Both the position numbers and the translations under genes were made by a program. Below, piece by piece: positions 1 to 64,000 of a stretch of 64,000 bases of DNA (within the stretch, counting starts at the first letter, position 1; every line of letters begins with the position of its first letter). Source of the stretch: a bacterium (GTDB lineage: Bacteria; Electryoneota; Electryoneia; Electryoneales; Electryoneaceae); the NCBI GenBank assembly GCA_963675295.2, contig CAXXKJ010000001.1, forward strand, positions 160,001 through 224,000. The letters run 5' to 3'. Under the pieces are notes generated by a model. That model was not told the DNA's origin and searched no databases. It was given only the letters and a program-made list of their open reading frames with translations.

Positions 1-362
1 TCGAACTGTCCGGCGATCCGGCCGGTTTTAACCGTGCGATCAGCTTGACGGCGGATTCGGGATGCGTTGTGATCGGCTCGTGGTATGGGACCAAGCCGGG
101 AGACTTCAATCTCGGCGGTCGTTTCCACCGAAGCCGCATCAGGTTACTTTCAAGCCAGGTGTCTTCAATTGATCCGAAATTGCAGGGCCGGTGGACGGTG
201 CAGCGTCGCCAGCAGGTCGCGTGGTCGATGATTCGGCAGATCCGCCCGTCGCAAGTGCTGACCCACCGCTTGCCGATCCAGGATGCGGCGCAAGCCTATG
301 AGATGCTTGACCATTCGCCGGAAACGACGCTGGCGATTGCATTTGATCATCAGGCCGGATGA
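1..362 (+). CDS. Zinc-binding (MDR-family) dehydrogenase, C-terminal part; 5' end lies outside the window
   Basis: Frame is open from base 3 (ELSGDPAGLNRAI...). The segments VVIGSWYG...FHRSRIRLLSSQVS and LTHRLPIQDAAQAYE are typical of MDR C-termini. Stop overlaps the next ATG (ATGA). Confidence 0.75.
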   Translation, partial: ELSGDPAGFNRAISLTADSGCVVIGSWYGTKPGDFNLGGRFHRSRIRLLSSQVSSIDPKLQGRWTVQRRQQVAWSMIRQIRPSQVLTHRLPIQDAAQAYEMLDHSPETTLAIAFDHQAG

Positions 363-781
363 ACAACCCGTGGAAAGGGGACTGGAACATGTATACGATT
401 ACCGTGCGTGACCGCTTTACATCGTTCCTGCGGCTGGCGCCGCCGGAGGAGTTCGACGGCTACGACATCTACCACAACTATGCCATCGAAGTCGCGGTGT
501 CCGGCGAAGAGGTTGACGAACAGGGCTATCTGCTCAATATCGACGACCTCAGCGAAAACCTCAGCGACCTCGTTTCGGAGTGGGATGGTTCCCTGCTGAA
601 CGATTTCGAGGAATTCGAGGATGTTAATCCGACGCTCGAAACCGTCGCCCGCATCGCCTGCGAAATTCTCGCGGAAACACTTGAAGATGAAGGACTGAAC
701 GGAATCCAGGTTACAGTCTGGGAAAGCGAAATCGACCCTGCCCCGGGTCCGAGTGCAAGTTATCGAATGGATCTTGAATGA
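359..781 (+). CDS. 6-pyruvoyl-tetrahydropterin synthase/QueD-like protein with degenerate Zn ligands (alternative start 389)
   Basis: T-fold pattern YTITVRDRF...HNYAIEVAVSG...GYLLNID...LLNDFEEFEDVNPTLE...VTVWES. Confidence 0.75.
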   Translation: MNNPWKGDWNMYTITVRDRFTSFLRLAPPEEFDGYDIYHNYAIEVAVSGEEVDEQGYLLNIDDLSENLSDLVSEWDGSLLNDFEEFEDVNPTLETVARIACEILAETLEDEGLNGIQVTVWESEIDPAPGPSASYRMDLE

Positions 782-1863
782 AAGTCACGTTTGTCATTTA
801 CGGCGACATCGAAACGCTGTCGGGTGGATACGTCTATGACCGTCACCTGCTTCGTCACCTGAAGAAATGCGGTGATGACGTGCGGGTGGTGTCGTTGTGG
901 GAGGGACGGTACAGCCGGCACATGCTGGACAACCTCTCCGGCGCGACCGCTCGTGCGCTGACCGCCGGCGATCCGGATGTCATCGTGCAGGACGAACTGT
1001 GCCACGCGTCTCTGGCGCTGGTGAACCATCGCATCCGTCAGGCTGGCGCGCCGCCGATTGTGTCGCTGGTGCATCATCTGCTGACGGACGAAGAGGGGCC
1101 GCATTCGGCACGCCTGCTGTACAAGGCGATGGAACGGTTGTATTTCAGCGGGGTGGACGGCATCCTCGCGAATACACACATCACCCTCAGCCGGGTGCGT
1201 GAAGTGTCGCACCGCGATTTGCCGTCTGCGGTCGCCTGGCCGGGCGGCACGCTGCCGGGGCCGCCGATTCCGCGAACCCAATTGAATGATCGCTTGCAGC
1301 AGCAACGTCCGTTGCATATCCTCTTTGTGGGCAATCTGATCGAACGGAAGCTGGTGCATGTGCTGCTGACATCGGTGTTCGATCTGCTGCGCCGGACCGA
1401 CGTGCGATTGACCATCGTCGGCGGGGACGAGCTGGAACCCCGTTATGCCCGTCGGATCAAACGGATCGCCAAACCCCTGGTCGAAAAGGGGATTGTTACC
1501 TTTACCGGACCGAAACGTGACTTGGAACTGGCGGCGCTGTACACGAACGCCGATGTGCTCGCCGTTCCGTCCAGCTACGAAGGCTTTGGGATTGTCTATC
1601 TGGAGGGTATGGCGTACGGGCTGCCCGCCATCGGAACGGCGGCGGGGGGGGCACGTGAGATCATTGCGGACAATGTGAACGGGTTCCTCGTGCATCCACA
1701 CGACAGCTCCAGCCTGAGCCGCTACCTGCAGCAACTGGCGGAGGATCGTGGCCTGCTGGCTCGCATGAGCCACGCGGCCCGTGACCGGTTCGACCGGCAC
1801 CCGACATGGACCCAAAGCATGGATACAGCGCGAAACTTCCTACTGCGGATGGCGAAACCGTGA
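778..1863 (+). CDS. GT-B (GT4-like) glycosyltransferase
   Basis: SGGYVYD at the N-terminus, FVGNLIERK, and PSSYEGFGIVYLEGMAYGLP (EX7E motif). Confidence 0.9.
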   Translation: MKVTFVIYGDIETLSGGYVYDRHLLRHLKKCGDDVRVVSLWEGRYSRHMLDNLSGATARALTAGDPDVIVQDELCHASLALVNHRIRQAGAPPIVSLVHHLLTDEEGPHSARLLYKAMERLYFSGVDGILANTHITLSRVREVSHRDLPSAVAWPGGTLPGPPIPRTQLNDRLQQQRPLHILFVGNLIERKLVHVLLTSVFDLLRRTDVRLTIVGGDELEPRYARRIKRIAKPLVEKGIVTFTGPKRDLELAALYTNADVLAVPSSYEGFGIVYLEGMAYGLPAIGTAAGGAREIIADNVNGFLVHPHDSSSLSRYLQQLAEDRGLLARMSHAARDRFDRHPTWTQSMDTARNFLLRMAKP

Positions 1864-2735
1864 TCAAAAAAAGCGGCAACGACCTCATCGCCTACCTTGA
1901 TGCCAAGGAGGCCATCGATCAACGCTCCCGGAATCCGCAAATCTGGGCGACCCTGCTCGAACAACTGGCGAAACGCAGCCAGTACGCATCCGGCCTGCAC
2001 CTGAACGTCACCGAAATCGGTGGCGGCCTCGGAGGGTTGGCGAAAGCCCTGCTCGAGGCGTGCAGCAACATTCCGCTCAACTACACGCTGTTCGACATCG
2101 ATCCGACCGTTGTCGCGGAAGCTGAAAAACGCCTCGATTCCACCGCCGCCGCGCCGCATAAGGTTTCCGTGATCGAAGGGGATCTACTCGATTACGAGCT
2201 GGGCGACAAAATCGAACCGGCCGACCTGGTTGTCGTGCAATCCGCGCTGGATCTGTTTGACCTGCGGGATGCGCTGCCACGGGTCAAGTCCTTCGCCAAA
2301 CCGAACGCGCTGCTGTATGCGCCGGTTACTTTCAACGGCTTCACCGAATTTCGCCCGCCATACCAGGATTCGCAATTCGAGTACCGCCTGCTGGCGGAAT
2401 ACCATCGCACGATGGACGAACGCACCGGAATTCATCCGGATGCCGGCGGCAGTCGCGCGGGCTGGGTGCTGGAACGCAGCATGCGCCGCATGGGCAGTGA
2501 CTTCATCGAGACAAATTCGTCCGACTGGCTGGTTTCTTCGGACCCGAAGGAAGGGGCGAACCGCACCTTCCTTGAACACATCCTCCAGTTCTTCGAAAGC
2601 TCGCTGTCTGCCCGGTTGGAACTGGATCAGGAGAAGCTGGGCCTATGGCTGGAGCTACGGCGTCGTCAGCTCGCGGACGGCCACCTGCTGCTTCACATTC
2701 ACAACCTCGACCTGCTGGCGGCATTCCCCGGTTGA
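1860..2735 (+). CDS. Class I SAM-dependent methyltransferase-like protein
   Basis: VTEIGGGLG motif I, FDIDP, EGDL, DLVVVQSALDLF. GTG start overlaps the upstream stop (GTGA). Confidence 0.75.
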   Translation: MIKKSGNDLIAYLDAKEAIDQRSRNPQIWATLLEQLAKRSQYASGLHLNVTEIGGGLGGLAKALLEACSNIPLNYTLFDIDPTVVAEAEKRLDSTAAAPHKVSVIEGDLLDYELGDKIEPADLVVVQSALDLFDLRDALPRVKSFAKPNALLYAPVTFNGFTEFRPPYQDSQFEYRLLAEYHRTMDERTGIHPDAGGSRAGWVLERSMRRMGSDFIETNSSDWLVSSDPKEGANRTFLEHILQFFESSLSARLELDQEKLGLWLELRRRQLADGHLLLHIHNLDLLAAFPG

Positions 2736-3569
2736 TGCCCGGATCAGCCCGATCATTCCCGCTCGTACCGCCGCCAACACCGAGTCGCCGGGATCGATGA
2801 TCTTACCGGCTCGAACCTGCACGGCAACGCCTCGATACCGTTTCAGCAGCAACTGCAGGTACACCGCAACCTGTTCACGGCCCCGGCGATCCCGGCGAAT
2901 CCGGGTCAGCCAGTGCCGCTGAACCTCCGGATGGATTACCCCACTGACCAGCAACGGCACCACCCGAACTCCCGGCACAGTCCGTGTCAGCACCGTCAGA
3001 CTCTCCGACCAGTCGCTCAGAGCCGCGACTGCCTCTTCCGGGTACAGCCGTGGATCCGGCTCGATTTGTCCCGATGGGAAGGTCAGTAACGCGCCGCCCT
3101 GTTTCAGATGACGCACGGCCGTACGCAGCGGGAACCCTTTCCCGGTTTGACCATCCGGCAACAGAATCAGCTGCTTGCGCACGCTGGCCAACGCCTCAAG
3201 GAACGGGTTGGCGTCAGCGATGATCATGAGATCCTCGCGCTCAATCGCGCTGAACAGGGCAAGGGTATCGCTGATCCCGGGATGATTCGCGACAATCAGC
3301 AACGGTCCGTCCGGCGGTATTCCGTCAAGATCGTGTAGCTCAAGCGTTGCGCCGAGGCGGGACAGGTACCGGCGCGACGCAGCGTGCAGACCTTGTTCGC
3401 TCACGCACGACTCGAACTCCGCCGCCTGATGCACAACGCCACGCGTCAGCCAGGTCACCGGACGGCGCAGAAGTGCAGACAACAGGGGGCGATTTGCCAC
3501 GCCGAGGGCGCGCAGCAAGTCATCGGTTGTCGCCCGTTGCAGGGCGGATGTCACATCGTGTTCGTTCAT
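2655..3569 (-). CDS. PlsC-like 1-acyl-glycerol-3-phosphate acyltransferase
   Basis: LLIVANHPGISD (HX4D motif) and LLTFPSG. Confidence 0.8.
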   Translation of the reverse strand: MNEHDVTSALQRATTDDLLRALGVANRPLLSALLRRPVTWLTRGVVHQAAEFESCVSEQGLHAASRRYLSRLGATLELHDLDGIPPDGPLLIVANHPGISDTLALFSAIEREDLMIIADANPFLEALASVRKQLILLPDGQTGKGFPLRTAVRHLKQGGALLTFPSGQIEPDPRLYPEEAVAALSDWSESLTVLTRTVPGVRVVPLLVSGVIHPEVQRHWLTRIRRDRRGREQVAVYLQLLLKRYRGVAVQVRAGKIIDPGDSVLAAVRAGMIGLIRASTGECRQQVEVVNVKQQVAVRELTTP

Positions 3570-3672
3570 GAGCGGCGAAATTAAGTCTGTTTCCGGGATC
3601 TTTCTTCAATCTAACGCATGAACGCTGGTAGCTGAGCCCCTATCTTGCCGCGACGTCAATCACAGGTTCCCG

Positions 3673-4641
3673 ATGTCATTCCTGATACCGATCATTGCCG
3701 CACTCTTCGCCGCCGGCGGACTGCACCTCGCCACCGACCGGGAAGAACAGCTGGCGCTGGCCGCCTACCCCGACTACGGGTCGATCATCAATGTGGAGGG
3801 GGTCCCGACGCATGTCGTGGATGAGGGCGAGGGCGATCCGGTCGTCCTGATCCACGGTCTCGGTGGCACGGCGCTGGTCTTCCGGCACGGGTTGTACGAT
3901 CCGTTACGCGAGACCAACCGGGTGATCGTGATCGATCGTCCTGGGCACGGCCTGTCCCAACGGCCGCAAGGCATGAGTGGCGATCCTCGTGAACAGGCTG
4001 CGTTCCTGCATGAAACCCTGCAGCAGCTGGATTTGCCCACAAAACCGGTACTCGTCGCCCAGTCGTGGGGCGGGATGGTGGGGACGGCCTACGCCGTGAT
4101 GTACCCGGACGAAATCCGCGGGCTTGTCCTGCTCGCGCCGTATCTCACCGCCGGCCACCGCTATTTCGAGCCCCTCTTCACCCTCGCTCAGACACCCGTT
4201 GTCAGCGACCTCGCGCTCGAGACGATTGTCGTGCCGATCAGTATCCCGGGCCGTGAAATCTTCGCCGAACGCCATTTTTACCCGCATCCGGTCCCGGACG
4301 ACTGGATCGGGAAAACCATCCTGCTGTCGCAAACACCGGAAGGGTTGCGTCACTCGGCGGCGGATATGCTGACCGTTCCCCGCGCAACCCGCGAGCTTGC
4401 CGAGCGATACGCCGAGATCACAGCGCCGGTGACGGTCGTCGTCGGCCTGCAGGATCAGATCGTGGACCCACTGCCGACCATCGGACTCGCCACCCGGCAC
4501 GGCTGGACTCTGGTCGAATTGCCAGACGACGGACACGGGCTGCAGGTGATCAACACAGACCGCGTCCTTGCGGTCATCCGGCAGATGCTGCACGACACCG
4601 CGGTGGCTTCCCCCTCGGAGATTGACGGCGCTGGAAACTGA
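3673..4641 (+). CDS. Alpha/beta hydrolase with N-terminal signal or anchor
   Basis: VLIHGLGG, DRPGHGLS, nucleophile elbow AQSWGG, then DQIV and GHG completing the triad. Confidence 0.85.
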   Translation: MSFLIPIIAALFAAGGLHLATDREEQLALAAYPDYGSIINVEGVPTHVVDEGEGDPVVLIHGLGGTALVFRHGLYDPLRETNRVIVIDRPGHGLSQRPQGMSGDPREQAAFLHETLQQLDLPTKPVLVAQSWGGMVGTAYAVMYPDEIRGLVLLAPYLTAGHRYFEPLFTLAQTPVVSDLALETIVVPISIPGREIFAERHFYPHPVPDDWIGKTILLSQTPEGLRHSAADMLTVPRATRELAERYAEITAPVTVVVGLQDQIVDPLPTIGLATRHGWTLVELPDDGHGLQVINTDRVLAVIRQMLHDTAVASPSEIDGAGN

Positions 4642-4707
4642 ACCCCCGCCGTACTCTCATGTTATCTTCTGACCATCAAACCAGAACCAGCAGAGGACAG
4701 GATCAGT

Positions 4708-5697
4708 ATGGCAGGAAACGCAAAAGTCATCATCATCGGCGGCGGGATCGCCGGACTGTCAGCCGCGAAAGAACTCAAACAAGCCGGAATCGACGCACTG
4801 GTTCTCGAACGGCGAATTGTGCTCGGCGGACGCATGTCCACGCGCGAGTTCGGCGGCGCGGTTTTCGATGATGGCGCACAGTTCTTCACCGTCAAGGACA
4901 AGCGGTTCGGTCCGCTGGTCGACGAGATGATCCACGCAGGCGTGATCACCGATTGGTTCCACTCGCAGATGATTCGCGGCGGGGCGAGCAATCCGGACGG
5001 TTTTCCCCGGTACTGCGGCGCAAAAGGCATGCGCAGCATCCTTGATTACATGCACGGGCAGGGATTGTCCGTTCAGCTGAACGCCGACGTTACCGGCTTC
5101 GAGCCACAGAACAAAGCGTACACCGTCTCGCTCAAGGATGGCAGTGAACTCACCGCCGATGCAGTTCTGCTCGCGCATCCGGTGCCGGATGCTGTTCGCA
5201 TGCTGCACAACGCTGGACTGAAGCTGCATCAGGATGACGCCGAAGCATTGGAAAACGTGATCTACACGCCGTGCATCGCGGTGATGGCAACCCTTGAGAA
5301 ACCGTCCGCACTGACCGAATGGGGTGGCCTGCGGATCAACGGTGAATATGTCGACTGGATCGCCGACAACCAGCGCAAAGGTATTTCCTCAACACCGAGT
5401 GTCACCATCCAGGCGATGCCGGACTTCAGCACCGAACACTGGTATGAAGACGACGATGACATCGCCGAGATGCTGATCGGAAGCACGATGCCGCTGCTCC
5501 GCAGCGAACCGGTGGAAGCACGGGTTGTCCGCTACGAACTCGGCAAACCGATCTCGACGCACCCGAAGGAGTGGGTTGCCGCCGAAAAGCACCCACGCGT
5601 ATTACTCGCCGGGGACGGGTTCAAGGGCTATCGTGTGGAAGGTGCCGCGGTTTCGGGGATGGAAGCCGCGAAGGAACTGATCCGTCAGTTTGCCTGA
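4708..5697 (+). CDS. Renalase-like FAD-dependent oxidoreductase
   Basis: IIGGGIAG, GGRMSTR, FDDGAQFFT and C-terminal LAGD...VEGAAVSG. GAGGA RBS upstream. Confidence 0.85.
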   Translation: MAGNAKVIIIGGGIAGLSAAKELKQAGIDALVLERRIVLGGRMSTREFGGAVFDDGAQFFTVKDKRFGPLVDEMIHAGVITDWFHSQMIRGGASNPDGFPRYCGAKGMRSILDYMHGQGLSVQLNADVTGFEPQNKAYTVSLKDGSELTADAVLLAHPVPDAVRMLHNAGLKLHQDDAEALENVIYTPCIAVMATLEKPSALTEWGGLRINGEYVDWIADNQRKGISSTPSVTIQAMPDFSTEHWYEDDDDIAEMLIGSTMPLLRSEPVEARVVRYELGKPISTHPKEWVAAEKHPRVLLAGDGFKGYRVEGAAVSGMEAAKELIRQFA

Positions 5698-5802
5698 TTG
5701 CGACAAAGGGTCATCTGGCCGGGCTGATCGTCATCTGGATGACTTCTTGTTGCAAGGAAGTAAAATTGCAAATAGACATCAGCTCGTGAGTTTGCGAAAT
5801 AG

Positions 5803-5833
5803 AACGGGGATTCAGCCATGCTGAGTCCCCGTT
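5803..5833. terminator. Strong hairpin, likely intrinsic terminator
   Basis: AACGGGGATTCAGC-CAT-GCTGAGTCCCCGTT, a 14-bp stem with one G-U pair. Confidence 0.55.
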
Positions 5834-6552
5834 TGCTCAGGGCGTTTGAGGCTTATCAGGATTGACAAAATCACGCCCCGACCCCGTATTGAAATCCCAG
5901 TGAAAGAGTCTACTTCGAGAAAATAGTGTTCTTGTTGCTTCTCGTGAGGAAAAATCGCAACTACTGCGAAATCAAGTAAATGAAAACCAGGCCTGATTTG
6001 TAATGAATGTCCCCTTGAACAAACGGCTGGGCTGGCATCCAAGGTGTAAACCGGTCAGCGTATCATTGCAGAAAGGAGAGTCGAGGAGAACATCGCGGAG
6101 ACACCACAGCGGTCGTTCGTGATGAGATGCGAATCGTCGTTAATAATCATAACCCTCGAAGTAGACGAAACGATAACAAGAGGTTAGTAGGACGATCCGC
6201 ATCCTCTTGCACAGCGGAGCCGGCATTTTTGTATACTTTATGCAACTTCTTGCCTGAACCGGTATTTATTCGTAGAGATATCTTTAGATCAACAGGACCC
6301 TGCTCCCACCAGTTCAACCAGAATCGTCCGTCGGTAAACGTGTGGTAAAGCCTTGTAACTGTCATTCTTGCAGGAAACAGGCTATTCTATCGATCCTCTA
6401 CTCAACCGCCACGACTTACTCATTGCTCATACAAGAAAAATACGAGTTGCCTTTGCAAAACGGGAGTTGTATACTTTGGCATCCCGGAATTGGGAGAATT
6501 ACGGCAAATCGAGTTCTTGTTGCCGTCTTCAAAAAGGCAAAAGGGAGGAGTC

Positions 6553-7107
6553 ATGCGAGTTCGTGCATTTGCGGTAGTCATGGTTTTGATGTTTGCGGCC
6601 ACCTCGGCGTTCGCCGGTGGGTTCTGGGCTGGTGTCGGTGCGGATTTCTTCATGTACAGCGACACTGACGCGTTGGATGCTGGCGGATTCTCGACCACCG
6701 GTATCGGATTCACCCCGAAGGTTGGGTACCAGATCAACGACATGTGGGCTGTTACCGCTGGTTACAAGTACTTCCTGACCAACTCAGGTGACAACGGTGA
6801 CTGGACTCAGACCGCGATCCACATTGCTGGTAACTTCGCTCCGTTCAAGGACGGCGGCATGAAGCCGTTGTACTTCATCGCAGGTGTGGACCTGGTTACG
6901 TGGGAATTTGAAGTCCCGGGTGTCAATGTTCCTGGTTTCGGAACCGTTGGCGGTGGCACCTTTGATGACAGCGAAACCGGTATCCTCTTCGGCGCTGGCT
7001 ACGGCTGGATGATGGGCGACAAGTTCAGCTTGAATCCGGAAATCACCTACGTTACGGGTGACGTCGGCGGCATCAACATCGAAGTCGGTGTCCGCTATCG
7101 CTTCTAA
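6553..7107 (+). CDS. Outer-membrane beta-barrel protein (OmpA/OmpW-like small barrel)
   Basis: GGAGGAG RBS, signal peptide ending AFA, alternating beta strands, C-terminal VGVRYRF Bam signal. Confidence 0.85.
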   Translation: MRVRAFAVVMVLMFAATSAFAGGFWAGVGADFFMYSDTDALDAGGFSTTGIGFTPKVGYQINDMWAVTAGYKYFLTNSGDNGDWTQTAIHIAGNFAPFKDGGMKPLYFIAGVDLVTWEFEVPGVNVPGFGTVGGGTFDDSETGILFGAGYGWMMGDKFSLNPEITYVTGDVGGINIEVGVRYRF

Positions 7108-7139
7108 GCTCCGAAGCACCTGAAGTAGACTGTTCAAAG

Positions 7140-7166
7140 GCCGTCCCGATCCGGGACGGCTTTTTT
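7140..7166 (+). terminator. Rho-independent terminator
   Basis: GCCGTCCC-GATCC-GGGACGGC followed by TTTTTT. Confidence 0.85.
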
Positions 7167-7284
7167 GCATCCGGCTCCAGTTCTCCAATTCACTCCCTCT
7201 TCGCTCCTGTCGTCCGGCACCGTTTTGGCATCTTCCTCATCTTGGAGACAAAACACGTATCACGATGAACCAGGAGGAGAAACC

Positions 7285-7755
7285 ATGCTCAACCCAGGCG
7301 ATAAGGCACCAGATTTCACGCTCAAGAACGCGGACGATCAGGACGTGTCGCTCAACGACCTGAAGGGCAAGTGGACGGTGCTGTATTTCTACCCGAAGGA
7401 CAACACGTCCGGCTGCACCAAGGAAGCCTGCGGGTTTACCGAAGCGTTGCCGCAGTTCCAGGGTCTGGACGCGCAGATTTTCGGCGTCAGCCCCGACTCG
7501 ACCAAGTCACACCGCAACTTCCGTGAGAAGTATGACCTGACGATCGGCTTGTTGTCCGACCCGGAAAAGGACGTGATCCAGGCGTTCGGCGCGTGGGGCG
7601 AAAAGAAGAACTACGGCAAGACCTACATGGGCCTGATCCGTTCGACCTTCCTGATCGATCCGGACGGTGTCGTGCAACATGTCTGGCCGAATGTGCGCGT
7701 CGCGGGTCACGTCGAAAAGGTAGCCGAGAAGCTCGAGGAACTGAAGAACGCTTAA
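7285..7755 (+). CDS. bcp: Thioredoxin-dependent peroxiredoxin (Bcp/PrxQ)
   Basis: LYFYPKDNTSGCTKEAC, GVSPD, RSTFLID. AGGAGG RBS upstream. Confidence 0.92.
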   Translation: MLNPGDKAPDFTLKNADDQDVSLNDLKGKWTVLYFYPKDNTSGCTKEACGFTEALPQFQGLDAQIFGVSPDSTKSHRNFREKYDLTIGLLSDPEKDVIQAFGAWGEKKNYGKTYMGLIRSTFLIDPDGVVQHVWPNVRVAGHVEKVAEKLEELKNA

Positions 7756-7921
7756 TCATGAGCCAACAGTACTCGACAAGTTTGCCAGCCCGGTGTGAAA
7801 ACGCCGGGCTGACGTGTCTCCACCTTTTCCGTCGAACCGCACCGCCTTTCATCTTTTACGCTGTTTTCCTGCGTACGTTTGAAATAACAAGCCGAGTGGA
7901 TCCTCATCCGGGGAGAGTGAG

Positions 7922-8932
7922 ATGGAAAGGCGCAATCTGGACCTCGAGCTGTTCCGTGACGAATCCGCGATCAACCGGGGCGAACCCGGACTTGTTCATT
8001 CCTACATGAAATGCCTCGCCACCGCGATGCAGGCCGTCGGGGACGGCAACGGGCCGGCGTGGTGGATGGGCGCCAGCGGGTTCGCGTTCCGTATCTGGAC
8101 CAGCGACACCCTCTGTCCCAGCGCCATGAGCATGTTCGATTTCAACACCATCCTTCCCCAGGCGATCGAACAACTGGGCTACCAACCGATCTACATCAAC
8201 CGTCCCGGGAACGAGCAGAAGCAGGAAGCCCGGAAACGGATGGAAGCGCATAAGCACATCGTCGCCGCCGTGGATCGCGGGGTGCCGTCGATTGTGTGGG
8301 ACCTGCACGAAGCCGAGTGGGGCCTGATCACCGGCTATGACGACGGCCGCGACGCGTACTTCACCATCACCCATGACGGCCACACGTCCACCATGCCGTA
8401 CGAGAATCTCGGCCAGAACGGGATCGACATCCTCGCCGTCTCCATCCCAGGCGACGCGAACGATCTGTCCCGTGAAGAAGCGATCGATAAATCCATCCGC
8501 ATCGCCGTCAACCACGCCACCCAGAACGAGTGGGCCGACCGTCCCGACTACCAGAACGGGTTCGCCGGGTACGACCAGTGGGCGCTGGTCTATGAACGCT
8601 GGGGACTGCTGATCGACGGCGGGCAGATCGATACCATCGGCGTGCCGATCCACGAGTACGCGAAGTACTACGCCGCCCACTACTACTCCGCCCGCAGCTA
8701 TGCGCGCGAATACCTTAACCTGATCAGTAACCACGATCCCGATCTCGCGAACGCCGCGATGAAATATGCCCAGGTCGCCGACCAGTTGCGCTACCTGTGG
8801 ACCGAAGCCCCCGATTCGCCGACGCCGAACCGGCAACTGCTGGACGATTTCGTCGCACGTCTGCACAACGCGAAACGCCTCGAAGCCGAAGCCGTCGAAG
8901 CGCTGAAGATGTACCTCGGGGTGAAGGTGTAG
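7922..8932 (+). CDS. Hypothetical protein, possibly BtrH/C39-like fold
   Basis: 336-aa ORF with coding-like codon bias and GGGAGAG RBS. Motifs MGASGFAFR and VWDLHEAEWGLITGYD. Confidence 0.6.
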   Translation: MERRNLDLELFRDESAINRGEPGLVHSYMKCLATAMQAVGDGNGPAWWMGASGFAFRIWTSDTLCPSAMSMFDFNTILPQAIEQLGYQPIYINRPGNEQKQEARKRMEAHKHIVAAVDRGVPSIVWDLHEAEWGLITGYDDGRDAYFTITHDGHTSTMPYENLGQNGIDILAVSIPGDANDLSREEAIDKSIRIAVNHATQNEWADRPDYQNGFAGYDQWALVYERWGLLIDGGQIDTIGVPIHEYAKYYAAHYYSARSYAREYLNLISNHDPDLANAAMKYAQVADQLRYLWTEAPDSPTPNRQLLDDFVARLHNAKRLEAEAVEALKMYLGVKV

Positions 8933-9012
8933 CGTCGCCGGAAACGGCGTCCAGACAAAGGACTCCGTCAGGTTTCTGAAGCTTTGCTGCTGCTGTGCTA
9001 TTGGGGTCTACT

Positions 9013-10572
9013 ATGAATCGCGGATCGTATCCCTCAGGGCTGCTTGCCCTCTTCGCGCTTGCTTTCCTCGCCTGTCCAGCGCTGGTCCATGCTCAACCTC
9101 ACGTGATCTGGCAACGGGAGATTGGTATCTCGCGTCAGGACTATGCCCTTGGTCTGGAAATCTGTGAGAATGGCGACTATCTGTTTATTTCATCTATGGA
9201 TTACCAGAATCACGTTGTTGATAGAGTATCACCCGACGGAATTATTGTCGGATCTACAGATATTTTGGATAGTCAAAGTGGATACGAACTTGAAATGATA
9301 GAATCGGGCTATTTTCTGGCTCAAACATACCTCCATGATCCAGACTCTTCATACACTATGATCTATAACTCAATGTTTGAGCCAATCATGACATCGGATA
9401 CGTATCCAGGGAGTGGAGGATCGGCACACAGATGCAGAACTGGTGGTTTTATCGCGTGCGGTGACAGTTACACTACTCATACAGCATATACAACAAAGTT
9501 GAGCCCCAGCGGCGAGGTTGTCTGGTCTCTCGCGTGGCCAAACCTGTACAGTGGGGTGTCGTCATTTGATGTTGCATCTGATCACTTGGGAAATATCTAC
9601 GATCCGCTGAACTATTACTACGGCGGCAGCGAGACGGTCATCAGGCTCGTCAAACTGTCAAGTGATGGGAGTATTCTCTGGATAACAGAGTATCCGGAAT
9701 CAAACAACCCGTATATCCATTATGTCGGCGAGGTCAGTGTGCGGCCTGATGGCAATATCCATATGTGTGGTGTGCTGGACATCGAACCCGACACGCTCTA
9801 CTCGGTGATGAATGTGACACCAGATGGAGATGTCGTTGACTATTTCGGAGCTATCGATGACCTCGACGATATTTGCCAGATGCATGATGGCGGATACCTT
9901 GCGATCAACATTTCCTACCCGAACTTCCTGATCTTCACCCGTTACACCGCTTCCGGTGATCCGCTGTATTCCTGGACTCACGAGGTATCGACGAATCCAG
10001 ACATAGAGTGGATTGAACGTATTTTCGCGAAAACCACCCCAGATGACGAAGTGATCGTGTTTGGCTGCTATTACTACAACCTTGGAGGGGGTGACTACGA
10101 TTACAACCCATTCGCGGTGAAGATGGATCTCGGTCCGACCGATCTGCAACTCGAAGTACAGCCACTCACCAATACTTCGGTAATCTCAGCTCCAGGACAG
10201 TTTTTCTGGAGTGGTACGCTGACCAACACCACAAACGCCAACATCACCACCGATGTCTGGGTGCTGGTACGCGGTCCTGCTGGATATCCAAGCGAACCGC
10301 TGTGGGTCTGGCAGGATATCAATATCCCTGTTCCGGCAAACGGCAGAGTCAGTGCGATCCTGCAACAGGACGTTCCCGCCGACGCCGAAACCGGACAATA
10401 CAACTACATCGTACGGGTTGGCGATTACGACGCCCCCGGCGGTCCACGCCATACGATCCAGGCGTATTTCCCGCTACGGGTTGTTGATGGCGCCGAGGTT
10501 GATCTTGATCCGCCACGGGTCCACGGTGTCGTTGCCGCGCCGCTTGCTGCCCCAACGCTTCGAAAACGATAG
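9013..10572 (+). CDS. Secreted beta-propeller-like protein with C-terminal Ig-like adaptor domain but no CTD
   Basis: Signal peptide (VHA-Q) and repeated KLS.xG.xxW blades. Ends with LEVQP...DVWVLVRGP...QDVPADAETGQYNYIVRVG. Confidence 0.75.
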   Translation: MNRGSYPSGLLALFALAFLACPALVHAQPHVIWQREIGISRQDYALGLEICENGDYLFISSMDYQNHVVDRVSPDGIIVGSTDILDSQSGYELEMIESGYFLAQTYLHDPDSSYTMIYNSMFEPIMTSDTYPGSGGSAHRCRTGGFIACGDSYTTHTAYTTKLSPSGEVVWSLAWPNLYSGVSSFDVASDHLGNIYDPLNYYYGGSETVIRLVKLSSDGSILWITEYPESNNPYIHYVGEVSVRPDGNIHMCGVLDIEPDTLYSVMNVTPDGDVVDYFGAIDDLDDICQMHDGGYLAINISYPNFLIFTRYTASGDPLYSWTHEVSTNPDIEWIERIFAKTTPDDEVIVFGCYYYNLGGGDYDYNPFAVKMDLGPTDLQLEVQPLTNTSVISAPGQFFWSGTLTNTTNANITTDVWVLVRGPAGYPSEPLWVWQDINIPVPANGRVSAILQQDVPADAETGQYNYIVRVGDYDAPGGPRHTIQAYFPLRVVDGAEVDLDPPRVHGVVAAPLAAPTLRKR

Positions 10573-10588
10573 TTCCTGACACATGAAG

Positions 10589-10613
10589 ACCCGGGCTGCG
10601 TGGCAACCCGGGT
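10589..10613. terminator. Hairpin between convergent genes; near-duplicate at 11477-11500
   Basis: ACCCGGGCTGC-GTG-GCAACCCGGGT. Confidence 0.55.
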
Positions 10614-10653
10614 TCAGTTTGCTGATTCGTTTTTAACTGCTGCCGGACCGGGC

Positions 10654-11049
10654 TCAGTCCTCAGGCAGCTTGCAGAAGCAGTGGGTGCCCATGCCTGCGA
10701 TGTAATTCTGCGAATATCCGCCGACATAGACATACATGGTGTAGTCGCCTTCAACGGCATATGCCGGAATCTGAATGCCGCAGCCCGGGATAATGTTTCC
10801 CATCGGATACAGCCAGAAGCACTGCAACATGTACGGGCCGCCGGTGCAGTCCGGACCCTCCACCATCAACCAGATTTCCCCGGCATGACCAAAGCCAAGG
10901 TTGTTGTGCAGGTTCACATTGAAGCAGAGTTCTCCGCCTGCCGCCGGGATCTCGGTGCAGGAGCAGTTGACGGTCACATCCACCTGATCCGCCACCGCCA
11001 TGCTGGCCATGAGCATCACGCCCAGCAGGATCACCAGAATTTTCTTCAT
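10654..11049 (-). CDS. Small secreted Cys-rich single Ig-like domain protein (131 aa, 8 Cys)
   Basis: GAAGGGGG RBS and signal peptide MKKILVILLGVMLMASMAVA. Paralog of 11529-11924. Confidence 0.8.
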   Translation of the reverse strand: MKKILVILLGVMLMASMAVADQVDVTVNCSCTEIPAAGGELCFNVNLHNNLGFGHAGEIWLMVEGPDCTGGPYMLQCFWLYPMGNIIPGCGIQIPAYAVEGDYTMYVYVGGYSQNYIAGMGTHCFCKLPED

Positions 11050-11185
11050 CTTGTCCCCCTTCCAAGGTGTACTGCGCCTTCCATCCATTTCAGCACAACG
11101 CTGATACGGATGCCAAATATCATTAATATGCTAAATATGCCTATAGACTTTCTCTTCTTTAAGTTTATGGATACTAATCTCTATT

Positions 11186-11215
11186 ACAACTCCTATTATT
11201 GTATCAGCGAGCCTG
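11186..11215 (-). promoter_or_regulatory. Conserved upstream box with extended -10 (TGATACAAT), copy 1
   Basis: The 21-bp ACAACTCCTATTATTGTATCA is identical at 12061-12081. Both copies lie 137 bp from their start codon. Confidence 0.6.
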
Positions 11216-11528
11216 TACTAGTATGATCTATTAATGATACATAGCTTTCAGCTATGTATCATACCTTTCTAGTTTTCACGAGCTTAGCGGGGACGGGCGG
11301 TGAGTAAGTGTTGCCGGGGTGCGAGAAATCAGGAGAGGACTCGGACGCACGAAAACGGGACCTCGTTCAAATGAGCGCGAGGGAGCCGTCGAACTCTGTT
11401 CAAAGAAACGAGATCGGTGCTGTTGGGATAGCGATAAACCGAAGTGACTCAGCGTTTATCTGGACTCAAAATAAATACCCGGGCTGCGATGCAACCCGGG
11501 CGGTAAGCTTGCGTGATGAGGCCTGGTG

Positions 11529-11924
11529 TCACTGGGCGGGTAGCTTGGTAAACGTGTCGGTTCCCATCCCCGCGATGTAATTCAGGTAGTATCCGCCGAC
11601 GTATACGTGCAGCATGAATTCACCCGGGAGCAGGTAGGCCGGCATCGGAACCACGCAGTCGGTGAACACGTTTCCCGACGGATTCAACCAGAAGCACTGC
11701 AAGCAGTAGGGGCCACTGGTGCAGCCCTGCCCTTCCACCATCAGCCAGATTTCGCCGGCGTGACTGAAACCGAGGTTGTTCTGTAACGTCACATCAAATG
11801 TGAGATCACCGCCTTCCGCAGGGATTTCCGTGGTCACACAGGTGACGGTCACATCCACATCATCCGCAAAGACCGCCCCGGTCACGAAGATCACTCCCAT
11901 CAGGATTACCAGGAATCTCTTCAT
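11529..11924 (-). CDS. Small secreted single Ig-like domain protein (131 aa, 5 Cys), paralog
   Basis: Same length as 10654-11049. Shares TEIPAxGG, NNLGFxHAGEIWLMVEG, LQCFWL and YVGGY..NYIAGMGT. Confidence 0.8.
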   Translation of the reverse strand: MKRFLVILMGVIFVTGAVFADDVDVTVTCVTTEIPAEGGDLTFDVTLQNNLGFSHAGEIWLMVEGQGCTSGPYCLQCFWLNPSGNVFTDCVVPMPAYLLPGEFMLHVYVGGYYLNYIAGMGTDTFTKLPAQ

Positions 11925-12060
11925 CTCTTCCCCCTTCCAAGGTGTACTGCAGAAACTATCCACTCCAACTGTGAGCTGATGTGGATACCAAATATCATAA
12001 AGCAACGGAAATCAATTTGTGAACGGCTTTATATAAGAACGTATCCCAAGAACCACCGTA

Positions 12061-12090
12061 ACAACTCCTATTATTGTATCAATGAGCCTG
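12061..12090 (-). promoter_or_regulatory. Conserved upstream box with extended -10 (TGATACAAT), copy 2
   Basis: Identical 21-mer plus GAGCCTG, as at 11186-11215. Confidence 0.6.
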
Positions 12091-12341
12091 AAGACTCATT
12101 ATTCAATCTCATAAATGAGACAGTACTCTTGTTAATATGCCATTCATTTCCAATGAGTTAGATATGGGGGATCCTTGCAATGAGTCAGCAATCTGATGAG
12201 TGCCGCTGAGAGACAATGGTGGGGAAAAACCGTACCGAGTCGAAACGAAAGGGTTAGAAACATCTAACTTTTGTCTATGAAATGAGTTCGGGGAGGAAGG
12301 GGTACAATCCGTAGGCGGAGTGATGAACTGTGAGCTACGCG

Positions 12342-12713
12342 TCAGCCGCGGACACATGCCCAGGCTTCTTCTTCGTCGTAGAACAACTTCACCTTCAATC
12401 CACGGTTGTAGGCGACATTTTCGTAAAACCTCGCGTTTTCTGCTTCGGCAGGAACGGTCAGAATCGCAAAGCGTTCCAATGGATTGGCACGATGCGCTAA
12501 AGCGTCCGCGGATGCAGCACGGTACACCTCAATCGTATCGAAATCGGTTTGTATCTCACGGCTGTCAATCAACAAGCGATTGCAACCCGTTTCCCTTATT
12601 TTCTCATGCATACTTGAAAAATAGCGCTTGTACTCCTGCTGATTACCGATGTGACCGGAAGAACGCACGATCAATATCGATCCCTCTACGGTGTAGGAAA
12701 CCTCAAACGACAT
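12342..12713 (-). CDS. STAS/SpoIIAA-like small protein
   Basis: 123 aa with LLIDSR, FAIL and FYENVAYNRGLKVKLFYDEEEAW. Paralog of 12794-13165. Confidence 0.7.
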   Translation of the reverse strand: MSFEVSYTVEGSILIVRSSGHIGNQQEYKRYFSSMHEKIRETGCNRLLIDSREIQTDFDTIEVYRAASADALAHRANPLERFAILTVPAEAENARFYENVAYNRGLKVKLFYDEEEAWACVRG

Positions 12714-12793
12714 AGATTTCTCAGAATCTCTGTTCAGAACAGTCCAATCGGGACTGGATCCAGGTCAATCAGCACGCGCAGTTTCGACGAAAG

Positions 12794-13165
12794 TCACTCC
12801 TTGATCCAGTTGCGTGCTTCTTCCTCATCAAAGAAGAACCGGATTTTGAAACCACGGTTGTGTGCCACGTTTTCGTAGAACTGAGCATCCGACAATAATT
12901 CCGGAGGCAGAATCACGCCGAACTTCTCCGCGGGAAATCTACGGATCGCCTGCGCGTCTGTCGTCGCGGCGCTGAATATGTCCAACGTGTTCAAATTCAC
13001 TTGTAGATTGCGATCATCCGCCAGTATTCTCGTGCAACCCGCGCTGAGCATGTGTTGCAGAATTAGCGCTGTGTTCTGTTCAAGCTCCTCGTCGGAATTC
13101 ACCGTGCCAGTTACATGGACAAACAGAACCGTTCCGTCAACGGAAAACTCATTTGCGACAGGCAT
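12794..13165 (-). CDS. STAS/SpoIIAA-like small protein, paralog
   Basis: 123 aa from ATG 13165, with ILADDR and FYENVAHNRGFKIRFFFDEEEARNWI. Confidence 0.7.
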   Translation of the reverse strand: MPVANEFSVDGTVLFVHVTGTVNSDEELEQNTALILQHMLSAGCTRILADDRNLQVNLNTLDIFSAATTDAQAIRRFPAEKFGVILPPELLSDAQFYENVAHNRGFKIRFFFDEEEARNWIKE

Positions 13166-13417
13166 CGCGCAATCCAAGTAATGATCGGGGGACTGGACAG
13201 CAATGGAAGTATAGATCCGGGGCTGGTTTCTGCGCAAGATAAACCTGTAAAACCACAAGAGTTCGGGTATACGTTGAAAGCACACAGTTGCGACAAATAC
13301 ATGAATCCCGGACCAAAGGCCCGGGATTCGCAGTCTTCCTGGATGTGGACCGTTCAGGGCGGAACCACTCAGGAGGACCCCCACTTTATGTATTTGATGC
13401 ACAACCTCTGCTTTGGT

Positions 13418-15295
13418 TTAGTCAAGTAGAGTCGTGTACATCTCCACCTCGTCCTCTGTATACCCCAGATGAGCCCAGTCAAGCACACCGTCCGCCGTGT
13501 GGCACTGGTTGCAGGTGAGGGCGCCATCACGACGGATCGCATGGCTGACTTCCATCGCGGCGTCCATCGGCAGCCAGCGCGGTTCCATCATCTCGCCTTC
13601 CTTGAGTGCTTCGTACTCGGAGGTGTTCCACTCGTCCACGTTCATGAACGCCATGAATTTGTCCATCAGGTAGTACTTGAACATCGCGCCGTACATCATC
13701 CCCATCATGCTTTTGTCAAGTTCCACCATCGCCGCCTGCTTCGGGTCGCCGGTGGTGTAATACGTCGGCAAATTGTAGGGGACATACATCCCGCCGAACG
13801 GCCCGATGTTGCTCAAGTCGATGTGCTGGCGACCGTTGAAGCGCTTCATCACGTACAGTTTGGACGGTTTCATCTTGGCAATTGGACGCATGGTTTCTTC
13901 GTACCACTTGTCGTAGTCGAAGTTGGCAAACTCCGGCCACACATTGTCCGGATCGTAGAATTTGTAGAGGTTCTCCCCGTTCGGGTTGTCGCCGATCGGG
14001 TTGCCGAGGAAGCTGGCGTCACCGTTCCACCAGACGTACGTGAGGCCGTTATCCGCAGCGGTCGTTGCTTTCTCTTCGTCCGTGTACACGTAGATCCCCG
14101 GATGTTCTTCGAACTCCGGATGGTCGAAGTCACGGCGGGTCGCGTTATCCTCCTGCAACGTCGGGATATGGCAGGTCTGGCAGGCGACGATGTCCGTGTG
14201 CTCGTTGTAGAAGTCGGCGTTTTCATAATCGCCCACATGCGGCGCGTCACCGTGGCAGTTGGTGCAGCTGACATCAATCGCCGGCAGGTCATTGGTCATC
14301 ATCGTCGTCGTGTGCTGTCCCTTGGCGATCAGGTGGCCTTCCGTCGTGTGGCAATCGATGCAATCGACACCCGCCGCAGCGTGGACATCCCAGGACGGCG
14401 AATACGGCGTCCCACGCTTCGAGCCCGGGTGCGCGATACGCGGCTTATCGTGACCGAGATTGCCCTGCGACTGCATGAAATGGGCGTCCAGTTCATCGAT
14501 GTAGATGTCGCCGCCGAAATTGTGCTGGTGGCAACGCAGGCAGGTGGACGACGTCGGCGTGACAATCGACATTGCCGCGAGCATCGACCGGTCCTGCGTC
14601 CAGTAGCCGAGGCCGTCATCCGTGTACGCAACTTGCTTTTCGTTCATGTCGTAGGCTGCCGCGTGGCAGATCAGGCAGTCGATCGCGTCCTTCTCCGCCT
14701 GCGTCGTGCGGTACCCTGGCATAATCTCGCCCAACGGGGCCTGCACCTGGCCGCCAATGTGGCACTGGCCGCAGCCTTCCGACAGTACCGTACCGTCATC
14801 CAGTTTCACCTGTTCCGCCCACGCGGTGAACGCGAACGATCCCGGCTTCGGGCAGGGACGGTCGATCTTGCCCATCGGGAAATCGTCCGCGAGCTCGCCG
14901 TTGAAGCCCCAGACGTTATCGTGATCGGTGGTGAAGAACTTGTAGTGCGCGGACCCGAGCAGGTTCTCCATCAGGTCGACAGTGATCGTTTCGCCAGTCT
15001 CTGCGTCCTCGATCTGCGCGGTGGCATGACACTCAAGGCAGGTCTGCGGGCCTTCATAGGTGCGGATGCCGGCTTTCCGGAAACGGTCGATGTGATCAAA
15101 ACGGTCCGGATATGCCCCGAGCAGCTCGCTGGCGAGATCGTCGAACTCATCATCTGAAATCGTTTCACTGGCGAAGGTTATTTCCACCGGACGGCTGTCC
15201 GCAGGCAACATCGAATTGATGATTGCCGGCCAGAACGAATAGCCAACGACAGCCAACACGGCGACAACAACAACCGCAATCATCACACCACGCAT
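13418..15295 (-). CDS. Octaheme c-type cytochrome, octaheme tetrathionate reductase (OTR)-like
   Basis: Eight CxxCH motifs (CLECH, CGQCH, CLICH, CLRCH, CIDCH, CTNCH, CQTCH, CNQCH). OTR-like features include GK..C after heme 1, WDVH, CQTCHIP and a distant last heme followed by LGY. N-terminal membrane anchor. Confidence 0.8.
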   Translation of the reverse strand: MRGVMIAVVVVAVLAVVGYSFWPAIINSMLPADSRPVEITFASETISDDEFDDLASELLGAYPDRFDHIDRFRKAGIRTYEGPQTCLECHATAQIEDAETGETITVDLMENLLGSAHYKFFTTDHDNVWGFNGELADDFPMGKIDRPCPKPGSFAFTAWAEQVKLDDGTVLSEGCGQCHIGGQVQAPLGEIMPGYRTTQAEKDAIDCLICHAAAYDMNEKQVAYTDDGLGYWTQDRSMLAAMSIVTPTSSTCLRCHQHNFGGDIYIDELDAHFMQSQGNLGHDKPRIAHPGSKRGTPYSPSWDVHAAAGVDCIDCHTTEGHLIAKGQHTTTMMTNDLPAIDVSCTNCHGDAPHVGDYENADFYNEHTDIVACQTCHIPTLQEDNATRRDFDHPEFEEHPGIYVYTDEEKATTAADNGLTYVWWNGDASFLGNPIGDNPNGENLYKFYDPDNVWPEFANFDYDKWYEETMRPIAKMKPSKLYVMKRFNGRQHIDLSNIGPFGGMYVPYNLPTYYTTGDPKQAAMVELDKSMMGMMYGAMFKYYLMDKFMAFMNVDEWNTSEYEALKEGEMMEPRWLPMDAAMEVSHAIRRDGALTCNQCHTADGVLDWAHLGYTEDEVEMYTTLLD

Positions 15296-15451
15296 CTTGC
15301 ACCTCTCTTCACAAAGCTTGGATTGGGGGTTCAGTTTCGGGTTTGATGCGGAGTGGGAGAGGAGGTTGTGTCGTTTGGGGAGTCTAACTTTTAGTATGGA
15401 AAAGAGTTAGCATAGACTACGTCGCAAAGCTCGGGGTAGGGGCGAATCAAC

Positions 15452-15486
15452 AAAAAACGCCCGGTTCAGCGATTGAACCGGACGTT
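15452..15486 (-). terminator. Rho-independent terminator
   Basis: Stem AACGCCCGGTTCA/TGAACCGGACGTT with an A-run on the + strand (U-tract on the minus strand). Confidence 0.75.
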
Positions 15487-15511
15487 CACAGTGGATCGAG
15501 GGGCGTTGGCA

Positions 15512-15706
15512 TTACGCGTCCGCCTGTCCCGCCTCTTCCATGCGCGCCAACAACGCGCGACCTTCCGGCGACAGATGCACCTTGTCCTGAATCTCGATCA
15601 GCGAGGTGTTCGACCGCTGTTCGTCCGTGCGAGCCGCTACTTCCGGCTTCGTCACCTGCTGTGCCTGCTGCGCTGTGGCTGCGTGAACACTCATGTCAGT
15701 CGACAT
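15512..15706 (-). CDS. Small 64-aa protein with DKVHLSPEG motif (FlgM N-terminus-like)
   Basis: Strong GGAGGAG RBS and its own terminator. Confidence 0.65.
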   Translation of the reverse strand: MSTDMSVHAATAQQAQQVTKPEVAARTDEQRSNTSLIEIQDKVHLSPEGRALLARMEEAGQADA

Positions 15707-15947
15707 CGTTCACTCCTCCGTTTACCAGGTTCTACTTATCCAATCGGCAGATTCAAGAAAAACTGAACCCCTGGCACGGAAAAATCTTTCAGCGGGCGAA
15801 TCATAAACGTTCACCACTCACTTTAACCTTGCGTGAGTGCAGTAGCATCAACAGGTTAGCAGTATTTAGCGATCCGTGAATCCAGAGAGGCAAGGAGAGG
15901 CCTGTTCGCGCCCTGCGATGCCCCGGGCCGAGACGATCACACGCGCT

Positions 15948-16784
15948 TCAATCGTTGGATTGAACCAGCATCGTCAGGTTGTACACAGTGTGGAATCCGG
16001 CTCGCTCGGCATTCCGCTGCGAATCGCTGCCGGGATCGGTGAGGAAGATGACGACCTCGCACCCCTCAGCGCGAGCATCGGACAACCGCCGCCGAATGAA
16101 GGCGGACTGGATGCCATGACGCCGAAACTGCGGCAATGTTGCGGAAGTCATCAGGCAGGCCATCGGGGGGATCACGTTGAGGCACGCAGCCGCGGCGGGT
16201 TCTCCGTTCCAGCGGGCCAAATAACCGATACCCTCCGGGATGTGCACCATCGGCAGATGAAACATCGGATCCATCAGGTAATCGTGACCGAGCGTCTTAA
16301 ACCCTTCCGCTATCAGCTCAGCCCACTCCCGATCCCGGTCGGCGGGCAGGCGCTCGATGCTCAATCCCGAATCAGGCGCGGCATTGTCTGCTGTGGCAGA
16401 GTTGTTCGGACTGATCAAATCGGCGTCACTGAGTTCACGCACCAGCACCTGCATCCAGTACTCGATGTTATACCCACGGCGGCCAAGCTCGGCGGCGAAC
16501 GCCTTGTCACTGAATGGATTGAGCGCAAACCGGCTGGGCAGGTCATTTGAACGAAACAACGCTTCTACGGTTTCAAGCGTCTCCGGGTCGACCGGTCCAT
16601 TCATCCCGAAGCCGGTCGCACGACCCCAACGTCCCGGGATCAAACGAACCGATCCACTCGGGAATTCCTGGGTCAGTTGGGGTGTGTCCGGGGAGAGTGT
16701 CTGGCGCACTTCTCCGGTCGAAACCGCGAGGCGATGCATGAAACGGTCGATATCCAGCGCGAACTCACGAGTGATATGTAGCAT
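15948..16784 (-). CDS. GNAT-family acetyltransferase
   Basis: SATLPQFRRHGIQSAFI motif A and SQRNAERAGF motif B. Confidence 0.85.
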   Translation of the reverse strand: MLHITREFALDIDRFMHRLAVSTGEVRQTLSPDTPQLTQEFPSGSVRLIPGRWGRATGFGMNGPVDPETLETVEALFRSNDLPSRFALNPFSDKAFAAELGRRGYNIEYWMQVLVRELSDADLISPNNSATADNAAPDSGLSIERLPADRDREWAELIAEGFKTLGHDYLMDPMFHLPMVHIPEGIGYLARWNGEPAAAACLNVIPPMACLMTSATLPQFRRHGIQSAFIRRRLSDARAEGCEVVIFLTDPGSDSQRNAERAGFHTVYNLTMLVQSND

Positions 16785-16953
16785 CGAAGCGACTCACAGT
16801 TTGATCCCCACCGGCCGTGAACATGTGAAAGTAGTTCATTCCGGCCTGAATGAAAACATGGACACGTCATCGTTCGCACGCACCGGAAAGCTGTAACTTG
16901 CGGAAAGGTCGTCCGTCTCATCGTAGAGCCCCGGATTACCACCAGAGGACGCC

Positions 16954-19326
16954 ATGCATTTCGTGGAACTGCGCCTTGCCCTGCGCACGTTGTTGCGTAA
17001 CCGTTTCTACAACCTGCTCAATCTCGCCGGACTGTCGATCAGTTTGGCGATTGTCATTCTGGTCGCAGGGTCGATCCGGGATGAACTCAACTGGGATACG
17101 TGGTCAAGCAACCGCGACTCGATCTACCGCCTGACCATGCAGATGAAATCCCAGGATGGGAAGCCGTGCTCGGCGTTCTCAATGCCCGGGATTGCGCCGG
17201 AACTGAAGGCCGCGGTTCCGTCCGTTGAATCGTTTACGCGGATCACGTGGCCGTTCGAAATGCGGGTGCGACGGGACAATGAACCGATGGAGATGCTCAG
17301 CACCATCCGCCTGGTCGACCCGGAATTTCTCACCATCTTCGAGATTCCGCTCGAGTTCGGTGATCCCGCAAAGGCACTCAACGAGCCCAACTCCTGCGTC
17401 CTGTCGCACGAAACCGCTGTCGCCTGGTTCGGTACCGCCAATCCCATCGGTCAGCCGGTGCTGGTGGATGAAGAGAACGAGATGGTGGTCACCGGCGTCG
17501 CTGCCCCGCTGCCGGGAAACACGCACCTGCCGTTCAACATGCTGCTGCCGATCAGCCTGTTCGGCGAAGAGACTCTGGCGTCGTGGGGATGGATGAATTT
17601 CGGCACCTACCTGCTGATTCCCGGCGGTGCCGACACCATCACGGACACCTTGCCCTGGAATGAGTTCTTCTACCCCCGGGTAGATCGCACACGGCTCGAA
17701 TTCGCGCTGCAGCCACTGAGTGAGATCCACTTCGCCGGGGATACCGTAGACGGCATCCACGCTGGCGTCACGACACCGAACAAAGTCTATGGGCTGGCCA
17801 GCATCGCGCTGCTGGTGTTGATCATCGCGACCATCAATTTCATGAATTTGAACGCGTCCCTCGCCAGCCGCCGGGTGCGTGAGGTGTCGATGTTGAAGAT
17901 CATCGGTGCCCGGCGCGGCAACCTGATCGTACAACAGTTGGCGGAATCGTTGCTCATTGCCTTTGTCGCCGGAGCCGCCGCCTTGCTGATCGCGGAACTG
18001 GTGTTGCCGCACTATGCCAACCTGCTGGCGCAACCGAACCTGGCCAAGCCGCTTGCCGATCCGGCGATGCTCGCGTTGCACACCGGCATCACCCTGCTCG
18101 CCGGTTTATTCGCGGGTTTGTATGCGGCGTTGCTGTTTTCCGCCCACCGACCTTCCGCCGCGCTGAAAGGTGAGCTCGCTGGTGGGATCAAGATCTCACG
18201 CGTACGCCGAACCCTGGTCGTGGTGCAGATTGCGATTTCAATCGTCTTCGTCGCCGGGACGATCGTGATTCAGCAGCAACTGGCCTTCGTCTCCCGGATG
18301 AGCCTCGGCTTTGACCGGGAAAACGTGATGCTGATACGTGGAAACAATGAATTCAGAGCGCATTACGACGATTATCTCAACCGTTTTCGAACCCACCCAG
18401 AGGTCCTGGCTGCGACCTACGCATCCGGTATTCCCGGCAACACCATCGGCCAGACCAGCGTCCTGCCGGAAGGCCAGACCGACCAGATCGCCTTGCGTTA
18501 CTTCACCGTCGAGGAACAGGCGCTGGAAACCTTTGGCCTCGAGATGGCTGAAGGCCGCTTCTTCTCCACGGACTATCCGTTCGACCGGCTGAGCGACAGT
18601 ACAGGGAACGTGATCCTTAACGAAGCAGCCGTGCGTAGCCTCGGACTGGAAGAACCGGTGGTCGGACGCACGATGCGCATCGGCAGCCGTGAGTTCAACA
18701 GCACCATCGTCGGCGTCGTCAAGGATTTCAACCAGAACAGCCTGCACAGTCAGATCGAGCCGATGATGTTGCTCGTCTACCCGAACTGGTCAAACACGAT
18801 CGCACTGCGCTATCGAAGCCAGGACCTGCCGCGGCTGGTGGACGATGTCACGGCGATCTGGAACGAAATGCTGCCCGCTTATCCCCCGCAGATCTCGTTC
18901 ATGAATGATCGCCTCAACGGGCTGTACCAGGCGGACAGGCAACAGGCAACCCTGCTGAAATTGAGTTCGGTGCTGGCGATCCTCGTTGCGTCGCTGGGAT
19001 TGATCGGGTTGGCCACATTTGCCGCGCAACGCCGCACGAAGGAAGTCGGCATCCGCAAAGTGCTCGGCGCCAGTTCGCTGCAGGTGACACGCATCCTGAC
19101 GAAGGAATTCCTGTTACTGGCGCTGGTCGCAAACGTGATCGCGTGGCCGGTGGCGATTGTCGTGATGCGGCGCTGGCTGGCGGGCTATGCCTACCACGTG
19201 TCCTTCGCGTGGTGGATTCTGCCAGCGGCTGGACTGCTCGCCGCCGCCGTGGTCGCACTGGTCACCGGCCTGATCGCACTGCGCACCTCCAGCCTGAAAC
19301 CGGTCGAAACGTTGAGGTATGAATAG
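16954..19326 (+). CDS. ABC transporter permease (MacB/FtsX-like, duplicated)
   Basis: INFMNL...RVREV, LGFDRENV, VGVVKDFN, RRTKEVGIRKVLGAS and C-terminal PVETLRYE. Confidence 0.92.
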   Translation: MHFVELRLALRTLLRNRFYNLLNLAGLSISLAIVILVAGSIRDELNWDTWSSNRDSIYRLTMQMKSQDGKPCSAFSMPGIAPELKAAVPSVESFTRITWPFEMRVRRDNEPMEMLSTIRLVDPEFLTIFEIPLEFGDPAKALNEPNSCVLSHETAVAWFGTANPIGQPVLVDEENEMVVTGVAAPLPGNTHLPFNMLLPISLFGEETLASWGWMNFGTYLLIPGGADTITDTLPWNEFFYPRVDRTRLEFALQPLSEIHFAGDTVDGIHAGVTTPNKVYGLASIALLVLIIATINFMNLNASLASRRVREVSMLKIIGARRGNLIVQQLAESLLIAFVAGAAALLIAELVLPHYANLLAQPNLAKPLADPAMLALHTGITLLAGLFAGLYAALLFSAHRPSAALKGELAGGIKISRVRRTLVVVQIAISIVFVAGTIVIQQQLAFVSRMSLGFDRENVMLIRGNNEFRAHYDDYLNRFRTHPEVLAATYASGIPGNTIGQTSVLPEGQTDQIALRYFTVEEQALETFGLEMAEGRFFSTDYPFDRLSDSTGNVILNEAAVRSLGLEEPVVGRTMRIGSREFNSTIVGVVKDFNQNSLHSQIEPMMLLVYPNWSNTIALRYRSQDLPRLVDDVTAIWNEMLPAYPPQISFMNDRLNGLYQADRQQATLLKLSSVLAILVASLGLIGLATFAAQRRTKEVGIRKVLGASSLQVTRILTKEFLLLALVANVIAWPVAIVVMRRWLAGYAYHVSFAWWILPAAGLLAAAVVALVTGLIALRTSSLKPVETLRYE

Positions 19327-19349
19327 ACTGTACAGCTCTCCCCCAATTG

Positions 19350-19381
19350 AAAAAGGGCACACCCTCGCGGATGTGCCCTTT
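19350..19381. terminator. Bidirectional terminator between convergent genes
   Basis: AAAAAGGGCACA-CCCTCGCGGA-TGTGCCCTTT. Confidence 0.75.
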
Positions 19382-19426
19382 GCATATGCACTGAGCTGTG
19401 TCCAGGATTCTCCTGAGCTGAACAGT

Positions 19427-21865
19427 TTAGCGAACCAGCATCACCTTCTGCGTCGCGTTCATCTGACCAGGAACCGTCGCACGCACGAAATACAGGCCGC
19501 TGGCGAGGTTCGAAGCGTCGAAGGTCAACGTGTGCTCACCAGCGACATACCGCCCGTTCGCCAGTTCGGCAACCTGCTGGCCCATCACGTTGAACACGCT
19601 CACCGCCAGATCAGACGCTTCCGGCAATGCGACACGGATCGTCGTGCTCGGGTTGAACGGGTTCGGGTACGCCGCGCCCAGCTCATACTCGTCCGGCAGA
19701 CTGACGATTTCAATTGCTTCGTCCGCGAACGCCAGGTCTGTGGTTGTCCACTCGTCAAGGTTCATCGTACCGGCGGCAGTACCTTCCTTGTAGAAGACGA
19801 ATGTGCCCGTGATATACATCGTCGGATAACCCACTCGACCAATAAACGTGTACGCGCCAGACGGAGCAGATGCCGGCACCTGCGTCATGCTCGTCAAGGT
19901 GACGTTCATGAACGGGGACAGGGTGAAGTACTGCTGGGAAATCGGACCGTATTCCGTGCCATTCGGCAACTCAACCGCGGTCCAGTACATCACATTCGGG
20001 TATGAGCCCGGCAGGTTGCTGACCAGGTGTACGTCGTACGTCAACGTTCCACCGTTCGCCGGGATGAAGTGGTCCTGCGGTATCAATGTCAGCGTCGCCG
20101 GAGCGTTCGAGAACGGTTCGACGTCCACATCTTCACTCGGTTGCAGCTGGCAAACGCCGCTATAGGTATCAACCGTACCACGGAACGTTACCCAGTCACC
20201 AGCAGAATACATCGTCAAGTCAATGTTGGCATCGCCGTACATGCGGATCGTTGCTTCGCCACTACCGTCATCGATCATCAGGTTGTACGTGTCACCCGGC
20301 TGGCCTGGATCGGTCATCAGCTCGCCGGTCAATTCCGCCCAGACGCCTTCGTATGGAACCTGATCGTCGAAATCACCCGTGTCCCACGTCATCGGCTGCG
20401 GCAACGGATTGCCAGTGGAGAGAATGTCGAACGTCCAGTTGACCAGCTCGGTGGTGTCGTAGTACTGCGCGACTTCCGCGTACACCGTCACCGCCGTGCC
20501 ACGATCCAGACCAATACCGAGGTTCGGGTCGCTGGCATACATCATGATGCCGTAGCCACTGTTGTCCTGGACATAGACGTCGACGTACCCAGTGTGCACC
20601 GTGTTGTTACCCTGGGTGATGACACCCATCACCTGAACCAGGTCGCCCGGCTGATAGGTACCGTTCTGAATTTCCTGGATGGTCGCAACCGCGTACGGAG
20701 ACGGTGTCCAGTCGTCGTACCAGTCACCGATCGAACCGAACATGTCTTCGACTGTCAGCGTGGTTTCATCCGCCAACTCGATGAAATAGTTCGCACCCAT
20801 GCCGGCTTCATTGTCGTAACCGTTGGCGCCGTACTTGTAGGTGAAGTTAAAGCTGGAACCGGCGGGGAGGGTGTACTGTGCGGTGAACAGGCTGTCACCC
20901 GCGACAGCGTCCGCGCCCTGGCCGTCGTCCAGTAGTGTGACGTTGCCGTATGCACCCGGAGTCCAGGTCCAGCTGTCCCACGGACCGGTAACGATGAACC
21001 ATTCGATTTCGTCTTCCATCACTCCCGGAATGCCGACATCGTTGTGCTTCAGGATCGCCGGACGGCCATCCAGCACAAACGTGACCAGCATGTCATCGCT
21101 CAAGCCGCCGATGTTATCCGAGAAGTACACCGGATCCAGCGTCACATCGAGGTCGCCGTCGTTGCCATCATCCGGCTCGTCGCCGGTCGGAATAAACTGA
21201 CGATTGCCACCTGGGGGCTCTTCCCACTCGACTGGATCAGACTGGTTGTTGCCCACGTCAATGACAAACTTGTATTCCAACGCCGTGCCGACTTCCAGGC
21301 TGGTGAAGTTGACGGTAATCGAATAGGTTTCGTCGCCATTGGCGGTCAAAGCCGTGTAGCCACCCCAGTTACCGAGTTCAGCTGCACCACCGCGGATGAT
21401 CATCGCGTCAACGTTCGGATCAAACGTACCGTTGTCGATCATCACGCTCATGTCAACCGTGAAATCGATTTCGTACGGGTACGACACGCCAGCCGGCTCT
21501 TCGTTGTTGAAGTACACTACATCCAACGTGATCGGCTCGAAGCCCACCGTCAACGGACGATTGTCGATGTTGTCTTCCCAGATGTCGCCGGTGTTGACGA
21601 TCACGAACTTGTAGCCGTACGCACCATTTTCAATCTCGAACGTACCCCACCAGACGTTGTCCACATCCAGCGTGAGCATTTCTTCGTTGCCGCTCCAGCC
21701 ATTGAAGTCACCGCGAACGACCACATCCTGCACGTTCGGGTCAAAGGTGCCGTTGTCGATCTGCACCGACATGTCCACCTGGAATGTGACTGGTGCGGCC
21801 ATCGCGGCACTCACACCAAATAGCAAAAATAGCGCGAACAATGTGACAATCTTCACGTTTTGCAT
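19427..21865 (-). CDS. Secreted protein: three CBM20-like modules, OB-fold region, Ig adaptor and T9SS type A-like CTD
   Basis: Repeats of F.VDMSV..DNGTFDP...RG...W...YKFVI, then ATIQEIQ...YVQD. Ends AYPNPFNP...LASGLYF...KVMLVR. Confidence 0.85.
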   Translation of the reverse strand: MQNVKIVTLFALFLLFGVSAAMAAPVTFQVDMSVQIDNGTFDPNVQDVVVRGDFNGWSGNEEMLTLDVDNVWWGTFEIENGAYGYKFVIVNTGDIWEDNIDNRPLTVGFEPITLDVVYFNNEEPAGVSYPYEIDFTVDMSVMIDNGTFDPNVDAMIIRGGAAELGNWGGYTALTANGDETYSITVNFTSLEVGTALEYKFVIDVGNNQSDPVEWEEPPGGNRQFIPTGDEPDDGNDGDLDVTLDPVYFSDNIGGLSDDMLVTFVLDGRPAILKHNDVGIPGVMEDEIEWFIVTGPWDSWTWTPGAYGNVTLLDDGQGADAVAGDSLFTAQYTLPAGSSFNFTYKYGANGYDNEAGMGANYFIELADETTLTVEDMFGSIGDWYDDWTPSPYAVATIQEIQNGTYQPGDLVQVMGVITQGNNTVHTGYVDVYVQDNSGYGIMMYASDPNLGIGLDRGTAVTVYAEVAQYYDTTELVNWTFDILSTGNPLPQPMTWDTGDFDDQVPYEGVWAELTGELMTDPGQPGDTYNLMIDDGSGEATIRMYGDANIDLTMYSAGDWVTFRGTVDTYSGVCQLQPSEDVDVEPFSNAPATLTLIPQDHFIPANGGTLTYDVHLVSNLPGSYPNVMYWTAVELPNGTEYGPISQQYFTLSPFMNVTLTSMTQVPASAPSGAYTFIGRVGYPTMYITGTFVFYKEGTAAGTMNLDEWTTTDLAFADEAIEIVSLPDEYELGAAYPNPFNPSTTIRVALPEASDLAVSVFNVMGQQVAELANGRYVAGEHTLTFDASNLASGLYFVRATVPGQMNATQKVMLVR

Positions 21866-22120
21866 CCTGGTACTTCCTTTCTTCGGGTGGATACTGCATC
21901 CAGTTATCAGGTTACGGTAAACAGCTTCGTGGATAGAGTTGCACGATGCGGGCGGCGCCGTACAAAAACTCGGGCAATGGATAATAATTCTGACACTTGC
22001 GCACTAAGAATAGTTTTTCGATAATTTGGTATTGAAGATACAAAACGAAAATTACCAAAGCAAACAGGCGCCCCGGAATTCTCCGGAGCGCCTGTGAAAA
22101 ACTCAATTGTTACATGGGTC

Positions 22121-24454
22121 TTAGCGAACCAGCATCACCTTCTGCGTCTGGTTCAGCTGACCCGGAACCATCGCGCGGATGAAATACAGGCCGCTGGCGA
22201 GGTTCGAAGCGTCGAAGGTCATCGTGTGACGGCCGACGGCATAATTTCCATCCGCAAGCGTCGTCACCAACTGGCCGGTGATGTTGAACACGTTCACCGT
22301 CAGCTCCGCCGCTTCCGGCAACGTCACCGCGAGTGTCGTCGTCGGGTTGAACGGGTTCGGGTACGCGTTCTCAAGCGCGAATTCAGTCGGCAGGATTTCC
22401 GATTCCTGGCCGCTGGCGGCAAACCGGATATCCGAGCTGACCCATTCGTCCGGATTCACTTCGTACACCGGCTTCTCGAATTCAGCACTGCGATCAAACG
22501 CGACACCCCGTTCGTACGGCGCGCACGGCATACCCATGGCGTCACGGTAGCCTTCTTCCAGCTCACCATTACCAACCGGACGGTAGAATCCATCGGTCGC
22601 GCCAAAGGTCGCACCGATTTCGTCGAACCACGTCTCGTTGGTGTACGCAGCCGTCATCCCGACATACCCATCGGCGTAGGTGCCATCGTTGAAGCTGCCT
22701 TCGTAGTTGCCGTTGATCGTGATGTCAACGTCAGCGCCGTTGGCAGAAATCTCCAGCGTATTCACTGCCCCGACACCGGTGTTGATCGCGGTTCCGGTCG
22801 TCCAGCCGATGATGTTTGTTGGTGAACCATCCGTATACACCCACGCCGAATAACTGGTGTTTGAGATGTACACGGCGTACCCATTGTAGTCGCTGTCATT
22901 GGTGCCGTTGCCACGGAACAGCATCCCTACCGAGTAACCCTGCGACACTTCATACATGAAAGTCGTGGACGCGGTAAAGTTGTCGAAGCCTTGTGTCATG
23001 TACGTGCCGGAACCCCACTCGGACAAGTTGCCGGTTACGTCGATCTTGCAGTAGCCATCTTCGATCGCGTACGACCCTGGACCGACAAAGAAGTCGAAGC
23101 CCTGTGCAAGGCCGTCATCGAAGTCTTCGTACATGCCGGCGCCGACCTTCGCGAACGGGAAGCTATCCGTCTTCTGCAGATCGGGACGGTTCGGCATGCC
23201 CGCGATCGCGGTCATCGTGTACGCCCCTTCCGGGGCACCGCCCGGAACGTACAGCATCGCGTCATCCCACGTGTAGTTCATGTACGGCATCAGGTTGAAC
23301 TCAGCGTTGTTGATCCGTGGGATCGTACCGCCGCCGGGCAGGGTGACGAATGTCTGGTACTTGAAACCGTACCCGGTGTTCGACGAGTTGTTGATCAGGT
23401 GGATGTCATACACCACATCACCACCAGTCTGGGGTATCGCCGTCACTTCCGGCGTCAGGAAGAAGTCGATCACAATCCATTCCACCGACACGGGACCGGC
23501 CGGATCAGATTCGCCCTCATCGTAGTAAGCCGTGACTTCGTACTCGTACGTTCCGGCTGCGGGAAGCGTGTCGACATACATTTCGTCCGTCGTCGTGTCG
23601 ATCAGCTCGCCGTCCCGGTAAATCTTGTAGTACAGGAACTCATCGGTGGCGTTTTCGCTGAACCGGTCAAACACACGCACACCGTCCGCAACCGGCATCG
23701 GCGCGAGAATCGGGTTGTGCGCGTCGTCAAAGTACCCGGCAACCGGTGTACCCTGAGCGGCGGGTTCCGTCGGGACGCGATCCACCGCACCCACAGTGCA
23801 GAAGACGTCGTCGTACCAGGTCACGTTGTACGCTTCGATCACACCGACATACCCTGACGGATAGGTCGCATCCGTGAAACTGTTGTGGTACGTGCCGTTG
23901 ATGTACAAATCGTACGTGCCGCCGGAACCGACAACTTCCATCGTGTTGACGGCGCCTTGGCCGGTGTTGATCCCGGTGCCCGTGGTCCAGGTAATGACGT
24001 TGGACGCCGAACCGGCGGTGTACTTCCACACTGAATAGCTGGTGTCGGAGATGTACATACCGTAGCCCTGGAAATCCTCATCGCGCGGGCCGTTCACGCA
24101 CCACATCACACCGCGTGAACTGGTCTGGCCGTCCTGGATCTCGAAGGTGCTGGTCAGCGTGAAGTTGTCGAACTCCATCGCTTCATACGCACCCGTCTGC
24201 CACGTGTTGGACGCTGAACCATCCAGCTTGGCGTAGCTGTCCTCGAAGGTCAGCGCATCCACAATCCAGTTCCAGCTGTCTCCCGGATCTGTGTCGAAGG
24301 TCTCGTTCAACCCCGCTGAAGGCTCATTCCAGGTTAGCGTCACTTCACCATCCAGACCGAGATCGGCTTCGAGGCCGTAAGGTGGATAAACTTGAGCGGA
24401 AGCGACTGCTGCGAGAAGAAACAGCACGAGGAATGAGACAGATAAGCGTTTCAT
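22121..24454 (-). CDS. Secreted modular protein: FN3 with inserted L1, Ig adaptor, L2, CTD (family member A)
   Basis: Signal peptide ASA-Q and two related beta-sandwich domains resembling DUF1080/LamG. Also YKIYRDG..YEVTAYYDEGES (FN3) and a YPNPFNP CTD. Confidence 0.85.
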   Translation of the reverse strand: MKRLSVSFLVLFLLAAVASAQVYPPYGLEADLGLDGEVTLTWNEPSAGLNETFDTDPGDSWNWIVDALTFEDSYAKLDGSASNTWQTGAYEAMEFDNFTLTSTFEIQDGQTSSRGVMWCVNGPRDEDFQGYGMYISDTSYSVWKYTAGSASNVITWTTGTGINTGQGAVNTMEVVGSGGTYDLYINGTYHNSFTDATYPSGYVGVIEAYNVTWYDDVFCTVGAVDRVPTEPAAQGTPVAGYFDDAHNPILAPMPVADGVRVFDRFSENATDEFLYYKIYRDGELIDTTTDEMYVDTLPAAGTYEYEVTAYYDEGESDPAGPVSVEWIVIDFFLTPEVTAIPQTGGDVVYDIHLINNSSNTGYGFKYQTFVTLPGGGTIPRINNAEFNLMPYMNYTWDDAMLYVPGGAPEGAYTMTAIAGMPNRPDLQKTDSFPFAKVGAGMYEDFDDGLAQGFDFFVGPGSYAIEDGYCKIDVTGNLSEWGSGTYMTQGFDNFTASTTFMYEVSQGYSVGMLFRGNGTNDSDYNGYAVYISNTSYSAWVYTDGSPTNIIGWTTGTAINTGVGAVNTLEISANGADVDITINGNYEGSFNDGTYADGYVGMTAAYTNETWFDEIGATFGATDGFYRPVGNGELEEGYRDAMGMPCAPYERGVAFDRSAEFEKPVYEVNPDEWVSSDIRFAASGQESEILPTEFALENAYPNPFNPTTTLAVTLPEAAELTVNVFNITGQLVTTLADGNYAVGRHTMTFDASNLASGLYFIRAMVPGQLNQTQKVMLVR

Positions 24455-24766
24455 GATTACCCCCTTAAGAAGAGAAAATGAATTCATAGGCATATTTGCC
24501 CTTGTTGCTTAAGGTAGAGGCGAAACAGTCAATCTTCAATAATCAGGTGTGATTTTTTCGATTTTCTGCACGTGGCGAGCACGTTTCTCCGATACAGATA
24601 AACTTTTGTTGTCGTTCTACTTAGTGGCAATTGACGAAGAATCCTGCGCAGAGCATCGGAGTGGAGAACACTGACTACGATTCTCCCGGGACAAACATCG
24701 CCCGGAAATCCGCAGACTCCCGGGCGTGCTCTACTTCCTTCAGATCAATCCTTCTGATCGTCGAGA

Positions 24767-27094
24767 TCAGCGGACCAGCATCACCTTCTGCGTCTGGTTC
24801 AGCTGACCCGGAACCGTCGCCCGCACGAAGTACAGACCGCTGGCGAGGTTCGAGGCGTCGAAGGTCAACGTGTGCCGTCCGGCGGTGTAATTCCCGTCCG
24901 CAAGCGTCGTCACCAGCTGGCCGGCAACGTTGTAAACGTTCACCGTCAACTCCGCCGCTTCCGGCAGCGTTACCGCGAGCGTTGTGCTCGGGTTGAACGG
25001 GTTCGGGTACGCATTTTCCAGCGCGAACTCGTTCGGCAGACTCACCGCACCCTGGCTGTCCGTCATGATCTCACGGCCGGAACCAACCCATTCTTCCGGA
25101 TCGATCGTGAAGTCCGGCGCGACAAATTCGCTGCTGCGATCAAACGCAACACCGCGTTCGTACGGAGCGCACGGCACACCCATCGGATCACGGTACCCGG
25201 CTTCCAGGTCGCCGTTGCCAACCGGACGGTAGAAGCCATCGGTCGCGCCGAACGTTGCGCCGATGTCATCAAACCACGATTCGTTCGTATACGCGGTCGT
25301 CATGCCGACATAACCATCCGCATACGTGGCATCGTTGAAGCTGCCTTCGTAGTTGCCGTTGATCGTGATGTCAACATCCGCGCCGTTGGCCGAAATCTCC
25401 AGCGTGTTCACTGCACCGACACCGGTGTTGATCGCGGTGCCCGTGGTCCAACCAATCAGGTTGGTCGGGGCGCCAGCAGTATACACCCATGCCGAATAGC
25501 TGGTGTTGGAGATGTAAACCGCATAGCCGTTGTAGTCGCCATCCTGCGGACCATTACCACGGAACAGCATACCACAGGAATAGCCTTGGGTGACTTCATA
25601 CATGAAGGTCGTGGACGCCGTGAAGTTATCGAACGCGACACCCATGTAGGTGCCGGAACCCCATTCGGCGGCACTGACCTGGTCGAACTTGCAGTAGCCA
25701 TCGCTGATCTCGTAGGTCCCGTCCCCGGTGTAGAATTCGAAGCCCTGCGCTTCACCATCTTCGAAATCTTCATACAGACCAGCACCGACCTTCTGGAACG
25801 GGAAGCCATCCCACAGCTGATACATCGGTTCGATCGCACAACCGACCATCGCATTCAGCTCGTAAGCCCCTTCCGGTGCACCCGCCGGGACATAAAGCAT
25901 CATGTCGTACAGCGTGTAGTTCATGTAGGGGACGAGCGTGAACGGAATGTTGTCGATCCGCGGAATCTGGCATCCGCCCGGCGTGGTCACATACGTCTGG
26001 TAGCGCATACCGTACGCCATGGTCGGGACCGTGCTGATCAGCGTGGCGTCATACATGATCTCGCCACCGCCTTGAGGTACCGTCGTCACGTACGGAGTCA
26101 GGTAGAACATGAAGGCCACCCAGTCCACCATCACCGGTCCGGCCGGGTCGGATTCGCCTTCATCATAGTACGCCGTCACTTCGTACGCATACTCACCCGG
26201 CGAAGGCAGGTAGTCGACATACATCTCGTCGGTCGGAGTTCCAACCAGGTTTCCGTCCCGGTACACCTTGTAATACAGGAAGGCATCCGTCTGCGGTTCG
26301 CCAAAGCGGTCAAACACACGCACCCCGTCCGCCACCGGCAGCGGCGCGTCAATCGGGTTGTGCATGTCATCGAAATACCCGGCAACCGGAGCACCCTGAG
26401 CAGCCGGAGCCGGAACGGCATCCACCGCACCCATGGTGCAGTAAATGTCATCGTACCAGGTCACGTTGTACGCTTCGATCACACCAACATACCCCTGCGG
26501 GTAGGTGCCGTCGGTGAAGCTGTTGTGATAGGTACCGTTGATGTACAGGTCGAACGTGCCACCCGAAGCCTGAATTTCCATCGAGTTCACAGCGCCCTGA
26601 CCGGTGTTGATGCCAGTACCGGTAGACCACGAAATCACGCTGGACGCCGAGCCGGCGGTGTACTTCCACACCGAATAGCTGGTGCCGGAAATGTACATGC
26701 CATAGCCCTGGAAGTCAGCGTCACGCGGACCATTGGTGCACCACATGAAACCACGGGAACCGGTCGACGTGTCCTGAATTTCAAACGTGCCGCTCAGCGT
26801 GAAGTTGTCGAATTCCATCCCTTCGTACGCGCCTGTCTGCCAGCTGGTCGTGCCCGTTCCGTCGAGCTTGGCATAACCATCCGAGAACGAAAGGTTATTC
26901 ACCAACCAGTTCCAGGCCGAGCCCGGGTCGACATCGAATGTTTCCGCAAGACCCGCCGACGGCTCATTCCACGTCAACGTCACTTCGCCATTCAAACCGA
27001 GATTCGCTTCCAACCCATACGGTGGATACACCTGGGCAGATGCGATCGCTCCCAGAACCAGGAGCATCAGAACAATGACGGATAAGCGTTTCAT
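24767..27094 (-). CDS. Secreted modular protein: FN3 with inserted L1, Ig, L2, CTD (member B)
   Basis: Collinear paralog of 22121-24454 with GAGGGG RBS. Confidence 0.85.
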   Translation of the reverse strand: MKRLSVIVLMLLVLGAIASAQVYPPYGLEANLGLNGEVTLTWNEPSAGLAETFDVDPGSAWNWLVNNLSFSDGYAKLDGTGTTSWQTGAYEGMEFDNFTLSGTFEIQDTSTGSRGFMWCTNGPRDADFQGYGMYISGTSYSVWKYTAGSASSVISWSTGTGINTGQGAVNSMEIQASGGTFDLYINGTYHNSFTDGTYPQGYVGVIEAYNVTWYDDIYCTMGAVDAVPAPAAQGAPVAGYFDDMHNPIDAPLPVADGVRVFDRFGEPQTDAFLYYKVYRDGNLVGTPTDEMYVDYLPSPGEYAYEVTAYYDEGESDPAGPVMVDWVAFMFYLTPYVTTVPQGGGEIMYDATLISTVPTMAYGMRYQTYVTTPGGCQIPRIDNIPFTLVPYMNYTLYDMMLYVPAGAPEGAYELNAMVGCAIEPMYQLWDGFPFQKVGAGLYEDFEDGEAQGFEFYTGDGTYEISDGYCKFDQVSAAEWGSGTYMGVAFDNFTASTTFMYEVTQGYSCGMLFRGNGPQDGDYNGYAVYISNTSYSAWVYTAGAPTNLIGWTTGTAINTGVGAVNTLEISANGADVDITINGNYEGSFNDATYADGYVGMTTAYTNESWFDDIGATFGATDGFYRPVGNGDLEAGYRDPMGVPCAPYERGVAFDRSSEFVAPDFTIDPEEWVGSGREIMTDSQGAVSLPNEFALENAYPNPFNPSTTLAVTLPEAAELTVNVYNVAGQLVTTLADGNYTAGRHTLTFDASNLASGLYFVRATVPGQLNQTQKVMLVR

Positions 27095-27562
27095 GATTTT
27101 CCCCCTCGTGGAAAAATGAAGTGTGGACAGGGTATACACCCCCCTTGCCGAACAAGGTAGATGGAAACTGATCATTCATCAATATTTTATTCCGTATTAA
27201 ACCATTTAACAGAGGTTTACACCATAAAAACAGTCTGATTCTAAGCTATTAAATTGAATAAACTTGGCGTAAATCTTATAATACGTTTATTTTGCATCAT
27301 TAGAACTATTGCAACATAAGAAGGATTATGAGCTTACTACAGGACGCTTCAGGGTCGATAAACGCTTACTGTACGAATATCAAGACGTTGCCCGTCAACC
27401 GGTAGGCTCACAATCAGGGCTTGTCCAGTGCTCTCCGTCTCCAGGGGGTTGAGAAACTGGCTGCCCCAAACTCCGTTCACAACTCAGAGATGCACAACTC
27501 CACACGAGATGATTCGTGCGACGGGACTGGCTGGCTGGAGATCCCGGCAGGATGAGACACAG

Positions 27563-27594
27563 AAAACGCCCAGGTGGAAAAACCACCCGGGCGT
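27563..27594 (-). terminator. Rho-independent terminator
   Basis: ACGCCCAGGTGG-AAAAA-CCACCCGGGCGT with a flanking A-run on the + strand. Confidence 0.65.
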
Positions 27595-27633
27595 CATCGA
27601 AGCATTACAGGCTAAGCCTGTAGTGTGTCGAGA

Positions 27634-29958
27634 TTAGCGGACCAGCATGACCTTCTGGGTCTGATCCATCTGACCCGGAACCGTGGCGCGGATGAAGTAC
27701 AGGCCGCTGGCCAGGCTCGAGGCGTCGAAGGTCATCGTGTGACGACCAGCGCTGTAGTCGCCATTGGCAACCGTCGCAACCAACTGACCGGTGACGTTGT
27801 ACACGTTCACCTTCAGGTCGGCCGCTTCCGGAAGCGTGACGGCGAAGCTGGTGCTCGGGTTGAACGGGTTCGGATACGCGTTCTCAAGCGCGAACTCGGT
27901 CGGAACGTTGACAGAGCCACCGTTGGAAGCAATACCGAAGCTGTTGTCGCCAGCCCAGTCTTCACGGACGAATTCGAAGGTCGACTCAACGAATTCACCA
28001 CTGCGGTCAAACGCAACACCGCGATCATACGGCGCGGTCGGCTGACCCATGTGGTCACGATACATCGGTTCCAGCTCACCAAGGTGCGCCGGACCAATGG
28101 CGTTCGGGGCGCTGAAGGTCGCACCGATTTCGTCGAACCAGGTTTCGTTGGTGTAGGCAGTCGCCATACCAACATAACCCGTCGCGTACGTCGCATCGGT
28201 GAAGCTACCCTGGTAGTTGCCGTTGATCGTGATGTCGAACGAGGAGCCGCTCGCATCGATCTGCAGCGTGTTGATCGCGCCGACGCCGGTGTTGATGCCA
28301 ACGCCCGTGGTCCAACCAATGATGTTGGTCGGGGCGCCAGCGGTGTAGACCCACGCCGAGTAGCTGGTGTTGGAAATGTAAACAGCGTAACCAGCATAGT
28401 CACCGTCCTGCGGGCCATTGCCACGGAACAGCATACCAACCGAGTAACCCTGCGTCACAGCATACTCAAAGGTGGTGCTGGCACTGAAGTTATCGAAGTT
28501 CATCGCGGTGTAAGAGCCGGAGCCCCACTCAGCCGCAAGGACCTGGTCAAACTTGCAGTAGCCACCATCGATCATGTACGAACCGTCGCCAACGTAAAAT
28601 TCGAAGCCCGGGGCGGTCGCGCCACCAAAGCCTTCAAACAGACCAGCGCCGACCTTCGCGAAGTCGAAGTTGTCCGTAACCTGAAGGTTCGGGTTGTTCG
28701 GAACACCAGCGATACCCTGGAGGTTGTACGCGCCTTCCGGAGCATAGCTCGGGACGGTCAACGAGAAGTCATACGCGGTGAAGTTCATGTACGGAACGAG
28801 GGTGAACGGAATGTTGTCCACCGGACCCACGACGTTGCTGTTCGGCAGCGTCACGAAGGTCTGATAACGAAGACCCGGGAACTGAGCCGGAATCGTGCTG
28901 ACGAGAGACGCGTCATAAACGACGTCGCCACCACCCTGCGGAACCGTCGTCACGGACGGATCGAGGGTCAGCATGACATACGTCCAGGTCACTTCAACCG
29001 GACCGGCCGGAGTGGATTCGCCTTCATCGTAGTACGCGGTAACTTCGTACGAGTAGGTACCTTCGCCCGGCAGGTTGTCGACGAACATTTCAGTCGTCGG
29101 TTCACCAACCAGGTTGCCATCACGGTAGACCTTGTAGTTCAGGAACTCATCAACCTGCGGCTCACCGTAACGGTCGAAGACGCGCACGCCTTCTGCCATC
29201 GGCATCGGGGAGTCAATCGGGTTGTGGGCATCGTCGAAGTAACCTTCAACCGGAGTACCCTGAGCAGCCGGAGCCGGAACGGCATCAACCGCACCCATGG
29301 TGCAGAAGATTTCGTCGTACCAGGTCACGTTGTAGGCTTCGATCACGCCGACATAACCCTGCGGATAGCTGGCGTCGGTGAAGCTGTTGTGATAGGTACC
29401 ATTGATGTACAGGTCGTACGTGCCGCCCGAACCCTGAATTTCCATCGAGTTCACAGCGCCCTGACCGACGTTGATGCCGGTACCGGTGGACCAGGAGATA
29501 ATCGCCGAAGCCGTGCCGTTGGTGTACTTCCACACCGAATAGCTGGTGTTGGAAACGTACATCCCATAGCCGTTGAAGTCAGCGTCACGCGGACCATTGG
29601 TGCACCACATGAAACCACGGGAACCCGTCGAGGTATCCTGGATTTCAAACGTGCCGCTCAGCGTGAAGTTGTCAAACTCCATCGCTTCGTAGGCACCTGT
29701 CTGCCAGCTGGTCGTGCCCGTTCCGTCGAGCTTCGCATAGCCGTCAGAGAACGAAAGGTTATTCACCAACCAGTTCCAGGAAGCGCCCGGATCTGCATCA
29801 AACGTTTCCGCCAAGCCAGCCGACGGAGCATTCCACGTCAAGGTGACTTCGCCACCATTGCCGAGATCCGCTTCAAGGCCGTAAGGCGGATAAACCTGCG
29901 CCGACGCCGCAAACGCCAGCACGAATACTGCGAGAAGAATACTGGACAGGTACTTCAT
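27634..29958 (-). CDS. Secreted modular protein: FN3 with inserted L1, Ig, L2, CTD (member C)
   Basis: Collinear paralog. AAGGGGG RBS before MKYLSSILL. Confidence 0.85.
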   Translation of the reverse strand: MKYLSSILLAVFVLAFAASAQVYPPYGLEADLGNGGEVTLTWNAPSAGLAETFDADPGASWNWLVNNLSFSDGYAKLDGTGTTSWQTGAYEAMEFDNFTLSGTFEIQDTSTGSRGFMWCTNGPRDADFNGYGMYVSNTSYSVWKYTNGTASAIISWSTGTGINVGQGAVNSMEIQGSGGTYDLYINGTYHNSFTDASYPQGYVGVIEAYNVTWYDEIFCTMGAVDAVPAPAAQGTPVEGYFDDAHNPIDSPMPMAEGVRVFDRYGEPQVDEFLNYKVYRDGNLVGEPTTEMFVDNLPGEGTYSYEVTAYYDEGESTPAGPVEVTWTYVMLTLDPSVTTVPQGGGDVVYDASLVSTIPAQFPGLRYQTFVTLPNSNVVGPVDNIPFTLVPYMNFTAYDFSLTVPSYAPEGAYNLQGIAGVPNNPNLQVTDNFDFAKVGAGLFEGFGGATAPGFEFYVGDGSYMIDGGYCKFDQVLAAEWGSGSYTAMNFDNFSASTTFEYAVTQGYSVGMLFRGNGPQDGDYAGYAVYISNTSYSAWVYTAGAPTNIIGWTTGVGINTGVGAINTLQIDASGSSFDITINGNYQGSFTDATYATGYVGMATAYTNETWFDEIGATFSAPNAIGPAHLGELEPMYRDHMGQPTAPYDRGVAFDRSGEFVESTFEFVREDWAGDNSFGIASNGGSVNVPTEFALENAYPNPFNPSTSFAVTLPEAADLKVNVYNVTGQLVATVANGDYSAGRHTMTFDASSLASGLYFIRATVPGQMDQTQKVMLVR

Positions 29959-30502
29959 ACTACCCCCTTGTGTGTTGGACCTACCTGTTGAGCCAATAAA
30001 TCCAATGCCTGCGAAAGATAGTTCTCCGGCACCGATCTGCAAAACCCCCTTTAGCGTTTTGTCGATTTTTTTGAGGCACTCGGGAGACGGACAACCGCCT
30101 GCATTGTGGGGTTTCAAACCCCTGCTGTAACCCCGCTCATAGCCTCAAGAAGGGAATTCGCATGAAACCACGAACGTGCCCAAACCCGGCGGAAAACAAG
30201 CAGTTCCAATCCCTCTCCGCAAACTAAAAAATGCAGCCGATCCGTCGAGTTGTCTCGTCACCAGACAATACCTGGAGAGCCATGCGAGTGAGATTTAGGA
30301 GGGGCTAACTTTTAGGGCGTCCGAATTTCAGCACCCGAATCCATAATTCTATCCGTTCGCGGCCTTCTATTAGCATGGTTTCCACCGGTCAATTTCCCTG
30401 CCCGCTTTCCGCAGTTCTGGCAGAGGCAGACGTCAAACAAATGCGCCGTCCAGATGAATTCTTCACCCGTACGGCGCATGTTAGTCGATTGGAAACAAAA
30501 GC

Positions 30503-31789
30503 TTACTGGACAAGCATGACTTTTTGTGTCTTAATCATCCGGCCGGGCACAGCCGCCTGCACGAAATACAGCCCGCTCGACAATCCCTGAGCCGCGAAGG
30601 AATACGTGTGCATTCCTGCCGCTACCTGACTGTTCACCAGCTCCGAAACCCGCTGTCCAGCCACATTGTAAACGGAAATCGTCACTTCTGACGTTTCCGG
30701 CAGTGCGACACGAATCGAGGTCTGTGCGTTAAACGGATTCGGGTACACCGGCAACAAGGCGAAACCGTCCGGAAGCGACTCTACCGGCGGTTCCGTCGCT
30801 GCGATCCGCAGTGCGCTTCCGTTCCAGTTGTCAACCCCGTCTGCTGCCACGCCGGTCTTCGTGAAGGTAAACGAATCCTCCAGGTACGGACCATTCATGT
30901 AGCCGACACGGGCGGTGAAGGTGTAGATGCCGTCCGGTGCCAGCGACGGAATGTTCTGCGTCATCCCGGTCTGGGTGACATTCATGTACGGCATCAGATC
31001 GAAATGCATCAGCGTTAACGGACCAAACACCTGCGCATTCGGTAGCGTGACCTCGGTCCAGTATGCAACGTTTGGATACGACGCGCCGATGAGGCTGACC
31101 AGCGAAACGTCATAAACCACATTGCCGCCGTTCGGCGGGATAGTGGTACTGGTGGGGGTAAGCGTCAACTCAATCGGATCCGGTTCGAGATCCTGCTCGA
31201 AAGTCAGGTCATCGAAGCAGCAGATTGAGCCAGTGAAGTCGAGCACGACCTCGGCGATATCTTCACCCTCAACGTTCAACGTCTGCAGCGAAGATTGTCC
31301 GGTGATCGAATAGCTGCCGATGAGGCTGCCATTGGAATCGAAGGCCGTTGCCGTAATAACACCGGACGAGTTGTGTCCAGCCAGAATGGTCAACGAAAGA
31401 ATCGGCGGGTCGAACAACATCGTTTCCGGCGGATAGACACCGGCGCCGGTGTTGAACGCGAGGAAATTCGGCGACGAATAATTGCTGATCCCGAAATTGC
31501 CCGACTCGTTCAGGACCTCGCCCTGGCCTTGGAACAACACACCCTGGTCGAGGTATTCATCCGTCAGCGGTATTTGATCATTGAATAGCCCCGGCGCATC
31601 CAGGTCATCAAAGTCGATGAACTCTTCGTCAATGGTTGGCGTATCCGGTGGTGATTGATACGGGGTTGAGCCATCGGCAACTGGTGTGTCCGACGGCATG
31701 CCGTTCAGAATGTAGGTGTCTGCGTACGTTGCCCCGGCAGCCAGCAACATCACCGCACACAACATCAGCAGGAATCCGTAGCGCTTCAT
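30503..31789 (-). CDS. Secreted modular protein: N-module, Ig, CTD (member D)
   Basis: Signal peptide, FIDFDDLDAPGLFNDQIPLT module, Ig adaptor and YPNPFNA CTD. Confidence 0.85.
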   Translation of the reverse strand: MKRYGFLLMLCAVMLLAAGATYADTYILNGMPSDTPVADGSTPYQSPPDTPTIDEEFIDFDDLDAPGLFNDQIPLTDEYLDQGVLFQGQGEVLNESGNFGISNYSSPNFLAFNTGAGVYPPETMLFDPPILSLTILAGHNSSGVITATAFDSNGSLIGSYSITGQSSLQTLNVEGEDIAEVVLDFTGSICCFDDLTFEQDLEPDPIELTLTPTSTTIPPNGGNVVYDVSLVSLIGASYPNVAYWTEVTLPNAQVFGPLTLMHFDLMPYMNVTQTGMTQNIPSLAPDGIYTFTARVGYMNGPYLEDSFTFTKTGVAADGVDNWNGSALRIAATEPPVESLPDGFALLPVYPNPFNAQTSIRVALPETSEVTISVYNVAGQRVSELVNSQVAAGMHTYSFAAQGLSSGLYFVQAAVPGRMIKTQKVMLVQ

Positions 31790-32046
31790 ACTTCCTCCCC
31801 TTGAATAGAACATGTGGTACAACGTGTACAAAAGGACGGGCATCGGTGTCAAATCTTTCGTCAACGCAAGTGAGTGACCGAATCAGAAGGAGGTCTATGC
31901 ACGGTGAACCGTCATTGGCAACGTCCGGTCGCCATGGTAACGCTTTCAATAAAGTACGACATGAAGCCTTGAATCCAGCAAGAATCACAATGTTTGATAG
32001 AATTTCCGGCTCGGGAGCATGCACCATCGCCAGGATAATCGGCAGT

Positions 32047-32081
32047 AAAAAAGGGGCATGTGATCGAGTCACATGCCCCTT
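32047..32081 (-). terminator. Rho-independent terminator
   Basis: AAAAAAGGGGCATGTGA-TCGAG-TCACATGCCCCTT. Confidence 0.85.
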
Positions 32082-32107
32082 GGGTATGAACCATCAATCG
32101 GGGAAGC

Positions 32108-34075
32108 TTAGCGAACCAGCATCACCTTCTGGGTCTGGTTCAGCTGGCCCGGAACCATCGCGCGGATGAAGTACAGGCCGCTGGCGAGGTTCGAAGCGTC
32201 GAAGGTCATCGTGTGACGGCCGGCGGTGTAATCACCGTTGGCGACCGACGCGACCAACTGACCAGCGACGTTGTACACGTTCACCGTCAGGTCAGACGCT
32301 TCCGGCAGGGTAACCGCGAAGCTGGTGCTCGGGTTGAACGGGTTCGGGTACGCGGTTTCAAGCGCGAACTCGGTCGGAACGTTCACAGCCGAACCACCGT
32401 TGGAGGCGGTACCGAAGCTGCTGCTGCCAATCCACTCTTCCGGGTGGAATTCGTAGCTGTCCGTGGCGAACTCAGCGCTGCGGTCAAACGCAACACCGCG
32501 ATCGTACGGCGCGCACTCAATACCCATGTGGTCACGATAGACCGATTCGATCTCGCCAAGGTGCGCCGGGCCGATGGAGTTCGGGGCCGGGGCGTTGCTG
32601 GCGCCGACTTCGTCGAACCAGGATTCGTTGGTGTACGCCGTCACGATACCAACATAACCGCTGGCATACGTACCGTCGCTGAAGCTGCCTTCGTAGTTGC
32701 CGTTGATGGTGATGTCAACGGTGCCGCCGCTGGCATCGATCTGCAGGGTGTTGACAGCGCCAACGCCCGTGTTGATCGCGGTACCAGTCGTCCAGCCGAT
32801 GAGGTTGGTCGGGGCGCCAGCCGTGTAGACCCACGCGGAGTAGCTGGTGTTGGAGATGTAGACAGCGTAACCATTGTAGTCGCCATCCTGCGGGCCATCA
32901 CCGCGGAAGAGCATACCGCAGGAATAACCGTTCGTGACTTCATACATGAAGGTCGTGGACGCACTGAAATTGCCGAAGGACGAGCTGGTATAGGAACCGG
33001 AACCCCAGTCCGTCGTGTTGCCGACCACATCGATCTTGCAGTAGCCACCATCAATCGAGTACGAGCCCGGGCCGACGAAGAAGTCCATGCCCTGAGCCAT
33101 GCCATCGTTGAAGTCTTCGAACCAACCCGCACCCTGCTTGCTGAACGGGAAGCTGTCCGAAACCTGCTGCGGCGGGCTGTTCGGCACACCAGCCTTGGCT
33201 TCAAACATGTAGTTGCCGGCCGGGGCGGAACCCGGAACCGAAACCGTCATGCCCGTGACCTGAAGGTTCATGTACGGGAACAGGGTGAACGGAATGTTGT
33301 CGATCGGACCAAAGACCTGCTGGTTCGGCAGGGTCGCGAAGGTCTGATAACGGAGACCCGGAATCTGAGCCGGGATCGTGCTGACGAGCGACGCATCATA
33401 CACCACGTTGCCGCCACCCATCGGGACCGTGTCCACAACCGGGGTCAACGTCAGGGTCACCGGGTCGCCCGGGCCGTTGTCGAACCACAGGTCGTCGAAG
33501 CACGCCACGTTGCCGGTGAAATCGAGAACCACGCTCGCGCAGCCGTTCATGCCGCTCAGCGACATGGTCTGCAACGCCGAGGTGCCGGTGATCGTCGTGC
33601 TACCCAGCACGCCGCCACCCGCATTGTACGCGGTCATCGTGATCGTACCGGACGAACTGTGACCGGCGAGGATCGAAATGTCACTGATTTCCGGGTTGAA
33701 CAGCATCGTCTCCGGCGGGTTTGCACCAACGCCAGTGTTGAACGCGAGGAAGTTCGGCGACGAGAAGTTGCTGATGCCGAAGCCGCCGCTCTCGTTCAAG
33801 ACTTCGCCAAGACCCTGGAAGATCACGCCCTGCGCGGCGTATTCATTGGTCAGCGGAACCTGGTCGTTGAACAGGCCAGGCGCGGTCATGTCATCAAAGT
33901 TGATGAACTCATCGTCCGCGATCGGACCATCTTCCGGGGCCACATACGTGTTGCTGACGTCGATCGCCGGGGTGTCCGACGGAACGCCATTCACGGTAAA
34001 CGATTCGGCGAGGACCGGACTGGCGGCCAACGCCATCGCGACAAACGACGCGAATACCTTACTCAGGTGCTTCAT
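32108..34075 (-). CDS. Secreted modular protein: N-module, Ig, L2, CTD (member E)
   Basis: N-module shared with D and F; L2 shared with A-C; YPNPFNP CTD. Confidence 0.85.
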   Translation of the reverse strand: MKHLSKVFASFVAMALAASPVLAESFTVNGVPSDTPAIDVSNTYVAPEDGPIADDEFINFDDMTAPGLFNDQVPLTNEYAAQGVIFQGLGEVLNESGGFGISNFSSPNFLAFNTGVGANPPETMLFNPEISDISILAGHSSSGTITMTAYNAGGGVLGSTTITGTSALQTMSLSGMNGCASVVLDFTGNVACFDDLWFDNGPGDPVTLTLTPVVDTVPMGGGNVVYDASLVSTIPAQIPGLRYQTFATLPNQQVFGPIDNIPFTLFPYMNLQVTGMTVSVPGSAPAGNYMFEAKAGVPNSPPQQVSDSFPFSKQGAGWFEDFNDGMAQGMDFFVGPGSYSIDGGYCKIDVVGNTTDWGSGSYTSSSFGNFSASTTFMYEVTNGYSCGMLFRGDGPQDGDYNGYAVYISNTSYSAWVYTAGAPTNLIGWTTGTAINTGVGAVNTLQIDASGGTVDITINGNYEGSFSDGTYASGYVGIVTAYTNESWFDEVGASNAPAPNSIGPAHLGEIESVYRDHMGIECAPYDRGVAFDRSAEFATDSYEFHPEEWIGSSSFGTASNGGSAVNVPTEFALETAYPNPFNPSTSFAVTLPEASDLTVNVYNVAGQLVASVANGDYTAGRHTMTFDASNLASGLYFIRAMVPGQLNQTQKVMLVR

Positions 34076-34509
34076 ACTACCTCCCCTTGCGGTTCTTCTG
34101 TGATGTGAAACCTGATTGGAATCACGGTCTCCTGATTTCCCATGCCAGAGAAACTGGAGCATCGAAACGGTTGTCGCTTCTGATCTCGAATCGAAGTGAG
34201 CAGTGAAACTACCAGTCGGGGTAAGCAGTGCGTCGAAGCGGTATGAATCTTAGGAACGACTAACAAGATAATCGGGCGGAACAGCAATGCAAGTAGAAAC
34301 TAGCCCTTTCGAATTTTTCTTTCTCTGGAGTCTTGTTAGGTTACTGTCAATTGAAGCTAATAATGACGAATCCTCACACTTCAGCTGAATGGTCAGCAGT
34401 CAGGTTGACTATCAAACAGGTTGTCCTATACATAAGGAGGGAACAAGGGGGGACGCGTGAACCAGGCACGCGTCCCCATGCAGGACATGACATCAACAAA
34501 TGCTGTCTA

Positions 34510-36459
34510 TTAACGGACCAGCATCACCTTCTGGGTCTGATCCATCTGACCCGGAACCGTGGCGCGGACGAAGTACAGGCCGCTGGCCAGGCTCGAGGCG
34601 TCGAAGGTCATCGTGTGACGGCCAGCGCTGTAGTCGCCATTGGCAACCGTCGCAACCAGCTGGCCAGTGACGTTGTACACGTTCACCGTCAGATCCGACG
34701 TCTGCGGCAGGCTCACCGCGAACGTCGTGGTCGGGTTGAACGGGTTCGGATACGCATTCTCCAGCGCGAACTCGGTCGGAACATTGACCGAACCCTCGTT
34801 GGATGCAATACCGAAGCTGCTGCCGGCCCAATCTTCCGGATTGAACTGATAGTCACTCGGAGAATACCGGTCAAACACCATCACACCGTCCGCAACCGGC
34901 ATCGGCGCGTCGATCGGGTTGTGCATGTCGTCGAAGTACCCGTCGACCGGTGTGCCCTGCGCCGCCGGAGCGCCCGGCACCATGTCAGCCGCGCCGTAGG
35001 AGCAGAAGATATTGTCGTACCACGTCACGTTGTACGCTTCGATCACGCCGACATACCCCTGCGGATAAGACGCGTCGGTGAAGCTGTTGTGGTACGTTCC
35101 GTTGATGTACAGGTCGTACGTGCCGCCCGAACCCTGGACTTCCATCGAGTTCACAGCGCCCATACCGGTGTTGATGCCGGTACCTGTGGCCCAGGAGATG
35201 ATACTTGAGGCCGAGCCAGCCGTGTACTTCCACACCGAGTAGCTGGTGTTGGAGACGTACATGCCGTAGCCATTGAAATCGGTGTCACGTGGACCATTGG
35301 TGCACCACATCACACCACGGGAGCTGGACTGGCTGTCCTGAATCTCGAACGTGCTGGTGAGTGTGAAGTTGTCAAACTCCATCGCCTCGTACGCACCTGT
35401 CTGCCAGCTGGTGCCGCTCGAACCGTCGAGCTTCGCATAGCCACCCGAGAACGAAAGGTCATCCACGATCCAGTTCCAAGCTGTGCCAGGATCGGTGTTG
35501 AACTCTTCCGCCAGGCCACCGCCACCGAGCTTGACGAACGGGAATGAATCCGTCACCTGCATGTTCGGGTTGTTCGGAACACCCGCAATCGCTTCGAGGA
35601 TGTAACCGCCTGTGGGGGCACCACCCGGAACCGCAATCGTCCGGTTGTAGATCGTGACGTCCATGTACGGCGTCAGCGTAAACGGAATGTTTTCGATCGG
35701 ACCGTAGACCACGCTGTTCGGCAGCGTCGCAAAGGTCTGATACCGCAGACCGGACATCATGGCCGGAATCGTGCTCACCAGCGACACATCGTAGATAACG
35801 TCGCCACCCGTCTCCGGGACCGTCGTCTGAGTCGGGTTCAGCGTCAACGTCACCGGATCGCCAGGACCGTTCACGAAGAACAGGTCGTCAAAGCAGCAAA
35901 CCGTACCGCTGAAATCGAGGACCACCTCGACAATGTCGTTTCCGGTGATGCTAAGTTCCTGCATCGCCGTTGTACCCGTCACAGACGTGTAACCAACCTG
36001 CGTGCCGCCGGAATTGTACGCGGTCATTTCAATAAATACCGACGAGGAGTGACCACCGAGAATGGAGATTTCCGTGATCGGCGGATCAAACAGCAAGGTC
36101 TCCGGAGGGTTCGCGCCAACGCCAGTGTTAAAGGCAAGGAAATTCGGCGCGGAATACCCTGTCACGCTGAAGCCCCCACCGTCATTCAACACTTCACCAA
36201 GGCCTTGAAACACCACGCCCAGGTCTTCATACTCCGTGGTCAGCGGAATCTGGTCGTTGAACAAACTCGGTGCATCGAGGTCGTCAAAGTCAATGAACAC
36301 ATCGTCATCGGTGATCGGCCCGGTGTTCGGCGCGATATAGTTGTTGACCATATCAACGGCGGGTGTGTCGGACACCACACCATTGACCACATACGTGTCC
36401 GCATTGGCCGCAAACACGACCACGAGACACAGGACGAACAGCAAACTCAGGCGCTTCAT
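34510..36459 (-). CDS. Secreted modular protein: N-module, Ig, L1, CTD (member F)
   Basis: N-module as in D and E. The L1 domain (WQTGAYEAMEFDNFTL...YVGVIEAYNVTWYD) sits in the post-Ig slot. Confidence 0.85.
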   Translation of the reverse strand: MKRLSLLFVLCLVVVFAANADTYVVNGVVSDTPAVDMVNNYIAPNTGPITDDDVFIDFDDLDAPSLFNDQIPLTTEYEDLGVVFQGLGEVLNDGGGFSVTGYSAPNFLAFNTGVGANPPETLLFDPPITEISILGGHSSSVFIEMTAYNSGGTQVGYTSVTGTTAMQELSITGNDIVEVVLDFSGTVCCFDDLFFVNGPGDPVTLTLNPTQTTVPETGGDVIYDVSLVSTIPAMMSGLRYQTFATLPNSVVYGPIENIPFTLTPYMDVTIYNRTIAVPGGAPTGGYILEAIAGVPNNPNMQVTDSFPFVKLGGGGLAEEFNTDPGTAWNWIVDDLSFSGGYAKLDGSSGTSWQTGAYEAMEFDNFTLTSTFEIQDSQSSSRGVMWCTNGPRDTDFNGYGMYVSNTSYSVWKYTAGSASSIISWATGTGINTGMGAVNSMEVQGSGGTYDLYINGTYHNSFTDASYPQGYVGVIEAYNVTWYDNIFCSYGAADMVPGAPAAQGTPVDGYFDDMHNPIDAPMPVADGVMVFDRYSPSDYQFNPEDWAGSSFGIASNEGSVNVPTEFALENAYPNPFNPTTTFAVSLPQTSDLTVNVYNVTGQLVATVANGDYSAGRHTMTFDASSLASGLYFVRATVPGQMDQTQKVMLVR

Positions 36460-36836
36460 ACTACCCCCCTTGGTTGAAGCTGACTGTACCCGGTTACGAG
36501 ACTGCAAACGAAATGAATACAACAGGTTTAAAATCGTAAGTTGCTATTTCGTGTCGGATGAAGTCTGTTGAGGTCACAGGAGAGCTGTTCGTGGTAAACC
36601 ATCGGCCCCTTTTCCGACTAGTTTACACAAAGATAGGTAAATAAGATAACACCCTAACTATTTGAGACAAGTGTATTTGCGGGATATTTTTTGTTTTCGG
36701 GGCTCTCGAGCCAGTGATCCAAGCTGTTGTTTTGTATAGAAAAAGGTGAACCACGTTGTGGTCCACCCATAAAGTTGACCGGGGTCGTCCGAGATCGGCC
36801 CCCACGCCAGTGCACACTTTACACTGGGTCCGATCC

Positions 36837-38591
36837 TTACCGCACCAGCATCAGCTTCCGCGTCAGATTCAGCTGGCCGGGCACCGTCGCCCGCACGAAA
36901 TACAGCCCGCTGGCGAGATGCGTCGCGTCGAACGTGTACGCGTGCAATCCGGCAGACACAGACCCGTTCACCAACTCCGCCACCTGCTGACCGTTCACGT
37001 TGTACACCGCCACCCGCAACTCAGCCGCTTCCGGCAACGCGACCCGCACCGTCGTCATCGCGTTGAACGGGTTCGGTGTGCAATCTAGCGACATGTCACC
37101 ATCAGCCAGAACCGCAAACTCATCGTCGCCTGCGAGATCCGCACCCGGACGAGGGAGTTTCGTCACATCAAACGTGTCCGCGGCAACAACCTGATCCGGC
37201 CACGTGCCCAGGTTGGCGATAAAATAGAACTCGCCAGTCGGCAGGTTGTAGGGGACGTATTGCCTGCGTACCTCTACTCGTTGTTGTCCAGCCGGAAGAA
37301 ACAAATCCGGATGGACGTTGAACGCGCGAACCAGCTCACCGCTGGTGAAACGGATTTCCCCCCATAGGTCAACACTTGCGCCGTCAGCCGTCCGATTCCA
37401 CGCAGACCAATGGAAGACGAGGTTGCTGCCGTTGGGGCGAATGTTCACGGGTAGTTGTTTGGGAGTCACCGAAACGGCGAAGTCAACGTTTGGCAGATTG
37501 TTCTCCCGGACCACCAGCGGCCCGTCCCAGCGTCGCGACTCGACAAACTCCGGATAGCCGTCGCCGGTCAGATCAAATGTGCCCTGCCGGTCAGGCCAAC
37601 TGATCTGATAACAGATCTGATGCTTGCGCAAGTTCCACGTGCCACGGTTTTCCAGCCAGGCACGTCTCGGGATGTCATGGTAGATGTAGGATAGATCGAG
37701 GTCGCCGTCGGCGTCCATGTCCGCCAGCGAGATGTACGGCAGGACTTCATAGTCTTCAACAATGAACAGTTCCCACAATCCGTTGAGCAGCTGGCCGTGC
37801 CAGATCGCCAGGTAATCGTCCGTCGCTGCGGCAACACTGGGTGTGCCGTCACCGGTCAGATCGCCGACACGGACTTGATCCGCGTCGGCACCGTACGCGA
37901 TCGGGTGATGGGTCCAGTCCAGGCCGCCACCGAGATTCTCGAACCAGTTGATCTCGTCATCCCAGTTGACCGCACCGCAGGTGACGATGTCCAGATCGCC
38001 GTCGTCGTCCATGTCGGCGACCTCGAAATCACTTATTCGTGTCATGCCCCAGTCAAACTGGTGCATCACCCAACTGCTGCCCTGGTCGATGTTCTCATGC
38101 CAGATCAGCCCCCCGAGGGTCCAGTCTTCTGTAATCAGGATGTCGATATCGCCGTCATTGTCCAGATCGACGGGCTCGACTTCGGTGGCCGATGGAAACT
38201 CCGGCCCGATTACTTCCATGTCCCACGCCGCCCCATCGCCAAGATTCCAGAACAGGCGAAACTCATGATCGAACTGGGCCTGTGTAATCAGGTCGATGTG
38301 ACCGTCCCCGTTGAAATCCGCGGGACGTACCCGGCGGGCATCGTCAAAGTCATCATCCACGACGTGTTCAACGAACGTCAGCTGATTGTCGAGGTTTTCA
38401 AACCACGCGATGCGGTCGTCATTTCGTGACGCGATCAGCAAATCCATCCGTCCGTCATTGTTGATGTCCGCGCGCTGAATATCAGCGGCGCCATCGTCGT
38501 CTGGACGGATCACATGTTCGTACCACATCGTTTGCGCGAAAGAAGAAGACAGGCACAACAAGCTTAACGCGAGAAAAAGCAGGTATTTCAT
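36837..38591 (-). CDS. FG-GAP/VCBS-repeat protein with Ig adaptor and CTD
   Basis: Repeated AD(I/M)DxDGDxD and WFEN motifs. Ends PNPFNA...RKLMLVR. Confidence 0.85.
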   Translation of the reverse strand: MKYLLFLALSLLCLSSSFAQTMWYEHVIRPDDDGAADIQRADINNDGRMDLLIASRNDDRIAWFENLDNQLTFVEHVVDDDFDDARRVRPADFNGDGHIDLITQAQFDHEFRLFWNLGDGAAWDMEVIGPEFPSATEVEPVDLDNDGDIDILITEDWTLGGLIWHENIDQGSSWVMHQFDWGMTRISDFEVADMDDDGDLDIVTCGAVNWDDEINWFENLGGGLDWTHHPIAYGADADQVRVGDLTGDGTPSVAAATDDYLAIWHGQLLNGLWELFIVEDYEVLPYISLADMDADGDLDLSYIYHDIPRRAWLENRGTWNLRKHQICYQISWPDRQGTFDLTGDGYPEFVESRRWDGPLVVRENNLPNVDFAVSVTPKQLPVNIRPNGSNLVFHWSAWNRTADGASVDLWGEIRFTSGELVRAFNVHPDLFLPAGQQRVEVRRQYVPYNLPTGEFYFIANLGTWPDQVVAADTFDVTKLPRPGADLAGDDEFAVLADGDMSLDCTPNPFNAMTTVRVALPEAAELRVAVYNVNGQQVAELVNGSVSAGLHAYTFDATHLASGLYFVRATVPGQLNLTRKLMLVR

Positions 38592-38714
38592 CAAAACCCC
38601 CATATTGATTTACTACGGTCAGCTATTGGCTGGCCGGGCACGCAAGAAACCCGGACAGCAGATTCGATATATAAATAACAAATCATCGTCTGGGCAAAAG
38701 CGTCGTTATCGTTA

Positions 38715-40493
38715 TTAACGGATCAGCATCACCTTCTGCGTCTGGTTCAGCTGGCCGGGCACCGTCGCCCGCACGAAATACAACCCACTCGCGAGATGCG
38801 CAGCGTCAAAGCTGAATTCATGCAATCCGGCTGGTACCGATTCGTTCACCAACTCCGCCACCTGCTGACCGTTCACGTTGTACACCGCCACCCGTAACTC
38901 GGACGCTTCTGGCAGCGTTACCCGTACTGTCGTCATCGCGTTGAACGGATTCGGCGAACAGTCCAGCGACGCTGCCAACGCGGTTGGTTCGGTGGGTACA
39001 ACGTCAGCGTTCAACGGATCCGTCCACTCTTCACGCTTATTGATGAACAGGGTGTCAGCGGCCAGGATCTGGTCGGGCCAGGTACCGATATTGGCGACGA
39101 AGTAATTGAGTCCGCTCGGCAGGTAGTTCGGAACATACTGCCAGCGAACTTCCGCCCGTTGCCAGCCAGCTGGAATGTCCGTTGCGGGATGCACATTGAA
39201 CGCCCGCAACTGTTCGCCGGACGAACCCCAGATTTCAGCCCAGATATCCAGCGTAACATCCGTATCGGTCTGATTACCGACTGTCCAGCGAAAGCTGAAG
39301 TTGCCACCGCCACGGGAGATGGTGATCGGAAAACCATGCTGGGACCGAACCGTGATGGAATACTCAGAGCCGGAAAGGTTGTTCTCGAAACTCGGAAAGT
39401 AACCGTCATACAACTGGGATGCGACCAGGTCCAACGCGCCATCATTGTTGATGTCGCTCAGCACGTGGTCATTCGCCCAAAGGTACGTGTAGCAGATCTG
39501 ACGCTCACGCCAGGTTCCGTCGGGCCGGAATTCCCACCACGCAAAGGTGTCCGTGTGGCGCAACTTGGACGTGAAATCCAGGTCACCGTCGCCGTCGATA
39601 TCAGCAAAACACATGTTGCTCATGACCGGGCGCGTCCCGACAATCGTGTGGTCCCAAGTGCCATGGGGGTCTTCTGTTTGCCAGTAGACGACTCCGTCGT
39701 CCGTACCGGCAACAATCTCCTGGGTGCCATCGTTGTTGATGTCGTTGACATACAGCTGCGTCGCGAGGCTAAGGCCATAATTTGGTGAGATGGTATGCGT
39801 GGTCCACGTCGTAGCACTGTCCTGATTCTCGATCCAGTCGATTTGATCAGGAATACTGCTCGTCGTATTCACCACGATATCCGGATCGCCGTCCAGGTCC
39901 ACATCCGCAATTGTGTACTGGGACGCGGAGAAATTCATCGTGATGGGGATATGGTGAACGTCGCCGAAGCCCGTGTTGTTCACATTCTCATACCATTCAA
40001 CACGACGAGGAAGGCTCCGCAGCCCGGCGACAAGATCGAGATCTCCGTCCACGTCGATATCAACGAGATGAATCCCCTCAAGGCCTGGGATGTCATCATT
40101 CACGACCACCTTTGTCCAGTCTGATCCCTGTCCCAGGTTGTAATACACGCTGAGATCCTGATCATCACGGCCCCAGGCAGCCAGGTCGGGGTCGCCATCT
40201 CCATCGATATCGCCGAAGGCGGCGTAAGAAGGGTGCTCAATCACATCGTCAATGACATGTTCCTCGAACTCAAATGTGCCATCCAGATTTTCCCACCAAC
40301 TCAACCGGTCCTGCCCGTAATTCGCGCCCACGATATCCGGCCAGCCATCGTCATTCAAGTCAACGGACAACAGGCTGTACAGCCCCACTCGTTCTATGTC
40401 TATTTCACGTGCGTGATGCTGAATCCACTGCGGCTGGCTGAAAACGGTCGAGTAAACGGCAAGCAGGATCGTGGTCAACAGAAAGCGGTTCAT
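38715..40493 (-). CDS. FG-GAP/VCBS-repeat protein with Ig adaptor and CTD, paralog
   Basis: DIDGDGDxD repeats. Ig and CTD are closely similar to those of the 36837 gene. Confidence 0.85.
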   Translation of the reverse strand: MNRFLLTTILLAVYSTVFSQPQWIQHHAREIDIERVGLYSLLSVDLNDDGWPDIVGANYGQDRLSWWENLDGTFEFEEHVIDDVIEHPSYAAFGDIDGDGDPDLAAWGRDDQDLSVYYNLGQGSDWTKVVVNDDIPGLEGIHLVDIDVDGDLDLVAGLRSLPRRVEWYENVNNTGFGDVHHIPITMNFSASQYTIADVDLDGDPDIVVNTTSSIPDQIDWIENQDSATTWTTHTISPNYGLSLATQLYVNDINNDGTQEIVAGTDDGVVYWQTEDPHGTWDHTIVGTRPVMSNMCFADIDGDGDLDFTSKLRHTDTFAWWEFRPDGTWRERQICYTYLWANDHVLSDINNDGALDLVASQLYDGYFPSFENNLSGSEYSITVRSQHGFPITISRGGGNFSFRWTVGNQTDTDVTLDIWAEIWGSSGEQLRAFNVHPATDIPAGWQRAEVRWQYVPNYLPSGLNYFVANIGTWPDQILAADTLFINKREEWTDPLNADVVPTEPTALAASLDCSPNPFNAMTTVRVTLPEASELRVAVYNVNGQQVAELVNESVPAGLHEFSFDAAHLASGLYFVRATVPGQLNQTQKVMLIR

Positions 40494-40725
40494 GATTTCC
40501 CCCAATTGCATATACCGTGGATACCGGAATACCGGATGATAGACTCCAATAAAACTAACCTACTCCCTCCTGGCAGCATGGTCAAGCGTTCCGGTCACGG
40601 CAAGCAATCTCGACCGCTGGAAAGAAAACCGGTTGTTCAACACTCCTAACTTTTCGTATCCTTTACCCCGGTTCTGCATCCAACGACCAGACAGCCGCTC
40701 AAACATCCAACACGGAGAGCCCCCC

Positions 40726-42687
40726 ATGCCCGACGCGAACGACCGTCCCGCTGCCGACATCCACACCTCATCCGCAGACGCCGCCGGCGCACCGCTCGGC
40801 ACCGCCGCCGATACCAGCGAAGTCTTTCACCCCTCCGACGAAGTCATCGCCGCTGCCCACATCAAGGACTGGGAAAAGACCCGTGAGGACGCGCTGAAAG
40901 ACCCCGTCGCGTTCTGGTCGGAACGAGCGCGCGAGCTGGATTGGTACGAGCCGTGGACCAAAGCACTGGACGATTCCGAAGCCCCATTTTACAAGTGGTT
41001 CACCGGTGGCAAGACGAATGTCGTGCTCAACGCTCTCGACCGGCACATGCACACTGCGACGAAGAACAAGATCGCGTTCATCTGGGAAGGCGAGAACGGC
41101 GACCAGCGCACGATGTCCTACTTCCGGCTGCGACAGGAAGTCAACAAATTCGCGAACGTGCTCAAGTCGATGGGGGTGAAGAAGGGCGACCGCGTCACGA
41201 TCTACATGGGCCGGATCATGGAAATCGTGATCGCGATGCTCGCCACGGTCAAGATTGGAGCGGTGCACAGCGTCGTCTACGGCGGCTTTTCCACCGAAGC
41301 GCTCGCGGAACGGATCGAGGACGCCCGCAGCCGTGTCCTGATCACTGCGGACGGCGCGTGGATTCGCGGCAAGACCGTTAAGCTGAAGAACATCGCGGAT
41401 GACGCCGTCGCACGTTCCGGCTACGTCGAACACGTCATCGTCGTCAAACGGACCGGCGAAGATGTCAATATGGAAGCCGCGCGCGACTACTGGTACCACG
41501 ACCTGATGGCGCTGCCGATCGCCAGCCCGGTCTGCGAAACCGAAGTCATGGACGCCGAGGACCCGCTCTTCATCCTCTACACCTCCGGCACCACCGGCCG
41601 CCCGAAAGGCGTGCTGCACACCCACGGCGGCTACCAGGTGACTATCTCGACGACGCTCAAATGGGTGTTCGACATCAAGGACGAAGACCGCTGGTGGTGC
41701 GCCGCCGACCCCGGCTGGATCACCGGCCACAGCTACATCGTTTACGGACCGCTGATTGTTGGCGCGACCAGCTTCCTCTACGAGGGCGCGCCGGACTTCC
41801 CGTACCCCGACCGCTGGTGGAAACTGGTCGAACAGTACGGCATTACCACACTGTACACCGCTCCGACCGCGATTCGTGGGCTGATGCGCTTCGGCGAAAG
41901 CTGGCCGCAACGTCACGACCTCTCCAGCCTGCGTATCCTCGGCACCGTCGGCGAACCGATCAATCCGGAAGCGTGGAAATGGTACCACAAGGTGATCGGC
42001 GGCGACCGTTGCCCGATCATGGACACATGGTGGCAAACCGAAACCGGCGGCCACATGATCACCCCGCTGCCCGTCACCCCGCTCAAGCCGGGGTCCGGCA
42101 CAAAACCGTTCCCGGGCATCGACATGGATGTCGTCCGCGAGGACGGAACCTCCTGCAATCCGAACGAAGAGGGCAAGCTGGTCATCAAGCAGCCGTGGCC
42201 GGGCATGCTGCGCACCGTCTACGGCGACCCGGACCGCTACGTGCAGCAGTACTGGTCCGAGTTCAAGGAACAGGGTTGGTACCTGACAGGCGACAGCGCA
42301 CGCAAGGACGAGGACGGCTACATCTGGATCATCGGCCGCCTCGATGATGTCATCAAGGTTGCGGGCTACCGTCTCGGCACCGCCGAAATCGAGTCGGCGC
42401 TGGTCAGCCATCCGTCGGTGAGTGAAGCGGCTGTGATCGGCGTGCCGGACGAAGTCAAAGGCAACGCAATCCACGCCTTCTGTATCCCGAAGGCGGGCGG
42501 CGCGAAACCGACCGAAGAGGTGCTCAAGAAACACGTGCGTGAGGAAATGGGACCGATCGCCGTCCCCGCGAAAATCGAGCTCGTCGACAAGCTGCCGAAA
42601 ACCCGTTCCGGCAAGATCATGCGACGTGTCCTCCGTGCGAAAGCACTCGGCCAGGATGTCGGCGACCTGAGCACGATGGAGGACTGA
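40726..42687 (+). CDS. acs: Acetyl-CoA synthetase (acetate--CoA ligase)
   Basis: YTSGTTGRPKG, WITGHSY, DTWWQTETGG and PKTRSGKIMRR. Confidence 0.95.
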   Translation: MPDANDRPAADIHTSSADAAGAPLGTAADTSEVFHPSDEVIAAAHIKDWEKTREDALKDPVAFWSERARELDWYEPWTKALDDSEAPFYKWFTGGKTNVVLNALDRHMHTATKNKIAFIWEGENGDQRTMSYFRLRQEVNKFANVLKSMGVKKGDRVTIYMGRIMEIVIAMLATVKIGAVHSVVYGGFSTEALAERIEDARSRVLITADGAWIRGKTVKLKNIADDAVARSGYVEHVIVVKRTGEDVNMEAARDYWYHDLMALPIASPVCETEVMDAEDPLFILYTSGTTGRPKGVLHTHGGYQVTISTTLKWVFDIKDEDRWWCAADPGWITGHSYIVYGPLIVGATSFLYEGAPDFPYPDRWWKLVEQYGITTLYTAPTAIRGLMRFGESWPQRHDLSSLRILGTVGEPINPEAWKWYHKVIGGDRCPIMDTWWQTETGGHMITPLPVTPLKPGSGTKPFPGIDMDVVREDGTSCNPNEEGKLVIKQPWPGMLRTVYGDPDRYVQQYWSEFKEQGWYLTGDSARKDEDGYIWIIGRLDDVIKVAGYRLGTAEIESALVSHPSVSEAAVIGVPDEVKGNAIHAFCIPKAGGAKPTEEVLKKHVREEMGPIAVPAKIELVDKLPKTRSGKIMRRVLRAKALGQDVGDLSTMED

Positions 42688-42821
42688 TCGTCACTCGGTT
42701 CCCGAGACGATTACCTGAATTTCCATGAAAACATTGCCCGGCACCATGCCGGGTTTTATGTTTAGCTCTATCAATGAGACCGTCACAGGAGTTTATCGAC
42801 ATGTGTACTGTGGAGGTTCGC

Positions 42822-45119
42822 ATGACTCGGCCCGAATCAAATCGACACCGCTTGCTGCTCGTTTTCATCCCCTGCCTGCTGTTGTGTTTGCCGCTCATCG
42901 TTTCTGCCCAGACCTGGACTCACTGTGGCCCGCGCACTGGTGGCAAAATCACGATTCAACCACTGCAGGAAGGTGTGGTTTTTCTCACCGGTGACGCCGA
43001 CACCTGGCGTTCCACCGACAGCGGAAACACGTGGACGCTGGTCACGGTTGACGGCTTACCCGGCGGCGTAGCCCTGCAGATTCGGCCACATGTCAGCTCT
43101 CCCGATACGATCTGGGGTCTTGACGATACCGTCTGGGCACAACGGGTCTGGTACCTCAGCACGGACGGCGGCGCTTCCTTCCAAACGGTAGATTACCCGA
43201 TGACGGATAGCGAATGGCATCTGCGGCAGGACCCATTTCAATCGAATCACCTGCTGGCGTTTACCGCGAACCACAGCGGCGATACAACCAGGTTCCGGGA
43301 GAGTTTTGACACCGGCCAGACGTGGAGTGAAATCTGGCGATATCACCTGGATACACCTTTCTACAGCCGCCGTTTGAATGACGTCGAATTCGACCCGCAT
43401 CACCCGAACAGACTGGCTGGGGCCTACAGCTACAACGACTACGTCGGCGATCTGGTGCTGTCGGATGACGGCGGCCACTCGTGGTACGATCCGACCCCGG
43501 ATGACCAGTCCGGCGTGAATGAACGCATCATGTTTCACCCGCTGATCGATGGTCTACTCTACGCGACGGATTGCTGGTCCGAATACAACTATCAGGAACG
43601 CCCATTCTACCAGCAACGCGTATCCACGGATGGAGGCATTACGCTTGATGTTTTCCAGGATCCGTGGCAACCCTCCCTGGCGGGTGCATCCGAGGTTTTC
43701 GTCCTGCCGAACGGATCGATCTATGCGGCGTACAAGACGGGTTTGTACCGCAGCACAGACGGTGATAACTGGACACAACTGCTATCGTCGGATGACGGAA
43801 CGTGGCTGGGCTGGACAGCTGTCTGGGGCACGCGACTGTTTGATGTCGAAATCGCACCGTGGAACGAGGACCTGATCTTTCTCGGTGGCTTCTGCCGGAC
43901 CGCGGACGGCGGCGCGACCTGGGATCTGGTTGGCCCTTCCGACAGCCCGTATGCTGATATCGTGCAAGTAAACATCAGCGAATCCGGAGATCAGATCGTG
44001 GCGGAATTGCCGAATGGCACCGTCTACAGCACGGACCGTGGATTCACGTGGAGTCCCATGTTTTTCATGGGCAACTTCATCTCCATCAACAAGCTGTACC
44101 CGCAGTTCGTCATGGCGAAGCCGACCTGGGGACAGAGCATCTACGACTACGACGGCAACAACTATGTATCCAGCGACGGCGGGCAATCCTGGACAGCGAT
44201 TACAAGTCTGCCCCTGTTCTTTGATTATGAAAATCCCTATCGGCTCTACCGAATTTTCGATACCCTATTTCAAATCAGCATCAATAACGGACAGGACTGG
44301 GACACCGTCAACTATGCGTTCCGCAGTCGACCGCTTACCATCGCCCATGATCTCGACAACACCGATCAGTTGTACATCATGACAATGTCCGGCCTGTTTC
44401 GCTCCGATTACCAGGGCTACACCCCATATCGCTGGAGCGTCTCCCACGAGCGATTCGACAAGCTGACGCTGCAACCGGGCGGCAATCACGCCGGCATCTT
44501 CGACACCTTCTGGGGACAGGAGTACGGGTACTATTCCCATGATAACGGCCACACGGTTGACCACGTCGTCACCCAGCCGAATTCCGTCGGCTACTGCAAA
44601 CCACGCTTTTCCACCAGCGGATTGCTCGTCGTGCCCAACTACTACGGCATCAACGAATCCCACGATGAAGGTGTGACCTGGGTACTCCATGACGACGGGC
44701 ACGGACCGTTCAACCTGCGCCAGGAAACGTGGGATCTGGCTAATGACCGGACCATCGTGATCGAAGCGGACGAAGACACCGGTGGACTGTGGATTGGGCA
44801 GGATATTCTCAGTGTCAAAGACCCGACGGATCCGTCAGATCCCGACTTGCCTGCCGCGTACCTGCTGTTGTCGGCGTACCCCAACCCGTTCAACCCGGAG
44901 CTGACCGTCACTGTCGCCCTGCCCGCGCCGTCCGAGGTTGATGTGCGGATCGTCAACGTCGCCGGGCAGACCGTTGCGACACTGACCCACAGCGAAACCC
45001 TAAGTGCCGGATCGCACAACTTCACCTTCGACGGATCACCCTTCGCCAGCGGGGTTTATTTCGTGCGAGCGGAGATGCCGGGGCAGACTCAATTGCGCAA
45101 AGTGACACTCTTGAAGTGA
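42822..45119 (+). CDS. BNR/Asp-box repeat beta-propeller protein with CTD
   Basis: Many S.DGG.(T/S)W boxes and GGAGG RBS. Ends AYPNPFNP...ASGVYF...KVTLLK. Confidence 0.85.
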   Translation: MTRPESNRHRLLLVFIPCLLLCLPLIVSAQTWTHCGPRTGGKITIQPLQEGVVFLTGDADTWRSTDSGNTWTLVTVDGLPGGVALQIRPHVSSPDTIWGLDDTVWAQRVWYLSTDGGASFQTVDYPMTDSEWHLRQDPFQSNHLLAFTANHSGDTTRFRESFDTGQTWSEIWRYHLDTPFYSRRLNDVEFDPHHPNRLAGAYSYNDYVGDLVLSDDGGHSWYDPTPDDQSGVNERIMFHPLIDGLLYATDCWSEYNYQERPFYQQRVSTDGGITLDVFQDPWQPSLAGASEVFVLPNGSIYAAYKTGLYRSTDGDNWTQLLSSDDGTWLGWTAVWGTRLFDVEIAPWNEDLIFLGGFCRTADGGATWDLVGPSDSPYADIVQVNISESGDQIVAELPNGTVYSTDRGFTWSPMFFMGNFISINKLYPQFVMAKPTWGQSIYDYDGNNYVSSDGGQSWTAITSLPLFFDYENPYRLYRIFDTLFQISINNGQDWDTVNYAFRSRPLTIAHDLDNTDQLYIMTMSGLFRSDYQGYTPYRWSVSHERFDKLTLQPGGNHAGIFDTFWGQEYGYYSHDNGHTVDHVVTQPNSVGYCKPRFSTSGLLVVPNYYGINESHDEGVTWVLHDDGHGPFNLRQETWDLANDRTIVIEADEDTGGLWIGQDILSVKDPTDPSDPDLPAAYLLLSAYPNPFNPELTVTVALPAPSEVDVRIVNVAGQTVATLTHSETLSAGSHNFTFDGSPFASGVYFVRAEMPGQTQLRKVTLLK

Positions 45120-45132
45120 CGCGACAGAACGT

Positions 45133-45253
45133 AAAAGAAGCCAAAGACGCAACGGACGCAAAAGATGCAAAAGAAGTAACAGACAGGAACAGAAAGTAAC
45201 GGATAGGAAAAGACAGGAAAAGACAGGGGACAGCCACACCTCGCGACTGTCCC
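45133..45253 (+). repeat. Purine-rich tandem array (five 9-mers then five 10-mers, consensus AA[AC]AGA[CT]AG[GT]) capped by a GGGACAG..CTGTCCC hairpin
   Basis: aaaagaagc caaagacgc aacggacgc aaaagatgc aaaagaagt aacagacagg aacagaaagt aacggatagg aaaagacagg aaaagacagg. Confidence 0.8.
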
Positions 45254-45278
45254 TGTGAATTGTTGGCCGGTGGATCAT

Positions 45279-45298
45279 CCACGACATGAATGTCGTGG
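45279..45298. repeat. REP-like palindrome
   Basis: CCACGACA-TGAA-TGTCGTGG. Confidence 0.5.
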
Positions 45299-45418
45299 GC
45301 ATATCTATACTTCGAGCGCCGAACCTGCATTGTTTGCCCCGACCAGCTCGCTGGTCGGGATGACCCGCAAGATCTTTACTCGTACCCCGAGCTGGGAATA
45401 CGCAAACCGCAGACCAGC

Positions 45419-47368
45419 CTACCTCACCAGCATCACCTTCCGCACAAGCGTCCCTTCGCTAGGCAGCGTCGCCCGCACGAAATACACTCCGCTCGCCCAT
45501 CCGGACGCGTCCAGCGAGAACGTATGCGTCCCGGCAGAATGTTCACCCTGCGCCAGTGTTGCGACCTGCTGGCCGTTCACGTTGTAAACCGCCACCGTCA
45601 ACTCGCCGCGTTCCGGCAACGCCACCTGCACCGACGCGCGCTCGTTAAACGGGTTCGGATACGCGCTGATCCCGAAGTCCTGCGGCAACGCAGTTACGCC
45701 ATCGTCTTGCGTGGCAGAGGCCGGACTCGGGCCGGGACCGCTGTTGTCCTGCGCATTGAACACCAGCGCGGACGGATACAACGCTGACCGGTACACTTTC
45801 GTGTTTGAGATGTACATCGGGCCTGTCTGGTACATTTCGCCGCCGTTGTTCAAATTGCGGTCGAAACGAGGGAAATTGGACCCATTCACGTACAGCCGGA
45901 TTCGATGTCCCGGCTGAAACGCGATCTGCATGTCCTGCATCGGAATTTCGAGGCAATGAATCGTTCCCGGCCACGCCAGCAGCTCTTCCGTGTAATCGTT
46001 CCGGAACCGCAGCCGCCGGATGCCGTCCGTGATGAATTGCACGCGGCCATCCGGATACACATCCGCGAGAATCACCGACACGTCGGTGTCCATACAGTCG
46101 CTGGAAACGTACAGATCCGCGCGAATCGTGCCCGATATCTCCACCGGTTCATTCAGCACCGGCGTATCATAAACCAGGATATCATCGCCGATCATCAGGT
46201 CGGAAAGGTCGACCGGACCCGCCGGGAGGAAGACCGAATGCGTCCGTCCGCCCGGGGTCCACAACGGCGTTTCCGGATTATACTGGAACGAGTCAACGCC
46301 GGTCGTTTCCGTCGGCATGTGCGGTATCATCACGCCGTCATGAAGGTACAATTCCAGCCGTTCCGCATCGGGAGACGGCCACTCGTCGAGGAACAGGAAT
46401 TCGTTGCTGCCAAGCTCGAAACAGGCGACATCGGGCAGGTAATACGGAATCTCCGGATCGTCACGCAGCCAATGATCGAAGAACCGCATCGCCGCTATTT
46501 CTGATCGTCCACGTGCTTCCGGATACGTCCACTCACCCTGGAACATCTGGCCGGCCGTGTTGTGTGTCCACGGACCAATCAACAATCGGTGTTCGTTTCG
46601 GATCGAGGGATGCGTTTGTTCACGCAAATTGTAGTACGTCTTGATGTTCTGGTCGGCCGTCATGTCCCACCAGCCGGTGATCAACAGGATCGGCACCGTG
46701 ATGTCGCTGGCGTTGTTGCCGGTCATCTGCTCGACATTTTCCCAGAATTGATCGTACAACGGATGGTTTCCCACGATGTACGGAATCGGCTGCCAGTTGG
46801 ACAGCGAGTGGAGGAATTCCGCACGTTTCACCCCGCCGTGATAATATTTGTCGTAGGACGATTCCAGCGGATGGTTCAGCGGCACGCAACAGACCAGGTG
46901 TTCCGGCTGGTACAACGCCGTCAGAAACTGAATCTGGCCCATCGCGGAATTGCCGAAAGTGCCGACGCGACCGTTGCACCACGTCTGGTCCGCAATCCAT
47001 TCAATCGCAATCGCGCCATCCTGGCCATACTGCGGCTGGGGACGTGCAGCATGCGCCGATCCATACATCCCGCGCCAATCCATGATCACGAAGGCGTAGT
47101 CCTCCGTATTCAACGGCACGCCGGTATACCAGTACTTGCTCTTGTTATACGGGGTCTGAATGAAGATGACTGGCAAGGCCTGCGTGGAGTCCGGCGTGTA
47201 CAAATCCGCCGCCAGCCAGGTATTCTCCGGCACCGGAATCTGCAACGGATACCGGACCATCTCCGCGCTGGATGGGGCCGGAAGCAGGAATAACAGAATT
47301 TGCACAACGAGAATTAACAGGATAGGTGTACAACTCGCTGTATTCCAACGTTTTGCGCAATGATCCAC
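45419..47368 (-). CDS. CocE/NonD (peptidase S15)-family hydrolase with CTD
   Basis: LAADLYTP, QTPYNK, DWRGMYGS, WCNGRVGTFGNSAMG, GWWD, GPWTH, SNFPRFDRN, then a YPNPFN CTD. Confidence 0.9.
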   Translation of the reverse strand: MDHCAKRWNTASCTPILLILVVQILLFLLPAPSSAEMVRYPLQIPVPENTWLAADLYTPDSTQALPVIFIQTPYNKSKYWYTGVPLNTEDYAFVIMDWRGMYGSAHAARPQPQYGQDGAIAIEWIADQTWCNGRVGTFGNSAMGQIQFLTALYQPEHLVCCVPLNHPLESSYDKYYHGGVKRAEFLHSLSNWQPIPYIVGNHPLYDQFWENVEQMTGNNASDITVPILLITGWWDMTADQNIKTYYNLREQTHPSIRNEHRLLIGPWTHNTAGQMFQGEWTYPEARGRSEIAAMRFFDHWLRDDPEIPYYLPDVACFELGSNEFLFLDEWPSPDAERLELYLHDGVMIPHMPTETTGVDSFQYNPETPLWTPGGRTHSVFLPAGPVDLSDLMIGDDILVYDTPVLNEPVEISGTIRADLYVSSDCMDTDVSVILADVYPDGRVQFITDGIRRLRFRNDYTEELLAWPGTIHCLEIPMQDMQIAFQPGHRIRLYVNGSNFPRFDRNLNNGGEMYQTGPMYISNTKVYRSALYPSALVFNAQDNSGPGPSPASATQDDGVTALPQDFGISAYPNPFNERASVQVALPERGELTVAVYNVNGQQVATLAQGEHSAGTHTFSLDASGWASGVYFVRATLPSEGTLVRKVMLVR

Positions 47369-47648
47369 GACTGCCCCCGTGCAAACTTATGCAAACCCAT
47401 GTAAAACACTCAGTAATATAGGTTTAAGACTCAGCCCGAGCGCAAGGCCCGACCCCGAGAGCCACCTGTTGACAAGGGTAAGGGACATGCTGCAGGTAAC
47501 ATGTAAGTCGGGAGTATGATTATCAATATACAGGATAATGAGTGTTTTGCGTGTATTGATGATTCAGGTGGGAGAGACAGGGTACTGTCTGGAACGTCAG
47601 TGCCTTCTTGCGCAAAGGGGTCGTATACAAGGGTGTCTTCTACTAGGG

Positions 47649-47762
47649 TGTCATCCTGAACGTAGTGAAGGATCTGGCCGGAACACCCGTACCGGATCAA
47701 CGATGAAACGTTCCCGTAACTTGTACTAGATTCTTCACGTCTCTTCGTTACGTTCAGAATGA
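47649..47762. repeat. Inverted pair of TGTCATCCTGA...GAAGGATCT-type extragenic repeats
   Basis: 47649-47675 TGTCATCCTGAACGTAGTGAAGGATCT. Its reverse complement is at 47728-47762 with a 10-bp insertion. Confidence 0.7.
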
Positions 47763-47770
47763 GCAACCAG

Positions 47771-47796
47771 TTACCACGGACTTAAGTCCGTGGTAA
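47771..47796. repeat. Perfect 26-bp palindrome, REP-like
   Basis: TTACCACGGACTTAAGTCCGTGGTAA. Confidence 0.7.
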
Positions 47797-47810
47797 GAAG
47801 GAATGCAAAA

Positions 47811-47901
47811 CGGGGACACTTTGTCCCTAAAGTGTCCCCGTACTATCTTTGTCTGTCTGTTCCTGTCTTTTACTATCTTTTCCTGTCTGCTCCTGTCTTT
47901 T
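47811..47901 (-). repeat. Six 10-mer units plus GGGGACAC hairpin directly after a CTD stop codon
   Basis: Minus strand reads t-aaaagacagg agcagacagg aaaagatagt aaaagacagg aacagacaga caaagatagt, followed by a 12-bp perfect stem CGGGGACACTTT/AAAGTGTCCCCG. Confidence 0.85.
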
Positions 47902-49633
47902 ATTTCATAAGAACAACTTTCTGCGTCTGCGACATCTTGCCCGGCACCGCCGCCCGCACGAAATACAACCCGCTCGCCAACCCGGACGCGTCAAACGTCA
48001 ACCCGTGCGTCCCGGCGTCGAACGATCCGTCCGCAAGCTGCGCCACTTGCTGCCCGGCGACGTTATACACCACGACTGTCAGCTCTGCCGTTTCCGGCAG
48101 GGTGACCGTCAGCGTTGTCGCGGCATTGAACGGGTTCGGCCATACGGTGTTCAGCGTGTACCGGTCCGCCATCGTCACCGCTTCACCGAGATCCGCAGTC
48201 GCGAGGAACGGGTCATCCACCGCCCAGTCGGCGCTTGATCCAATGCCGGCCAGCAACGGCGCGGCCTTGCTGAACGTGAAGCTATCCTCCACATAATTCG
48301 TCGGATAGCCAACCTGGCCGAAGAAGATGTACTCACCCGCCGGAGCGTAGTTCGGGATCGGCTGGGTACGGTTCGGCACAGTGATCTGCATGAACGGCGT
48401 CAGGGTGAAGTACTGCGTGCCGGTTTCCATCACTGTGCCGTTCGGGAGTTCCACGAGGGTTCGGAAGAAGACGTTCTGGAACGTGCCGCCGAACGGGCTG
48501 TTGAGCGTGACATCGTAGACCAACGTGCCGCCGTTGGCCGGGATGGCCGTGTTGTGCGGCGTCAAGGTCAGGATCTGATCGTTGCCGCCCGGGCCTTCGC
48601 CCGGTGAGCCGAGGTCGCCCGCGCTGCCAGTCCACATCTCTTCTGATACCGACCAGTTGGCACCGATCATGTTGTCCGCATCCAGGTCGGGCAGGTAGAT
48701 AGAAGCGCCGTCCGCTTCCGGGAACCCGTTGTTCTCATCGTATTCGACGGCGTCAATCACCGTGCCCCAGAAGTCCGTCAGGATGATTTCGTCATCGGTG
48801 TTGTCGAGGTCGATGGCGTAGTTGTAGAAAACGAAATCCGGAATGATTCCACCGTTGTCATCCGGATCCCCCCACCCGGCGAGGACCACAAAATCGCCCG
48901 GTTCGATCACAAGATTGCCCGGAATGGCGTAGTACTCACCGTCGTTATCGAGGATCCGGAACAGCCGCATGTTCGCGGTGGTGGACCCGGCGTTGTACAC
49001 CTCAAACCACTCGCCGTAGAAATCCGACACCGCCGCCGGATCGTACAGGATCTCCGAAATCACCAGCTCGGGCGCGACCCACGGCTCTGGATTCGCTTCG
49101 CCCGGCGACCCGAAATCACCCCAGCTACCGGTCCACGCTTCATACGACACCGCCCAGTTTTCCGGATCGTTGTTATCCAGGGACGGGTCGGTCAGGTAGA
49201 TCGATGCGCCTTCGACATTCGTCCAACCCTGAGCCACATCCCACCAGATCTCATCCATCAGGATGTCTTGGGCGTTATACAGCTTCAGGACGTCGTCATC
49301 ATCCTCAAACGCGAAGTTGTGGTATTCAGAATCACCCACAACCCCACCATTGAGCAAACTATCAATTTCGTCAACCAGCACACGATACTCGTGCGGCGGT
49401 ACTTCCAGACCGGAGATGGTGAACGTGCCGATCCCATCATCCCGGATCGTCCAGTCCGTCATATGGATCGTTTCATCGCTGTTGTTGTACACCTCGAACC
49501 ACTCACCGCGCGAATCCTGGCATTCCAACGGGCTGATCATGACCTCGGTGATCACAATTTCCGCCTGAACCGACGCCGCCAGAATGAACAATGCCATCAA
49601 TACACCCGCCGAAACCGTACGCAGGCCCTTCAT
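47900..49633 (-). CDS. Two lamin-tail (LTD)-like domains with Ig adaptor and CTD
   Basis: Two copies of VI(T/S)E..P....GEWFEVYN...GSPG, and a WPNPFNA CTD ending KVVLMK. Confidence 0.85.
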   Translation of the reverse strand: MKGLRTVSAGVLMALFILAASVQAEIVITEVMISPLECQDSRGEWFEVYNNSDETIHMTDWTIRDDGIGTFTISGLEVPPHEYRVLVDEIDSLLNGGVVGDSEYHNFAFEDDDDVLKLYNAQDILMDEIWWDVAQGWTNVEGASIYLTDPSLDNNDPENWAVSYEAWTGSWGDFGSPGEANPEPWVAPELVISEILYDPAAVSDFYGEWFEVYNAGSTTANMRLFRILDNDGEYYAIPGNLVIEPGDFVVLAGWGDPDDNGGIIPDFVFYNYAIDLDNTDDEIILTDFWGTVIDAVEYDENNGFPEADGASIYLPDLDADNMIGANWSVSEEMWTGSAGDLGSPGEGPGGNDQILTLTPHNTAIPANGGTLVYDVTLNSPFGGTFQNVFFRTLVELPNGTVMETGTQYFTLTPFMQITVPNRTQPIPNYAPAGEYIFFGQVGYPTNYVEDSFTFSKAAPLLAGIGSSADWAVDDPFLATADLGEAVTMADRYTLNTVWPNPFNAATTLTVTLPETAELTVVVYNVAGQQVAQLADGSFDAGTHGLTFDASGLASGLYFVRAAVPGKMSQTQKVVLMK

Positions 49634-49952
49634 ACCTTCCCCCTTTGGTGGAACCAATGTGAATATCTTCACGATAGAATCAACAGAGTACAAATCGTTA
49701 CCGGCTGTTTTTCAAGGCAGTAGACAAAAAAACGGCGGCAGCCGTTTTCCGTTTCTTGAACAACAGTCAATATCCCAAAGATACGAAATGAAGGTAGTCA
49801 ATGCTGCTGCGGCTCCCGTACTCCCCAATGTTGACGCCAAAAAACGGACTTTCCTCGTCTGGAATACAAGCACGGTTTCAACCGGCGGCGGGGGAATCCG
49901 AGCGAAAGACAAAATGAAGAGTGGTCCGTCACGAGATCCGTCCAGACAAGAA

Positions 49953-50042
49953 GGGGACACGTTGTCCCCAAAGTGTCCCCGAGTTATCTTTTCCTGTCTT
50001 TTCCTATCCTTTACTATCTTTTACTAGCTGTTCCTGTCTGTT
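49953..50042 (-). repeat. Six 10-mer units plus GGGGACAC hairpin directly after a CTD stop codon
   Basis: Minus strand reads t-aacagacagg aacagctagt aaaagatagt aaaggatagg aaaagacagg aaaagataac. The hairpin matches 47811-47840 at 27 of 30 positions. Confidence 0.85.
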
Positions 50043-52188
50043 ACTTCATGAGAACCACCTTCTGCGTCTGCGTCATCCGGCCCGGAACCGTCGCCCGCAC
50101 GAAATACAGCCCGCTGGCCAACCCGGACGCATCAAATGTCAGGTCGTGCGTCCCGGCGCCGAATGATCCGTCCGCCAACTGAGCCACCTGCTGCCCGGCG
50201 ACGTTGTACACTGCGAGGTTCAGCCGACCCGGCACGGACAGCTCGACCGACACAACTGCCCTGGTATTGAAGGGGTTGGGATAGACCGGCTGCAGCAGAA
50301 AGCGAGATGGTACCGCTGCCCCTGTACGATAAGCCGATTCCGGTGCCGACAACGCCATGCTGCAATCCAGAATCATCAGCGAACTTCGCCTGGCCACAAA
50401 CAGCAGCTGATCGAGCACAGCAAGCCCGGAGATTTCGCCTTGCAAGTGGTAGTAGCCGATTTCAACCGGCTGGCTTGGATCGGTGACATTGTAGACGGAG
50501 ATTCCGACCCCGGTGAATCCGCAATAGAGGATGCCGTCGGCGTACGCCAACCGGTCGGCGGTTCCGCTGGCATAAATATTCGCCAGCTCAACAGGCGTTG
50601 ACGGATTGCTGATATCATAGATCGCAACGCCGTGGCTATCCCTTGCAATGAACGCCATGTTGTCGCCAGTTGTCACATCATTAACGTGCCGATTGCTGTC
50701 CCGATTGCTTACAAACTCGGGGTCGTACGGGTCGCTGATGTCCAGGATGAAAAACGCGTTATCAAGTCCCAGGAACGCCAGGTCGCCATCCACGCATACC
50801 GCCCTGGGATCGCCACCCAGGTTGGTGAACGAAGTGATTTCGTCAGGATCATCCGGATCGCTGACGTCGAGAATCATGAAGCGATGGGAGTACGAAGCAT
50901 CGGCGAGATAGACGAGATCCCCGGCCACATCAATATCATAGGTATGGATCGGTGTGACCAGGTCACCACGTTCGACTGGCTGGGCAAGGTCGCTGATGTC
51001 AACGACACACATTCCTCCCTGCCAGTCTGATGCATAAATGAACTCCCCGGATGCGGTCAACCGGTTCAGCTCCTCAAGCGGGTCGCAGAAGCCCACGTCA
51101 TACGGATGAAGCGGATCCGAGATGTTTACAGTGCGTAAACCGTACTCACCCTGTGCGACAAAGGCGTAACCGTTGTGCAGAATGACGTCCCGAACGTCAT
51201 CCGTTGTCCGGAACCAGCCCAGTTGCTCAGGCTGAGAAGGATCACCAATGTCCACAGTGCAGAGCTGTGAATTGCCCACAGCCACACAGGCGACATTTCC
51301 ATCGAGGGCGACACCCTCGGCTGAACCGGGCAGGTCGTGCTCTGCCAGGTATTGTGGCTGTGTCGGCTGGCTCAGATCGTATACGATCAATCCCGACACG
51401 CGGCAGGCGACAAACGCGGTCGTACCCTGCACGGCAACATCGACAGCGTTATTTGGAGTGTCGGTTGACCCGATCACGGTAGGATGCATCGGCTCTGCCA
51501 CACGAACAACCCGCACCCCCCGGTAATTCACAGCGACACAGGCGTAACCATTGGAAACGGCGATTGCCTTTGGCAGCCCGCCAACGTAACAAGTACCCAG
51601 GCGAACCGGCTGGATCGGATTGCTGAGATCAACGACAGCGAAATACACTGTCGCGTTGCCCACATACGCATATCCGCCGTCAATCGTGATGGTTGTCGCC
51701 CCTGACGGTACGTTCAGGGAACCCGCGAGGAAGGGGTGCTCAGGATCGCTCACATCAATGATTCGGATTCCCGCGCTGTATGCGGCAACGAAAGCATACT
51801 GATCGTATAACGCGACATCGTTCGCCACGTTAAGCACATTTTGTGTGCTGACTGGAAACGGGTGGTGGGGGTCGCTGATGTTGACGATGGTCAGACCGGC
51901 CGCACCATCTGCGACATACGCATACTCACCGGAAACAGCCACCTTCAGCGCTGAACCCGATGTGGAGCATGAACCGGTTTCCAAGGAATTGACCGGATCG
52001 CTGACATCAAGTACACGCAGACCGGAGTAGTCTGCTGCAACATAGGCATAGCCTTCGGCTACAGCTACGTCATGAGCCGTACCCCAAGCGTCATAGAGCG
52101 AACCTGCCAGGCTCACATTGAGGCTGTCCTGGGCAAGGACGTGGAAACACAACGACAGGAAAAGAAGCAATACGTACGCGGCTTTCAT
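50041..52188 (-). CDS. LVIVD-repeat protein with CTD
   Basis: Many YAYVA...GL.IVDISDP..P repeats and a YPNPFN CTD ending KVVLMK. Confidence 0.88.
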   Translation of the reverse strand: MKAAYVLLLFLSLCFHVLAQDSLNVSLAGSLYDAWGTAHDVAVAEGYAYVAADYSGLRVLDVSDPVNSLETGSCSTSGSALKVAVSGEYAYVADGAAGLTIVNISDPHHPFPVSTQNVLNVANDVALYDQYAFVAAYSAGIRIIDVSDPEHPFLAGSLNVPSGATTITIDGGYAYVGNATVYFAVVDLSNPIQPVRLGTCYVGGLPKAIAVSNGYACVAVNYRGVRVVRVAEPMHPTVIGSTDTPNNAVDVAVQGTTAFVACRVSGLIVYDLSQPTQPQYLAEHDLPGSAEGVALDGNVACVAVGNSQLCTVDIGDPSQPEQLGWFRTTDDVRDVILHNGYAFVAQGEYGLRTVNISDPLHPYDVGFCDPLEELNRLTASGEFIYASDWQGGMCVVDISDLAQPVERGDLVTPIHTYDIDVAGDLVYLADASYSHRFMILDVSDPDDPDEITSFTNLGGDPRAVCVDGDLAFLGLDNAFFILDISDPYDPEFVSNRDSNRHVNDVTTGDNMAFIARDSHGVAIYDISNPSTPVELANIYASGTADRLAYADGILYCGFTGVGISVYNVTDPSQPVEIGYYHLQGEISGLAVLDQLLFVARRSSLMILDCSMALSAPESAYRTGAAVPSRFLLQPVYPNPFNTRAVVSVELSVPGRLNLAVYNVAGQQVAQLADGSFGAGTHDLTFDASGLASGLYFVRATVPGRMTQTQKVVLMK

Positions 52189-52337
52189 TGGTCACTCCGG
52201 GTAAGATCCACAATCCTCGATTCAGTTTGTAGCCAGCTCAACCAACCTGAATACACCGTCTACTCATCACAAGATAAGTCTGGAATCGCGCAAGAAACCA
52301 CCAGAGCCAATCCACGCACATCATCCATATAGAAAAC

Positions 52338-52365
52338 AAAACCCGGCGGATCAGGCCGCCGGGTT
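52338..52365 (-). terminator. Rho-independent terminator
   Basis: AAAACCCGGCGG-ATCAGG-CCGCCGGGTT. Confidence 0.75.
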
Positions 52366-52394
52366 GGTAAACTCTGCTCATTTTCAAACGGGTG

Positions 52395-54224
52395 CTAGCG
52401 GACCAGCATCGCCTTCTGTACCGCACTCATACGTCCCGGCACCGTCGCGCGCACGAAATACAGCCCGCTGGCGAGGTGGGATGCGTCGAACGTCAGCTCG
52501 TGCGACCCAGCCTCGAACGACCCCTCAGCCAGCTTAGCCACCTGCTGCCCGGCGACGTTGTACACCACCACCGACAGCTCGGACATCTCCGGCAGGGTGA
52601 CCGACAACGTTGTCGCGGCGTTGAACGGATTCGGCCATGCCGCACTCAGAGTGAACTCACGCGCCAACGCGGATTCGGTCCCGTCAGATGCCAACGCGTC
52701 GTTCAGCAACTGCGGGGCATTGTCCGCATCCCACGTCCATACATCGCCCGCAAGCTCCTGCCCGATCTTGCTGAAGCCGAAGACATCGGTCAGACGCCGG
52801 CCGCCCATGGTTCCAACATTCGAGATCAGTGCGTACTCACCCCCGGGAGCGATGGAGGGCACTGGCTGTCCCAGACCGGGAACCGTAATGTCCGTGTTCG
52901 CTGGCATGCTGAAGCTGTAGGAATGCGTCGGACCATACAAGTCGCCGTCCGGCAGCTGAACCATCGTCCACCACGTCACCATTCGTGGGGACATCGTGCC
53001 GTTCACCAGGCGTAGGCTGTACTCCAGCATGCCGCCGAACCCGGGGATGATCGTACTGGAGGTCGGCGTGATGGTGACACCGATCTCGGACGGTTGTTCC
53101 CACCATTTGACATAGCCGTCATCGTGCGCGGTGCTGCAGATATCCAGCAGCCCGTCGCCGTTGAAATCGCCGGTAGCGACCCCCCATGGTTCGTCAAAAC
53201 CGGCAGCAGCACGGTGCATCACCCAGACACTCGCGTCACCGTTGACGTTCTCCCAGTACGCGATACAGTCCATGCCCGCCATCGCGCAAAGCACGTCCAG
53301 ATCGCCATCGTCATCCATGTCAGAGGCGACCACATCATGCGGCGAAGGGAAATACCCTCCCTCGTAGATGATGAATTCGTGCGTGGTGAAACTGCCATCG
53401 TCGTTCTGCTGCCACCAGAACACCGTGTCGTGGTAGTAGGACACCCCAAGGATGTCGATGTCGCCATCACCATCGAGGTCGGCTGCGTCCAGGCCCCAGC
53501 AGCCGCCGTCACCGGTGTGCAGCTCGTGACGGGTCCACGTCAAGCCGAGCCCGTCCTCATTCGACCACCAGGCGAAGATGCCGTCCAGGCCGTACGAGTC
53601 GCCGATCAGGTCGGTGTCGCCGTCGCCATCCACATCGGTCGCGAGTACGAAGTTGGCGTTGATAAAATCCTCATCCACCGAGTGCTCGACCCACGTCGTG
53701 GCGTTGTCCTGATTCTCAAACCAGATCACGCGCCCTGCCTCAAGCGGGCGATGCATCACTGCGACATCGATGTCGCCGTCGCCGTCCATGTCCGCCGCCG
53801 AGGTACCCGGTGTGAATGGCATCCCAAGAGAGATATCGTGCCAGACCCAGTTCGTGCCGGATCCGTCCGGATTCTCCCACCAGTACACATGGCCGGCGTG
53901 CTTCGCGCCGATCATATCGATGTCGCCGTCGTTGTCCATGTCGACGGGATCCATCGAGGATAGCTCATTGCTGATGGTGTGCCTAACCCACGTGCCCCCC
54001 GCACCATCCTCATTTGACCACCAGTGTGTTCCCCCGATGAAAGCGGCGTAACCGAACATGTCCATGGCGCCGTCACCGTTGATGTCAGCGGTCTTCACCC
54101 ACGGCAACCCGCCGTTGTAGTCTTCACCCGTTCCGTCCACAGGGTGGAATTCCCACGCGAGCTGCGCCTGTGCGAACGACGCTGTCAATACGAGCAGAAA
54201 TACGACCGCAATCCATTTCTTCAT
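52395..54224 (-). CDS. FG-GAP/VCBS-repeat protein with Ig adaptor and CTD
   Basis: DMDGDGDID repeats, WWEN, and a WPNPFNA CTD. Confidence 0.85.
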   Translation of the reverse strand: MKKWIAVVFLLVLTASFAQAQLAWEFHPVDGTGEDYNGGLPWVKTADINGDGAMDMFGYAAFIGGTHWWSNEDGAGGTWVRHTISNELSSMDPVDMDNDGDIDMIGAKHAGHVYWWENPDGSGTNWVWHDISLGMPFTPGTSAADMDGDGDIDVAVMHRPLEAGRVIWFENQDNATTWVEHSVDEDFINANFVLATDVDGDGDTDLIGDSYGLDGIFAWWSNEDGLGLTWTRHELHTGDGGCWGLDAADLDGDGDIDILGVSYYHDTVFWWQQNDDGSFTTHEFIIYEGGYFPSPHDVVASDMDDDGDLDVLCAMAGMDCIAYWENVNGDASVWVMHRAAAGFDEPWGVATGDFNGDGLLDICSTAHDDGYVKWWEQPSEIGVTITPTSSTIIPGFGGMLEYSLRLVNGTMSPRMVTWWTMVQLPDGDLYGPTHSYSFSMPANTDITVPGLGQPVPSIAPGGEYALISNVGTMGGRRLTDVFGFSKIGQELAGDVWTWDADNAPQLLNDALASDGTESALAREFTLSAAWPNPFNAATTLSVTLPEMSELSVVVYNVAGQQVAKLAEGSFEAGSHELTFDASHLASGLYFVRATVPGRMSAVQKAMLVR

Positions 54225-54420
54225 GATCCCCTCTCCCCAAATTAGTGTGCATACGGCTTGGGCTAAAATACGGCGGTGACAACAGAAAAAGGAAGCTGAC
54301 CGACAGTTATTTCATGTTTATTCCGGCAGATCGCTCTCCATCAGCCTGACGATCCACCGTACCGTGTCCAACCCGCGGACCAAACTGGATGACACCTGCG
54401 AGGGTCGCTCGAACAACAAC

Positions 54421-54451
54421 AAAAACGGGAACGGATTATTCTCCGTTCCCG
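54421..54451 (-). terminator. Rho-independent terminator
   Basis: AAAAA-CGGGAACGGA-TTATTC-TCCGTTCCCG. Confidence 0.8.
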
Positions 54452-54475
54452 ACATGAATGACTTCCCAGGACACG

Positions 54476-55090
54476 TTAGACAAATTCCAACTCGGGCTCG
54501 GTTCGGCCACTCTGAATCAGGATCATCGCCTGCAGGACTTCGCCCGCCAGCAAGACCAGCCCGCCGATTGGCGCGAGGAAAAAGGTCAGCATCAGCGCAG
54601 ACCCGATGATCTGGGTGTAGGCCAGTGGTCGCAGGTAGCCAAACAGGGATTCCTTCAGCCGCATCAACCGAACACCGAAGATGATGCCGAAGATGCTCAT
54701 TGGAATACCGACCGATGCCATCGCAATCAGTCCTGGTAAAATGACTGACAGTGCCTCCGCTCGACTCAGGTTGTCGTCCACGCTGAAGCCGATCACCGTG
54801 CGGAATACCGAGCCGATTACACTGATGAGGATGTTGCAGATAATCAGAAGGATGATCAACGTATCCACTTCGTGAAACTCGAAGCGATTGTTGAGCAGCC
54901 GCTTGAACCAGAGGAACCCGTAAACCGAACAGCCGACTTGCACGATTGTGATGAAAAGCGTGATCGGGTTAAGAATGCTGAACGAATATCCCATCAGCGA
55001 CATGATCACGCCAAGCACGCCGCCAATAATCATAAGTGACGCCGAGGCAACGGTCACCCAACCCGCGACTTCGTAACGTTCTTCCTGCAT
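54476..55090 (-). CDS. Hypothetical integral membrane protein (about 5-6 TM helices)
   Basis: Hydrophobic helices, AGGGAG RBS and a downstream terminator. Confidence 0.75.
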   Translation of the reverse strand: MQEERYEVAGWVTVASASLMIIGGVLGVIMSLMGYSFSILNPITLFITIVQVGCSVYGFLWFKRLLNNRFEFHEVDTLIILLIICNILISVIGSVFRTVIGFSVDDNLSRAEALSVILPGLIAMASVGIPMSIFGIIFGVRLMRLKESLFGYLRPLAYTQIIGSALMLTFFLAPIGGLVLLAGEVLQAMILIQSGRTEPELEFV

Positions 55091-55144
55091 GGTTCATCTC
55101 CCTTGAGCACATCCCGACTGGAAGATTCAAGCAACTCGTCACAA

Positions 55145-55294
55145 CTACCTGAAGTTGCAGAAGATCAAAACCAGATTCTCGAGATCGAACACGTCCCCGG
55201 ATACGGTGTCGAGGAGAAACAGAACTGTGATGATCGTCAGTATCACCAGCGCAATCGTCCGGCTCCACTCATGTTCCCTGCCTGACTCTTCCAT
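55145..55294 (-). CDS. Possible 49-aa single-TM protein
   Basis: MEESGREHEWSRTIALVILTIITVLFLL..., with a purine-rich RBS. Lies between the regulator and the membrane gene. Confidence 0.35.
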   Translation of the reverse strand: MEESGREHEWSRTIALVILTIITVLFLLDTVSGDVFDLENLVLIFCNFR

Positions 55295-55349
55295 CTCTTC
55301 ATCTCCCCGGCATCCGGGATCAAGATCCCATCCCGTTGCCAGTCGTTCA

Positions 55350-55562
55350 TCAGACATAATCCGGTTCATGGACCAGAATGTCACCCGGCTGGCAATCGAG
55401 TTCCACACAAATCGCCTCCAACGTGCTGAAACGGATGCCTTTGACACGACCCGTTTTCAGCAACGACAGATTCGTCACCGAAATACCGATCTTCTCGGAC
55501 AATTCGGTCAGCTTCATCTTGCGCCTGGCAAGCATCACGTCGAGTGTCACTGTTATCGCCAT
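55350..55562 (-). CDS. Cro/C1-type (YozG-like) HTH transcriptional regulator
   Basis: LDVMLARRKM...NLSLLKTG..KGIRFSTLEAIC..LDCQPGDIL. Confidence 0.9.
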   Translation of the reverse strand: MAITVTLDVMLARRKMKLTELSEKIGISVTNLSLLKTGRVKGIRFSTLEAICVELDCQPGDILVHEPDYV

Positions 55563-55568
55563 GGTGTG

Positions 55569-55623
55569 ATATTACATAAAGGATCTTATGAGAGTCAAGG
55601 ATTTTTTTATGTAAAACATAAAA
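55569..55623 (-). promoter_or_regulatory. Putative sigma70 promoter (TTGACT-18-TAATAT) with overlapping palindromic operators; leaderless start
   Basis: The -10 box ends 6 nt before the ATG and there is no SD. Palindromes CATAA-N6-TTATG at 55575-55590 and TTTTATG-N5-CATAAAA at 55605-55623. Confidence 0.55.
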
Positions 55624-55681
55624 TAGCTCCGCAGAGAGACTCCGAGGACGGGCAGGTTTTTCAGATTCAACTCAGGAGAAA

Positions 55682-56605
55682 TCAGTCCTGGCCCGGCAAC
55701 GCGCTGACCGGCACCGCGAGCGTGGCCCGGACAAACAGTGACGGGTCCAGTTCGTTGTCGCTGAAGAGGTCTTCGTTGCGATCATAAACCTTGTACATCC
55801 GCAGTCCGGCTGCCATGCCGCCGCTGAGACGAAGGCGCAGGTAGGATCCCAGAGCAACCTCGACCTTCGGACCGGCGGTCATCTGGGCGTACTCGATGTT
55901 GAAGCCTTCGTTCAACGAACGGCTGAGCCAGTAGTTGTAGCCGTCCAGTTCGACCGCCAGCCCGGCGCTGAACGTTTCGCTGAACTGCCACATCCACTCG
56001 GCGTTCGACGGCAGCATCAGCATTACGTGCCACTGGGATGCCTTGTACGTATACCCCAGCATCGGGAGCAACATCGGACGCCCGAGCTGCGAGGAATATC
56101 GCGCGCCGAAGGTAACGTCGGAATGGCCGGACAGCATGCGCACCGCGAACACACCGCCTTGCACCTGGAAGGAATTCTTGTCCACGCCGTTGTACGCGTC
56201 GGTATAAAACCCAGGGCTGACAACTGCGAGCCCGATCCAGTCGGAGCTGAACTGGTGACGGATCAGCATCCGGTATGCACCGCCGGCAAGGCCTTCGCCG
56301 ATATCGTCCGCATACTGCAGTTGGCCGGGGGAGGGATCATTCTGGTACGACAGGTCCATGTACTGCCCGCTGAGGCCGTGCAGGATCCGCCAGTCGTTGC
56401 CGAGGTCCGTCTGCCAGAACCACGCCTCGAAATCATAGCGCATCACGTCCACTTCCAGCTCCGGCGCGCCGGAGACCGGCTCCGCCAGCGTCGCCGGGGC
56501 GAAATACGACGTCGAGAACGCCACCAGGTCCTGGGCTTGGCTAGAGTGCGCGTGGAAGACCAGCACACAACAAATCGCCAGCAGCAGAGAGAGTCGCTTT
56601 GTCAT
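55682..56605 (-). CDS. Outer-membrane beta-barrel protein (DUF6268-like)
   Basis: Signal peptide SQA-Q, amphipathic strands, and FGARYSSQLGRPMLLPMLG...LMLP. Confidence 0.65.
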   Translation of the reverse strand: MTKRLSLLLAICCVLVFHAHSSQAQDLVAFSTSYFAPATLAEPVSGAPELEVDVMRYDFEAWFWQTDLGNDWRILHGLSGQYMDLSYQNDPSPGQLQYADDIGEGLAGGAYRMLIRHQFSSDWIGLAVVSPGFYTDAYNGVDKNSFQVQGGVFAVRMLSGHSDVTFGARYSSQLGRPMLLPMLGYTYKASQWHVMLMLPSNAEWMWQFSETFSAGLAVELDGYNYWLSRSLNEGFNIEYAQMTAGPKVEVALGSYLRLRLSGGMAAGLRMYKVYDRNEDLFSDNELDPSLFVRATLAVPVSALPGQD

Positions 56606-56640
56606 GCAGCCTCAAGGGGATTGGGATTGATGGAACCAGA

Positions 56641-56674
56641 AACGGGAGCAGCAACATAATGCACTGCTCCCGTT
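56641..56674 (-). terminator. Hairpin terminator
   Basis: AACGGGAGCAG...CTGCTCCCGTT. Confidence 0.65.
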
Positions 56675-56745
56675 GAATAAACCCATTTCATGCTGGTGAG
56701 GTGGATTTGAATACGATCCGGATCCCCACTAACGGCAACCGCCGC

Positions 56746-59271
56746 TTATCGGACCAGCATCATCTTCTGCGCCTGATTCAGCAGGCCCGGCACGGTCGCG
56801 CGCACGATGTACAGCCCGCTGGCGAGCGAAGACGCGTCGAGGGTGAACTCGTGCTGCCCGGCGGTGTACGATCCATGCGCCAGTTCCGCGACCCGTTGCC
56901 CGGCGACGTTGTACACGATCACATTCAACTCAGACGCCGCCGGCAAACTCACTGTTACCGTCGTCGTGGCGTTGAACGGGTTCGGCCAGGCGGGGTTCAG
57001 CGCATACTTAACGGGCAGGTCCGTGCCTGCGGTTGCCGCCGCTACCGTTCCACCAGGCAGCTCAAGCCCCCAACTCGCCCAGTCCACTCTACGTGTGGGT
57101 CCCGAGGCCGGAACCACCTCAAACTCGAAAACGTCCTTGCCGATCGCGGTACCCGGGTGGCTTCCCGCCTTCATCCGGAAGGTGTAGCGGCCGAGCGGCG
57201 CATCGGCGGGGACGATCTGCACAATGTCCGTCTCCTCGATCACCATAGACGGCGTAAATTCAACGTCCCGGATCAGCCAGATCGGCGACACGAGATACCC
57301 GCTTGGCGTGTAAACATCCGCCCAGACATCGACCAATTGAGTGCTCTGCAAGTTGCTGGACAACAGCGCGTCATAGGTGAACCATCCACCTTGCGGCACG
57401 GTCAATGGGTAATCTGCGATCAACGTGATATCGATCAGCTTGTTCGTCGCCTGACGGCAATCCAGCACGAGAAACTTGTCCCGGTCGGCGACGCAGACAT
57501 AGTCCTCGTCCTCAGAACTGACCTGGTACGCTCGGTCGGGTGTGTCATAGTAGCCGGTGAACAGGGGACGCGCGGGATCGGTGATGTCGAAGACTGCCAC
57601 ACCCCAGACATGACAGGCGAGGAACGCCGTATGTCCGACCAAGCTTATGTCCAGGGCATTAAGAGTTCGTCCGTCATAGGCGACTTCAAATGGTGCGGAC
57701 GGATCGCTGACATCCAACACACGCAAACCGCCGTGAGCGAGCAGGAGGTAGTGGTCAACTTGCGCCATATCCGAAACATGATAGAGGTTGCCCATGAAGT
57801 GACCGATCAATTGTGGATTGGAAAGATCGCTGATATCGTATATCCGGAGGCCTTCCTCGCGCAGCGTGAAGTATGCGAGGTCGCCATCAATGCAGATGCT
57901 GTCGAGCAATGGCCCATCCTCAAGGAAAGTTGAGATGAGCTGCGGATTTGTCGGATTCGTTACATCCAACACGAAGACAATGGGGCCGATGGTAGCTCCC
58001 AGAAACGCTGTCCCATCAGCGATATGGACCAGGTACACCTCTGCGGGCAAATCGACATTTGCAGCAACCTGCGGATTCGTCGGATCGTTGATATCGACGA
58101 CTAACAGGCCGTATTCACGACAAGGGGCATACAGATAGTTTCCATCAACGACAAACTGCTGCGGTTCCGGCAGATCCAAGTGACCAGTCTCGACAGGATT
58201 TCCCGGGTCGCTCACATCAACGACAAACATCCCCGCGTCTCTCGTTCCGACATACGCATACCCATCGGATTGAACAACAGCCTGGATATCATCAACCGCT
58301 CGGAACTGATTCACCTCGGTCGGTGCTGACGGTGTCGACACATCAAGGATCCGCATCCCCTCAAAGTTGTTGGCGAGAAATGCATAATTTCCAACGACAG
58401 AGATGTTCTTTGTGCGTACACCTGGATCGATCACGCTGACGTACACCGGTACCTCCTGATCGCTCAGGTCTACGATCACCATACCGTCGCCCTCGCAGGA
58501 CAGGAAAGCATACTGTCCGGCGAGTTCGATCTTCTCCGGATCTTCCTGCATGCTGAGAACATGTACTTCAACAGGATTCGTTGGATCGCTGATGTCAAAT
58601 GTTCGCAGGCCATGGTTGTCGCAGGTGATATACAGGTAGTCCCCGGAAACCGCGACACCGTACGCATCGTACATCACGACCTGCGCGACCGGCTGCGCGT
58701 TCAACGGATCGCTGATGTCAACCACGATCAACCCCTCGTCATCACCGGCGACATACAGATAATCCCCATCAACGGTCAGATCTTCGATTCCGTAGACCAG
58801 GTTTATCGTGTTCACATTCGCCGGGTTGGAGGGATCACTGATATCAAACACCTCGATCTGACTTGCAAAATGCTCGGCGACGAAGAGGTAGTTGTCCTGG
58901 ACAGCAACAGCAGTGACACTGAGAACGTCACACGTAGAGACAAGTTCCGGGTTCAACGGGTCCGCAATGTCCACGATGTGAGCCTGGTAGTCGCCCATCA
59001 CGATGTACTGCCCGAAACGGGTGAGGCAGGCACCGTCAAATCCCGGCGGACTGACGGAACTCACTTCCACCGGATGGTTTACATCGCTGATATCCACGAT
59101 GTGCAACCCGCCCGCAAGGACATAGGCGTACGATCCGTCAACCATGATGTCCACGGCCATCTCCCAATGGAGATCGTACAAGGAACCGGCGATAGAAACG
59201 TTCAGGCTATCCTGGGCAAACACGGGAAGGCACAGCAGCAGCGCGGCGAAGATGACGAGCAGGTGTTTCAT
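56746..59271 (-). CDS. LVIVD-repeat protein with Ig adaptor and CTD
   Basis: Start MKHLLVIF with GAGG RBS, AQDSLNVS as in the 50041 gene, LVIVD repeats and a WPNPFNA CTD. Confidence 0.88.
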   Translation of the reverse strand: MKHLLVIFAALLLCLPVFAQDSLNVSIAGSLYDLHWEMAVDIMVDGSYAYVLAGGLHIVDISDVNHPVEVSSVSPPGFDGACLTRFGQYIVMGDYQAHIVDIADPLNPELVSTCDVLSVTAVAVQDNYLFVAEHFASQIEVFDISDPSNPANVNTINLVYGIEDLTVDGDYLYVAGDDEGLIVVDISDPLNAQPVAQVVMYDAYGVAVSGDYLYITCDNHGLRTFDISDPTNPVEVHVLSMQEDPEKIELAGQYAFLSCEGDGMVIVDLSDQEVPVYVSVIDPGVRTKNISVVGNYAFLANNFEGMRILDVSTPSAPTEVNQFRAVDDIQAVVQSDGYAYVGTRDAGMFVVDVSDPGNPVETGHLDLPEPQQFVVDGNYLYAPCREYGLLVVDINDPTNPQVAANVDLPAEVYLVHIADGTAFLGATIGPIVFVLDVTNPTNPQLISTFLEDGPLLDSICIDGDLAYFTLREEGLRIYDISDLSNPQLIGHFMGNLYHVSDMAQVDHYLLLAHGGLRVLDVSDPSAPFEVAYDGRTLNALDISLVGHTAFLACHVWGVAVFDITDPARPLFTGYYDTPDRAYQVSSEDEDYVCVADRDKFLVLDCRQATNKLIDITLIADYPLTVPQGGWFTYDALLSSNLQSTQLVDVWADVYTPSGYLVSPIWLIRDVEFTPSMVIEETDIVQIVPADAPLGRYTFRMKAGSHPGTAIGKDVFEFEVVPASGPTRRVDWASWGLELPGGTVAAATAGTDLPVKYALNPAWPNPFNATTTVTVSLPAASELNVIVYNVAGQRVAELAHGSYTAGQHEFTLDASSLASGLYIVRATVPGLLNQAQKMMLVR

Positions 59272-59503
59272 AGGGCACCTCAATAAGTGAGCATGTAGCC
59301 TAAGTTTGAGAAATAGGTCATGCGATAAAGTACAATCCGATGTAGTCTCATTCAATGATCTGACGGTCTGGTTCACACTTTTTTCCGTGTCCGGCTCGTC
59401 ACGCCGTACAGAGGGAACGTGCACACCAGCCCTACCGTTCAATACACATCTTCCGTATCTTCGAAGCGATTGCACCCGCCTACAATACGCCGGGGGAGAC
59501 CGC

Positions 59504-60289
59504 GTGGAGCTGTTCCGCATCGGCTTTTTGAGTGTCGGCCTTATCGACATCGTCGACATCGCTTTGGTCGCGTACATCTTTTACAAGCTGTACTCGGTCA
59601 TGCGTGGCACTCGTGGTTCGCAGATGGTGATTGGACTGCTGCTCTTGTTCATCGCCAGCCTGGTCGTCGGTGCGCTCGGCCTGAAAGCGACAACCTGGTT
59701 GGCGCAGTCGGTGGCGCAGGTGTGGGTGCTGGCTTTCGTCATCCTGTTCCAGCCGGAACTGCGGCGCCTGATGGTACAAATTGGCCAGACACGTCTTGTC
59801 CAACGCCTGCTACGCGTGCGAGGAACCAAGGCGATCGAGGAAATCGTCAAGTCGGCGGTGCAGCTTTCCGAGAAACGGTACGGCGGCCTGTTCGTGCTGC
59901 AACGCGACATCGGTCTGCGTGGGATCATCGAGACCGGCGTCAAGATGCAGAGCGAAGTCTCCAGCGAACTGCTGGTGTCGCTGTTCTTTCCACGCACGCC
60001 CCTGCATGATGGCGCGGTGGTCATCAGCGGCAACCTGATCGAGGCGGCCGCCTGCATCCTGCCGTTGAGCGAGAATCCGAACATCGACGCGTCCATCGGC
60101 ACCCGGCACCGGGCGGCACTCGGTGTCTCCGAGGAGTCGGACGCCGCGGCGGTGGTCGTCAGCGAGGAAACCGGACAGATTTCCATCGCCTACCGGGGCG
60201 AATTTCTCGAGCGCGGCATCACCGGAGATGAACTCCGCGATCACCTGAAGAAGATCTTCGAACGCGTCAGCCATAACCTGGCGGACTGA
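59504..60289 (+). CDS. cdaA: Diadenylate cyclase CdaA/DacA
   Basis: Three N-terminal TM helices, LFQPELRR, PLHDGAVVI (DGA), GTRHRAA (RHR) and VSEETG. Confidence 0.93.
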   Translation: MELFRIGFLSVGLIDIVDIALVAYIFYKLYSVMRGTRGSQMVIGLLLLFIASLVVGALGLKATTWLAQSVAQVWVLAFVILFQPELRRLMVQIGQTRLVQRLLRVRGTKAIEEIVKSAVQLSEKRYGGLFVLQRDIGLRGIIETGVKMQSEVSSELLVSLFFPRTPLHDGAVVISGNLIEAAACILPLSENPNIDASIGTRHRAALGVSEESDAAAVVVSEETGQISIAYRGEFLERGITGDELRDHLKKIFERVSHNLAD

Positions 60290-60309
60290 ACGCACTTGGA
60301 CGACTGGCT

Positions 60310-60338
60310 ATGTGCCCCTGATGGCTTTGCCAGCAGGG
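60310..60338 (-). repeat. REP hairpin, left of RAYT (inverted orientation)
   Basis: Reverse complement CCCTGCTGGCAAAGCCATCAGGGGCACAT matches the right-hand copies at 27 of 29 positions. Confidence 0.85.
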
Positions 60339-60369
60339 CTTCGTTAGAGGATCTGAACTTGGAGGCGCT

Positions 60370-60903
60370 GTGCCTCGATATCGAATTGATGATCCTGCTG
60401 CCGCACACTATCTAACATTTTCATGTCATCAACGGCGTTTAATGTTTTTGAATCCAATACTATGTAATTTGTTTCTAGAAAAACTACACGATGCAAGAAA
60501 CAAGTTGAACTTTCAGTTGTTGGCTTATGTAATCATGCCTAATCATGTACATCTGCTCCTGTTTCCCGGTTCGATTCCCATGAAGGAAATACTATACCGC
60601 GTAAAGCAGCCGTTCAGCTATCATGCGGGTATGTATTTCAAGAAAAATAGGCCTGATCTTCACCGAGATCTCTGTGTGAAACGGGGTTCAAAATGGTCGT
60701 TCCGTTTCTGGCTGGCGGGAGGTGGATTCGACAGGCTACTGTACACGAATGACGATATCCAGACACGAATTCGTTATACTCACCGTAATCCTCTCAGATG
60801 GGGGATAACGGAAGATCCGGAAATGTACCCGTGGTCTAGTTTCCACGCCTATTCCAATAAGGCCGGGAAACCCATTCCCATAGATCGTCCCGAGTGGATA
60901 TAG
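60370..60903 (+). mobile_element. REP-associated tyrosine transposase (RAYT, HUH Y1 family)
   Basis: HYLTFSC, YVIMPNHVHLL (HUH), YTHRNP (catalytic Tyr) and YPWSS. More AT-rich than its flanks and flanked by REP hairpins. Confidence 0.88.
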
Positions 60904-60905
60904 CG

Positions 60906-61001
60906 GGCGGATGATCCCTGCTGGCGGAGCCATCAGGGGCACATGACCGGGCGAGGAAACTGGCGGATAATCCCTGCTGGCGGAGCCATCAGGGGCACAT
61001 G
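60906..61001 (+). repeat. Two direct 40-bp REP copies right of RAYT
   Basis: GGCGGAT(G/A)ATCCCTGCTGGCGGAGCCATCAGGGGCACATG at 60906-60945 and 60962-61001. Confidence 0.9.
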
Positions 61002-61068
61002 TCAGCGACACTTGGAAACGGCACAAACTGTGCGATGGCAGAGAAGCGAGCAGAACACAGGATCCACC

Positions 61069-63669
61069 ATGGCGAAACGGGCGAAGAAGCAGAACCAACC
61101 GGAAACGAAACCCTCAGCCGACGAAGAGGAGAAGCGGAAAGCGGTCGCCGGGATCCTGCGCGAGAGTGAAACCGCGTTTTTGTTTCCGAAACGGTCGCTG
61201 GTCGGGGACATCGTCGCCGTCGCCGCGCTGTACGTTGTCACCCTGATCCTGTTCTGGAATTTTGTCGTCGAACCGAACCGTTTCAGCGTTTCCGGCGACG
61301 CATTCGCCGCGCGTGCGTGGAACGATGTCGGCGCGGAAATCGACGCCCAGGTTGACGGTCCGGCGGCATGGAACCCGTACGTTTTCATTGGATTTCCAAC
61401 CTACGGTTCGATGGCGTACCACCCCGATTCGTGGCTGAATCCGGCAAACTGGCTGGACATTCCCGGGCGTTTCCTGTTCGGCCTGCACGACATGAACAAG
61501 CAGGTCTTCTACTACTTCCTCAGCGGGCTGCTGATGTACCTGTTCGCACGGGGAGTGGGGCTGCCGTGGTGGGCATCGCTGCTGGCGGGATTGACCTTCC
61601 TGCTCAATCCGTACAACCTGTCACTGGCCGAAGCGGGGCACGGGTCCAAGCACTGGACCATCGCGATGCTACCGCTGACTCTGCTGCTGACCCATCGGGT
61701 GCTGAATAAACGACGTCTGCTCGAAATGTCGCTACTCGCGTTGGGCACTGCCGCGCTGTTGCTCTCGATGCACGCCCAGATCGCTTACTATGGACTGCTT
61801 GTCGGAGGCGTGTACGCGCTGGCGTGGTTTGTCCGGGAACTGATCCGCGACCGGGCGACCGCCCTGCGTGGTGTCGGCGGGTATGCCGGCGGGACGTTGC
61901 TCGGGTTGCTGATGTCGGCGTTTGTCTACTGGCCGGTTTACATATTCTCCAAGTACTCGATCCGTGGGGTCGGCCCGTTACGGGATGAGGGCGGTGCCTC
62001 CGGCCTCGACTGGACCTACGCGACCAACTGGTCGCTGCATCCGCTGGAATCGCTGCAATTTCTCGTGCCGGGCTGGTTCGGGCTCGGCGGCAGCGCACCG
62101 CCGGACCGCATGCTCAGCGTCGATACCGCGTTGAACTACAACCTCTACTGGGGCTGGATGCCGTTCACCACCAGCTCGCTGTACATGGGCATCATCCCGC
62201 TGCTGCTGGCGATCCTCGCGGGGATCTGGCTGTGGAAGAAAAGCGGCGTGGTGCGCTGGATGAGCATCGCCGCGGTGCTGGCGTGGATTGTCAGCTTCGG
62301 ACGTTTCCTGCCTGTTTTGTACGGGCCGTTGTATTACGTGTTGCCGTTCTTCAACAAATTCCGCATTCCGTCGATGGCGCTGGTGGTCACCGCGCTGGGT
62401 GTATCGCTGCTCGCGGCGTACGGGCTGGCGGAATTGGTCAAACGGCTGATCGCGGCACGGGACGACGACAAGCGCCGTGCTGGCCTCAGCCGGTTGTTCA
62501 CCACCGTGCTGATCGTCGCGATTGCCGGCTTTGCCATCGCCGTGTTCATGCCCGGTCCGATGGACACGTTCCTCAAGGACGGCGAGGCTCGCCAATACGA
62601 CGCCCAGACGCTGCAATACGTGCTCGAGTTGCGCTGGCAGATCTTCACCGCGACGCTGCTTGTGACCGCGTTCATTCTCGCCATTTTTGCGCTGTCGGTA
62701 CGGTTGTCGCTACGCAAAACCCTGGCTTTCCTGCTGCCGACATCCATCGCGGTCGCGATCATTTTCACCGGTTACGATCTGTTCTCGATCGACAAGCGTT
62801 TCCTGCACCCGGTTCCAGAACGGGTGCTGACCAACCAGCTGCAGCAGACCAGCGCCGTCGAGTACCTCAAACGGCAGCAGTTCCCTGAAGCGGAGCCGTT
62901 CCGCATCTTCCCCGTCGGCAATGATTTCCAGAACAACGCGTGGATGTATCACCGCATCCAGAGCATCGGCGGGTACGGCGCGAACAAACTCCGCGTCTAT
63001 CAGGATCTGCTCGATTACGCGTTCTACAGCCCGCAAGGTCAGCCGAGTCTTGCCCTCGCCGGGATGATGAACGCGCGTTACCTTGTCAGCGGACAACCGT
63101 TGGGCGGAAACTTCCAGCTGGTGCATTCCGACGAACAAAATCAGCAGTACGTGTACTTCAACCCGTTTGCGACGCCGAGAGTGTGGTTCGTTGACAACGT
63201 TGAGGTGATTGAAGATCCGGATGACGTCATGACCGCGATCGCACAGGAAGATTTCCAGTTCACGAAAACCGCGATCGTGATGGAAACGCCCGAGTTCATG
63301 CCGGTTCCGGAGGATTCGGCGCGGCATGTGCAGATGTCTAACGCCGAGTTCGGCCCGCACGAATACAACATCGAGATCAGCAACACCGAGCCCGGCTTCA
63401 TCGTGCTCAGCGAAATCTGGTATCCGCAGGGCTGGTATGCCGAACTGAACGGCGAACCGGTCGAGTTCATGCGTACCAACTACGCGTTGCGCGGACTGCC
63501 GGTCCCGCCGGGTGAGCACACGTTGCACGTGTACTACGATCCACCGGAACTGAAGGCCGGTTTTATGATCTCGCGCATCGCGATGGTGATCACGCTCTTG
63601 CTGCTCGGTTTCTCACTAATCCAGTGGTTCCGTACACGGCAAGCACCGGTCGGGGAATCCGATGCCTGA
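61069..63669 (+). CDS. YfhO-family GT-C-like polytopic membrane protein
   Basis: WNPYVFIGFP, FNKFRIP, SIGGY, PRVWFV and LSEIWYPQGWYAELNG..RTNYALRG. Confidence 0.85.
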   Translation: MAKRAKKQNQPETKPSADEEEKRKAVAGILRESETAFLFPKRSLVGDIVAVAALYVVTLILFWNFVVEPNRFSVSGDAFAARAWNDVGAEIDAQVDGPAAWNPYVFIGFPTYGSMAYHPDSWLNPANWLDIPGRFLFGLHDMNKQVFYYFLSGLLMYLFARGVGLPWWASLLAGLTFLLNPYNLSLAEAGHGSKHWTIAMLPLTLLLTHRVLNKRRLLEMSLLALGTAALLLSMHAQIAYYGLLVGGVYALAWFVRELIRDRATALRGVGGYAGGTLLGLLMSAFVYWPVYIFSKYSIRGVGPLRDEGGASGLDWTYATNWSLHPLESLQFLVPGWFGLGGSAPPDRMLSVDTALNYNLYWGWMPFTTSSLYMGIIPLLLAILAGIWLWKKSGVVRWMSIAAVLAWIVSFGRFLPVLYGPLYYVLPFFNKFRIPSMALVVTALGVSLLAAYGLAELVKRLIAARDDDKRRAGLSRLFTTVLIVAIAGFAIAVFMPGPMDTFLKDGEARQYDAQTLQYVLELRWQIFTATLLVTAFILAIFALSVRLSLRKTLAFLLPTSIAVAIIFTGYDLFSIDKRFLHPVPERVLTNQLQQTSAVEYLKRQQFPEAEPFRIFPVGNDFQNNAWMYHRIQSIGGYGANKLRVYQDLLDYAFYSPQGQPSLALAGMMNARYLVSGQPLGGNFQLVHSDEQNQQYVYFNPFATPRVWFVDNVEVIEDPDDVMTAIAQEDFQFTKTAIVMETPEFMPVPEDSARHVQMSNAEFGPHEYNIEISNTEPGFIVLSEIWYPQGWYAELNGEPVEFMRTNYALRGLPVPPGEHTLHVYYDPPELKAGFMISRIAMVITLLLLGFSLIQWFRTRQAPVGESDA

Positions 63670-64000
63670 GCGCGACCCGGCGGAGAAGGCTGATCCCGCT
63701 CCGGCACACCTGTCGTTGCAGGAAAAACTGCTGCGCAAGCTGGGAGCGGGGGAGCGGGGACGAGGTCTCGCCGGCGGTGCGGCCGGTTCCTTTCTGCTCA
63801 AGGGATTCTCCTACCTCGCTGCGTTTCTGACCACCGTTATGCTGACCAACGTGCTCGGCGCGGAACGGTTCGGTGCATACGCCTACGGCATGAACTGGGT
63901 CTACATCCTGATGGTCCCGGCGGTGCTCGGTTTCGACCGGCTGCTGCTGCGTGAAATCCCCGTCCTCGAACACCGCGCCGACTTCGGCAAACTGCGCGGC
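63662..64000 (+). CDS. Wzx/MOP-family oligosaccharide flippase, N-terminal part (runs off the window)
   Basis: Manual translation gives MPERD...GAAGSFLLKG...LTNVLGAERFGAYAYGMNWV..LGFDRLLLREI. Confidence 0.8.
   Translation, partial: MPERDPAEKADPAPAHLSLQEKLLRKLGAGERGRGLAGGAAGSFLLKGFSYLAAFLTTVMLTNVLGAERFGAYAYGMNWVYILMVPAVLGFDRLLLREIPVLEHRADFGKLRG

Follow-up and report, generated by a model that had tools for sequence, protein, structure and literature searches.

Six tandem paralogs of predicted type IX secretion cargo in an Electryoneaceae bacterium, related by duplication and a few old module exchanges

[quoted passage not shown] Module sharing among the six is, by pairwise BLASTP, far above chance (inter-module E-values 1e-15 to 0), and the DNA repeat families of the region are 60-90% identical. 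Ordinary shuffling of domains accounts for the family; it is not an operating device for producing variants.

The gene architectures were determined from pairwise BLASTP, MAFFT alignments and motif-anchored boundaries, and bear out the six paralogs and layouts described in the initial annotation. The open reading frames of A-F (22121-24493, 24767-27175, 27634-30117, 30503-31864, 32108-34162 and 34510-36522, all on the minus strand, as are all features below) contain conserved MK... codons at 24454, 27094, 29958, 31789, 34075 and 36459, respectively, which are likely the true starts, with an AAGGGGG-type ribosome site 5-6 bases upstream. Position 36459, the start of F, is also the end coordinate given in the initial annotation. 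All six are thus complete expression units, each with a separate ribosome site, a signal peptide (SP) and a hairpin terminator.

Genes A, B and C share the layout SP-FN3a-[L1 unit]-FN3b-Ig-[L2 unit]-tail-CTD. Gene A (22121-24454, 777 aa from the MK start) comprises SP (24395-24454), FN3a (24317-24394), L1 (23660-24316), FN3b (23474-23659), Ig (23144-23473), L2 (22487-23143), tail (22391-22486) and CTD (22124-22390), and matches PF06439 (43.3 bits in two stretches), PF18962 (40.8 bits) and TIGR04183 (39.3 bits, cut-off 23); it was modelled structurally (m6065a8913202). Gene B (24767-27094) contains FN3a (26957-27034), L1 (26303-26956), FN3b (26117-26302), Ig (25787-26116), L2 (25133-25786), tail (25037-25132) and CTD (24770-25036), and gene C (27634-29958) contains FN3a (29821-29898), L1 (29167-29820), FN3b (28981-29166), Ig (28651-28980), L2 (28000-28650), tail (27904-27999) and CTD (27637-27903). 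The remaining genes carry a different head, N. Gene D (30503-31789) is SP-N-Ig-tail-CTD, with a plain tail from another lineage (N 31199-31723, Ig 30854-31198, tail 30773-30853, CTD 30506-30772); gene E (32108-34075) is SP-N-Ig-L2-tail-CTD (N 33482-34009, Ig 33134-33481, L2 32477-33133, tail 32378-32476, CTD 32111-32377); and gene F (34510-36459) is SP-N-Ig-L1-tail-CTD (N 35875-36402, Ig 35524-35874, L1 34864-35523, tail 34780-34863, CTD 34513-34779). Orthologues of A, C and E are among those present in a congeneric sister species (G001).

The locus is flanked by further CTD genes: Z (19427-21865), which joins a CBM20/CBM48-like head (CBM_20, 41.3 bits; PF18962, 41 bits) to the Ig and CTD common to A-F and is syntenic in G001, and G and H (36837-40511), which have FG-GAP heads (FG-GAP_3, 100.7 and 122.3 bits) followed by Ig-like and CTD modules (PF18962). 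Z, A-F, G and H make up a run of nine CTD genes on one strand, and no such run in the genome is longer. The CTD is a T9SS type A sorting domain, recognized by TIGR04183 in all six genes (39-43 bits against a cut-off of 23), and the genome encodes PorU (708.7 bits) and SprA (830 bits). The Ig family of A-F is not covered by any Pfam model and finds no match by sequence in the PDB. A six-frame scan of the genome (9422 ORFs), using module HMMs built from A-F themselves and hence favouring close relatives, finds 416 ORFs with the CTD, 246 with the Ig and 198 with both. The Ig-to-CTD gap has a median of 34.5 aa, and reaches 249-252 aa only in A, B, C, E and F. The census thus indicates that Ig-short linker-CTD is the standard export tail of this genome.

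The L1 and L2 units are DUF1080/CBM66-like jelly rolls of ~219 aa each, 45% identical in protein and ~56% in nucleotide sequence. Each combines a ConA-like jelly roll with a return linker of ~45 aa, the whole unit extending from G-L-x-E-x-F to F-D-R. Taken singly, L domains score under the PF06439 cut-off of 26.8 (21.7 bits in E, 23.7 bits in F). In structure comparison the best match of L2 is CBM66 (Z 21.3, rmsd 2.1 Å, 159 of 165 residues aligned), while L1 matches a 3-keto-glycoside eliminase (Z 16.1) and a DUF1080 structure (3hbk, Z 15.7). The L units thus share the jelly-roll fold of the Bacillus subtilis SacC CBM66 and of DUF1080 (PF06439), but with only 13-15% sequence identity, and they differ in having the conserved return linker and in being nested in FN3 or in the Ig-CTD linker. 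BT2157, one of the DUF1080/3-keto-glycoside enzymes, hydrolyses 3-keto-trehalose (PMC8121099). The fold matches suggest that the L domains bind or process carbohydrate. The FN3 label of the flanking halves is tentative: FN3b by itself matches positions 28-83 of the Pfam fn3 model (E 0.005-0.011), and the model of A places two strands before L1 and five after it. The genome-wide total is 23 L domains, spread over 20 ORFs: 18 are nested and followed by FN3b, and five are post-Ig, in the Ig-CTD linkers of A, B, C, E and F only. The FN3-nested unit is also found in other genera of the family, and its distribution indicates that the position within a split FN3 is ancestral.

Phylogenetic trees show a single origin of the Ig-L2-CTD tail. 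In an Ig tree computed without three long-branch rows (N449, G2_X1002 and G3_X1010), and with clade groups named only after the first trees had been viewed, 13 Igs followed by L split from 11 Igs followed directly by CTD (99/99). Of the 15 post-Ig L units in the L tree, 13 cluster with a nested paralogue in a single clade (100/99), and the L units of F and its orthologue fall in the L1 clade. The plain linkers of relatives read F.F.K.G...FNPEDW..., which are the exact flanks of the inserted unit. One L copy, that of the L2 lineage, was inserted into this linker at the point where K-x-G-A-G gives way to the F-x-P-E-D/E-W motif. In the genus, the resulting tail is carried by four heads: FN3[L1], N, X and Y. 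The Ig of D groups with those directly followed by CTD (99/99), a tree constrained to place it with E and F is rejected (p-AU 0.0045), and its CTD is 52-56% identical to those of the other five genes. The initial annotation had taken D as the empty state of the post-Ig slot. The Ig and CTD of D instead belong to another lineage, and D has a different tail, not the tail of the other genes with L removed, rather than another slot state.

Two further events involve exchange among neighbouring paralogs. The first is an old gene-conversion tract in B (26384-26977, aa 67-264 of the 802-aa ORF), covering roughly the L1 jelly roll. By maximum chi-square, C-like informative sites number 107 of 139 inside and 188 of 459 outside, a contrast reached by 0 of 200 permutations and unchanged with G001 parents. 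In a sliding comparison, nucleotide identity across the tract lies at 86-94% with C and with the G001 orthologue of C, against 65-83% with A, and dS is 0.38-0.47, near the orthologue level, together indicating that the L1 of B was converted from C. The other event is the presence in F of an L1-type unit (34864-35523) at the post-Ig site where A, B, C and E have L2, as the initial annotation had observed. At the protein level this unit shows 80-82% identity with the L1 units nested in A, B and C and 42-46% with any L2, and it retains the PAAQGTPV.GYFDD.HNPI linker. In the tree it groups beside the nested L1 units of genes B and C (87/92); the other 13 L units in post-Ig position are all in the L2 clade. 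The dS between the L1 of F and that of B and C (0.71-0.75) resembles that between F and its own orthologue (0.73), which is 90% identical over residues 1-649 with identical junctions. In another relative (G002), an L2-type domain contains an L1-like patch of ~12 aa. The last 150 nt of the F CTD (34513-34662) are 97% identical to C (27637-27786); the G001 orthologues of the two are 95% identical to each other, and F is 93% identical to its own orthologue. The C/F identity is not significant in the run-length test, in which 3 of 61 pairwise comparisons pass correction, all with tracts of 17-29 nt. It hints slightly that the ends of the sorting domains evolve in concert, and some exchange between paralogs may have continued past speciation.

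After the E/F duplication, the L2 of F was replaced once by an L1, with both breakpoints precisely at the unit's homologous borders (left K-x-G-A/G-G | L-A-E-x-F, right V-F-D-R-Y | tail). Ig and CTD had been proposed as the recombination anchors, but these junctions lie at the edge motifs of the L unit itself. The nucleotide identity of L1 and L2 is too low for gene conversion by the usual RecA route. The same low identity argues against homologous replacement and for an alternative in which an L1 cassette entered the linker of a plain, D-like N-Ig-CTD gene in a second, independent event, as does the earlier entry of the L unit into foreign contexts (the FN3 loop and the Ig-CTD linker). Such an insertion is nevertheless very unlikely: the Ig of F lies within the Ig-then-L clade (99/99), its N is sister to that of E (92/97), its post-L tail shows 64-68% identity with those of E and C against 26% with that of D, and the L1 unit sits at the same residue pair as the L2 insertion point. 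More generally, the swaps would have been infrequent exchanges between adjacent paralogues, through homeologous recombination or microhomology, and their module-bounded look would arise because tracts end where homology ends.

The initial annotation went further, proposing a two-slot shuffling system that generates surface-protein variants with Ig and CTD as recombination anchors; if active, such an array would keep recombining and change the variants displayed by cells or strains. Modules have indeed been exchanged more than once, as four heads on one tail, the F swap and the B conversion attest; copy number differs by one gene between the sister species, the C/F CTD ends are nearly identical, exact paralogue matches of 25-51 nt could seed recombination, and the gingipain/HagA adhesin modules of Porphyromonas gingivalis vary in this way between strains (PMC5266723). 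A system generating variants is nonetheless improbable. In G001, Z-A-C-D-E-F are syntenic, and five of the six A-F architectures are retained with identical junctions at dS 0.03-0.95 and dN/dS 0.02-0.33, indicating that apart from the presence or absence of B they have been stable under purifying selection; G001, however, is not a distant relative. An orthologue of B is not found in G001-G003: G001 shows a clean one-gene indel, and its best match to the FN3b-Ig of B is the A orthologue (64%). Because the L2 of B is sister to that of A plus the G001 orthologue of A, B is older than the species split. Paralogue modules are at most 90.6% identical in DNA and share no exact match of more than 51 nt; long identical tracts are absent. 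Every copy is a full gene, with no silent cassettes; the window's 31 remaining ORFs yielded no recombinase, reverse transcriptase or integrase family, and no inverted repeats were found nearby; and the L-swap junctions lie outside Ig and CTD. Contigs from two samples (runs X6 and X8) show no differences where they bridge L2-Ig-FN3b-L1 of A, B and C and N-Ig-L1 of F (35107-36897), a comparison of short-read contigs only, in which rare population structural variants would escape notice. A contig from a 90%-identical relative (sediment metagenome run X1, record 8) spans L2-Ig-N of E. The same data bear on whether the architectures are assembly chimeras of collapsed or mis-joined modules, as the repeat-rich region and the breaking of short-read contigs at CTD and other repeats might suggest; the genome is assembled in two contigs, the independent G001 genome has identical architectures and junctions, the X6 and X8 contigs agree, and database proteins from other sources have the same layouts, so that misassembly is extremely unlikely. 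Exchangeable modules put together by recombination make up the six genes and further relatives beyond those in the initial annotation; the events identified are old.

Related arrangements are known among other T9SS cargo. For the P. gingivalis proteins RgpA, Kgp and HagA, 'combinatorial modularity' of the adhesin modules and conversion between paralogous genes have been described (PMC5266723), and these proteins resemble A-F in joining a head, an Ig fold, interchangeable beta-sandwich modules and a CTD. By contrast, the A-F modules are DUF1080/CBM66-like jelly rolls without CAD or DUF2436 Pfam matches, occur one per slot instead of in arrays, vary between species, and belong to an uncultured environmental bacterium. 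In RgpB, as in Kgp and PPAD, an Ig-like spacer directly precedes the sorting domain with a short flexible linker (PMC4804311), as in the 198 Ig-CTD ORFs here; A, B, C, E and F differ by the 219-aa unit inside that linker. With folds of this kind, A-F are probably cell-surface or secreted glycan-binding proteins, and their differing combinations of head and L unit would confer differing specificities or avidities.

The six adjacent paralogues A-F (22121-36459) are minus-strand open reading frames, and BLASTP, MAFFT alignment and motif-anchored boundaries gave exactly the architectures listed for them in the initial annotation. [quoted passage not shown] An L unit may be nested, inside FN3a-FN3b, or post-Ig, in the linker between Ig and CTD. 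L1 copies share 78-88% protein identity, L2 copies share 70-84%, and L1 and L2 are 41-47% identical to each other, aligning end to end with the linker and the closing G-V-x-F-D-R motif included; the L unit of F shares 80-82% identity with the nested L1 copies. From the alignments, A-F probably start at conserved MK codons (24454, 27094, 29958, 31789, 34075 and 36459, respectively), each preceded at 5-6 bases by an AAGGGGG-type ribosome site, and a G+C-rich hairpin follows every gene (five strong by scan, with those of D and F identified by eye). Because each gene has its own ribosome site and hairpin, the six would form separate transcription units; a sigma-70 promoter scan was uninformative (3 matches, against a shuffle mean of 9.5). 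The plus-strand frames 24872-27085, 27625-29991 and 32213-34108 (737, 788 and 631 aa), antisense to B, C and E, were considered as genes and rejected; they are arginine-rich, have no Pfam match, and are most likely artefacts of GC-rich coding DNA.

All six genes match TIGR04183 (39.3-43.0 bits, cut-off 23) and PF18962 (36.5-44.8 bits, cut-off 27) at the extreme C-terminus, and the CTD is classed by these profiles as a T9SS type-A sorting domain. Predicted Sec signal peptides are recognizable by inspection in A-F, as MK(R/Y/H) followed by a hydrophobic stretch and an A-x-A-like site (e.g. ...AAVASA/QVYPP), and the genome encodes the PorU sortase (NF033707, 708.7 bits, cut-off 420) and SprA (TIGR04189, 830.1 bits, cut-off 200). 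By their CTD and signal peptide, and by the PorU and SprA of the genome, A-F are predicted T9SS type-A cargo. Module HMMs built from the six genes were used to scan 9422 six-frame ORFs of the 4.81-Mb genome, in which 416 ORFs contain the CTD, 246 the Ig domain, 198 both, and four the N domain. The 416 CTD-bearing ORFs amount to 873 kb, or ~18% of the genome, and the longest same-strand run of CTD genes is the nine-gene series Z-A-B-C-D-E-F-G-H (window 19427-40511), in which Z, G and H are the flanking genes. Judged by its distribution, Ig-CTD is a general export tail of the genome's secretome, not peculiar to the A-F array, and it resembles the IgSF-CTD tandem of RgpB (PMC4804311). The Ig domain has no Pfam match, and a PDB sequence search with its profile returned no match (best E only 0.29). 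The distance from Ig to CTD has a median of 34.5 aa (5-95% range 27-55) and reaches 249-252 aa in A, B, C, E and F only. Plain linkers in related genes read F.F.K.G...FNPEDW...LP..FA, which are the exact residues flanking the L unit in A, B, C, E and F, showing that a linker already present between Ig and CTD received the L unit.

The surroundings of the array include at least six more T9SS cargo genes downstream, at 42774-59577 (BNR/sortilin-like, S15 peptidase, lamin-tail domain, LVIVD repeats in two genes, and FG-GAP), a multihaem cytochrome with MtrC/MtrF-like domains upstream (13418-15295, minus strand), and an acetate-CoA ligase (40633-42687, plus strand), for which the database relative ranked third, at 85% identity, carries the label Calditrichaeota bacterium and those after it are Chloroflexota, a weak pointer to the phylum. 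A literature search joining Calditrichaeota with type IX secretion found no paper.

Summed over their two L domains, A, B and C score 35.5-43.3 bits against PF06439 (DUF1080, 3-keto-disaccharide hydrolase; cut-off 26.8), and E and F, with one L domain each, score 21.7 and 23.7 bits, just under that cut-off; in a protein atlas, L1 lies beside PF06439 clusters at 0.95. The DUF1080 protein BT2157 hydrolyses 3-keto-trehalose (PMC8121099). In an AlphaFold model of A (mean pLDDT 67.6, with ~60-90 in the domains and <50 in both L linkers), both L domains are predicted to be ConA-like jelly rolls. L1 (residues 46-223) matches the 3-keto-glycoside eliminase/hydratase 9fbe_A (Z 16.1), the DUF1080 structure 3hbk (Z 15.7) and a 1,3-1,4-beta-glucanase (Z 16.8), and L2 (residues 447-620) matches 4azz_A over 159 of 165 residues (Z 21.3, rmsd 2.1 A) and, by Foldseek, 4b1m_A (TM 0.77). 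As modelled, L2 is closest by fold to the carbohydrate-binding module CBM66, with a match over the whole module, but at 13% identity, too low for ligand-binding residues to be transferred. A PDB sequence search with the L profile gave no match (best E 0.51 for L1 alone), nor did two scans of metagenome contigs, one with the L alignment and one with the Ig-L2 region of C.

The FN3 label for the FN3a and FN3b flanks of L1 is weakly supported. FN3b alone matches positions 28-83 of fn3 (PF00041) with E 0.011 in A and 0.0049 in C, at 16.4-17.5 bits against a cut-off of 25; a paralogous FN3 that is not split (the L022 ORF) reaches 26.2 bits to fn3, and its C-terminal part is 61% identical to FN3b of A; and the model of A has two strands before L1 (26-32, 37-43) and five after it (273-326, pLDDT 82-91), equal to the FN3 strand count. 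A literature search on domains nested in FN3 found nothing relevant. The N domains of D, E and F (31199-31723, 33482-34009 and 35875-36402, minus strand) have no Pfam family and no PDB sequence match (best E only 0.15), and hhalign gave a probability of 1.3% for a relation with L. N forms part of a large, uncatalogued family of extracellular domains: at E<=0.001 it has 878 cluster representatives, a number that falls to 584 at E<=1e-10, and none of the Pfam families in 30 members scanned names N. The domain stands alone in some proteins; others have three tandem copies and a dockerin-like end (P0006), the order N-Ig-N-Ig-CTD (P0002) or a PEP-CTERM anchor, and S8 and M4 proteases also contain it.

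The genome contains 23 copies of L in 20 ORFs, of which 18 are nested (with FN3b and then Ig next) and five are post-Ig. Some of the nested copies form a second tandem cluster on another contig, comprising seven FN3[L]-Ig-CTD genes (C2:4355784-4370872, locus L024), which is conserved in the congeneric sister species G001 (locus L019) and includes the nearest nested relatives of L1 (C2:4366752 and C2:4369154) and of L2 (C2:4364866). Each of the four genomes of the genus has full-length nested FN3[L], as do four further genera of the same family and, in one case, another family; FN3[L] matches of any kind at E<=1e-10 occur in 16 of 79 genomes of the phylum. One of the other genera of the family has a 2295-aa open frame with three consecutive full-length FN3[L] units (G004 C18:11684-14872). 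Among the genomes, post-Ig L occurs in this genus only; it is also found in 11 of the 15 database proteins returned from 5.8 billion sequences, all with layouts described here. In the further congeners G002 and G003 and in the database proteins, the Ig-L2-CTD tail stands behind four heads, namely FN3[L], N, X (~550 aa with CarboxypepD_reg, and an InhA-like MAM domain per the source annotation) and Y (~250 aa). The X head is on the Ig-L2-CTD tail in G002 and G003, and on plain Ig-CTD tails in the genome studied here (C2:1045662-1048055 and C2:4055097-4057535, with 52% and 46% identity over ~550 aa). By these module matches, three head families occur both with and without the L tail.

In a tree of L units (34 rows, from which eight distant nested copies of this genome were omitted), a single clade (100/99) holds the nested paralogue C2:4364866, its G001 orthologue and 13 of the 15 post-Ig units, namely those of A, B, C and E, of three G001 orthologues, and of six G002 and G003 genes. 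The remaining two, from F and its G001 orthologue, group within the L1 clade, adjoining the nested L1 of B and C (87/92). In a tree of Ig domains (24 rows, with three long-branch rows left out), 13 Ig domains followed by L are split from 11 followed by CTD at 99/99, a grouping that was named after the first tree had been seen, and forcing the Ig of D to join E and F was rejected (p-AU 0.0045). Together, the L and Ig trees show that the Ig-L2-CTD tail is of single origin and that D joins an N head to another tail and is not a version of E with its slot empty. A grouping of the Ig of C with those of E and F, suggested by identities, was discarded, the careful tree placing it with those of A and B (89/84). 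By their N domains, E and F pair as sisters (92/97), which implies that F derives from an N-Ig-L2-CTD gene in which L2 was later replaced.

The trace of this replacement is sharply bounded. F follows E up to K-x-G-(A/G)-G, contains L1 from L-A-E-x-F to V-F-D-R-Y, and then returns to the E/C tail ...Y-x-F-x-P-E-D-W; the two junctions coincide with the conserved motifs that open and close every L unit, with only 5-8 identical bases between donor-like and recipient-like DNA at each junction. Because the nested and post-Ig contexts have no homology outside the L unit, a templated exchange could not reach beyond it, which we infer to be the cause of the module-exact appearance. The L2 of F may have been replaced through microhomology or a template switch, or else by RecA-type conversion; given a nucleotide identity of ~56% between L1 and L2, the former is at least as likely as the latter. 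The G001 orthologue of F has the same junctions, and the L1 of F is as far in dS from that of B and C (0.71-0.75) as the F orthologues are from each other (0.73), which places the swap at about the time of the species split, or before it. A further exchange affected B, whose aa 67-264, about the extent of the L1 jelly roll, resemble C (107/139 informative sites C-like, against 188/459 elsewhere, reached in 0 of 200 permutations); this tract has 86-94% nucleotide identity and a dS of 0.38-0.47, near the values between orthologues. Over their last 150 nt, the CTDs of C and F share 97% identity in this genome and 95% in G001, compared with 93% between F and its own orthologue, a gap of only a few bases that hints at some concerted evolution. 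In G002, an X-Ig-L-CTD gene (L017:5364-8390) has an L2-type L unit with a ~12-residue L1-like patch at its N-terminal edge (51% identity to L1 and 27% to L2 in the patch window), which may be a partial L1-to-L2 conversion in another species.

The tail behind four heads, the F swap and the B tract show that the initial annotation was right to treat the modules as interchangeable, in the sense of evolutionary history. Its further proposal, a shuffling system that generates variants, is not supported: the architectures are kept in G001, and the locus has no recombinase, reverse transcriptase or inverted repeats, and no near-identical repeats. In G001, Z-A-C-D-E-F are syntenic with the same architectures, and the two loci are collinear at 81-87% nucleotide identity save for a clean one-gene gap at B. 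No B orthologue was found in G001 (91% complete), G002 or G003; the L2 of B separates from the A lineage earlier than the A orthologues do from each other, so G001 has probably lost B. Orthologue modules of at least 60 aa have a dS of 0.03-0.95 and a dN/dS of 0.02-0.33. Nor are the architectures assembly chimeras, the other possibility raised at the outset, which is excluded by G001 and by short-read contigs (Logan) from two samples that agree with the assembly wherever module junctions are bridged, rare variants being beyond such contigs. Contig 'joints' were set aside as evidence of rearrangement, since each side is 20-37 nt long and falls within CTD repeats, the genome having 416 CTD genes.

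Programmed variation by cassette gene conversion, by shufflons or other invertible elements, or by diversity-generating retroelements differs from the A-F locus, which is without near-identical repeats, silent cassettes, a local recombinase or inverted repeats. Among the paralogues, no near-identical donor and recipient repeats were found (module nucleotide identity at most 90.6%, longest exact match 51 nt), and none of the six copies is a silent cassette, all being complete genes. A within-module run-length (GENECONV-like) test detected no long tracts, with 3 of 61 pairwise tests surviving correction, all at 17-29 nt. Pfam (E<=1e-5) found neither a recombinase nor an integrase nor a reverse transcriptase in the window's 31 other ORFs, and a search for inverted-repeat pairs of at least 14 nt within 800 nt found two small palindromes and no repeats like those of invertible elements; Rfam gave no match on 19000-41000. 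The A-F array reveals no new mechanism of programmed variation.

Among described cases, the gingipains and HagA come closest; their combinatorial adhesin modularity (PMC5266723) is like the A-F locus in layout, but the A-F proteins differ in their domain families and in shown strain variability. A bolder reading, to which we give little credence, is that the L unit (a jelly roll with a return linker, G-L-x-E-x-F ... F-D-R) is a self-contained, insertion-tolerant lectin cassette that microhomology-mediated template switching carries from one loop or linker to another in secreted proteins, and that the genus uses the Ig-L-CTD tail and the array as a standing recombination substrate, with strains differing in the pairing of head and sugar-binding module. 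The hints towards it are the presence or absence of B between sister species, the near-identity (97%) of the C and F CTD ends, the L1-like patch in the L2 domain of G002, and the three head families with and without the L tail. If true, the mobile lectin cassette would be an environmental counterpart of gingipain/HagA adhesin variation.

The A-F array offers a clean, datable case of the assembly of bacterial surface proteins from parts, in which one cassette is both nested in FN3 and spliced into the Ig-CTD export linker, where an insert of 220 aa is retained under purifying selection, a tail of single origin is reused behind four heads, and one whole-domain replacement stops exactly at the limits of homology. 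The finding would aid annotation in a lineage with ~18% of its genome coding predicted T9SS cargo, and it delimits three modules that are not catalogued: the Ig that precedes the CTD, the N domain, and the L unit together with its linker.
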